64,000 nucleotides of DNA from contig CM120640.1 in the NCBI GenBank assembly GCA_051362555.1, forward strand, positions 62,536,788-62,600,787, given 5' to 3'. Positions 1 to 64,000 of the stretch are shown here, piece after piece. The stretch's first letter is position 1; every line of letters begins with the position of its first letter. The position numbers and the translations under genes are program-made. The notes beneath the pieces were generated by a model that had not been told where the DNA came from, ran no database searches, and worked only from the letters and a program-made list of their open reading frames with translations. Source of the DNA: Lingula anatina (lineage: Eukaryota > Animalia > Brachiopoda).

Positions 1-197
1 AAAGGAAAGATAATCTATTCACATTTAACCACTAGTTAATTAAAATTATTAAGGACTATGAGATTCATGAAACGACACATTAACTAAATAAATGGTAGGA
101 GTTTGTTAATGAGGGACAGAAGACCATATGACAACCACAGGTTACTTCATACCATATAAGTTGAATGAAAATTGTAATTAGAGATTAATCATATTGT

Positions 198-353
198 AGT
201 ATTAATTTTGAAATGTGCATAAAAGGAGAATTTTTTAAGGCCATTTTTGAAAAATTGGTTAAAAAAGGTACATGCAGTATTAATTTTGAAATGTGCATAA
301 AAAGAAAATTTTTAAAAGTCATTTTTGGAAAATTAGTTTTTAAAAAAGGTACA
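198..353. repeat. Diverged 78-bp tandem duplication
   Basis: agtattaattttgaaatgtgcataaaa...aaaaaaggtaca starts at 198 and 276. Confidence 0.85.
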
Positions 354-634
354 GGTAACGTAAGTTCAAGGCGAATGACTGACTGGTTATACTATTTAAA
401 TCAAGTTTCCAAATCCTGCCTATCTTCTGCATCAGAATAAAAAATATTCCAGAACAGTTTATGGCTTTCATTCCTCTTTAATAATACTGTGGTTCATAAA
501 ATTATATCACTTGAAGTTAAAAATATTTTTTTTTTTAAATAGGCAAAGTTTTAAAATTCATTTACACACATCTTCCTTTCCACTAATATTCATAGTTTAA
601 AAAGATGAAGTACTAAACTCAGATATTATCTTAC

Positions 635-3600
635 CTCTGAGCTCTGATGTAAGTGGCATGCCTCTGGCACATCTAAGAAGTGATTTGGAATCCCCTCTAA
701 AGATGACATCAGGGCATTCAGTCGGATGTGAGGGGCAAAGAAGGCTTGGGGATGTCTGTATTTCACTGTAAAGAGGAAATAAAACATGTTAGTATTTGAC
801 CATAAAACTGTTATGCAGAGAAAAGCAAATATCAACACATCAAAGATTTTTTAGATCACTGACAAATTACATGAACATTGGTAAAATTTAACTATTACGC
901 AAATGACGTAAAAAAATGAAAAAATTCCTTGTTTCATATTCTTCAATATTCAAAAGTACCTTAAAACCTATTAACTTTTCAAATTATTACATCAATGTGC
1001 AATCTTGATACAAAGGGCATCACACATCAATATTAATACTTTAGATGGTGTGATTGAAATGTCAGTTGTGACAAATAAAAGAATGGATTAAGTCTTATAT
1101 AAAATGAGGATGCAAATTAGACCAAGTTCCCCAGTACACTATTCCTTGTGAATATACAGCCTAAGTTGCAAACCAACACTCACATCTGGCCAACTCAAAG
1201 TCTTTCTTGGTTGCGTTAGGTGAGATCCAGTAGTCAATAATTGCACTCAGGGTCTGCTGGTCATACGGGTCAGACACATAACTGCCATAGATCACCTGCA
1301 TGATGAATAAAATTTAAAAAATCAGCAAATATAAACTTTGTAGATTAAGAAAATATTGTTAGGAGTCATATCTATATCATCCAAGTATACTTAAACACAT
1401 TATGCTTATTATAATTTCAGTATCAAATTAATTTCAGTCAAATAAAAAAATCACAACTTTGTCATTTAGTGCCATAAAAATTGAAATGTAAATTGAGGAA
1501 TGCATCAATTTCATTTCAGAAATATTTTACCAAATTTCATTTCAAAATGCTTCTCAAAAAAGTATTTCTGAAAGCAATGCCATTACTTACCTCAGAAAGC
1601 ATGTATCTGATGCCATTCCAGGAAGTATTCCTGGGAACAGCACTGCCATCTGGACCAATACAGGTCAGGTTATCACGGAATTCTGTTATAGCCAGGGCAA
1701 GAGCCTCCTGTGATAAAAAGAAGATAAAGATGTCACAGTACGTCTTTTAAAACAATTCACACTGGTGACAACAGTTTTTTGTTGTATCAATAGTATCCTG
1801 TAGAAAAAAAAATACAAATTTCTCTAAATTTGGTTTAGTAAATTCTCTCATGTTTATATCATTTACAAATGACTGCCAATCATGTCATGTATTATACAAT
1901 TTAATTTGTCACTCTAAAAGAAAATCTAGAACAAGCATTAAATATATCATGAATAATCTTTAATTCTTTAAAACCCTTTTTTCTTATTTAAGGAAGCACT
2001 GTTATTTTAATGTTGATTTGCCTTCTAACACAACTAATTTTTAATATAAGTCAAGTACATATTCTGAATCTTACAAAAAGTTCATTGTTCCCAATCTTGA
2101 GGAAGTCCTCGTGGTTGTTCCAGCCTCCTTTGCCAAACCTGGCCCTCAGTCTTATGGTGCCGTGGAGGTAGCATATATTATGCAGGAAGGCAGGCCACTC
2201 AGGACGGGAACTCTGCTTCAATATGTCTGCATCCACCCAGGAGAAGGCCCGTATCAGGTTGTCCTTCATGATCTGGAGGTGAGGTGAAGTGAGATGAGGA
2301 AGAAATAAAAAATTTTATGATTTACGATACCAAATAATTCATGATATTAAATGTTTAGTGTCTTGTATTTCACAATTTCAGATTAAGATACACACTAAAT
2401 TGCCAGCATGAATTAAAAATAGAATATTTCTGAAACATGTATCTCATAATTAAAAATCCATCAGTTTGCACTTCTTATTGTAATGCTCAATGAAAAATAT
2501 CTGCAAAATTAACTCCAGCCTACCTTTGGTGAGTCCACCAACACTTTCACTGTATTCTGCAGTATCCTGACCGGCACATTAGGGTGCCCAGCTTGGACAG
2601 ATATCCAGCATCGGAACTGGGGGTCCATGGTGTCCAGGTTCTCCTCCAGGATGGCCTCTATATTCTGCAGTAAGTGGGGGGAGTTGTGGGCATTGTGAAG
2701 CAGAACCCACAGCCCCTGGAATAGACAACACTTTCAGTTAGTAGCCGTGTCATTATTACAGACCCCACAGTGATAGTTTGTGGTCATCAAAAAGGCCATT
2801 TGAAAAAACAACCTAAAAGTACTTATTAAATAGTTTAAGACCAAGTGCCAAAATACTACATAGGTATCAAATTTGTTAAGGAATTGTGCAATTTATACAA
2901 ATATAACAATAAATGAAAGAAACATACAAGAGCAGCTTTCATCATCTTGAAACTGATATAGAATTACTCAAGGATCCATCCCTACCTCTTTCATTCCTTT
3001 AATCATGTACTTCCTGGCATGTTTCTCACTGGCAGGGTCACTGATGGTGAGAACTCTAGTCCTGCTCTGTTTGCGAAGGGCAAAGTCGGAGAACAGTGTC
3101 TCTGCCGTCTCGCACTCATCTGTGTACATCAGGAGGATTGGAATGTCCATGTTGCTTTGACGCAGTAACATGGGGAGATCCACACCTACATCTCCTACAA
3201 ACCTGTTTAAAGAAATAATTTGTGGCTATTGCAGAAAATGAAGTTGTGAGTGTGTTCCTTTCATTGGAAATCTTTAGTATGACCTGCATGTTTCCTACAT
3301 TAATGTACTTACTTATCATCACAGAAATCATTCATAAAAATTAGGTTAAATGCTGAAAATAACAATCAGGATCAAAATTATGTTTGGTGATTTCCCCTTT
3401 TCTGCCTCTAATATGCTGTTTATCCTGCCTTGCTTTGCTCATGATGTACTTTTTTTAAAAAAAATCACATGATAAAAAAAAAAAACACAGCTCTTGCTTA
3501 CTTCTTTCCTAACACAGCAATTATAAACAGTGTAGAAGCCTGCATCAGTCTATCTGGCCTCACAGCTCTGATCACTGACAGTCTCTGCATGGGAAGATAC

Positions 3601-6600
3601 TGGTCATCCATCTTGTCTGGCAACAACGCCTGCTCTGGCAGATCACACTCGCACAGCGTTCTCCACTGAGTCTCGCGCCCATCCTTTGACATGCGCTCAA
3701 ACATATCCTGAAACCAGTCATAGTGCATCGCGAGAATCTGGAGATTGGCAAACTGATCCTCTGACATCCAATCAAAGGGCTTTTTAGCTTGCGTAAATTT
3801 GGGATCAGTGCTTGTCTTTCCTAGGCCTGTCATGATCACTTGACCAAATGTGGGAGATATTAGGTATTCTCGCTCACCTAGACCAATGTTGCCTTGGGAA
3901 GCTTCCACCTAATAAAGAGAAGGATATTATGCCATTTCTTTTTCTTTAACTGCAACTTGAAACATGCTGATGGTTTATTCAGATCTGTAAAATCTAACCA
4001 GCTAACAGTTTTCACCCAGTCTTTCACTCATTAAAAAGAAGCTTTTATACCACAAAATATACATGTTGGCACTCTTAGGTTCAGATTATATAATCCATTA
4101 GCATTAGGCATGAAGTAGACATACCTCAATGGCCAGCAGCAGGGAAAACACTGCCCTGTCTTTCTCCAGCAGTGACCTACAGGTGGTGATGTAGGAATTG
4201 TAGGTCAGTCTCTCTACAACAGCTTTTACAGCAGCTCTGAAACAAAAATAGACACATATTCCAATTCCCACATATCATCTTCCAATAAGCTGTCCTGTAA
4301 TATGTTTACTGATCTAAATGGCTTTTGGGTTAAAATGTTTTGTGTTAGAAAAAAAATAGATAAATAAAGATACCATCTATCTACATGTTACTTTAAAGCA
4401 AAGCAAGCACTGTTCTTACTATCCACACTGTAATGTACAAGTACACATTTAACTACATCAACTAGTTTAATATACTTAATAACTTCAATGCCAATACAAC
4501 CAGTAAAGCAACTGATCTAACAAAAAGTTACATGGTTACACTTTTTCAATAGACAGATTTTACAAATTACAATATGTAATACTATAGGAAAATTGTTTTG
4601 GAAACAAAGATGTTAAACTGAACTGTATCGCATTCAACTAAATTTCTAGAATACAAAAATTTAATAATAAATAAATAAGAATTTCTAAACTACATATATC
4701 TATCAAAAATAAAAATTACAATTTAAAGTACTGAGGTTTAAAAAAAAGGAATGGACATAAAGAAGCATAGCCATGCAGGTAAACTTGATGGGAACAGCTG
4801 ACATACAATGGATACAATCACATGCATTCAGCACAAACAAGAGGCCCAATAAAGAATCTGAAAAAATAATTCAGTCTGTGGAAAGGGGATGGAACTTTGG
4901 TATTTCAGTGCAAAAAGGCTATGAGTAATAAGAATGAAAAAAAAAAATGCTAGATAAATTTGACTAAAATACCTGCAGAAACAGGCCACTGAAGACCAAG
5001 CTATACTCTAGTTGTCTTTACACACAGAGCTACAAGCCATATTCAAATCAAATGGCACAAAAGAAAGTGGACTGTAAACCATGTCAATTTTAACAAGAGA
5101 ATCACTGTATGTGGTAATGCAAGCAAACTGAATACTATCCAGTTTACAATACATATTTGAACATTTGGTTTAAATATGGTATGCACCAGTGTGTTTTGGG
5201 TAAAAGAGAATGGACAGGAACCAAGATTAACTAAGAGAAAATGCACTGAATTAGAAGTGGGTGTGTCTGGGCATGCACACACTACTTACATAGCTGGCAT
5301 TGGCTTAGCACTAAATAGTATATAACAAATGCTACATACATCAACATTACCACCACCATAGTCCCATATAAAGCAAGCAATCTAAACATCTATTACCAAT
5401 TCTAAATTCATTTTCTGTTTTGTAGATGTATTAACAATCAATAAAAAATCCAAATATACACAATATAAATAACATGCTTTTACATGCATTCACCCGACAA
5501 CATCAAAACCAATTTTAATCTAAATGTAAGATTTTTATTGTTAAATCTATGAGTTAAGAACTCCCCCATGCACTAGTTACAGAATCAGTTATGAAAATTA
5601 ATGTATACTTTTAATATGTAACTTGTAACTCCCAACTGCAATATACAGAATAATTCACTTGTGAGATTTTTTTGGAAAAGTTGCTAAACAATTATAATAT
5701 CTGTTTGCCATCATATCTTATGATTTAATTTTTTTCTGAAAACAGGACAACAAAAATTCGAATTTTCAAATAAACCCTTAAAAAGTTTGTTACCATCACT
5801 GTTACAGTAAAAAGCAAATCTAAGTGCCAAAAAAGCATTATTATCAATTTCAACAGAAATGTTATTTTCCACAATCAAGCTGTTAGAGTATCAAAATAAA
5901 CACATAATGTAGCAAGTTATGGTCATAACCAGTCTTGTGGATATCTATACATTTCAAATGCAAAACTCAAATGTTGATATTAATCTAGCAACTAAATTTT
6001 TTTATACTTTTACAATCTACTCATTCAACATTTTAAGTCAATTTCAGGTCAATTTTCAAATGATTTTCCTAAACTGAGTTGAAGGACACTTTAAACAAGG
6101 TTTCAACCATCTGCATCTGAAGTTCAAGCAAGGCTAAAAACTAGACTGGAACCAGTTGTGAAACTGTTATATTTTACAACTTATCAGCTATCCATGCTGT
6201 ATAACCTACCTCTCAGAGTGGTTGATGGCGGCATCATAAACCTCTAAGAACTGACAGAAGGAGTTCTGATACATGGGGTTGATCTCCCGCATGTACTGCA
6301 TGGCATCAAAACACACGGCACCACGTGCTGCCACTGTTCTGTAGCCTTCACGTGCACGCAGGATAGAATGCTCATTAGCTTCCACTCTTGAATGACTGAA
6401 AAAAAATGATACAATATAAGAAACATTCTAAAACAAGATTAAATGTGAGGCACATTTTTGTTTATTTATTAACAAGATGAGTGTCTACTCAGGTTGGAAC
6501 TTCTGATTTATCTAAACACTCCTGATATATCTCAAAATCCCAACTCAAACTTCAAGCATCAACCCAATTTGGAAAAATAACTTCCTCTTTTCATTTTTAC

Positions 6601-8697
6601 CTTTCCAAAGTTTCATCAAACTGTTTTTTCATGTCAGCCAATTTCTTTGTGGCTGCTAAGTCATTCATTAGTCGCACATCACTGGACAACAGGTCACGCA
6701 TCTGCTTCTCTATCTTGTGGAAGAACTGCATGTATTCTAATTTCTCCTAGAAATAGAAATCAGAAAATTCTGTTAACCATAGAAGTGACCTAATACACAA
6801 ACTTGTATTTATACAATAACAAATGCCCCAGTGGAACTTTACTTGTGGACAACAGGCATGACTTAATGCAATGAAGAACCCCTGGGCAATAGAACTAATC
6901 TTAGTTACTCAACAACTGGTTTGAAATCATGGTATGTGTACAAAGTGTACACATCGCACATACTAACCATGCACATATACACATGCATTCATGCAAACTT
7001 GCACAAAAACATGCAGCAGTTTCCATGTACGTACATGCATAAGAGTGGTCTTCTCCTCCTCCAGCCTGGCCTTCTCCAGAGCCATGAACCTGTCCAGCAG
7101 CTCCTCTTCCATGTCATTTCTACACATGTGGAAGAAGATGGAGGACACGTAGGCAGCCAGCTCATGGGGGATGTGGTGGGGCTCACTGGTAGTGTGCAGG
7201 TACAGCCGGAACTTGGGCTCACATTCCACCTCATGGTCTCCCACCTGGAATACAGGATATCCATGTAGTTACAGAAGACTGTATTATGTAAAAACCCATC
7301 ATGTCTGACTCACACCTATATCTGATATAAGGTTACTTGACTGCTTGACATGGGGTTTGAATTGTAAGGCCTTAGGGGGATTCCTTGGAGTTTTCTCTAT
7401 GCCACTTTTAGACATTTCAATAATAACATTAAAACTTATGCAAACACACTTTAGCAGCTCAGAAATAGGTTCCTCAATTGTTGACCTCAATCATATTGTT
7501 TGTGCTGTTTGATGCGGAGTATTGTGAATCACTTGATTTGATACCTTATTATGTATGAACTGTGGATGATGTAATGACAAACAACCATATGTTAAAACGT
7601 GTTACTGGCCTTCCCCCCTCCTGCTGATCACTCTACTTACCATTAACTTGAAAGCAGTCTTCTCTCTGAGGAACCTTGCTCTTTTGAGCAGGACATTTCT
7701 AAACCTTTCATCACAGACTAATTCTTTGACATCGACATCTGTCACCAGGAGAGGTGTGCCGTCTGCCAGGCAGTTCTCCAGCTGGGAGCGAAGTTCCTGG
7801 AAACAGTAAGTAGAAAGTCAAAACCTTTTCCCTCCATCACTTCTTATAGGCACAATAACATACATTCCGTATATTCGTGATAAATTTTATAAATTCTGTA
7901 AAAAAACTTTGAATTTTTTCCTTTCTCATATCTCTTGCAATGGCATGAGCCTGCATAAATGCACATTCACTGGCATGTTCCGCAATAAAAAAATGATAAT
8001 AAAATACATTGATACAATCTAAATAATTCCACTCACATGGTATTTGACCTCCATGAGGCTCTTCTCCTTGAGGTAGCCCTTGATCCAGTCAATAACCCTG
8101 CTGGTAGGATCACATAACAGTGGCCAGGCCATGCTGCTCTCCTCCTGCATGATAAAGCAGGCATTCTCCAGCATCAGGCGTGTCATGGGGAGCTTCTTCA
8201 TCTCTAGCTGCTTCACTTCAGTCTACATAGATAGATGGACATGAGATAAGTAGTTCGTTGATGATTATTAAAATTTCACCCTGAGTTTCAGAGCACTGAC
8301 AGTAACATTTCTCCACCCATCAAATTATTTATGAACTGGTTTAAACCTCTACATGGAGACTGTTAAAATACTTGTAAATTTCATTTAACTCCATAGCTTA
8401 ACTTCAGTAAAGTTTGCAATAACATCTGCACATATACATATCTGACAAGAAAAAAATCAACAACCTTTATGCAAAATATCTTCTGCACTGAGAGTATGTA
8501 CATGTATTTTTCTACATTCATCAATAAGGGATGAAAATTGTTAACATTTTGCAAAGTCACAGTGACTTATTAGCCTGAATATACTTACAGTTTCATAAAG
8601 GAAGTCAATGAGTTCAAGATTCCTGAACAGTTGCTTCCTGGGCATAGGCATACCATGGTGTTCACACACATACATGAAAAACTCTCCCATCCTTTTC
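635..8697 (-). CDS. Dynein HC exons 75-88 (AAA5, AAA6)
   Basis: Exons 8589-8697, 8037-8222, 7641-7796, 7035-7244, 6601-6746, 6210-6395, 4125-4236, 3502-3908, 2986-3202, 2524-2715, 2075-2272, 1591-1707, 1184-1295, 635-765. Motifs [67 protein letters not shown]. Confidence 0.93.
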
Positions 8698-11600
8698 CTG
8701 TAATATATTACATGTTTTTATATACCTGTGTTCTTACATAGGGAGGGTTTAAGGTCAATTCAGGAATAATTACCATAAATAGAAAAATTCAAACATTTTT
8801 ACTAATTCGACAAAAGCATTTTTCATCATAGAATAAGTATCCATGTTGGCTGCATGTCAAAATGTGTAAAGAAAAACACTACATTTCCATTTTTGAGAAA
8901 AATTTAAATAAAGAGATTAAATATAATTCTTGTTCATTTAAATAAGATTATGTACTGGAATTTCCACTTAAAGTGATATAACTGAAGTTCCCACAAGAAC
9001 GGCACTTTAACATGTTGTTATTACCTACCTGGTGTCAGTAGTCATAGGACCACAGTAGGTCAGGAAAGCAGCAGCAGCAATACAATTAGCCATCAACATC
9101 TCATTGCTGTCATTTTCTCTGACATGTTGTCGCCATTCCTGCTCCTGAGACTTCAAACTAAATGAAAAAATGTAAATATATGTATGTAAAAAACAGGTAA
9201 TAGTTTTAAACATAAAATGAAAGGCAGTGGAATCTTATTTTTTGCATGTGTTTGCAAGTTTCTGGTCTTAGGAAATACAGATCATTTATCAAACAGAAAA
9301 ATTCTTCAAAATCAACACAATCAAAATTCTGGATAATTTTATTTACCTTTCCAACATCTCTGTGGCTGCCCTCAGTCTCTCATTCATGGACACTAGTTCT
9401 ATTTCCAGAGAATGTTTCTCAACTACTGCAGAATCAAACTGCATCTGTAGCTTATTGACCTCCTCCTGAATCCTTGGAAGATCATCTTCTGTGAGATCTT
9501 CCTCCAATTCTGGTTCCTGCTCCTGCTCTGCTCCTGCCTCTTCAGCCTGTGGAGGGTAGAAAGCAGAAGTGTCACATGTTGTTGCTTTTCAAATTTGAAT
9601 GCCAAGAGGTAGACAAACAGTCTTATGGTTATTTGACATGAATAACTTTTGGATTTGTATCTTTTTCAGCAGTTCTGCAACCTACTACTTTATAACTTCA
9701 AAATTTATGTTGATATTACTCATTCAGCCACTTATTAGGTAGTGTTTTTTCTATTATTGCTAAACTATATTCTTCTTCTATTTTCATAAATAAACCAAAA
9801 GGTTATATAAGACAAATAAAATCCATATTATCACAAGATTATTACTGACTTTTATCAAAAACAGATAAATATGAAAACAATATATTCTGAAATTATAAAC
9901 TGATTTAAATTCAAGCATGGCAACAAAAGTATGCAAGCCTGCAATCAGGATCACTTACATAAAGGGATCACATTGTAACAGACCAAACAACAACACAAAT
10001 TCCAACACAAAATAAGCATGAAAAACATAATCATATGAATCTAAAAATAGCTTCTAGCTTCAATAACATAAGAATTTAAACACAAATGTCCACAGTAACT
10101 GATTCTTAGACTAGCTTACTACCTGGTTTGGAGAGAGTGGCTTTGTAGAAGGACTGCCCTGGAGAGCAGCGGCCTGATAAAACAGAGGATCACTCCAGGA
10201 AAGACAATGTTTCAAACATAACAACAACTTTAACACTCAGAAGACATTTCAAAAGATGAAAGAATGGATGCACAAAGTTCAGGTGATAAAATTGACACAA
10301 ATACCTAGTAAATAGTTTTAAGAAAAGTTGGCAATCAGTGTAATAGAGTGAGCCCTAAATCCCATTTTTTCCACTTTCAATTTTATACCTCTAAGGCTTG
10401 AGCTAAAGTAACAAAGCTGGCACTGAGCGTGACTTATAATATACCTGTTCACAGTACAAAAAGTGCACAATGCTCTTGAAAATGTACACCTTTTGTTGCC
10501 AAATTGAGCTGACATAATTTGTATAGTCAATTAATTACCCAAGCAAGCCACATGCAACCTACAGCACCAGGGCATCACATTTATGTTTATTTTCTTAGTC
10601 TAGAAATTGTAGTTAGACTAAGAAGCACTGTTGTTTACATATAGGACCAGCTCCTCTAAGCAAGCAAATCAAATACAGAAAAATGCACATATTTTGCTAT
10701 ATGAAGTCTAGAACCTGTCTGGAGACAACAGACAGACAGACACAGCTGCAAGAGAAGACAGATCATACAGCATTTTTTTTGTACTTTTACAAGTTCTTTT
10801 AAAGTAGCTTTTTTTCTGGTCATGCCAATAAGCCTTAGAAATTTCAAAATAAAAAAAGATACCAAAATTGAAACAAATTCATAAAAATTGCTCCAAAAGT
10901 AACACTTAATGGGAAAAAATTTATATACACCTATACAAAGTTCACAATGTGATGATCTATCTTCCAATTTCTTAAAGAAGAGTAAATCATGCAAAAAAAA
11001 AAAAAAAAAAAATTGCATGCAGAGGTTCCCAACCTTTGTGTTCATATTCAGCCTGGCTGCTAACTCCTTTAAATCATGCAACAGGAATCATGTTATTAAT
11101 AGACTAAATATTAAACATTAACCCAATCACCATTTCATTTTATCATTATTGTCAATTATGTTATATACATTAAGTAAGGCATTTTACAAGCAGCTTTCTC
11201 ACTCATTTTGCAGTGCTCATTGGACAATCAAAATGTTTTCCATTTCTCATGCTACTATAACCACCAGTGCCTTATGTAATAGTATTGTTTTACTTATGTT
11301 TTAGATCATTATCTACATCTTTTAGTTAATTTCAATAATTATAACTGTAATCTTCATAACATGAAATGATGCCCTTAAATACCTTGAGCTTTTCCTCCTT
11401 TGCTTGCTCCTATATTTGCAAAGAGATGGAATGGGATAATCATTACCTCAATGTTATTTTTAAAAAGTCCTTAAATTGTTGCTGTAAAAACATGTTCTAA
11501 AAGCTATCCAAATCTGACATATACATGCAAAAAATTTTTGTCACAAATGTGCAACCACTGGAGAGTACCAACAATATCTAACCAATATTCATATGAATTT

Positions 11601-14600
11601 TCAACAAGAGTGTAATAGATCTTCAATTTCCATTGATAATTGTTTTGCACAATGGTGTTATAGCTGGGATACCTAATAAATCACTTTACATCTGAAAACA
11701 TTGTTCTAAAATTCCCTGCATGCATCCATTTGGCAAATTATAAATGATGAGTCCTAAAAAGAACAGATATAGGACAGAAGTAATGATATATCTAACATGT
11801 ACTTGTGAACCCAGCATAATTTGACAATGTTTTGACATCCATGAAATGCATATAACAGGTCAGGTTATGCCTTTGTGGACAAAACATCTGAAAATGTCCG
11901 TAATGGTTCACTGAAAATTTTTTACAATGGGGTCTGGAGAGAGAAACAAAATAAAGCATGTCTTTACATATTTTGTTTAATTAATTGAGGCTCCCTTTAT
12001 GTCAATAAGAAATATTACTACACATATTGACCCCATAGCACCATGTATGGTAAAAGAGTAACAAAAATATGCTGGCAACTTGTACTCATTTCAGTCACAA
12101 CATCAAAATATCAATAAAAACAACAACTTTGTGGTCACCCTATACAACACAGATACACCAATATAGCCACACACATACCAACCATACCTCTGCCTCCTTC
12201 TCTCTCTTAAGCCGCTCATTCTCTTCAATCTCCCTCTCCAGTTCATGTTGTCTCTCCAGTGCTGCCTTCAGAGGGGCACACAGTGTGGTGTACTCTACTA
12301 TGGCAATGGTGTACTGTACCAGGACCACAGCATCCTCACTGGAATACTTGGCCGCAGCCACCGTGATGCCTTTAGAGTTATCTGGAGACGGGGAACGCCG
12401 GGATGCAACAAAACTTTTGTCTGGAAAAGCAAGTTAAAATACTAAGTAAACCAAATTTGACCTCTGAATTTCTATACTGGTCCACCAACACTTATGTTCT
12501 ATTCTGTGAATAGCTACAAGATAGTCCAACCAAATTTTCAAGTGATTTCTATAAAAGGGAACAAGCTACAAGATCATAGATTTCAACTCACATTTCCTGC
12601 TCAAATCAATGATAAAAAGGGAGATACTATTTTCAGAGATACTATATCTTGACAGGAAATACAATCATAATTCTTACCTGCAGCATTTTCCAGCATGGAA
12701 CCCTCTCCTGTCACCCCAAGACCACCATCAACACCCCTGGCAAGGTAGCTCTCAACAGCTGAAATATCAACATAAAAACTTTATCATTCTGGCATAATTT
12801 AATTACACAACTGAAATCATAAACACATTTTCCAAGTTTAAATCAGAAAAGTTCTGATTTGCGATCTTTTTAAAAATTTGACCACTTTTTTTACTGCTTT
12901 TCAAAAGTTATCACCAAACATTGCACTTTGCAGAAGAGTCATTTTTGTAAGGATCAGTGAATCAAAATCAAATTAGTTGCAGTAAAAAATAAATAACTAT
13001 GTACTAACATTTGAGAGTGGCATCTGGCAGACCATCTTCCCATGGTACATTGTGCAACATGTCTACAAACTTCATGGAATCTGTCATGGATGACTGCATA
13101 TTCTTCCACTTGCCACGGTCAAACTTTTCTGGGACATCTTTGGTGGAGTTCACTGCAATATTCAGTGACATACAGGTTGTAATAATAGCAATATCAATGT
13201 GTAAACTTTCTCAATTATGTATCATTTTATATCTATTTTGTCATTTTGATCAGGTGCACTTTCTTAAACATGAAATACAATATGATAAGTGGGATAATGT
13301 GTCCAAAACAGGATCCTTTATAACTGAAATTACCAGACAAGTTTATCTATTAGGCTCCAGCTATCTTTTTTTTATCTACAGACAAATAATAAAGCATTTG
13401 ATGGTTCATGAATAGACTGACATTTTGTGTGAACAAAAATTGTTAGCACTAACAGGAACATTGTGGTGAAAATAGTGTGATAAAGCTGAAAAATACTTAA
13501 AGTAAATGAAGATTTCTTTAAAAGCATATTAGTGAGGGGCTAAGGCTAGAGGCCAAAATATAACTAAAAATTGGTGAATTAAATAAAAATGCAATAAAAC
13601 AAGTTATTGGATTGAATACAAAAAAATAAATAAATAAATAATAATAATAAAATAACAATGATTGTTGTGCAGTGAAACTCTGCTTCTCTCAATAGAAATC
13701 TAATGAGATTGCAGCAATTAGTGTCTGAACAGTCTTTGTGCTCATTTTACTGAAGCACTGTGGTGTCAATGGCAAGGACGTAGTGGGAATGAAAGTGAAA
13801 TACAAAAAAAAAATGTAATCCACCTGAAAACCTCAGATCATCATCGTCATAGCTACTTATCCTCCTATAAAGACCTAAACAATATATAAGGTAAAATTTA
13901 CGGTTCCGTGGATTCTTAAAGCAAATGCCATTTTACACAAATCAAAAGAAGAAAAAGGAAAAATTGGTAACATATTGCCAGCGGCAAGAGCAGACATATG
14001 AACCTAAAATGAGTGAAAAGTTTTTACACAAGCTAGGCAACAAAGCATTGAAAACCTGCAAGTAAATACCTTTACTGAAGATCTAGTAAGAAAGTTTTTA
14101 AAAATAAAATAATTCTTAAATTCTAATAAGATCAATAATGCCAAATTCTTTACCCTTGCCCAAAATCATACCTTTCTTGGTTGCCGTAAACCTTGTGCTA
14201 CTGGAACTGGCAGACGTCGCCCTATTTTCTTCCTTGGCGTCTCTGTTTTCACTTTTCACTGGACCGCCATAACCTCGCTTTCCAATCAGTGTCATAACCA
14301 TCTCCATTACGTGACCCACCAACATTGGAGGGTTCTGGAATGCTCTCAGTCTCTCAATACAGGAACGATCCACCTTGCCCTTCCAGTGTAATACCTGAAG
14401 TAAAATAATTATAGTATTGCCTTAATTAAAATAGGAAGTGTTGTCTCATTTTATGACTTTTATAAAGTGTCTTAGTTCAAGGCCACCTTGTTTGATTTAA
14501 GTATACATCAAAAAATTAAAAGCTATACATTAATAAAAAATATGTTTATCATAAATTTGATTATCCACTCACTAAATTTTCTCAAAGCAAGCTGGTTTGA

Positions 14601-17600
14601 CTTTAAAAACATCACTCAGAATGCTTTTTAAAATTCATAATTAATTACCAAATTGTATTATATGATGATAAAAACACTCACTTGTTCCTTAGCATATTCA
14701 AGGTTCTTTCTCCACTCTTCTACCTTCTTCTTAGCTGCAGCCAGTTCCTCCACTGCTTTCACTTGTCTGGTTTTCAATTTTGTCTCCCGGAGTCTGTCAA
14801 ATTCTTTATCATAATCATCATATTCTTCTGCAAATGAAAGGGAAATGCTAGTGCTAACTTCATGTACTAAAAATAACTTGAACATTTTAATCGAATAAGA
14901 AGTCAGAAAGGCGATTGCTTTTCCACCAATCAATTCAAAGAATATCAGGCATAACAAAATGTTTAACATTGTTTCAGAAAAACAAACTACAGAGTCTTCA
15001 ATTATCAAATTGAGTTTATACAAACAAGTGTTCATGTTACAATGCTGACTTAAGCATATACACAATACACCTGCTTTGTACAAGACACTTGCTGTGCACC
15101 AGATTATCAACAGCTGACAGCTTACCTTTCTGCAGCAGCTCCTCTTCATCCTCCTCATCTGAGGACACCTCGTTGAGCTGCAGGAAGGCACTAAGGGAGG
15201 TTGCCATACCAATCCTGGCTTTGAGCTTCTCAAGAACTGTGGCCTTCAGAGTCAATGACCTCAACAAGTTACTGGTCCTGATCTTGGCATTTTCATATTT
15301 TTCTTTGATGTTTTTGATGGCTTCCTTCATGATTTTGCCATCTTCTCTAGTGATGTCCAATGTGTACAGTACTCTCCTAAAAGATAATAATATAATCATG
15401 AAACAGGATTTCAATGTGTTGATAAATTGTGAAGTTTAAAAAAATGTTACTTAAGATTTATTACATCTAATATAATGAACTGCCCCCCATCAATAAGGCT
15501 TCAAATGTACATCAATGTGATTATTAAGAAGAAAAAGTAAATGAAATATATTTATCTTAAAGTACATCTAAGATATGCCCTATGGTTCTACTGTCCCTAT
15601 AAACAACTTACTTGAGTTGGGACACTGTCTCTGTCCTCTGTTTACATTTGGTGGAGTAAATATGTTTGAAGCAGTCCATCAGTCTTCTGTATGTAGTGGG
15701 GCCTATGAACACCTCATTCTTGGCTGGCTCATCTAAGTTCTTGTGTACAGCTCTGAAACGCCAAGTAAAGTATCAAAATATGGACTTCTATAATAAACAA
15801 AAAACAAAACAAACAAAAATCTTCAAAAATTGAGAGATCCAAGGAAATCCTTTATCCGTTTAGAGAAAAAGAACTCCTTTTGAAGATACCTGATCTGTTC
15901 AGCCATGATAGACTTGGCATATGGAAGATTAGGGAGGTTGACATTCTTATATTTGATGAGTTGCTCTCCCCTCTTCTTCTCCTGTAGGTACACCTGCACC
16001 ATAGCAATTTCTGGTGCCAGGTTTCCTGCCCACGGCATCTGCTTGCAGTCACGTAGACCAAAACTGTGGATGTTTGCCAAGCACGTAGTCAGGTTCTCAC
16101 TGAAATTTAAAAAAAATAAATAAATAAATAAAGTTATGGATTATAACAGCTGTCATTACTGAGATTTAATGAACAGATAATCATGCTGACAGCTTTTAAA
16201 AAATCAGAATTTATCTTTTCTGATTTAGTAATTTTCAAAATGTACCTTATGCAGGCTCTACTGAAAAAATACTATGAGTTACAAAAAAACTTAAACAGTA
16301 AATGAAAACATTTCAATTCAATACACACCAATTCAGACCAATTTCATATATTAAAAATAGTTAAATTGATACCCCTAAAAGCTGAACAATGTCTACCCAG
16401 ACCTACCTCAAGTCCACATTATCCTCCACCAGTTTGTTAATATTGATATAATAAGCTGCCTCTCCCATGAGAGCATCCTGAGGCCAGTCACACATCCAGT
16501 TGATCTGACACCCACTCAGCAGACCTGGGTATTGGCTGGAATTAGGTGACATAATATAAGACATAAACTCAATTAAATAATGATATGTTCTTACTGAATG
16601 CCACATGTGTATGGAACTTAAAATCTAGATATAATAGTGACCTTAGCAAATTCAAAATTTTTCAGATTTACTTGATATTTTGAGTAGCACCTTCAACTAA
16701 AGACACTTCAAGAAATCTGGAGACACTACAAGTCAAATAAAACATAATCACTTAAGGATATTAAATGCAAATACATACATGGAAGCAGTCTTCAGAAGTC
16801 TGTGGTTTGGAGGCAAGCACATTATGATATGGAGGTTACTCTTAATTCTGGACACAAAGTACTTCATAGGGTCCTGGGCCATATTAGGGAACTCCCTCTT
16901 TAGTGCTGGGCCAATGGCCTGGGTGAAACAGAAGGAGGATATCAGGACTGAGCAAATTTTACTCTCAGTGTGAAGGCAAAATTCAGACCAAAGTCCTTTA
17001 CAAACATCAAAATGCATCTATCTAATGGAATTACTGCTAGTTCTATAGGATGAATGTGTATAATTACATATAGTAATATTTCTATGATCACAGCCAAATT
17101 AAGCAAAACTGATGCTATGGAACTGCAATATAATAATAATAATAAAATCTATACTATCCAACTGTATTGTGATGGGTAAGCACTGACAGATGTAGAGTTA
17201 GATCTCACCTGTAGCAGTCCATCCAGTTCATCATTAGACAGCAAGTGAGGATATTCTCCACACACCAGTAAACTGTTGATGGCATCCAGGTACATGTCAT
17301 CATGGAGATCACGGGCCTGGAAGGGGTGAAACAAAAAAATATACAAAAGATATCTTCAGACGTTACTCTTTCTTGTAGATCCGCGTGAGCTGCACACCAA
17401 AAAAATCATCTAAAATATATTTGGTGGACAATAAACACGTCTAATGATCAATTTCTACACAGAGTATAATTCAATATTTAATCTATGTTCAACTAGTGTT
17501 CTAAAAAATATTATTAGAATGCACCAAATGATAATGACAACACCATCAACTCACAGTGAACATAAGAGATATAATCTTGCCCTCGGCTCCACTCAGTCTC

Positions 17601-20600
17601 ACTGCAGACCTAAGGCCATCAAAGAAAGTGTTCTGTTTGGAGGAGTCTACAGGGTGGATCTCTATGTCAGCCACATGGAGGGCCAGCTTGACCAGTAGGG
17701 CCAGGTGTGACCCAATGGCACCAATAAACAGAAAGTTACCACTGGAAATAAGAATATCAAATATAAAAAGATCACTAAGACAAGGAAGGTTTAGGTAAAC
17801 CCAATAATGAAAAACCAGTGACCACATGATAAACCAATTGCAATATCTTATTTCTTGCTCTACAAGAACTCTGAAAACCTTTATGTTTTAAAGACAAAAT
17901 TACATTCAATATTCTAAAAAGAGCATTCCAAAGGGAGAAAATTCCGCTCATTACATAACTTATGCATGGTAAGCAGGAAATTATAAGTTAAAATGTTTGA
18001 TCTATGATAAAATTTTAAAAATATCTCACCCATGATGGAAACTGAGCACTCTGTGCATCCTGACCACGTGTGCTATGATATGGTCAGATAACATGATGTC
18101 CAGTTGGGTGTTACCAAACTCCTCATTGTATCTGGTCAGGTGGGCAAACAGGCAGTTATGGACATCATGGAAACTCTGGATTGGCTGAAGAACAACCTGG
18201 AAACAACAGGGTCATGAAATACTGAGAATTATCAGAAAAATTTTAATAGTACAGACTGCATTGAACAACTGTAATAAAAATAGTCTACAGATAGTTTCTT
18301 TAATTTATTTGGCAAAAAATTCTTTTTAATGTTTATTTCCTATTTCTTTCCTTATTTATTCAGTTATTCATTCATAATCAGTTATACTAAAATTTTTTCA
18401 GTTATCACTGAGTGTTTGAATTATATAAATCACATAGAGATGGCATTGCATCTTGGAGTTTTAATTGCTGTGACAACTGGTGTTTTAATGATGTCAGACA
18501 GACAGTCTCAGTTCTATCTGAATACACCTTCCTGCACACCCTTGCCTACCTTGACTTGTTTCTGTGATAGAGAGGTCACTGGTCTCTGGTACACTCTGGT
18601 ATCAATGGGGAATGTCACAAAGTTCTCATACAGCTGGTCTGCCATACCTGGCCATGTCTAGGGGAAAAAAGAAAATTGTATTTTGATGTAAATGTCGACA
18701 TTGAAACTTCATTAGAAGACTGAGAAAAATCTGCTTCCTGTATTTTCCTACAATAAGTAAAAAAAATCTATCAAATCTATTAAATCAGTAACAAAATATA
18801 TCAAGTAAGACTGTTTGCAATGTGTTTCCATGAGAAATCCAAAATAATTTCAGTATGAGGAAGAAACTATAAAACTGGCACTCTCACATTCAAAGTAACA
18901 AATTGAATACGTTCCTTTTAGTTTATCACCATGTAACATTGAAACAAATAAACTGTAACAAAGTTCAAAAGTTCATCTGATGCTATCACCAACAACCAGA
19001 CTTTTCAGTTCATATCTGGGTAATTGGTAGCTTTTTGTTTTCTTTTAAAACCCACCTCATCCACCACCTTCTCCAGTGTCCCCTCTAGCCAGTTGATATC
19101 ACACTGTCTGCAGATCTTGTCTTTCATGATTCTGTTCATCTCATGTCTCCACAGAGATATCACTGTCACATCCTCTGCACGGTTCTCATCAGGGAGACGC
19201 TTCAGACACTGACAAGGATGACATGATCAGGTTATAAAATGTTTTGAAATTTCTGTTTCTCTCATTCAGTTTTATACGTACATCATTAAATCATGCTAAG
19301 AACATTACTTTTTTGCACTTAATGTGTTAAGCAAAAAATCAGACATTTTTATCAAATGTTAATGCATAATATGGGGGTTGTAACTGCATTTAAAAACAGA
19401 CTAAATGCTAGCTTTTTCCAGCATGCTTTACCTTTTTTTACTCCTATGTAAATTTTGTCCCATCAAAGATTCCCAGGTAATAAATCACAGCTGTACATTC
19501 TATTCACAATATAGAATCAAACTGTTTACAGGCTGGGCAAAGATATCTCACCTGAAAGCATGTGATCAAGTCCTTCAAAGTGAACAGGTAATGGTATCTT
19601 CCTGGCATAGGTGTGGGTCTGAGCACATCTTGGACAGCGGTCAGTGTCTTACAGGAGGCGGTCACTATGGAGTTGTGTAGTTCCTGCTCCAAAGCTGGCT
19701 TGTCTCCTGCTGTCATGTTACCCTGGGGAGGAAGAAGAACAATTCATTATTTAAATTCTGAGTTAAGCAAGATGGATTATTGCTGCTTTGAGAATGGAAA
19801 CTTTATGCACTTTCATGTACTTTAACTAACAACATTATTTAAAACAACCTACACTGAAAACTTACCCACTGATTCTAATAAAATTATCTATTCCACATTA
19901 GTTCTTCATTTAATACATCAGATACACCACCTCTGTACATTTCTTTAATCATAATAACCATGAAATATTGTAGTACATGTATAAATAGAGAAGTTTCTAT
20001 ACTATGAGCTTGGATCACCCACCTCCAGTACTCCATTCACAATTCTCTGCAGACCATCCTTCACGGGGGATGGCAGGTGGAACACAGCAAAGTGACGCTG
20101 GAAAGATAACAAGAGATAAGTTTAAACAATGGAAAGAGGCTGTTCAAGTTTAACAGTCCTCTGAATATAATCTTTTAAATGTTCCTTTTCATTGGAATGT
20201 TTTGAGGATAACCTAGAGGATGGTCTTTATGTTCATATGATAGGAGACTGTGTTTATTTATGTATTATAGAAAATATGTACCATATAAAAAAGACATTAA
20301 AAATCGATCCAAAGCATAAGAGAAAGTTTGAATCGATCCAAGTTCACAAAAAATAAAAATAACAAATAAAAACAGCAATCTGAACAAATATATATCTTAA
20401 TATCTCTTATTCCTCTCACTACCTGTCAACAGAGATACACAAGTGCATAGACCAAGATTCATTCAGTCTAAAAGAAACAGCAACTTACCATCAGCCTTTC
20501 TTCCAGTTTTCTGTTCTTGGCACTGGGATATTCACTCATAGACATAGTGGCAAAGATAATCAGGCCTTCTATGGTTCTCCATTCAAATGGCTTCTGTAGT

Positions 20601-22768
20601 GTGCAGAGAGTTCTGTCATCTAAAAGTTGTCTCAGGAGCTGAAAGAGTAATGTTGAAATTGAAAATTAAAAGCTGAATTTAACGTTACTCTCTGTAACTT
20701 AAATAAATATAACTTACTTTGTTGGTGCAATAAGTATTACATTACCACCATATATCCTGATACAATTGAATCCATAATCTGCATACCATTATCAAGAGTT
20801 ATACCACTCAATAACTTTGTAATAGAATGACTTCTATGGTTTAAGACAGTAGTTGTTTGCCTAAATTTATCAACAATGAATAACATCTCTCTTGGTAGCT
20901 TTTGTTTTCGTCAAAAAATGAATAAAGTTGCTGTTTTTTACCTCATTGCATCTCTGCACTCCCTGACTGTCAGCTACAGGCATATTGAGGTCATCAATGA
21001 AAATCTGAAGTCTTTTGTTCTCCTTGGCACCATAAACAAATCCTGAAGATAAAAATTTAATAGTAAAGACTCTTTAAAGAAAAATAAAGATTTATACGCT
21101 GTTGGCACATCACTTCATCAAGGAAGTGACAATTTCGTGTATAAAAATGATTATCAAAGACTTTATCTCTTAAAATTTTAATGTTTTTATTTGCTGAAAC
21201 TAGTTCCCATGCCCAACATTCTGAATTTTCACGTGTAGATACCCTGTCTGTGGTATATGTTAGCTTCAATAAATTGCTGTAGTTGTTTGGCTGTGGAGGC
21301 ACCAGAGTATACCAGTCTCTTCCCTATCTGAACCTGGTTGTCTGCAAGGACAAAAGACAATATAACAAGGTTTAAGCCTGCTGAAGATAATACTTCTGTC
21401 CCAAAGCCAATGAAATTTTGAACTTAAGAAATCAAACAAAATAATGTGAATGACAACTTAGTGTTGCTTCACATGAATTGGACTAATAAATAATTTCCCA
21501 TCCATATTTAGCCATTTCATTTATATTCTATAATAAACTTTTTTTTTAAACAGAAGAGTTACTTAATATTGCATTTCTATTTAAATATAAAAAAATCCTC
21601 CTCCTCACCCTGGGCATCAATGAACTCATTGACCATGGTGGTCTTGCCAGAGCCTGGAGGTCCTACTAGCAACACATTCTGTCCTGAGGCACAGGCAAAC
21701 TCCAGGAACACACGGGTGCGGATCTGTAGAAAATTATATTTTTCATAAGAATAGTATAACTCAAGTAGAAGCAGTGTCAACAGAGTAGTTTTACTCTGAT
21801 GCAAAAACTTTCAATAAAAAAATTCAAATCTAATCTGCATAGAAAGCTTCATGTACTCTGAAATCACCAGGGTCCAACTTTCTAAACATAATTAATTCAA
21901 TTAGATAGTAATTGACTTACTGTGTCCACAGTGTCCACAAACACCTGTCCCAAGATGTCCTTGTTGTCTGTGTAAATGGCCTCTGGTACCCTAGAGACCC
22001 AGGGGTCCCACTCTCCTGACTCATCTACATAGTAGTCAAATACACAGATATCACGGTCATCATCTGGGAGGCTGGAATTAACAATGGGGATTATGTTCAA
22101 AATATGCTGAAAGGTTCTGTTTTGCTATCTTGCAAATAGAATGATTTCTAGATTTCCCCTTTTGAGTGATATGATAAATTTTGGCATTTCTGTGAGCATA
22201 TTTTGGAGTAGCACAACATTACAGTCCACTTAAAACAAAATAAAAATGTGCCAATTGAATAATTCCACTGCAAAATGAGAGAATCCATAATGAGAGTCAC
22301 TGAAAAGTAACAGTAAATAAAGTGAATGGCATGAACAGGAACTTTAAGTCACCAGCCATAGCCTACATGCATTTCACCCCTTGACACCAGAAGGGGCTCA
22401 TGTTGACCAGGAGAATTAAGGCTTTTCCTAAACCATACTTACGCAGATGACAATGTCTTGACCAGATCGCTGAATCCCTTCCTGTCTCCCTTGTCCAGTA
22501 GTCCACCAAATGACCAGATCAGACAGAACAGATACAGTCTCTCTATGTGTAGTTCACCACCTATCTCAATGTTGTCTGCTAACATGGCTGACAACAGGTT
22601 GAGACAGGTCTTGAACATGCCCACTTCACTCAGTCGCATCTTGGGTCTAAAGTAAAAAGAATTTGATGAAATTAATTCAACTTCCTAAATATTTGCAATC
22701 TTTAATCAGTATCATTTTGATACATACATACATACATACATACATACATACATACATACATACATACA

Positions 22769-22804
<36 letters not shown>

Positions 22805-25800
22805 TGTATATATATATATATATGTATGTATATATATATATATAGAATGCTTCACTTAATTTCAGTATTTTTTCAAATCTGATAATCTAATCAAATGACT
22901 CAAATAGAACCATCAAAATGCATTTGAATAGGAGTACCAGAAGACTGAAAATAAAAAGATTGCTTCATTAATGTACTTACTTGGCCTCTGCCAGGACATA
23001 GTGCGACACAGCATCCACTGTCTTATCAAATGCTCTTTGTAAAACCTACAACAGATCTCTAGGTGCTTGAATGCATTTTACATGGTATACTACTGTTTTT
23101 AATAGGCAACACACTTTTTAAGTTTGTAAAATGCTCAAAAATGCATTTTTATACAATAATTACTAAAAAGACCATTTGCATTAAGTGGAAAAAACTTAAG
23201 AGACCATATAAAAAGTGATAAAAATATCCATTACTATTTTACAAATGTATTAAATAAAGTATCACTTGCTTTCATTAATATCAAACCACAATATAACTTT
23301 TTAGTTTGGGTCAAGATGCAAATCAATTTTTTACCAATACTACAAGCAGTAGGTTATATAAGAAACAGACTTTAAGCTTTTGTTGAATTAAACAGACGTG
23401 ACATATAAGTTATATTTCAAAGTGCGTAGAAAAAGTGAGGAATTATATTATGCTAAATAGAGCTAGGTAGAAGCTTCCTTTCCAATTACTACATAGTTAT
23501 TAGTAGATCACACGCTAGAAAGTCATATATGAATTGTGTTACGTTATAACCCATATAGACTAGCATACCAGTTCTCTGTCGTTGTCACCAGCAATTTTTA
23601 AAGTTAAATAACAAAACATAATCCAAGTTCTTAAAAAAATTAAATAAATAATGGATCAAAAACACACTTTTCAAATTTTAACTTAAGTTTTTTTTAAAAA
23701 AAGGATGATAATAACTTAATTTAATACATGAAAAAATAAATAATTTACCACTGGAAAAAGAAAAAAAAAAAGGTCTGAAATCAAATACAAACTTAAACAA
23801 ATTGACCACTAAATAAACATTTACATTCCAATGAAAATAAAACTGGCAGACAAGACAAATAAGGAAAACTGAAAGTTTGAAGGGGTTAATAAGGTGCAGG
23901 TTAGTAATTTTTTTTATTCTAGTGCAATAAAAGCCAAGATCACAGTCTAAAGATGGCTAATTTCAGATAGATTGATTTTGCAATTTTAAAATGTCTGAAC
24001 AAATGACTAATTAAAAAAGTGGCCAAATCTATCTTTTAGAGGAATACACTAATGTCTTATTCACCATCTTTAGACAATACAAAGAGGCAAGGAAGGGTTA
24101 ATAATAAAGTTCTGTTAAATTAGTAGGAATGAAAAGTTAAGCACAGAACCAGAAAAGTGAATGTGACACAGACATGTCAACATCACACACTGATCCAAGG
24201 AATGAAGGTGACAAGAGAGAGATGGGTGCAAGCATATTATTATACATGTGTGCCCTATGCATTATCACGTAACACGACGCACATGCACTTCCTGCTGTGT
24301 CCTGTTTTCCAGCCATGCCTTTGAGATGGGTCTCCAGCCAACGACGTCTTTGTCGACATACACAATACCCTTGGTGAAGAAACAAAATAATGACATGGAC
24401 ATGATGTATAAGTTTACAAAACTGTTAAGATACAAAATCTTAATCAAACTTGACTTAATTCTTTAATTATAAGTCTTAATTCTTTAAATTATAAATACAA
24501 TGAAACATTTGCAAAAATTCATTATTCCAGATGATCAATATCCACAAAGAAAGTTGTGCAATTATAAATCCAAAGCTGAGGAATTCTTCATGAAGTCAGA
24601 CTCACAGTCCTTGCTATAGTAGCTGGGGAAGCCTGACTGAGGTCTGAGGTCTCAAACAGAAGCTTGACGTTGTCAGACAGGAACAGACGGTCACCATTCT
24701 TCAGGTGCATTGCCTGGAACAAGTACACATTCAATGTAATATTTAGGAAACTCAACAGATATTGGCAACAACAGTTTCATGATATGCAATCTGTCATTAT
24801 TTTTGCATAGCATCTTAGTAGTTAATGTAAGTAGTTTCTTATACCCTTCATATTTTTTAAATATCTATTCTAAGAAAACAGCACATTTAATATCAATTTT
24901 CTGGTGGAGTGATTTATTTTTCATTACTGTAACAGCACAATTACTTATGAAATTTGTCTCCTGAATCAATATTTCCATACCTTGCCAATGTCCAAGACAC
25001 TGCTGAAGTTGTCTGCCCAGTTAGAATTGAGTGGGCCATCCAGACACAGCCACGTGGTGCTGAGATTCTGAAATATAAAATATAATCACAGTCAGTTCTT
25101 GGCATATATGTTTTATTTCAATACGTACCATAAAATGTTTAGAATATTTGGCATAGTATATCAAAATTACTTTTCCATTTCAAATAATCTCAGACACAAC
25201 TATGCAGAATTCACATATGTTTAGTATTTAGTTGATGGGGAAAGTGATATTTAAAACATTTTCTTTATAAAATTATGTTTACCCTGTTAGACTTCCTCAA
25301 AGCAGTGGTAAATATCCCATCCACCCAGTCCTGGTTCTGGTTGATATAACCAAACATGAGAGAGAGGTCATCCACAACCAGAGGGTTGATTCTCTGCAGC
25401 TTGTGGTTATTCTCTGCCATAGCCGTCCCCTTACTGCTGTGGGAGTGCCTGGAGAGGCCCCGTGGGGTCACACACAGGGCATCAACCAGGGTCTGGATAC
25501 AGGTGGACTTCCCACTCCCTGGGGGACCAGCTATCACTATACCTGTGGTGATTAAGTAAATAAATACATTACAAGATTTCTGTTGTACATAAAATCTGGA
25601 TCTGAAATTCATGAGAAAAGTATGACAATGGCTACAATAAAATAGTATGGTGTTACCATAAAACCAATAAAATCAAATAAATTGGAAAGATTTTTTATCA
25701 AACGTACCATGATGAATCTGTGATACATTGTAGAGCTGCATGCACTTCTCCAGCCAGCGTTTGTGTGGAATGAGACCTTCCTCTCTTGCCGTCTGCTCCA

Positions 25801-28800
25801 CAGCCATCTCAATGTCATATGACCTTGACCTTGCTGAATAACTTTGTTTGGTGGTTTCTGGGAGTCCAGAGAACACATCCTTGACAATTTGCTTGAAAAT
25901 GGTGTAGTTCTGCAATAAAAAAATTTCTCTTGTTGAAATAATCTACATTTTTTTGTCTGATTAATTTTTAAGGGTCTGTAAAACTGCATGCAATAAATAG
26001 TCCATGTGCCATTCTATTTTTGTTTTAATTAGCTGCCATTCACACTATTTAAATAATATTTGCCTCAAAACTACATTATGCATAATTCTTACTAAAAATA
26101 CAAAACCAGATTTAGATGGGGTTTAACAAAACCACCTTACTGCTAACTTTGAAAAGGACAGTAACCCCAGTCACACAGTGAACTTTCTGAAAAGTGATCT
26201 TTGACCAGAACCTACAGTAGTCAGAAATTAGGGAGGTAAATATAGTGAAAGACTGCAATCTGGCATCTGTATCTTTAAGTGTAACAAAAATATTCTTTAA
26301 TAAAATCAATCAGAGTGGTAGTAAATTCTTACATCTCCCTTGAGTCTAGGTCCTATGACCTCCAGCAGTGCCTGGCCCACCAGTGCATGCTCCTGCTTGG
26401 CTGCTGGGGTCAGAGGGTTGGGGGTACCAGCTTTCCTGGACAATGTAGTCTTGTCTGCTTGTCTCTGACCTGGAGCTGGACCTAAGAAATGAAAGACAAT
26501 TTGAGCCTAGGTTGTCTGTGTTGAATTAATTCACAGCATTTAATGGTGACACTGCTTAACACATATCGAAGAAGGTCCCTGTTTGACGCAAAGCATTGTA
26601 ACATATATAGCTTCAATATTATGTAGAAAGTGAACAGTTTTAACTTAGATCATATTTCATCATTATCAAGAATAATGACAGCATATTGTACTAAAACTGT
26701 CAATTTCATTCCGCAACACCTACTTGTCAGACTTGTTGACATCATAGTAGGCAACTGGACAGAGGCCTGGCTGTTGGACCTGGACATCTGAGTCTCTTCC
26801 TTCTTGTCCAGCCTATCAAATGACTTCTCCTCCTTGAGAGACTTCCTCTTCTGTGCTGCCCTCTGCAGGACACCAGTCAAAGCAGTCAAGCTGAACTGAT
26901 GTTGGCACTCTGGAGTCAGCAAGTCCTTAGCAAGATCTGTGATAATTTTCATCCTGGCACCTAGTATAGCAGGTGCTTTGAGGCCAGCTGAGGTGCACTT
27001 AGTTTTGAGAACTATACTGTAGTCTGGCATGACAAGTGCCACGGATCTGAATAATGCTTTCACATCCTCTGGCATGGTGAAGTTAGGGGGCGCTGTGGTA
27101 GGATTGATGGTCATGTAGATAGCAACATTCTTCTTGACATTTACCTAAAACAAAGAACATTACCAAATCTTGTAATGCTGGAAAGTTAGTTATTTTGTCT
27201 TGATATGATACTTTAGTAATTCAATTTAAAAAAGATATATAATTAAAATTGTTTTCCTAAAGTTTCCATTTTTGGTAGATGATAAAACATCTCATCAGTC
27301 AAAAGTATCCATAGTACAAACCATAAATTGCCTGTACAGCACACAGTGTGTTTCCTATGCCACAGAAGGCACAGACCTACCTCCTGTCCATCTCCAAAGT
27401 AACAGTAGTCTTTCCTGGCCTTGATGGCTCCAAATATGGCTGTCACACAGTCCAAGAATACAGAGAGAGCTTCCTTAGACACCAGCTGTGCCTCATCAAA
27501 GCAACCCCAGGAGCCATCCTAAGACAGACATTCAAGCGTAAATATTATATTAAATGTGAAAGGAATAAGAAGTATATGTATATTTGATGTTCATGTTTCA
27601 CACAATTACTCACATATTTCAGATTTTGCTGTTTTTATCATCTACTTGATATAGAAGTCATCCTAATTTCCATCCCATCTTCATCTTGAACACATAAATA
27701 AATAAATAAATATGAAAGAAAAGAATTGAAAAATAGAAAACTAAATTAAGTCAATTATCAACTCACCATGGACAATCCTTGTAACATCTTGCCTAAAGAT
27801 GATGGATCCATCTTTTCAGAACATTGGAAAATTCCAAGGAAATTTCCTAGAATCTGGGCAAGACCCTGAAATGAAAAGAAAAAACCAATCAACACAAGCT
27901 TTTACCCAAAACCAGTTCTATATTTTGTATCACATCATAACAAATCTTGATATTGCCTTCAAGAAATCAGAGAACTTTACAACCCCCCCCCCCAAAAAAA
28001 AAACATACTGAGTATTAAAAAAGCTTATTTTTGCATTAAACACATTTTTAGTGACAATTAAATTAGACTCAGGCTACCTTGCATGTCTCAGTCTTCCCCA
28101 CTCCAGTTCCCCCATGTATTGCACTCCCCTTGAACTGTGCCAGGGCCTGGGACATGCCTAGGAAGCAACGCTCATTGATGGGAGTAGGGGTGATCATCTG
28201 CTGAGCTCCATAGAATTCACAGCCATATTGATACTTGGTGTCCAGCATGTAGATGACTGGCTCTGTCTCCTCACCTGAAATAATCATAATGCAATGAACA
28301 CTGCCACATTTCTTCTTGATGTTTGTGACTTAAATACAGCAATATTATGTTTCAACAAAGAGTAAAGTACCTAAATGTTACACTGCCTAAAATCTTTTAA
28401 AGTAGATCAACAGCAAAGCTTTACTGTACTATGGTTTACTAAGCTTTTTTTAATAAAAGCATACCCTGCTTTACCAGAGAATTTATTCAAAACATAATAG
28501 GAAAACCCTATTGATCTTTTTTAATTATGTTTACCTGTGAGAGTTCAAAAAGATATGAAAAAAAAGGTGAGGTGGCCATAGATACTTACTGACTTCCTGC
28601 AGGTAACATCTGGCATTTTTCCTCCATTCAAAGTCTGTGGTCTCCCTCAGCTTTCTATTGCTCATGTAGTCTATGCTGTCTCTCAAGTACAGGCAGTACT
28701 AAAAATATGAATTTGTATTATATGTTTTATTATCATCTATACAAAGAGGTTTTTGTTTAATTCTTTTATATTATCAAATTCACTCAAACAGCGGACAACA

Positions 28801-31800
28801 CTTTCAATATTCTAAAGAATATTTCCCTTATTTAAATCTAAATATATTTAAATCTTATTTAAATACCTTAAATACTCCCGCACAAAAATGCAGTGGTATC
28901 GAAGTAGCAAAGCATTAACGCAGTAGTGGTGTGGAGCATATTTGCAGTAGAAATGCAGTATAGCCTACTGCAATTCTACTCCAAAAAATACATAGGTTTG
29001 TACAGAAAGGAGCATTAATGCAGTAGATTAGCAGCATGATAGAAGCATGTTTCAAATATGCTAATTAGCTCCCAATGCGAAGCAGATTTGAGGCATATTT
29101 GCAGTATGATTGCAGTAGTCTACTGCGCTGGAGCATCTACTGCGTTTTCGTGCGGGCAGTACTTGTGGCAGACTAAAAATTACAGTGAAATTTACATTTT
29201 GTCATGAAAAAAGCCAAGAATATAACCACAAAATATATTCAAATGTCACTGCATTAATCCTTAGAACATGGCATTTAAACCACTCACAGTAATCATGGCC
29301 TCCAGTCTTAGCCGATGCATTGGCATCATGGCCTCATCTAGGGTGCGCCACTGGTTCCGGACTAACATGGCTGGCAGCTTACTGGTGGCTCCCTGGAACT
29401 TCTTGGAGATATTGTTCAGGGATTTCCTGTCATATTTAATCTCCTGTACGCCCTGCTCACACTCCCTGGTCCAGTAATACAACAGGCCAATTCTGCAAAC
29501 TTGGGCTGGGTACTGGAAGAGAATAGTTTAACTTTACCTAAGTACATTCAATAATCTGTAACTATTTAGCCACAGTTTTATTCTTAAATGACCCAAAATG
29601 AGGAAGGCAAATAAAAAAACAAGAGAAAAAGAGAGACAGAGAGAGGTCTTACCCTGAATGCCCACTCGTCCATGGTGACATTAGCATTGACCTCCTGGCA
29701 CACAGACACAGACATCTCATGGAGTGTGATCCCTACAGATTCCCTCAACTGCTGCAACCACATCTCTACTCCATCAGACAGGGAAATCTGTAGAGTAAAC
29801 AATGGAAAACTCTTATACAGCTCACTTATTAAACAGATCAGCTACTGTACTTTTGAAAAAAAATTTTTTAATATATTTCTACAACGATCAGTGGATGTAA
29901 ATGACAAATAATTAAATATTATCAATCTTGAAAAAGGAAAATGCTGAAATAAATGTGGTGCTTGAAATATGCAGAGAGTATTGGGTTAACTGTATTGCAC
30001 TGCATTTAATACAAATGTATTTAGTATATACATTTACAATAGTAAGGACATAAAAAAACGTACTGTTTCATTGAGATTCAGCATCTCTCCCTCCAAACTG
30101 GTGACAGCCACTGCCTCCTGTACTACAGTCTCCTCTACTGCAACCTGCTCAGAGGGCAGCACTGTGGCAGTATGGGCCATCAGGCTGGGGTGGATGTTCT
30201 ATGGAAATTGATTTCAAATGTGTGATTTACCCAAGAAAATATTCTTATTTCAGATTTGTATGTAAGTGATGCTTATTAAAATGATTATATTTTTGTGAGT
30301 TTTATACTGCAAGCCAACAACACATGTACATATGACAATAAAATATGTTCAAATTCAATGCATGCAAATTCAAATTTCAATATTTTTTTCTTTTTCTTTT
30401 TTCTTCAATCTCTTTTGTTAAGTGACATGCAACCAAACTAGCTGCACTATTAGACCATACAAAACATAAATCATGTTCTGAACACTAAGAAAATACAATA
30501 TCTAGCATGCAAAAGTATATAGATTTTTCACAAAGCTCGCTAAAGGTAAGCCATGCAGATTTACATATCATCTATTGTCTCCATTGCTCACTACATCACA
30601 TAGTAAGTGATGAATAAAGCTTACAATTGACAAATAATTACTGCAATGTATACTGTGTTAACATATTAATTTCTATTCTTTAGATACCATTAAGGAAGTG
30701 ACATAAACTAACAGTTTAAAAGTTCTATTTCACAGATATACTAATATGTAACTTATACACTTCTAATAAAATGAACAAAAACAAAAAAATGTCATTATTC
30801 ATACATTGAAAATCACAATATTCATCTAGGTAAACAATATTCAAATTTCAATTTTCAAAAAGATTGACCTTTCAATGCTTTTCTCTGTAAGTATGTTTCA
30901 ACCAACTTTGTTTTCAAAACTTTAGTATAAACTTTGTTTAAACAAAGGCAATAATTTTTGTTCACAGAAACTACATCTAATCAGAGAAAAACATAAAAAT
31001 GTCTGGATTGCTGTGTGTATCAATAGCTGAAGCAATGTGAAGTGGAGAGGCTATTAGTATGGGGCAGGTCACTCAGTGCACTACTTACTGACTGGCGCTT
31101 TTTGTTTTTAAACTTGCGATCATTTCGAAGAGCTGGGGAGGCCTCAGTACCCTTCTCGTCTTTGTCCTGTGGTGCGTTATGGGACAAATGTGATACTTGT
31201 GACTATTGTTAGTTGTCACGTGACAATGTCAATATCAAATTGAAATGCTAATATGTCTACTATGTCTATGTTGTTCTCTACGTCATCTCGAACAGATCAG
31301 TAAGAGGATTTTATCTATGGCTTAGAAGACTTTATCTATGGCTTTAACTAAATCCTAGGTTTAAAAACCTAATATGAGAATGAATGGTGTTATTCCACTC
31401 AAAAGTTTTTCTTGTTAAAGAATTTTAGATAAAAAGTGAGGTTTTCAAATGAATTAGTTCAAATCAAATTTGTTTTAGATTTATGTATCCTATTAAGATT
31501 TCAACACAAGAGCAAGAAAATAATTTGGAAAAGCAATATGCTACACAACAGAGTCACAATATTCAATAAAGTGTCAGTTTTTAAAATGAATTAGTTCAAA
31601 TCAAATTTGTTTTATGTTTGTGTACTATATTAAGATTTCACCACAAAAGAAGGAAATGATTTGGATAAGGTATATGCTACACAAAAGAGTCACAAAATTT
31701 AAGAACATTAAACAATTTTAGTCTGATTCTATTAATTTTTAAAAAGCTTATTTCAACACTAAGAAGGATATTGAGATATCATATTTTACTAACTATATCA

Positions 31801-34800
31801 AGGCATTTAAAAATGACACACTGCAAAAACTGCACTAACAAGTTGAAGGGATTGCAGTGAAAATGACAAAGGGAAATTGTCTAACAAAGTAGAAAGCACA
31901 AGGAAATGTGGTTAGTTATTTTGCAATAGGGCATATTTAAAAGCAACATCTAGCTGAAGTTTAGAAAGTTTCATATATACAGACAAAATAGTAATATCAA
32001 ATATGAATAAAAAGTTGCAATCAAAATACAAATCTTAATTAGTTACTACACAATTCAACTTGTAACATGTGCAACGAAGTGTACTAGTGAATTTCAATGT
32101 GAAAAAAATGAACAATTAAAATAACTATAACATTAAATGCACACAAATTACTTGTGATAAACAAACAAATCAAAAGTGCAACATTTTTATTTAAATTCTA
32201 TTTTAAATAGTGTTCTACAAATCTCTTATAAATGCTGATATTACAACTCCAGGGAAAAATATACACAAAACCTGCAAGTCACCAACCAATTTCTTCAGCT
32301 ATCTAAGACAATGCATTTGATATCAATTTAAATCCACAAACTGTATTTTTTTCAGATTGCCTTAGTAATTTTATGCACCAAAAAAAGATAACTTTTAGTC
32401 ACAAAATCATGTATCAGCTGGTTCAAGGCAGTTTGCAGGTTCTATGCACTTTTCAAAAGTACCAATATTGTGCCAAAAACAGAGATCTGTCATGGCACAA
32501 TACTTACATGGATCTGGGTGAGCCTTTTGTCTATCTTAGCTGGAGTCTGCAGTATACGAGGAGATATGGAGGTAGCTCTGGACCCCTCACCAGGTACAGG
32601 GGTACGACTACGCCTTGATGGCGTCTCTGATCTGGCCACGGACTCTGTCTCACTGCTCAGTGGTTCAGTTCTCTCCAATTTCACATCATACACATTGGTG
32701 AAGATGGTTCTGTGAAAGAAAGAAATGATGAATATATTATATTTAGGTTGTGATATTCGATATTAAACAGAAAACTAAACCACTGCTGTTACTAAAAATC
32801 AAGCCTTCAAATAAAGGAGAAATCTAAAGAATGGTACTAGATTATGTTTCCGGTTTCAATTTCTGTCAACATGACAAATTTCCTTTTCATCTAACCATCA
32901 TAATGTCTAACCAGAAAACGCTACTTAAATGTTCTCTTTAACATGCTGAATACAGAAAAGTGATATCATAACTGAGCACAGAGCCTCCATAGCCCACCTC
33001 ACCATACCACCTACCTGAGATGAGGTCTGACGGACTCCAGATCATAAGGTCTGCTCAGCATAGCCAGCAATACTGGGTCTGACACAAAGTAGAACCTGGG
33101 GAAAGCTCTCCTCTTGTTGTCCAGGTAACCCATCAGGGACTTGAAGCAGATCTCCAGTTCTTCAAAGATGTGCCTTAGAACAACCCCCTTTGGGACATCA
33201 CCTCCATAACAGCACTACAAGGAAATGACATAGAATGACATAGAAATCAGCTGACCCAAGGATCCAACACAAGTAAGACAAGTATTTTTAAAAAATTTAC
33301 AAGCATTATAATGGAGAATGTTTTGAAACATATATCATTTTTTACTTTAATTCTGAATGAGAAATCCTGTCAGGTGCAACATGCTTTTCATTCTCTATGT
33401 TTACTGACATTCATAATAACTAAACATACCTGTAGGACATTTCTTGTGTCGTAGGCACGCTTCATCATTTTTACCCATCCTTTGTCAATTCTACTAAAAC
33501 GTTTAGCCTCTTGAGGGAGTTCCTAATAATATGACAAGCATAAATTAAATACAACTTTTTTCATATAATGCAAATGATTTCTGAAACTGTAAACAATTCC
33601 CTAAACTTTTTATATCCACATATTTCATAATATCATAAAAATTCATAAACAAGAAGTATTATCACATATAAGACAGATTAACAAAATGTAGCTAGCAATA
33701 AAAATATCTCCAATAAAATAAGTATCATATAAAATGATATACAAAGTCACATGTACCTTGGCTGTGGTAGCATTACTGAACACCTCCTCCAGGTACTGCC
33801 ACAGATCCTGCACCTCCAGCCAGGTCTCCAGTACTAGCCCCACCTCCTTCAGCTTCTCTGCCCAGCTAGCTGCCTCCTCCCTCAGTGGACCTATATACTT
33901 AGAGGTCAGCATATTGGCCAGCAGGGCCTGGGCGTCCTCCAGCTGCTCCAGCAGGTGCTCAGTCACTGTCTTGTCCAGAAAGATGGGCCCTGCCTTTTTG
34001 TAGTTCTCAAAGGTAAGGACTTGTTCTGTCCACTCTTCTTCAGTGATACGCATCTTGATTTCTAGTTCTTGTTCTTTGCTGGCACAGTAGCAGATTTCTT
34101 CAATTTCTGATTTGTGTCTGAAAAAGTTTAAATTCAAAAATTTGAATTGGTTTTCCACCATAAGTTATTGCCCATTACAAATTGTAATCAAACCAACACA
34201 TTTTATCCTGGGAAAAATACAGGAATTTTTATCAAAATTGCCAAGATGAAAGAATGTTTAATCTCCTTGTCTTTAAAATTTGTCAGATATCTCACTTGAT
34301 CAGTCCTATGTCAAGGAGGTGGCAGAGTTTGAATACATTGGCCTCCAGTTGGAAGGAACTTCCTGTCACTGACATCACCTGCAGCCAATGTCTGTTACGA
34401 ATTTCCTGGAAAATTTTTTTTTTCACTTTTATGGCATTGCTTGAAATATAAATTTTTAATTATCTTGATGTAACTACTGGTAACAAAATCAGTGTGTGTA
34501 TTATGTGTGTGTGTGGGGGTGGGGGGTGGGGGGGAACTTAATTGCATCATATTTTATAATGATATGAGGGGTCTTTATCAATCTTTTTATTAACCAATAT
34601 AGTTGTCCACATATTGTATACTCTTTTACCTCTCATTGAAACCAATCATACCTTTGAAGCCAGTCTATGCAGTAAGGGGAATACATCTAAATACTGCTGA
34701 ATGGAATTCTTCATGTCATTGTAAGCATCCCAGTCCTTGAGTTTACTGGGCAAGGCAAGACATTCATCCCAGTAGGACTCCACCTGGAAATCCAATTTCA

Positions 34801-37800
34801 TGAAGAATTAATAAAGAAAACACATATATTTTGTTAAACACATTAAAAGATGAAGGAAGAAAATGTTTTGTTTTTGGAAGAAAAACAGGAAATTATGGAC
34901 AAAAAACTAACAACTAACAAATATAAATATTGCCTTACATACATTTACATCAAATGAAACATTTCCATACCTCTCTGTTGTCATTTTCCAGAATCACCTC
35001 TGCCCACAGCGTGTCTCTGAAGATATTGTCAAACCGTATGAACTTCTGGAACAGTCCATACAACTGACCTAGAAGATCAAGTTCCTGGGAAAAAAAAGGA
35101 AAGAAAAGGTGAGGCACAAGGTAGTTGACAACAAGCCACACTTACAGTATGAGATTTAGCTATCCAATTGTATTGAAGTAACTGAAATTTTACTTCTAAT
35201 GTGCTATATATCAATATCTCTTCAGTCTATTAATGCTCATTTAAAGATATGAATAGACTGATTTAAATGTGATCCAAAATGAATGTCTTTGAAAACAAAG
35301 CAAAAAAGAAAACTAATTCATAGATTTTCATCTCTTCTTACCTCTCCAGTTCTGTCCAACTCAGTGAAAGGCTTACACACAATTCCAAAGAGTCTGGAGA
35401 CTGAATCCAGTGTCTTCCTCTTGGCATCATAAAGAGTGTACCTTTGCTGGAAGTCATGCAGACGTTGGACAGCCTCTGCTGGGGGTATACCAGGCACAGC
35501 TGGACCCTGGGCATCAAAGGCATTGCGGAACTGGATCACCTCCACTACAAATGTCTGGAAGATAATAAATAAAAATTAATTGCTGGAGCATGTATAATCA
35601 GCTTGTCAAACTAAATAATATTTAACAGCAAAATAAATTAGTAACTGTTTTATCAGAGTGACTTTACTAAGGCACTAAATAGATTTATCTGACATAAAAA
35701 ATGTTGTTTGCTTTACTACTCTGTTTGCAAGTGCCTAATCTATCAATTTTTACAATTGTATTCATATTCTAGTATTACCTTGACTTGTTTGTCCAGCTCC
35801 TGTTCAAATGCACCTCTCTTTTCTTTCAGCAGATCATGTCGTACTTGCTCTGTAAGTTCTAGAAGCTCTTGCCATTTGTCACGTAGGTGGTCCACTTCCT
35901 CCACCTCATTACGAGGCAGGCGGAGCTCAAACTCCCTACAGATGAATGCAAAACATATGGTTTCTCTTACACATGTCAAGTATTTAACCTACTTTTTATT
36001 TTTTATTTTAATTAGGGACTGAATAACAAAAAAAAAAAAAAAGAGAGAAAAAACAAAATAACTGCTTTTTTATATTTCTCTTATACCGCCTTACTAAATC
36101 AGCGTAAAGCATGAGTACTGTTTCCTGATTACTGAAAAGATACACTTCACAAAGCAATCATCAATAGACTTACCTAAGTTTGGCATACATGGTCTCTATA
36201 GGGAGATAGATGTCATCTACATTGTTCTCCATGTCCCTGACCTCCTCCAGCAAGTGGAGAGTACTGTTCAGTTGGTCCAGTGTCTGGACATTAAGTTCAA
36301 GACGCTGACGTACATTGTACCTATAGAGTACTGCTGCATCTAGCTTTTTCTGAAAAATTAGAAGACAATTAAAGAATTACTTTATACTTGATAACCTACT
36401 AAATAATCCACAAAAATGATCTGAAAAAAGAGGGTAGACATTCAAAATAAAGAAATATCAATGATGGTATTTTAAAAATGCAATCATAAAATTGAAAGCA
36501 TGTCAGTTTTACCTTGGCTTCTTCATGTAATACTGAAGCATATTTGGTCTTCCAAGCCATAGCAAATCCATGGAGAGCATCTTTTATGGGTGCTGTCTGC
36601 AAACATATGGGTCCCACTGGCAACACTTCTGGAATATTGGTCACTTTCCTCTCAATACGCAGCAGTCTCTCTACCTCCCGTTTGATGGCAAAGAGGCCTG
36701 GATCCCCACTGATGAACTCCTGGTAGTTCCCATGCATATCATCTTTCCATAAGAAGTCATATAGACTGAAGTGGAACAGATGTTGCTTCACTATGAGGTC
36801 CAGATCTGAAATTAAAATGCAAATCTTATCAGGGTGTGTTCATATCAATCCAACTAACAGTATCATATACTTCTGCTCATCCTCATAGACTGTCAACTAT
36901 ATCAGTAATCTGCTTTCTCAAAAAGTCAATCTTTTACACTGCTATGCTTATACCAGTACAAAATAATTTGTATAATTTTACACCAAATTTTATAAGAAAA
37001 TTTAGCTAAAAAAAGAGGCATTTTTTTGTCTGTATATATTGCAGAATATCAGCAAAAGAACTATAATTATATGATATACATAATAAATCATATCTCAAAA
37101 GAAAATGCTGAAATTGACAAAAAGATGCTTATGTGGATGAAATCAAAATAACATTACCTTCTACTATGCCCTTGATCTGTTCCAAGATTTCCTGTAGAGT
37201 GCCGTCCTCCATGATAGCTGTGTGGAAGGAAACCCCCACCTGACCACTTGACCAGGAGATACCTAGGACAACATGAAATTTACCATGTATAATCTTGAAC
37301 ATACCTGGGATTAAGTGAACAAAGCACTTGCCTCAAATGATTTTTTTTTAAATCATTTTTTTTTTAATTCTAAAGCATGCTTCATTTTTAAGACTTAGAA
37401 TAGAAAATTTCACTTGGTCAGTTATATTACCTTTAGCCACCTCCAGGACCTCTGCAGCCACTGCAGTGACAGCGGTCTGAATACTGGCCAAGGCTGGGTC
37501 AATGATGATGTTTGGAATGGAAAACTTCACATTCACTTTGAATCTGAAAGTAAAGTTATGAACTTACTTCCACTGTGTGAAATGTCAAGTGTGACTAATT
37601 TACATTCCTTTGGGAAAGCAACCAACAAATTATGTATCATTTTTTCTTAGAATTTGGCCTTATGGATGTAAATATCATGATATTTTATAAATACAAATCT
37701 TAAAATCATGAATATAAATGAACTACATAAAAATAAAAATTTAATAATTCAACTGCAATCAAAATTTTTTTAAAAAAAAATGCTATTTTGCTACTTTTAC

Positions 37801-40800
37801 TTTGTGAATTGCATTCAATAGCAAACAAAACATCAAAAAAGTACATAAAACAGTCACTCTCATTTAAACCTACTTACTGAAGTACCCATAGATAAAGCCA
37901 GATTTTCTCAGTATAGTGTCTATATATATATTTATATATTAATTGTTGTTTAATTACACCATAATATCTATGTGAAAATAGAAAACCAATATTTCCCCTT
38001 TTCAGATTTAAATTTCATATTTCTACATTGCTTTAGATTTCAATAAGTCTTTACTCCTCCAAAAAGAATCATAACTAAGTTCAGTCATCTTGAAAGACTT
38101 CAAAGAAGATTTTTCCACAGGCAATTGATCAAACTGCATGCAAAAGAGTAAACTGCCAAAGTTACAGCAGAGCAAAAAGGTCAAAGTTCAATATTAGGAA
38201 AAAAGTCAATCTGCAACCAGATGGTAACCATTTTTGATTTTAGGATTTTAAGCAACAAGCATTGGTATGTGACTTATATCTTGCAGAGGGGGAAAAAACT
38301 CAAGTCTCTTCTTATTTTCACAGGCAAATTATTTTGTGGAAACAGGTGAATAGCATAATTTTTAAAATGCTGGGATAAACTCAAAAATCCAATCTGATTT
38401 TTTTCAATCAAACAAACTTCTCACAAAAGCATTGTCCAGTATTTATAAGACAGGAGGAGGTGAAAGGGAGGGAGCATACACAAAGTCAAAGCAATAATCG
38501 CTTTATTTATTTATTTTTTTTTTGGAAATGGCATCTCAATTGACCATCAGGTTGCAGATTTGTGACATTTAAGTCACATGAATGCACAGTACACACCCCT
38601 GGCAAATCAACAGCAAGGGCAAGTGTGGTGTATGTATTAAAATACTAAAGAGGCATATAGATAGTCATAATAAAAGATATAATGTGTGTAGTAGAAACAC
38701 AGCACAGAGCGAGAAGACCACTATGGTCCACTTCTGGCCACTACAGTCCACTACTAGTATTATTACCTGAAGTAAGTCACATCATCCTGTAAGTGTCTAT
38801 TGAACAACAGAGGATTAATTGTTTGAAACCAGCAGTTAGACACAATACAAACAGATGAAGTGCACAGTTTTGAATAATATAATAAAAGAGGAGGTACAAA
38901 ATACAAAACATATATACTCATAAACAATTACATTAAAATGGTTAATGGTAAAATAAAAATCACTTTGACAAAGAGTGTTTAAACAAAAAGTAACTACTTT
39001 GTTAGTTAAAATATGGAAGAAAGTCTCCACAAAAAGTATTAATACAAATGAAACAGTTTAGGCAAATAAGCTGTTAGACTTATATGTGGCTAATGTTCAT
39101 GTGCACAATTAAAAATAAACACAATGAAAATTAATAAAGATAAATAATGGTTCCTACAGTCATGCAATAATAATATGGTATAATGTTAATACAAAAAGCT
39201 ATGACAAGAATAAAACACCTTGCATATTCTGAAAGAAGTACCACTTCTTTGTAAATGTATCCCAAAAAGTTTCTGACTAAAACACACTGAAATAGACAGG
39301 CTAATATCACAGATGGGGGCTAAGAAAGAGCTGCAATTGGTACCTCTTGACCATTCTGTGACAAAAGTTTGTCTATTTCTAGTTTATTACTCAATCATGG
39401 CACAAATGAACAAACAGAAGATGCACAGCTTTTCTTATGAACAACATTAACACTTACTGCAGGTAAGTCTGCTCATGAGTTTTCTCAGTTGTCCAGGTCA
39501 TGTTGGACAACATGGACAAGCTACTTCCTGGCCTCCTGTTGCTCATGTTGGATGCTGGTCTGCTAGCAGGCTGAGACTGGGGGTCTGAATTTTCAGACAG
39601 GTTGGACATGGCACTGACAACTCGTATGGTCTCGCTGTCACATCCACATGCCTCAGCAATGGTGACCAGGGACCTCCTGGTGGAATTCAGCACTGCGTCA
39701 TACACTTGGGCGCAGTAGTGATCTGATGGGAAGAACAAAGAAAGATCAAATAATTGTGAAATATTCTCATTCTACATTCAGATACAAAGTTACAGATTGG
39801 GAATATTCTACTTGAGAACTTTAAAAGATTGACTCCTCTAAAATTGTCTCATTATTTTTGGTATATAATGAAGTTGAGTGGGATAGACCTTTAAACTGTC
39901 TTCTTTATACTGGGCACCTATTAACATAAATTTTAATAAAATTATTGTATAAGGGCCAATTTCCTTTTGCTTTATTGGCAATTTTCTTATAACAGGTAAG
40001 CATTAGGATTGATTACTTGATTGTTTAGTAATAGAATCAATAAAAGAGCTATCATTTACTGAGAATATCATTGATCAGTTTTTCCTCCTCTTCTTGTGTC
40101 ATCCCAGGTCCTGGGGTGGTCACTTTTTCTTTGTCCTTGTTGGACTTGAAACCCGCTGGGATGGGGATGTCAGCCTAAAGACAACAGCAAGAACATTGTT
40201 AACTCTCAAATAGTGTTTCAAGGAAGAAACCCTTTACTCAAATCATTACATCTATGTGAGAATATATAAGTTTACCTAAAGTTATCTAAAAAGTAAAGAC
40301 TTGATCCTGACCAGATATCACCACAGTAGAAGGAAAAGTGGTAATTTAAGACTACATTTTACTAACATGAAAGTATTAATTACTCACATAATAATATAAC
40401 AGTTATCAAATAAAACTTCTAATACTATTGCATTATTACAAAACTTTTAACAACGATAACAAAACTAACAAATTAACTTCTTGAGATCTATTTTAATAAA
40501 AACTATCTAACTTTCATAAGCTGCATAGCAATACAGTAAAAATGACAATTTTACTACAGTATTCTAGTGAAAATAAATTACATCTTTGAGTGATATCTAT
40601 TTCCTAATCCATTATAACAATAAACATGCTGATTATGTCCAATGTAAAGCCTTTGCACTTCTTATAGATTTAAAAGGATAAACATTATGTTAAATAATTT
40701 TTTTTTCAGCAAGAGATCTTCTAAGTTTATGGTCTTTCTTCTATAATTTCATATTCTCTAAAAGATAACAGAATAATCAAATTCTATATGGACCTGGTAT

Positions 40801-43800
40801 GCAAAGACTTCGCAAATTCAAATGTACAGCTTATGAATTCTATAACTATTTGCTAAGCTTAAAAAATAACATAAACAACAAAGAATTCATGTGGCAAATC
40901 AAAATCACAGCAACTGCATAGTGCTCCAGGTATCTTAAAAATACATAACAATACTAAGCTAAGATTCACTACACAAAAACATCACTTCACAACCAATATG
41001 ATGTTAACAGGGTGCACAGTCAGTGGACAGTGTGGGTTCAATGTGGGTGCACACAGTGGCAAAACAGGTGTACACAGTGGGTCAAAGTGGATGCTAAAAC
41101 AGTGCAAAAGTTATCAAAATAAGTAACAAATGTCCAAATAACCATTTGCAGGTATTTCCGTTCTCTTTTCTCCTTTTCTTTCTCAGCTTGTTCTTCATCA
41201 ATCTCGATAGTTCTCTTCCATTTGCGCTTCATTGTATTGAGTTTCTTTAGTACATTAAAAGAAGGCAGCTGGAAGTTGAAAATGTTTTAAAATGAAAGCC
41301 TAGTTGTAAATCTTGAAAAGGCACAGCCTCTGAATTTCCCCAAGAGTTGTTCTTCAAGGCAGCAGGAATGAAGCGGTAAGCTTAAATCTGGTAATTCTGA
41401 CCTGTAACATGCTTGCTGCAATAGAAAAAACAGTAGCAAAAAAAAAAAAAAAAGAAAAAAAAATGAAAAATAACAGATTCCTGAAATACTGGTTAGTAAA
41501 AGATTTGTGCATTGCAGATGTAAAGGGGTAATAAGAAAAGTTGTCAGATGTGTATTACTAAGTTTCTGCATCTGTTTTTAATCAATCCACACACTGTAAT
41601 CCAATCACATGCAGGTTCATCATAATGAGGATAAGTTCAGACAAAACAAAATCAAATGATCAATCACATCACTTACCTTTTCTCATACAGTTATTATATT
41701 TTCATTTCAAAATTCAACATCAGGTTTAATAAATGGTAACATTGGCACAATCTTCTGCACACTTTTTGCAACAAGTCTGATACATTTCTGCATGACCAAC
41801 AGTACAAATCAAGGACCTCATACATGGAATATAAAACTCCACATATGGCAAACTGGTTGTCTGTTGATGTCAAATGATGAAGTTAAACCTGTTTCATGTC
41901 TCTAAGTAAGTCCAAACTCCTTAAAAATTTTGCATAAGATTCAAAACAGTGTGTGCCAATGTTGCCTTACACACAATCCACATCAGAAATGCTCAAAAAG
42001 GCAGTAATTTCAGATTCAAACTCAATGGAAAGCATGCATTCAAATCGATTATAAACCTTTGTTAGCTTTTTCCCTTTGTTGGACAATTTCGAAGAAACTT
42101 TTGAGGGAGGCTTTGGAGCCTGGGGTCCATCCTGAAAGTATTAATGAGTGTTTTGTTTTTGAATAGGTGAATTCTTGAAGACTTTTAAAGGCAAACTACA
42201 ATGTGCTTAAAAGGAATTATCAGAGATGAAAGAAAAGCAAATGTGTTAATGCATACTAAGCTGATAGGAAAGATAATGGAAAGATCCTTGTGAAACTTAA
42301 AATGGTCTGAATATCTTTATGTAAGTGTTTGTGCAGAACCTGAAAAAAGGTTTAGTTAATTTTCAGCAGCAAAAATGGGGTACAAATCACATCAATTTTA
42401 ACCACTAAAAGAGTAAAACATGAAGTTTCTTTCAACAAGAACAGGATAGTATATTACTGTATTCTTTTTTTTTTTAGTCCTTAACACCAACAGTAAAGTA
42501 TTTCACAATAAAAAGAAAGTATATGACTACTCCTACCTTTCTATTGGTCAGCATGGTAACAATCTCATGCATGCCCCTCTCAATGGTGCTCACATGGCCA
42601 TACATTTCCCTGGCCTTGTCTTTGACACTTTGCACAATGACTTCTATGAATTCTTGGGGAGGCTAGAAAGAACAATCAAAACTTAGAGAATAGGGAGGAT
42701 CCTCAGCCTTAACTTAGAGTAATTCAAAATTACTGTTTTATCAAACATGTGACTTGCAATTTCATAACCAAAAGACTTGGAACTGAATGGAACTTATTGT
42801 CACCACACTTGAGAAAGATCACATATTTTTACCAATTTAATGTGTATATTATCATACACATAGAATTAAAATGTATATCACCTTCTTTGTTTTTTCTCTT
42901 GGCTCACAAATAATCAGACCAAAGAGCACTGAGACTGAAACCTTTTGTAAAATGCATAATAACTTGGTGACTAAATTTTAACAAGACATTATAAAAATTA
43001 TAAATAAAACTTACCCAAGACTTAGAGAAAGCCAAATCATAGTCAAACAGGAACATGGCATTAACTTTATCAATGGTTGTCTGAACTTTCACATCTACTA
43101 TATTGTTCACACCATCAACCAGTGCTTTCAGCTTGGATGTAGCTGTGTGGATTTGGTGAAGGAAGGCATCTGAAATGCATAAGAAAATATAGTTTAATAT
43201 TCAACTACAAAATAAACAAAGCATACATTTCAAAGGTAGAAAACTGATCATAAATACAACCACTGTCCTAAAAGACATTACCGCTGCAAAAAAAAAAAAA
43301 CAATATTGACAGAAAAATTTGTTAAAAAAAAGAAAAAATTATTCACAAAAATACACATTTTTATGACGCATGACAAAGACACTACAGCAATGTCTGAAAC
43401 AATAAATTTAATATTGTTCATAAGAGAATGAGACATAAAAAGTCTTAATTCCTTCAAAAGAAATCTCTTGCCTATGCATGATACATATTTTAAAAATATA
43501 ACTACCATAGAAAAACCCAATACCTATATTCATGCTGTTCCAAGCCAATGTGGACAACCCTGGTTGGAAATTTAATTGCACTTGTTCAATGTGAGATTTA
43601 AATAAGAGCTTGAGAGACTCAGGGATGGAGTTGCACACACTGTGGAACTCCTGAAGGCACAATTCTAGGTGACTCTTGTAGCTCTTGAAGCGGTCCTCCT
43701 GGTTCAGGACAGATTGAGCAGATTCTGGGATTTCTATGCCCAGCCTGGTTAGCCATTTGGCTTCATGGATAAGTTCCAGCACTCTGAAAAAGTGTTAACA

Positions 43801-46800
43801 TTAGGTTAAAGTATTTATTCACATGACACAGCAGTTGTGTTGGCTAAAAATATTCTGTTGTCTCCAAAATCGTATCCATTTAAGAAATTCAGCTCTGTCA
43901 AATAACTATCAATAAGATACATGCCATGAGGCTAAAGAACCACAAAGCAAGAAATTTTCCAGGCTAGCAAGTCTTACATTATAGACATTTTGCCAAATGA
44001 GAGCAGGAGTAATTTTTAAGAGTGAAGAGCAGATACCATACTACAATGACTCAAGACACTGACTAAATGACATAACCAGACAACCAGATTACACTAGAAG
44101 TACTAGCAACATCCTTCCATATGGTTTTAAACCTCATGTTAAGCAATGGGAAAGTCTGGCGAGGTAAATTAGTCTTTTCTGATCTAAGTTAGGACAGTTG
44201 AGAACATGCCTCGTTTACCCCCATTTTGTCCACATACCTTTCATCAGCATTAACCACCACCTGCTTGGTCTCTGGGTGATGTACAAACAGAGTGGCTCTG
44301 AGTCCATCCCTGGCCTGCTCTATCCTGGACTTCCAGTCACTAAACCACAGACTTTCAAAAGTCACCAAAGCTGTAGCCAGTCTGTTGTAGACTTTACACA
44401 CTCTGCCAAAGTCTTTGAGCTGCGTAATTGCTTTGTTTTCACGAAAGACCTTCATGGGGTCTTCTATACGTTTGAGCAGCTGCCTGGACCAGTGGATGGC
44501 TCCTGCCACTGGAGGAGCATTACGGAGCATCTGAGGGGCATCCTGATATGTATTTCAAAAACATCAATTTTTGATGTACAATACAACAGATACAATTAAG
44601 GGACTCTCCAAGAGAATTGGTTTCTGAGTTACACTCAAAGCAGATGAAATATAATACTTTCATGAGGAAATAAGATAAAGCGCTAAAACAAAATTAAATA
44701 TTAAAGGATCAAACCAGGATAGCAAGTTAATCATAATGATTATGTTAAATTCAGGCCAAAGTGAACAACAATGTAATGAAGACATATTAATGCCTTGCAC
44801 AGTGTCATTGCTAATTACCTTGTGTTTCTCATACATTTTTGCCACTTCTTCCAAATCTCCCTCATACCAGTTAAACATCTCAACAAATTTCTCACTTATC
44901 ACAGTTCGGATACCTGGACGGAACATGATTGGTGTAAATCTAGAAAAACAAGAAAAAAAAAAAGAAATTTCAAATAATACTTTCTATCACAAGTAAAGAT
45001 GCCATTTATAAACTAGAAGTCAAAAGGTGCAATGAATATAAACATCACAATTCTATAATAACTAAAAGATTAATTTCAAATTTAATTTATTTAAAAAACA
45101 TGTCTTGTATAGAACAAATATTATTAGTAGTCTAAGAGGCTGAATACATGCCCTTTAAACACATGACATAAATCACAGGACAATGCTTAGATTGAGACCA
45201 TATAATACTGAAGCAGTATAATTACCTGGTTATCACTTGTAGCCCCTCTTGTGTTTTCATTTTCCTCATGAACACAGCATTGAGGTAGGCCCCAAGGAAC
45301 TTCTCCAAGTCTTGCACAGTTAAGAGAAATCCTGTATAAGTTTCTTCAAATTTATCTTTGTCCTGCAAGAAAAGATCACAGAGTTAGTTTAGAGTAAAAA
45401 CTATCATGGATCAAATATTATACAAACAATGCTCTTCCCTTAACTATACATTATGGCTTCCCTTAACTATATATCATTTTAGTATCCACTTACTTACATG
45501 CACTTGATGTTGATTGCCGAATGTAAAAGAACTGAATCTTTTAATTCTTTATTTTAATTGTTCAGCTTTGGAAAACAAGTATGACTATTTATTAGGATTA
45601 TTACATTCAACTGCAACAAGTCAAATCCTGGAAGTTTTGTGCACTTAGAAACAGTGTATATTTTAGATCAACTGAGATTTGTGAAAAAATCAAATTGAAA
45701 TATTCTAAATACTCTTTGAGATGATTAAAACTGAATGTGAAGTGCCTTTAAAATAAGAAAATTTTAATAACTATAAGCAAATTTTAATGAGAATCTGTAA
45801 TTGTGCATTTTCTAATTGTGTTTGTGCTTGTAAATCCTGTTTATTTTCATTTTTTTCACTAAAAAGTATGTGTGAGACTTAGGATACTGCTAAAAAATCT
45901 GTGGGTGATTTTAGACTACTTTATACTAACATACTAGTGACAAAATAATCTTAAAGTGAGAAAGTGCTTATAAACTTGTTTCAAACTGGAATACTTAAGC
46001 TTCTGATTAAAATGCATGTCCACAAAGACAATAATATAAGTAAATAAATTAATCAAAAACTTATTTTGAATTTTAAAAAAATATGTCTGCCTTAAAATAA
46101 AAAAAACTAGAGGATCAGAGAGGCGATACTGCCTCCGAATATTGTACCACCAGCTGGAGCAAGCGCATTCGTATAGACCCCCACATACACAAAATAAGGG
46201 ACACAGCCACCAGTCTTGTGCTTGACAAGCTGTAAAAATGCAATCAACAAGAATTTTCAAAATATGCAAAAAATATTTATAACTAAAAATGGTACAATCA
46301 AATTTAAGTTCATCGTAAGGTAGGTCAAAGGTCAATTTCAAGGTCACAGTAAATTGCCAGTATATGACTTCCTATTCAAGTTCAATAGTAACTATGGACC
46401 TATCTCTGCCAGGTTTGGAGTTAAAAGAGAAAGAAATTAGCAGAGTTCAGTTCATGATAATAAGTAGGTCAAAGGTCAATTTTAAGGTCACATTTAGATT
46501 GCCAGTATATGACTTCCTATTCAAGTTCAATAGTAACTATGGACCTATCTCTGCCAGTTTTGGAGATAAAAGGGAAGCAAAATTTGCAAAGTTCAGTTCA
46601 TAGTGAAAAGAAGGTCAAAGGTCAATTTCAAGGTCACATTTAGATTGCCAGTATATGATCTCCTATTCAAGTTCAATAGTAACTATGGACCTATCTCTCC
46701 TAGTTTTGGAGATAAAAGGGGACAAAATTTGCAAAGTTCAGTTCATGGTGAAAAGTAGGTCAAAGGTCAATTTCAAGGTCACGTTTAGATTGCCAGTATA

Positions 46801-49800
46801 TGACTTCCTAGTCAACTTCAATAGTAACTATGGACCTATCTCTGCCAGTTTTGGAGATAAAAGGGAAGCAAAATTTGCAAAGTTCAGTTCATGGTGAAAA
46901 GTAGGTCAAAGGTCAATTTCAAGGCCACAGTAAGATTGCCAGTATATGACTTCCTATTCAACTTCAATAGTAACTATGGACCTATCTCTGCCAGTTTTGG
47001 AGATATAAGGCAAACAAAATTTGCAAAGGTCAATTCATGATAAAAAGTAGGTCAAAGGTCAATTTCAAGGCCAGTATATGACCTCCTATTCAAGTTCAAT
47101 AGTAACTATGGACCTATCTCTCCTAGTTTTGGAGATAAAAGGGAAGCAAAATTTGCAAAGTTCAGTTCATGGTGAAAAGTAGGTCAAAGGTCAATTTCAA
47201 GGTCACATTTAGATTGCCAGTATATGACTTCCTATTCAACTTCAATAGTAACTATGGACCTATCTCTGCCAGTTTTGGAGATAAAAGGGAAGCAAAATTT
47301 GCAAAGTTCAGTTCATGGTGAAAAGTAGGTCAAAGGTCAATTTCAAGGTCACAGTAAGATTGCCAGTTTATGACTTCCTATTCAACTTCAATAGTAACTA
47401 TGGACCTATCTCTGCCAGTTTTGGAGATATAAGGGACTAAATGTTATAATTTTGGAGTTACCTTAATGTGCCATAAATTTCCTACAGAAAAAATTAATTA
47501 AAATAAAAAAAAGGTCATTTTGGTCACTATTCTTGAAATGGGAGGTGCTCTGAAGTTCCAGAAGTTCAAATTTGATGAAATAATGTCATTTTTGACCACA
47601 AGTTGTCTGCTTTGCCAAGCCTTATGTTTTATTTTTCCAGAGTTTAAAATTTATTATCCATTACCGTACTGCACATTTTGCTTTCACCACCAATATGTAC
47701 TTTTTGATACAGCATAACTTGTATGGAATACAAAAAAACGGAGACCACCTCCAGTGTTGGGCTTTACATGCTCTACAAAATGCAAAAAAGAATGGGTCTC
47801 TAGCATTAACGGTTCCTGAATTAGAGACAGTTTTCAGTTTCGGTATCTTATGGCCGCTACTCCCGTGAAAATGCACCGATTGACCCCAAATTTACGGAGA
47901 TGAAAGATGACCTGAAGGGTAACATTTTCCAATAATATTATTGGTTAAGTCTGTGTGGTGTCTGAATAACAGCGCAAATAATTTTTTTTTCGTAAAAAAA
48001 TTTTTTTTTTTGAAAATTTTGGCCCGTTTGACCTTGAAATAAAGGTCAAAGGTCAAATCCAAGGGCATATTTGAAATCCACACATATGACTTTTGGAAAG
48101 CCGTCTGTAGAAATTTTTCCCATAATTCCTTCCGTAGGGTAGATAATTAGCATTTAATTTTGCCATTTTTAGACAAGGGTGCATTGCAATGAGTGCCACA
48201 CCTAGACCCCAATATCGACAAAGCCCAAATTTTACGTGGAACGAGTTGAGATTATAGGTGACCTAAATCCAAGAGATGGGTATGGGGGCCCTTACCGTCT
48301 AGGAGGAGAAGCGGTAACGGTAACATGGCCACGGAGCTGGCGGAGCCGGCGGAATGGACCAGACGGGACTAAAACCATGTGTACCGCCAGCACTAACGCT
48401 GGTGGTACAATTAAATCCCCAAACAGAAATCAACTCAACAGCATATTTTGTGTCACAAGAAACCATTTCAAAAATTAAACATAAATACATAACTGAAACT
48501 TTATTTCAAAGTAAATAAATGAGAAAATAGCTGCTAACAGATGAAAAAAAAAAGATTAAGTCAACAACTGTGCCCAGTGGTGATGTGCTCTTACCATGGT
48601 AGGTGAAGCCCTGTACAGGGCTACCAAATCATTATCAAACTGATATAAAAAAAATAATAAAAACATATTTCAGTAAGTACAGCTAAGCATTCTTTTTGAA
48701 AAAATATCATTCCACAACACCATATATGAAAATCTGATTTCATGGATATAAAGACAGTTTTGTTAAAATGAACCACAAAACAACACATGGCGTTAGTTAA
48801 ATGATACACAAGCTACTATTTGACATTTTAAAGTATGGTAGGATAATAGGACTACAGGACTACATTAACATTGTTTATTAACCAAAAACATGCTTGATCC
48901 TTACCTTTGACTCTACATCTAACATAGTCTTTGTAGTCACACTCTCTGCCATGAGTTTGGCCATTTTCTGGGAGTGGTCTCTTACCACGGCAGCCACACT
49001 GGGACCCTCTGCAGTCTCTGAGTCTTCTGGGTAATATTGTCCTGAACATAGAGGTAAAAATGTGAAAATGTGACTTGACACCAGGAAATGTCCTTTGGAT
49101 ACAAAAGCTAGTAATACCACATCTGAAAGCTGCTGGGCTCAAGTTATAAACCGAAATACTTACAACAATAACACACTGTTCTTTATCCGTTATGATCCTC
49201 AGAGATACTAAGACACTGCTGCACAATATCTGATTAATCCATGTTACCCATAAGATATATTCTTTTGATCCAAATGTCAATTCTTTTCAAACCAGCTTCA
49301 AAATCTTGACCTGGTAACATCCAAATTCAATAAAATGTTACGTTCCAAGTGCTGTATTCATAGTTATCAGACTGAAATCACATCAACAGAAAAACAGCCA
49401 ACAGAAGCATAAATTATTGTTAGAATAACATCACATTGTGTTACAACTTACTCAGAATCTTGGCATCTTCCTTGGTCAGCCCCTGTTGCCCCTCTGAGTC
49501 ATGGCTCTCATCATGATGGCGTCTTGTATGCTTGGGGGTCTGCTTCTCACGGCTGTCGACCATCATAGCAAGCTCCTCCTCCTCATCTTCATCTATCACA
49601 TTGAGTGGAGGACCACCATGATCACTGGGAGGTTTGTACTTTGAGGGAGATTGGGGCACTAAAATAATGAGGTACAACATTTAAATAATTATGTTAATTT
49701 TGGCTCTTTATTGATGCTTTTCAATGCAAAATAAGCATAATGGAAAAGGCATTGGATAAAATTTTCAAACATCTATAAATGCAAAGCATTTCTTTAATAA

Positions 49801-52800
49801 AAACTAGTGTGCCTGCTACCTTTAACTTTTCACAAGCATGCACACGTGTGCACACACGCACACAAACATACACAAATTCACACCCACTTCAGACTCTATC
49901 TAACTGCACATACCATCATCCTGAGACCCAGTGTCTTCATCATCACTGAGATCTCCATCATAAGCCATGTCATCTCTCCTGGGGCGAGGCAGACCATCAG
50001 TACTGATCAGCATCCTACAACACAAATTACCATTCACCATTAGGAACGCTTTGGTTCAAATAGACTGTAAGTGTTGAAAGTCACCTCAACATGGATTTAA
50101 AACATTGACATCATCTTAAGCTTGTATGAATTATGTTGGGATGAAAAATATTTCAGGTATTTTGGAACTTGAAATATATAAAAGAATTCCAAAACAGGGG
50201 TGTCAATAAGCAAAGTATTTTATACAAATAATGTGATTAAAAAAAGATTGCTCAATGATAGGAGTTTGATGTGTATTAGTACAAGTTATTGACTTTACAG
50301 CAGAGATTAATACAAATTGAGGTTACAAAAAGCAACAGGAAGTGAGGTTAACTTACTTTTGATATTGTGATAATGTGTTGATCACATCAATCATTTGTCT
50401 GATGCGTCCACAGAAGGCATCCATGTGACCTAAGATGGCCTCCTCATCAGCCATGGCGACCCCATGACCTTCATGATCTCCAGCCAATGAGGATGATCTC
50501 TTTGAGGGAGGCCCTCCTCCTGGCGTCAATCGTGACCCCTTTGCTTTAGGGCGGCTAAAAAAATTGATTTTTTATTAATTCAAACTTATAACAGTTTCAA
50601 TTATACCAAACTAATTGATGTTTTTTTCAAGATAAAAACGGAAACTGCTCTGAGGTATGATAAAATAGTACATGTACATATCTTATCCAGGTGATCTGGT
50701 GAATGGAAACTTGGCCTCATAGCACTGCAGCAACTGGGCTCCATCTCAGGTAGAGGACTTTACCTCCAGCATTACCAACCATCTCATGATACGAATGTAG
50801 CTTTAAACCTCTTTAATATATATATATATAGATTGAATAAATATTTTACAACAGATAAATAGATTAGTGTTTCCTACCTCCCAGACACACTGCCAGGTGG
50901 GCCACCTATGCTGCTCATTGAGGGGAAATGTGACAGATTGTGTGCTACTCCCAGGGAGTCTCTGAGAGACCTCAAAGACTCTCGGTATGCACTCTGTAGG
51001 GTCAAACAAGCTCTCAATCTGCCATACAAAGTGTCATCTTCTTCTCCACTGGTTTTTGTTGCTCTAGGTCTACCTCTTGAGGCCTGCCATGGAGAAAATA
51101 CACATTTACAAGCATGTGACAAGTATGCTTTAAACTTGAAAAGCCGATTTTAAAACACATACATTAAGTACAAATACACAGCTTTCTCATTAAGTTCTGG
51201 TAAAGAATGTATGGTCTACTCCATCAAAGATAAACTACAAACAGTCTTTAAATATTTTTACCGTCTTGAAGGTTCCACCATGTTTTATTTTATTTTGCCT
51301 TGAATAACATAGACTTAATAATAATAATCAACATATGCAGAATTTTACCTTTAGTTTACTTTGCACCAGTTCTCTGAGGTGCTTCTGCTGTGGGTCTGTT
51401 GTGTTACTGAAGTCTCTGTGTTGTACTTCTAGCCTTACTAACTCCCACAGTTCATCCACATCCTCATCACTAACAGTGTTGTCTTTAATGTACTCCTTAC
51501 ATATCAAGACCATCTGGTTGGTAACCTGAAAACAGTATACAAATTGTATATATCATTTGAAAATGACTATGACATGAAAACATTTACACATAAATCCATT
51601 AGATATTGTTCACAAATGACTGAAATTTAGATTATCTAAAACAGGCAAATTTCAACATGGATGAAAGGAAGAAAGAATGCAGCTAGATGTGTGAAACCCT
51701 TTAGCTATAAGGCGGGTTCAGACAGGAACATTTAGAACAAATTCAAGGGGAACAAGGACTTTTTAGGCTCTAATTCAATAATTTTTCAGGATGTTTCAAA
51801 TGCAAATGAGAACTATGTACTAGTTCTGTCATTTATAATTGTACATACCAAAGAAAAAAGAAAAGTTTTATTCCAAATAAACTGCATATTTTAGCACACT
51901 GATGATGAACATCAAAAGAATGAATTTAAATGATGTTCAAAAAGTGTATTCTCCCCTTCTATGAATTATTGTCTAAATTCAGGTTAAAACCACAAGATTT
52001 GAACTTATTTTGACAAATTGCTTTGTGATCAAATTCAAGTACTTCTTTAAAGGACAAAAATGATGGAATACAAGACCTTTTTGACACTAATTGCAATTTC
52101 AAGTACTTTTCAAGGCCACAAACCGAATTCAAGGTAAAGGGATAAATTCAAGTACTTTCAAGACTGCATGAACTCTGTATAATGTAGTTACAATTCTCTT
52201 ATTCCCAACATTTTATGAATATTTGAATCATCATCCAAAATCTCTTATTCCCAACATTTTATGAATATTTGAATCATCATCCAAAATCATACAAAAACTA
52301 CCACTAATCAATTTTGTTTCTAATTCAGTAAGCATAGAAACAGTTACTGGCTGGCAATGGTTACCTTTGTAAAGAAGAGTCCAAGGAAGCCTCCCCTTGC
52401 ATAGAACCTAGAGATAGAGTCCATCTGTTTGATTGTGTTCATCAGTCCTGGTAAAGCTGTGTTCAGCACATTAAATGGTGTGGCATCATTGTACAATTGG
52501 TCAATATGCCGCTTCAGTGACTCCAGGTATTTCACTTTGTCCTTGGTTTCATTCATAGCATCTGTGATTCTGAAATTTCAACAATTGTGTTAACATTTTC
52601 GTATAAAGTATTTTACATTTTATCGTTATAAAGAGTGTTATGATCTTATTAGCTACTGTTTGAAAAATTCAACAAAATAACAAGTATACTTTAAAGCACC
52701 TGCATACAAAAATTTTAACAATTTTGCAACAAGATTATAATTATATGTGTAGATAAAATAATCAGAATTCCTCCTCTCTTATCAATCTCAAGAGCAGGCT

Positions 52801-54049
52801 TAAACAGAGAAATTATATTAACACAGCCCAAACTTTTTATCTCAATTATGGACAAGTTTTTACCCAGCATCAACTGCTTTCCATTTTTTCAGCAGTCTAG
52901 ATTTAGCAGTGATGAGAACACCTATGACTGCCTTGCACTCCTTGCCCTTCAACTGCTCTGTGATACTGGTCAGAAGCCTCTGACGCCTGCGCCAGCGGTC
53001 AAGCTCAGACAGGGGACCAGCATTAGGATCCATGAACCTATGAAATAAAGAACAATTTGTATCAATACACTTTATTTTTCTCAATGCAACAGAAACCATT
53101 TCAGTTATGGCAAATAAACTAAACAATATTCAAATATTAAGAACAAAGCACCTTTCATCAGATGTGTCAGTTAGAATCCCTTCTATTGTGCTCATCCAGT
53201 CAGTGACCAGTTCTTCATATTCAGCAATAATACTCTGATCCAGGGCAGCAAGTCGGTGTTGCTTGAAATCATTGCTAATAAGGTGCTCAGGTTGCCTTAG
53301 CATCTGCAAAGATTTTGGTGAGCAATAATATACACACACTTTGATGATATTTAAAATAATAAAATTATTCCTTAAGTTAATTTGGTTACGTGATTTCACT
53401 ATGATGTGCCTGGTTGAATAAGAAGTTAATGAACAATGGTAAGTAACCCATATCATTCAACATGTAGATTCAAGCTCCATTTTCACATAATGCAATACTT
53501 AAAAAGAGGTGAAAAGGTACTCACCAGCTGCTTGGAAGCGTGAACACTAGAGGCCGATTCAGAGAGCGAGTTTTGAAATTTTTCCATATTAGATAACAGC
53601 TGAACTTGGCAATCCTCTGTGCAATTACCCCATTCTTTTTGTGCTTTAACTAGTGGAATATAAATATCAGTCAGGAGAGCATTTAAGCACTCTAAAGTTC
53701 CAGTCTTCAGTTCTCCACAGTAAACATCTTTCTCGATGCGGGATGCGTCGACCTCTTGTTCTACGTTGTACCGAAGAAAGTACAAAATATTTACACCATC
53801 TAAATCCGTATCTTTCAGTGTCGCCAGACTTCTTGTCAAGTGTAACTCTCGTGTGGAAAGCGTCCCTGATGCTGGTTTGTCACTGTAGAAAAACAGCCTG
53901 CATAGACCACCCGCATGAAGGAAATCGTTTATTATCTCCATAGTCTCCTCTACGATCAGAAAGTCTTCCAACAAAGTCGGGTTGTCAAACCCCCCAATGT
54001 GGAAGCTTTCCTGGATCTTCCCTGCAATCCACCAATGTCTTTCGTCCAT
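635..54049 (-). CDS. Axonemal dynein heavy chain, outer-arm gamma type (DNAH5/DNAH8-like, divergent); 3' end lies beyond the left edge
   Basis: ATG at 54049 in gcaccATGg context. 88 GT-AG exons traced with consistent phases (14,700 nt, no stops). N-terminus [16 protein letters not shown]...GPLSELDRW...[15 protein letters not shown] resembles gamma-type heavy chains. Motifs: [29 protein letters not shown]-loops [30 protein letters not shown], stalk [26 protein letters not shown]. Confidence 0.96.
9029..15376 (-). CDS. Dynein HC exons 65-74 (stalk CC1, microtubule-binding domain, CC2)
   Basis: Exons 15126-15376, 14682-14827, 14172-14394, 13009-13152, 12678-12758, 12188-12420, 11383-11409, 10123-10173, 9347-9546, 9029-9157. 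Motifs [38 protein letters not shown]. The two smallest exons are less certain. Confidence 0.87.
11034..11066 (-). CDS. Candidate 33-nt microexon in stalk CC2 ([11 protein letters not shown])
   Basis: ttaaag acceptor (weak), AAG/gttggg donor, phase 0/0, helix-like peptide. Confidence 0.35.
13824..13874 (-). CDS. Candidate microexon in MTBD flap ([17 protein letters not shown])
   Basis: gtttag acceptor, CAG/gtggat donor, 51 nt, phase 1/1 matching host intron, open frame. Confidence 0.6.
15612..21723 (-). CDS. Dynein HC exons 50-64 (AAA3 and AAA4)
   Basis: Exons 21609-21723, 21243-21341, 20942-21042, 20489-20638, 20023-20097, 19552-19722, 19056-19208, 18550-18657, 18030-18196, 17555-17741, 17209-17316, 16779-16918, 16407-16535, 15890-16099, 15612-15752. 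Motifs [62 protein letters not shown]. Confidence 0.93.
21921..28274 (-). CDS. Dynein HC exons 37-49 (AAA1 and AAA2)
   Basis: Exons 28078-28274, 27767-27865, 27381-27518, 26724-27144, 26333-26481, 25708-25909, 25283-25542, 24981-25067, 24606-24713, 24283-24369, 22981-23045, 22443-22646, 21921-22071. Motifs [62 protein letters not shown]. Confidence 0.94.
22720..22843. repeat. Compound (TACA)n/(TA)n microsatellite
   Basis: Directly visible. Confidence 0.97.
28590..34783 (-). CDS. Dynein HC exons 27-36 (neck and linker, DHC_N2)
   Basis: Exons 34652-34783, 34296-34405, 33757-34117, 33430-33522, 33015-33214, 32508-32709, 30064-30198, 29653-29787, 29288-29512, 28590-28698. Motifs [53 protein letters not shown]. 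Confidence 0.93.
28873..29161. mobile_element. MITE-like element (~290 bp) in dynein intron
   Basis: Imperfect ~25-bp terminal inverted repeats tact-cccgcacaaaaatgcagtgg / ctactgcgttttcgtgcgggcagta, TA at both ends, internal GCAGTAG and GCATATTTGCAGTA repeats. Confidence 0.75.
31089..31166 (-). CDS. Candidate cassette (or alternative first) exon in dynein linker insertion ([26 protein letters not shown])
   Basis: cacag acceptor with weak pyrimidine tract, strong gtaagt donor, 78 nt, phase 0/0. Confidence 0.6.
31430..31702. repeat. Diverged ~138-bp tandem duplication
   Basis: aaatgaattagttcaaatcaaatttgtttta...tatgctacacaa..gagtcacaa occurs twice in tandem. Confidence 0.85.
34971..45362 (-). 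CDS. Dynein HC exons 11-26 (tail)
   Basis: Exons 45226-45362, 44819-44939, 44238-44542, 43524-43783, 43015-43169, 42537-42662, 42057-42131, 40060-40174, 39458-39722, 37431-37543, 37158-37262, 36513-36805, 36174-36349, 35779-35935, 35342-35554, 34971-35084. Motifs [39 protein letters not shown]. Confidence 0.9.
41143..41268 (-). CDS. Candidate cassette exon in dynein tail (42 aa, [42 protein letters not shown])
   Basis: ttccag acceptor, gttatt donor, 126 nt, phase 0/0 matching host intron, purine-rich and stop-free. Confidence 0.6.
46107..48413 (-). mobile_element. Non-autonomous Helentron-associated element (HINE / DINE-1-like) in dynein intron 10
   Basis: 14-bp subterminal inverted repeats ATTGTACCACCAGC (46141-46154) / GCTGGTGGTACAAT (48398-48411). 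Hairpin at 48380-48409 with an adjacent CCGT/CCGC-like microsatellite. GAGGC-n6-GCCTC stem-loop (46120-46135) then CTAG and a T run on the minus strand. Internal tandem array, no Rep/helicase ORF. Confidence 0.85.
46322..47435. repeat. Tandem array of ~146-bp monomers (about 7.7 copies) inside the HINE
   Basis: AGGTCAAAGGTCAATT anchors at 46322, 46466, 46612, 46757, 46903, 47049, 47181, 47327 (spacing 144,146,145,146,146,132,146). Confidence 0.95.
48905..54049 (-). CDS. Dynein HC exons 1-10 (N-terminal tail, DHC_N1 start plus low-complexity insertions)
   Basis: Exons 53525-54049, 53152-53303, 52864-53037, 52365-52569, 51349-51525, 50878-51083, 50357-50554, 49914-50014, 49452-49658, 48905-49041; all GT-AG, phases chain correctly. 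Confidence 0.9.
51711..52178. mobile_element. Degraded MITE-like relic
   Basis: Weak inverted ends (gcgggttcagacag / ctgcatgaactctg) and repeated AATTCAAG / ACTTT(T)CAAG motifs. Confidence 0.4.
52195..52286. repeat. Perfect 46-bp tandem duplication
   Basis: tctcttattcccaacattttatgaatatttgaatcatcatccaaaa x2. Confidence 0.95.
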
Positions 54050-54143
54050 GGTGCTATTGAATGTTGTTGAATTATTAGTTTTTATATGTCATTTACACGT
54101 TTAGGGTGCTATATTTGAGTATCCGTCGAAAAAAGCTACTGTA

Positions 54144-54199
54144 TGTTTACCGTGCTGCATCCCTCTAACCCCCGCCATTTTGAATGTTGTTGGAAACAG
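54144..54199 (-). promoter_or_regulatory. Putative dynein proximal promoter/5' leader: forkhead site, YY1 motif, X-box-like site
   Basis: TGTTTAC 54144-54150; CGCCATTTT ~54173-54181; GTTGTTGGAAAC 54186-54197 (imperfect RFX spacing). Confidence 0.4.
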
Positions 54200-55098
54200 A
54201 GTGCCCGGATTTCACAGGCATTAGTAGGCAGATTTTAATAAAAAATACTCATTATTACCAATAATATCAATTAAACATAATAAGATAAAATATTATAATT
54301 TATGTAATAAATAATTATTGCATTAAAAATAATTTGATATTATGATGAAAGGGTTACTAATACAAAATGACCACATGCCTGTGAAGTATATTCCCACCTG
54401 CAACCACCAGGTGTCTAGGCAGCAAACAAGACGATCCACAGCCAGTGCTTTTTGAAAGGTGTGTATCTTAGTGAAGTTAGTCAAGTGCTGTTCATTCGCT
54501 TAACGTTTTGTTTTCTAAGAATAATTAGACTGTTTCAAAATTAAATACTTGTCATATAAACAGCCCCATAAAGACATAACATATGAAAAAAAAAAAAAAA
54601 AAACAGGATATCCCAAGTGCTAAATTTTTAACTTTAATTTTAATCCAGAATGAGTCAAACTTTTTTATTTTATTTTATTTTATTTTTTTTTACAGATTAA
54701 GGGAGTTTTATTTTTAATCTAGTTCCACTGATTAATTATTCATGTAGTAACTATACTGTACACTTGTATACATATGATTTTCTATGAGCTTATGGAAAAG
54801 CAATGCATAAATATATAAATATATAAAAATATATATGTGCCCAGGTAAACGATGTTTAGAAAAAATTATGGCGTAAAAGTGTAAAACGCTAGATGTGCAT
54901 ATGATATGCCACCTCAGCTTCAACGTTGATTGAAGTCCTGGGGACGATTTTTTATGATTTCCCCTTTATATCGTTCTTTTTTAACCAAGAAAAGTAGTTT
55001 CTTCCTTGGTCAAAGTAAGAACTTGTCTTCCCCGAAACCACCCGTTGAACGAATCACTTAAAAATATTTTCTTGAAGGGAATCCCTTGATAGTTAGTC

Positions 55099-55185
55099 TA
55101 CGTCATTTGGGGAAACACCGCGTTGCCCGATATGGAGTACGCACACAGTGATGACGTCATTCACAAGCAAGTTGACGTTCACGTC
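55099..55185 (+). promoter_or_regulatory. CRE/ATF site cluster in RCAN proximal promoter
   Basis: Perfect TGACGTCA at 55152-55159 (10-bp palindrome ATGACGTCAT); half sites CGTCA 55101-55105 and TGACG 55173-55177; locally CpG-rich. Confidence 0.65.
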
Positions 55186-55333
55186 GAAAAACAACACAAC
55201 TTTTTGTGTTTTCCACAAGATTTTGTGAATATCACCGATTGTTTTTTACTGGAAGTTGAAGCTGCACAAAAAGTAATGTAGTGTGCTGTTCTCGTCGAAG
55301 AGGTGTCTATCAGTAGCTATCATAAATCTAGAA

Positions 55334-60027
<4,694 letters not shown>

Positions 60028-61993
60028 TCAAAGTGATCAAGACTTGTTGGGAATAGTAGTTAAAGAAATCTCTTCATATTTACTTGGGTGCTGAGTCCTC
60101 ATAAGATGTGTCATTGCCTCAAATTCAGGTGGATACTTCTACACAATATGATGTTGAAACTTGAGATGAAGAATGCCTTCTTATCAACAGCATGGCCTTG
60201 CAAAGTTTTCACAACTTGGAAAAATGCCTTGACAAAAGAGGGAGCTTCAGGACTTCCAAGACACACCAAATTGGAAAGTTTGATTGATAGCTGGAATTTT
60301 TGTGCTTTCTGTCCATGTGCTTTCTGTTTTAGGTGCATAAAACAGAAGTAGGAAGAATATAAGACATGGTATGGTGGAAGTATAAACCTTTCAGTTTTTT
60401 TTTCTTTTTTAATTCATATTAATACTGTTAGGATACTTAATTTCAGTTTCAAGGGAATTTTAAATTGTATATTACTTGGCCAGTATTCTTTAAGCATTTT
60501 TCACAGCTAACTTAGTTAACATATTCTTTGAATCTTGCTTCATCTCAGTTATGTTTCTATGCATGATTATCCCTTTTATGTTATGCCAAATACATTATTA
60601 TCATCTTTTTTGAGTCTCCTTTTCATGTTTCATGCCTGCCATCTGTAGTTGTACACAGCTGTAGTAATTTAAATGATTTTGTTGTTAAATGTTAGAAAAT
60701 TGCCCATCAAAGCACCATTAAGATATGAAAACTTGATACCACAGGGTATAATTGGCATAAGTATTTAAGTGCAATGAATTAAGTGTCACAATATTGTGTG
60801 TTGAGAGACCTGTCTGAATACTATTATACACGTACATGTATGCATACACATAATTTTTCCCCATCAGTAGTTTCTTAGTGAAGTAATTTTTTTCTGGATG
60901 GCTAGTAAAATTTATCTCTGTTAAATTGCAAAAGGGCGATGGTCACAAAAAAAAAAGAAAAGGTAAAAACATTTAATCACATAACAGAAATGCTTATTTT
61001 GATAATGGTTAAATGTAACAGGTAACTATTATCTGGAAATCTTGTCAGCAAATAGTTCTTTCAGTATTTCCAGATCCTGCTCTAAACTATCTAGATTTAT
61101 GACATGACTTTTACAGTGGTGTTTTATCTTAAATTGTCTGAATGTGAGTGTAGCTTAAGGCTATAAGGAAAAAAAAAGGTAAAATGGACTTTTAAGGTAA
61201 AAGGAAGGTGCTGAAAATGGCTAGGCAGTTTCCTACTATGGTGCTTGTGGAAAGTAGCGAAAAGGGAGTGTTAATTGTCAACATTCAGAATTTTTGTTTA
61301 TCTTAGGTTACCATGGACAGGATATATCACTTCACTTTTTTTAAATGGTCAGTTTGATTAATTTTTTACACACCAGTTATAAAATGATGTAAATATCTGG
61401 TGTGATACTAAGATATACCGGTAGAATGCATGCTGCCCACACTTAAGATTTACATCATTGGTTAGATACAAATAGGAAGCACTGATATCAACCTTTAAAA
61501 GTTAATCGAGCATTTGTATTTGTTTAAGAAGCTAAAAGGTGCATTCTTTGTATATATTTTGATTTTTATAAAAATGCTTAACTGCCAATCTAAATTGTAT
61601 AAATATATGTATAGATTGGATTGTAATATGTTGATGCTATTAACCATTTGGCAAAATACTAAACATTTGAATAAAAAGTTACAAATATTGAAAGATCTAT
61701 AAATGGCATATTGATAAAGCAACATCTTTCTTGTTGTATGTTCCATTGATTATACACATTAATAGAAGTTTCTTTCCATGGTTGGCCCTTTCATAACTAT
61801 AAACATGAAGGAAAAATTACTGATTTTTTTCATAAACAAATTAATAACAATTAAGATTTGGAATGAATAATTTTTAATATTTCCTATATTAATTGTTTTG
61901 GATAGCTTATTTCACTGTATGTTGTGGTATTGATGTATCATGAGAAGATACAGATGTTTGTGATGTTTATGTAATACTGTTAGTGATCGATTG

Positions 61994-61999
61994 AATAAA
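61994..61999 (+). terminator. Probable RCAN polyadenylation signal (alternative at 61670-61675)
   Basis: AATAAA followed by a TG/T-rich stretch, ~2 kb after the stop and before the PCNP promoter. Confidence 0.5.
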
Positions 62000-62619
62000 C
62001 TGTACTGTATGTCAAGTTATTTTTCTTTCAAAAACAAAAAAGAATGTGTAAAAAAGCTAAAAATGTTGGATATCAACAGAAACTCTGGTGCCCTTATTTG
62101 ACGAAAAAACCAACTTCCTATTTTTCTGCAAACTTTAAATCAAAAGATCAGTCTCAAGATTTGTGGAAAACTGATGCATGGAGCAAAGCATTCGGTGACT
62201 AATGGAATTTCTGCCCCAATCTCTGAAAAGATACCTTTATGTGACATTCCTTTTCAAGAATAAGACCGAAATACATTTGTGACACTTTTTGTTGCACCAG
62301 CCCCACACGCTGTCAATGATGACAACAACAATAATAATACTGATAAACGGGTGTTGTTGCGTGAGGAAAGGGGGAAAGAATAAGTACATGTACCTCCCCA
62401 AGTTTCGAATGAAATCCACGTCAGCCGGACCTCAAAACAAAACTCGGCATCTGGTCATTTGGATATGGACGATTTTGCCTCGTTTTACTTGTTATAATGT
62501 TTTTGGGGAGGGAAAAGGTATACTATCTCCGGGCTAAAGGGACACAAGACACACTCCCCCACCCCCCGTTCCAAGGAATCAGCGATGCCTACATTGATTG
62601 AAGACGAGGCTGTGTCAAA

Positions 62620-64000
62620 ATGGCGATGAGTGGAAATGTTTCCCGGCTTCCGAAATCAGGTTTTTATGACCACATTGTGTTGTGTAGTTAATACATATTT
62701 ACAAAATCTGTCGATAATCAACGCAGCATTCCCATTGCTATCGGAAACACGTTAAAGTAGGCGCGGGAATAGGTGGGAGGGTGGTTGACGCCGACCGGTT
62801 GACGCTTGCATGAATGCTGTGCTGTGTATTTTGAAGGGTGATTATCACGGTAGAGTCTACCATCGTGGGGTCGTGGGGGGGGGGGGGTTAAGGGGCCATC
62901 TCATTACCATTAATAACATATCGTTTCAAAGAGTTTTGGTTGTCCAAGTTTCATTTTTTCATTTCGTTATTTTTACACCTAACTTGTTGTTTCAACTCTC
63001 CCAGTATTTCACATTGGCCAGGGCAAGAAGAAGCAGACAAAACACATGCAGCAAAAGACCTGGCAGAAAAAAGGCGGTCTTCAGATCAGGCATCAGATGT
63101 TCCACCAAAGAAAAAAGTTGCAGTGGATGCAAATAAGCCTATCAGTATTGGGTTTGGGACTAAAACACCTCTAGATTTGCAGACACAGCAGTGTCTTGGA
63201 AATGGTGACACTCCCAAAGAACAGAATACTCAGCAGCAGTGCAAACCAGCAGGCCCCATTAAAATGAATCTAGGAGGTGTCAGTCTAACAAAGAAACCTG
63301 TACCTCCTATCAAAATGGCTCTAAGCACTTCAGCTGTAAGTATATATGCATTGGATCATTTCAGTGCATGCTTAACAAATAAAGTGTAGTTTTTTTTACG
63401 TAGATTTTCATCATTTTAACATTGATATTGTAAAAAAAATTAGGTATGTCACTAATTTTATTGACATTTAACTGCATGACTAACTGAGAAAGACTGAAAT
63501 GGCTGGACTTATGAGCAGTGGCATCTAAACACTATAATAAATAAACTACTACATTACATGCACATTATTTACTTATCCTGGGAATCTTGTTCTAGAAACC
63601 AAAGGCCAGTGTGACTCCTATTACACAGACAGTCAAGAAAAGTAAAGCAGTAGCACAAGCATTTAACCAAGATGATGAGGTAAGTACTTATATTTTGATT
63701 CTCTTCACTCTGATGACTTGAATGACAGTTGTCTTGTTTAGTAAGATGTCTATTCTCCAGGAAGATACGAGATAAATAAATAAACAAGTAAATTTGTTTT
63801 AATAAATACATGAATTAAATAAAAAATGAATAAAAGAAAACACTAGAAATTGCAGAAGCTACAATTGTTCTCAATCCTATTGACAGAGCTGTTTAAAGTG
63901 AGTTGTTTGGTAATAAAAATAAAAGGATGGATATCATTAATTTTGTCTTTCATATTTTAAATTTATATTATCTTTTATAAATTTGCAGAGCGATGAAGAT
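62620..64000 (+). CDS. PCNP: PEST proteolytic signal-containing nuclear protein, 5' part (continues past right edge)
   Basis: Exons 62620-62659 (aaaATGg), 63022-63335, 63596-63679, 63989-64000+. GQEEADK..AEKRRS..PIKMALS|KPK..VAQAFNQDDE|SDED parallels PCNP GPEEEAEK..AEKRS..ISIKLG|KPK..VAAAFNEDED|SEPE. Confidence 0.82.

What the first reader, a model, noticed from the sequence alone, without database searches (positions are those of the whole stretch)
26860..28130. Main ATPase site (AAA1) of an intact dynein has lost conserved catalytic-loop residues
Seen: Walker A GGTGVGKT and Walker B CFDE are kept, but DEFNR reads DEAQL, MNPGYAGRxELP reads [13 protein letters not shown], and HYDFGLR reads QHQFSLT, so the sensor-II Arg is Thr (codon 26884-26886). 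The AAA2-donated Arg finger (ASPATIAR) is retained. Known: these AAA1 motifs are near-invariant in motile dyneins and AAA1 drives the power stroke. Inference: a 4,900-codon uninterrupted frame argues against a pseudogene, so this may be a slow, uncoupled or pseudo-motor gamma-type paralog acting as a brake, scaffold or sensor.
Basis: partly seen in the sequence, partly recalled or inferred. Interest (0 to 1): 0.8.

Follow-up and report, generated by a model that had tools for sequence, protein, structure and literature searches.

The report
DNAHX, known non-motile dynein gene
This expressed gene is an invertebrate's copy of DNAHX, a family of dynein motor proteins already described in a 2025 preprint; its main fuel-burning site has lost key residues, so it likely binds ATP without moving and likely holds a working partner dynein still in sperm tails.

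Summary
In detail: AAA1 reads GGTGVGKT / CFDEAQL / [10 protein letters not shown] / QHQFSLT, the sensor-II Arg is Thr (ACT, 26886-26884), and RNA reads confirm the splicing. The spliced model (87 exons, 4,884 codons, no stop; 3' end outside the window) is 54% identical over its whole length to XP_041462850, the founding DNAHX of Chai et al. 2025 (cryo-EM: unhydrolysed ATP at AAA1, only pre-powerstroke particles), against 26-31% for DNAH5/DNAH8/ODA-gamma. It nests in the DNAHX clade and carries all five DNAHX insertions. Sensor-II Arg is present in 5 of 90 DNAHX sequences against 62 of 62 canonical dyneins, so the decay is family-wide and old. DNAHX is probably Kollmar's 2016 class-12 (not proven). 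Small additions: the AAA4 P-loop is dead in 88 of 88, the AAA1-3 P-loop lysines are kept, and DNAHX also occurs in internally fertilising animals. The scan found DNAHX before, in an octopus genome. Verdict: real, selected, probably non-motile, already known.

The parts
635..54049 (-). DNAHX dynein heavy chain gene, spliced model of 87 exons and 4,884 codons; ATG at 54049; continues beyond the window's low end
   Evidence: Model (no stop); 54% identity to XP_041462850 over residues 1-4884; 27 of 27 listed RNA joints match; reads run on past 635. Some tail exon borders (about 37100-42200) rest on prediction only.
33430..54049 (-). Gamma-type (DNAH5/DNAH8/ODA-gamma-like) tail and linker
   Evidence: Pfam DHC_N2 on exon 33643-34164; mollusc ortholog tail P0001 matches solved gamma-type chains best, 363-273 bits against at most 189 for other classes
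28090..28113 (-). AAA1 Walker A GGTGVGKT (Lys kept, Thr>Val at position 5)
   Evidence: same motif and same Val as V2221 of XP_041462850
27483..27503 (-). AAA1 Walker B CFDEAQL (Asp-Glu kept, FNR lost)
27070..27108 (-). AAA1 sensor I: Asn-Pro kept, GYAGR loop replaced (Tyr>Thr)
26884..26904 (-). AAA1 sensor II region QHQFSLT (Arg>Thr)
25505..25528 (-). AAA2 P-loop GPPGSGKS (kept)
24609..24632 (-). AAA2-donated arginine finger ASPATIAR (kept)
21640..21663 (-). AAA3 P-loop GPPGSGKT (kept; Walker B IFIDD at 21004-20990, no Glu, as in gamma-type chains)
17699..17722 (-). AAA4 P-loop relic GAIGSHLA (no Gly-Lys)
   Evidence: GK absent in 88 of 88 DNAHX rows
15698..16038 (-). Pre-sensor-II insert (PS2i) in the AAA4 small domain, about 55 extra residues
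   Evidence: 65 residues against 10 in four gamma-type chains; 62 in XP_041462850
9347..15376 (-). Stalk with insertions: acidic CC1 insert, MTBD pre-H3 and H5 inserts, CC2 insert
   Evidence: CC1 185 vs 141-142, H1-H3 68 vs 35-37, H3-H6 78 vs 41, CC2 151 vs 130 residues; four joints in this region read in RNA

Best explanation
The gene is the ortholog of DNAHX, a gamma-type dynein heavy chain whose AAA1 site lacks the sensor-II arginine and whose stalk is broken up by insertions, so it likely binds ATP without completing a power stroke and likely serves as a rigid, switched-off partner that holds a working heavy chain inhibited in sperm flagella. Shown here: orthology, the motif changes, the five insertions, splicing, purifying selection. 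Shown for the sea-urchin ortholog only (preprint): unhydrolysed ATP at AAA1, no post-powerstroke particles, a heterodimer with a second heavy chain, 13% of particles in the auto-inhibited phi form. Inferred: selection keeps nucleotide binding (P-loop lysines of AAA1-3) to hold the ring closed and has let the catalytic residues drift; the AAA4 insert pins the C-terminal cap; the kinked stalk binds microtubules poorly. [quoted passage not shown] Odds: membership about 0.98, non-motile about 0.87, inhibited-pair role about 0.5.
For: P0202 is XP_041462850.1 and has the residues the preprint names, V2221, S2322, T2324, K2393. The window model matches it in one alignment, 2,690 identities in 4,982 columns (54%), against 26-31% in separate pieces for ODA-gamma, DNAH5 and DNAH8. 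FastTree on 50 motor cores nests the window in the DNAHX clade (support 0.97, stem 0.83), sister to the gamma clade. Motif counts, DNAHX against canonical: sensor-II Arg 5 of 90 vs 62 of 62; FNR 0 of 87 vs 62 of 62; sensor-I loop Tyr 0 of 88 vs 61 of 62; Walker B Glu 39 of 87 vs 62 of 62; sensor-I Asn 31 of 88 vs 62 of 62; Arg finger 46 of 88 vs 63 of 63; Walker A Lys 89 of 90; AAA2 GK 90 of 90; AAA3 GK 87 of 90; AAA4 GK 0 of 88 (canonical GK 49, GR 11 of 60). Five insertions present. Pfam stalk family MT scores 159 bits on ODA-gamma and is below cut-off or not among the 25 rows shown on 3 of 3 DNAHX orthologs. 25 of 27 listed exonic RNA variants are synonymous against 22% expected. Preprint text. 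DHC-1N as the heavy-chain pairing domain of two-headed dyneins: passage in 10.1101/2025.03.10.642390.
Against: The window protein keeps four catalytic elements of AAA1 (Lys, Asp-Glu, Asn, Arg finger), as do 23 of 90 orthologs, so sequence alone does not prove it dead. The MTBD helices H1-H2, H3-H4 and H6 remain alignable. Non-motility rests on one preprint on one species; its main text has no hit for 'ATPase assay' and I saw no motility assay in the parts read; no DNAHX structure is in the PDB copy searched. The partner chain was not identified there, and the transport role is only a model. The tissue of the RNA runs is not given, so sperm expression is not shown for this species.
Confidence: 0.8

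Rival explanations
1. Same protein, different job: DNAHX docks through its gamma-type tail at outer-arm sites of the finished axoneme in place of the gamma chain, perhaps paired with Kollmar's class-13 chain, and acts as a passive brake or spacer that tunes the beat, not as an assembly or transport aid.
For: Gamma-type tail kept. Kollmar 2016 proposes a class-12/class-13 heterodimer at outer-arm positions. DNAHX was salt-extracted from mature, demembranated sperm axonemes.
Against: No in situ structure shows it at outer-arm sites. 60% of particles were monomers. The stalk is predicted to fold back, which suits a brake poorly.
Confidence: 0.3
2. Invertebrate DNAHX is a slow ATPase uncoupled from the stalk, and slow hydrolysis acts as a timer or ATP sensor that releases the partner chain.
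For: Lys, Glu, Asn and Arg finger are all kept in the window and in 23 of 90 orthologs, all invertebrate; the vertebrate rows with sequence at that site have Asp in place of the Glu.
Against: The sea-urchin protein keeps the same four residues, yet shows unhydrolysed ATP in 3 mM ATP. Each residue is lost in many invertebrates as well (amphioxus Glu>Asn, several snails Asp>Lys), as expected from drift.
Confidence: 0.12
3. A working but slow axonemal motor in which another residue replaces the sensor-II Arg.
For: Linker motif FPRFYF, all six AAA modules and the MTBD core are alignable.
Against: The sensor-II column holds 12 different residues across 90 orthologs, with no conserved basic substitute. 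The next Arg (VLQR) aligns with the canonical SVLR Arg, so it is not a new one. The stalk is about 135 residues longer. No post-powerstroke class was seen in the ortholog.
Confidence: 0.04
4. A decaying pseudogene or a gene-model artefact.
For: The 3' end is outside the window and some tail exons are only predicted.
Against: No stop in 4,884 codons; spliced RNA; 25 of 27 variants synonymous; orthologs from sponge to frog.
Confidence: 0.01

Closest known systems
DNAHX / dynein-X (Chai, Loustaunau, Zheng, Yang, Zhang 2025, bioRxiv, PMC11785096; reference XP_041462850)
   Same: Whole-length orthology (54%), identical Walker A GGTGVGKT, sensor-I loop Tyr>Thr, loss of sensor-II Arg, PS2i insert, CC1/CC2/MTBD inserts, expected length about 5,250 aa, range from sponges to amphibians.
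   Different: Sensor II is Thr, not Lys; the sensor-I Pro is kept (NP against NS); FNR reads AQL, not FQL. These lie within the variation of the family.
Class-12 dynein heavy chain, DHC12 (Kollmar 2016, PMC5100056)
   Same: Class-3 (gamma)-like tail, atypical stalk without a typical microtubule-binding site, listed for sea urchin and Capitella, 4,800-6,000 residues.
   Different: No class-12 sequence could be fetched for a direct comparison. Kollmar dates the class to Holozoa (choanoflagellates), the preprint to animals. MTBD helices and coiled-coil segments are still alignable here. Kollmar did not analyse the ATP sites.
Outer-arm gamma-type heavy chains (DNAH5, DNAH8, Chlamydomonas ODA-gamma)
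   Same: Tail type, domain order, sister clade in the motor tree.
   Different: 26-31% identity; all AAA1 motifs intact in them; AAA4 P-loop intact; short canonical stalk.
DNHD1 (Kollmar class-11), the human orphan heavy chain
   Same: Also reported to have a degenerate AAA1 and many insertions (preprint discussion).
   Different: A separate class; lacks the Walker B residues and has insertions at other sites according to the preprint; not compared by sequence here.

Membership tests
DNAHX | Closest to XP_041462850 rather than to other axonemal heavy chains; distinct clade beside the gamma-type outer-arm chains | tested here: met
   54% full length vs 26-31%; tree. No reverse search against the whole Lytechinus proteome was possible.
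DNAHX | Degenerate AAA1: Walker A Thr>Val, sensor-I loop Pro/Tyr change, sensor-II Arg lost | tested here: met
   Val, Tyr>Thr and Arg>Thr present; Pro kept
DNAHX | Pre-sensor-II insert in the AAA4 small domain | tested here: met
   65 vs 10 residues
DNAHX | Insertions in CC1, CC2 and MTBD (pre-H3, H5) | tested here: met
   +43, +21, +31 to +33 and +37 residues
DNAHX | Unusually long chain (about 5,200-5,300 aa) | tested here: inconclusive
   4,884 codons in the window align to residue 4,890 of 5,272; the rest is outside the window
DNAHX | ATP trapped at AAA1, locked pre-powerstroke, heterodimer with a second heavy chain in sperm | not testable with these tools
   Needs biochemistry or cryo-EM; shown only for the sea-urchin protein
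Class-12 DHC (Kollmar 2016) | N-terminal tail similar to class-3 (gamma) | tested here: met
   Tested on the mollusc ortholog tail P0001 and by BLAST of the model to gamma tails
Class-12 DHC (Kollmar 2016) | Stalk without a typical microtubule-binding site or coiled coil | tested here: inconclusive
   Pfam MT below cut-off or not shown on 3 of 3 orthologs and no Pfam hit on 3 of 3 window MTBD exons (short pieces); but the helices remain alignable
Class-12 DHC (Kollmar 2016) | Motor domain groups with Kollmar's class-12 sequences | not testable with these tools
   Sequences are in CyMoBase; the supplement gives no accessions in the places searched
Canonical outer-arm gamma heavy chain (class 3) | Invariant AAA1 motifs GPAGTGKT, DEFNR, MNPGYAG, HYDFGLR and intact AAA4 P-loop | tested here: not met

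The most novel reading that the evidence does not exclude
DNAHX is Kollmar's class-12 dynein, and its decay is graded: many invertebrate copies, this one among them, keep Lys, Glu, Asn and the arginine finger and are slow, stalk-uncoupled ATPases whose rare turnover times the release of a beta-type partner chain, while vertebrate copies are fully dead. The window protein, with sensor-I Asn-Pro kept, would be among the least decayed members.
Probability: 0.1. Interest if true: 0.55.

Novelty: new member of a known kind. Interest (0 to 1): 0.18.

Why it matters
As a discovery it matters little: the subfamily, its AAA1 decay and its probable non-motility are in a 2025 preprint, and orthologs from sponge to frog sit in public databases under misleading DNAH5/DNAH8-like names. 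It remains an untested family (no knock-out or enzyme assay in the paper parts read), and this lophotrochozoan copy is expressed and under purifying selection. Three points that I did not find in the preprint's main text could sharpen tests: the dead AAA4 P-loop beside kept AAA1-3 P-loop lysines, the likely identity with class-12, and its presence in internally fertilising animals.

Tried and rejected
No whole genome is held for this window, so the 3' end, paralogs and a possible class-13 partner could not be searched. A word-indexed search with the AAA1 exon found nothing; the HMMER search with the same exon did. The first ab initio model had errors: it skipped or clipped tail exons, fixed by homology, and included three small false exons at 11409, 11066 and 10173, removed after RNA showed a direct 12188-9546 joint; that joint therefore matches the model by construction, the other 26 were predicted beforehand. 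P0030 (Pomphorhynchus) was dropped from the DNAHX counts: about 25% identity and canonical AAA1 motifs. The one DNAHX row without the Walker A Lys (Acipenser_b) looks like a faulty gene model; it was counted anyway. The index listed no RNA holder; the RNA evidence comes from raw-read runs with the same species label. Run X12 showed reads only on an intronic repeat. No DNAHX chain was found among solved structures. The ESM Atlas gave only generic DHC_N1 clusters, so presence in choanoflagellates stayed untested. Rfam: 0 matches. The phosphorylation preprint on oyster and urchin dyneins gave no passage on this chain. No structure was predicted, because the AAA1 pocket spans four exons plus AAA2; between-species dN/dS was not computed, for lack of ortholog coding DNA.

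Full report
Observation. The region is part of a multi-exon gene on the minus strand of an AT-rich animal genome. The exon 26653-27144 matches Pfam AAA_6, and its alignment to solved dyneins puts the Thr on the sensor-II Arg without a gap. The roles of Walker A and B, sensor I, sensor II (Arg at the start of H7) and the arginine finger are as described in PMC4047620 (passages); AAA1 as primary site and AAA2 as a non-hydrolysing site are from 10.1101/2020.09.22.308700 (passages).

Gene model. An ab initio parse, corrected by homology and by RNA, gives 87 exons from the ATG at 54049 to a donor at 635: 4,884 codons with no stop. RNA-seq reads of runs with the same species label were laid on 24200-30300 and 600-20500 (7 different runs of the 9 RNA runs listed). 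All 27 spliced joints shown match the model (I converted the joints by the cut offsets given; one was used to correct the model; 22 further joints were not shown). In the stranded runs the reads agree with a minus-strand transcript, and they continue past 635 into sequence outside the window. Levels differ strongly between samples (X17 1,183 reads laid against X12 29, the latter only on an intronic repeat); tissues are not given. Of the 27 exonic variants listed, 25 are synonymous against 22% of possible changes (binomial p about 1e-14); one of the two others shares a codon with a second variant. The gene is expressed and under purifying selection.

Identity. The first exon found mollusc relatives at 53-63% (5 proteins). 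HMMER with the AAA1 exon found a distinct top group, named on look-up as amphioxus, bichir, caecilian and frog proteins. A search with the caecilian protein's AAA2-AAA3 region listed 120 of 154 hits: 88 of this group (253 bits or more), from sponge, placozoan, cnidarians, nemerteans, an annelid, molluscs, echinoderms, hemichordates, tunicates, amphioxus, non-teleost ray-finned fishes, coelacanth and amphibians, then 32 canonical gamma-type chains (206 bits or less). One of the 88, P0202, is XP_041462850.1, the founding DNAHX of Chai et al. 2025 (PMC11785096; I read parts 1-4 and 7 of 7 and searched passages; figures and supplements not seen). It has the residues the paper names (V2221, S2322, T2324, K2393). 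The window model aligns to it in one piece at 54% (2,690 of 4,982 columns), to Owenia at 62% and Lottia at 59%, and to ODA-gamma, DNAH8 and DNAH5 at 26-31% in five or six pieces. The species is thus probably a lophotrochozoan; I did not place it further. A FastTree LG+gamma tree of 50 motor cores (window, 22 DNAHX chosen for spread, 27 other dyneins; 1,288 columns) nests the window inside DNAHX (support 0.97, stem length 0.83), sister to the gamma clade (1.0); its place among lophotrochozoans is unresolved. The long stem makes the exact branching point against algal gamma chains unsafe.

Motifs across the family. I counted 90 DNAHX sequences (the 88 rows plus P0013 and P0033; P0030 dropped; the set holds isoforms and many frogs, so rows are not independent) against 63 canonical ones (32, 31 long unnamed dyneins picked); rows with gaps at a site were left out of that count. 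Sensor-II Arg: 5 of 90 (four poison frogs and Bufo, which all lack the Walker B Glu) vs 62 of 62. FNR after Walker B: 0 of 87 vs 62 of 62. Sensor-I loop Tyr: 0 of 88 vs 61 of 62. Walker A Thr at position 5: 12 of 90 vs 61 of 61. Walker B Glu: 39 of 87 vs 62 of 62. Sensor-I Asn: 31 of 88 vs 62 of 62. Arg finger: 46 of 88 vs 63 of 63. By contrast the P-loop lysine is kept in AAA1 (89 of 90), AAA2 (90 of 90) and AAA3 (87 of 90), while AAA4 has no Gly-Lys in 88 of 88 (canonical: GK 49, GR 11 of 60). The pattern is that of a ring selected for binding nucleotide, not for hydrolysing it (inference). The window protein is among the less decayed members: it and 23 of 90 orthologs keep Lys, Glu, Asn and the Arg finger together; the sea-urchin reference is one of them.

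Beyond AAA1. The five insertions that define DNAHX are present: PS2i in AAA4S (65 residues against 10), CC1 (185 against 141-142, with an acidic run), MTBD before H3 (68 against 35-37) and at H5 (78 against 41), CC2 (151 against 130) (assignment of the helices is by alignment and recalled MTBD anatomy). Pfam's stalk family scores 159 bits on ODA-gamma, 22.7 (cut-off 24) on the Strongylocentrotus ortholog, and is not among the 25 rows shown for the other two orthologs. The tail of a mollusc ortholog matches gamma-type chains best.

How it likely works. For the sea-urchin ortholog the preprint reports ATP, not ADP, at AAA1 in 3 mM ATP, no post-powerstroke particles, PS2i holding the C-terminal cap, a stalk predicted to fold back, and particles that are 60% monomers, 27% open two-headed and 13% phi-form with an unidentified second heavy chain. 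By orthology and shared anatomy the window protein likely behaves the same: an ATP-bound, pre-powerstroke head on a gamma-type tail that pairs with a working chain and keeps it off. The preprint proposes single-headed inner-arm dyneins as cargo during flagellar assembly. I think a beta-type chain is the likelier partner, since DNAHX keeps the DHC_N1 pairing region found in two-headed dyneins, and Kollmar proposed a class-12/class-13 pair on the same ground. That step is inference. A resident brake at outer-arm sites, a slow ATP timer and a true slow motor are the rivals.

Comparison with what is known. Membership of DNAHX is met on every sequence feature that could be tested. Kollmar 2016 (PMC5100056; abstract, sections 8-10, 14, 31, passages, supplement part 1 of 5 and term searches) describes class-12 as having a class-3-like tail and an atypical stalk, present in sea urchin and Capitella, and says the ATP sites were not analysed. 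This fits DNAHX well, but no class-12 sequence was available, and the preprint's main text has no hit for 'DHC12' or 'choanoflagellate'. Searches for 'DNAHX' and for 'dynein-X' or 'non-motile dynein' found only this preprint as relevant; subscription journals are largely outside the library. An earlier scan note reports the octopus DNAHX; I had reached the assignment before that look-up.

Verdict. A real and well-read observation, but a new member of a known subfamily with a known pattern. Interest 0.18.

Noticed in passing
orthologs (P0230, P0004, P0014, P0164-P0166, P0183, P0232, P0238, P0240): DNAHX occurs in land snails (Bradybaena, Candidula), other copulating gastropods, a caecilian, newts and axolotl, and coelacanth, which fertilise internally (recalled biology), while no teleost was among the 88 DNAHX rows. 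This weakens the preprint's link to external fertilisation.
   Followed up: partly
window 17699-17722 (-) and orthologs: The AAA4 P-loop has lost Gly-Lys in 88 of 88 DNAHX rows yet keeps a conserved new form (G-x-V/I-G-S-H-L); not mentioned in the preprint's main text as searched.
   Followed up: partly
orthologs P0218, P0232, P0233, P0234, P0235: Freshwater pulmonate snails have Lys in place of the AAA1 Walker B Asp, and five heterobranch gastropod genera (8 rows, with Bradybaena) have Ser in place of the arginine finger: further decay in that lineage.
   Followed up: no
window 55334-55534 (+): A GT-ended exon starting about 1.3 kb upstream of the dynein ATG, head to head; its end resembles the start of calcipressin/RCAN proteins (recalled; no Pfam hit on this short piece).
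   Followed up: partly
window 62892-63386 (+): A 165-codon open frame with an exon-like part (about 63005-63336) rich in Lys and Pro, resembling PCNP-type nuclear proteins (recalled; no Pfam hit).
   Followed up: partly
window 28877-29160 (intron): A transcribed interspersed repeat: deep reads, mostly in the orientation opposite to the exon reads in X17, with many loose ends; probably a short mobile element copied elsewhere in the genome.
   Followed up: no
window 46299-47436 (intron): Tandem array of about 8 copies of a 146-base unit, 89% matches.
   Followed up: no
window 26333-26820 (-): A low-complexity Ser/Thr/Pro-rich insertion of about 80 residues follows the sensor-II helix in AAA1S and is shared by the orthologs; similar R-x-x-S-rich inserts lie in the linker (32508-32709) and tail (39458-39722), possible phosphorylation regions.
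   Followed up: no
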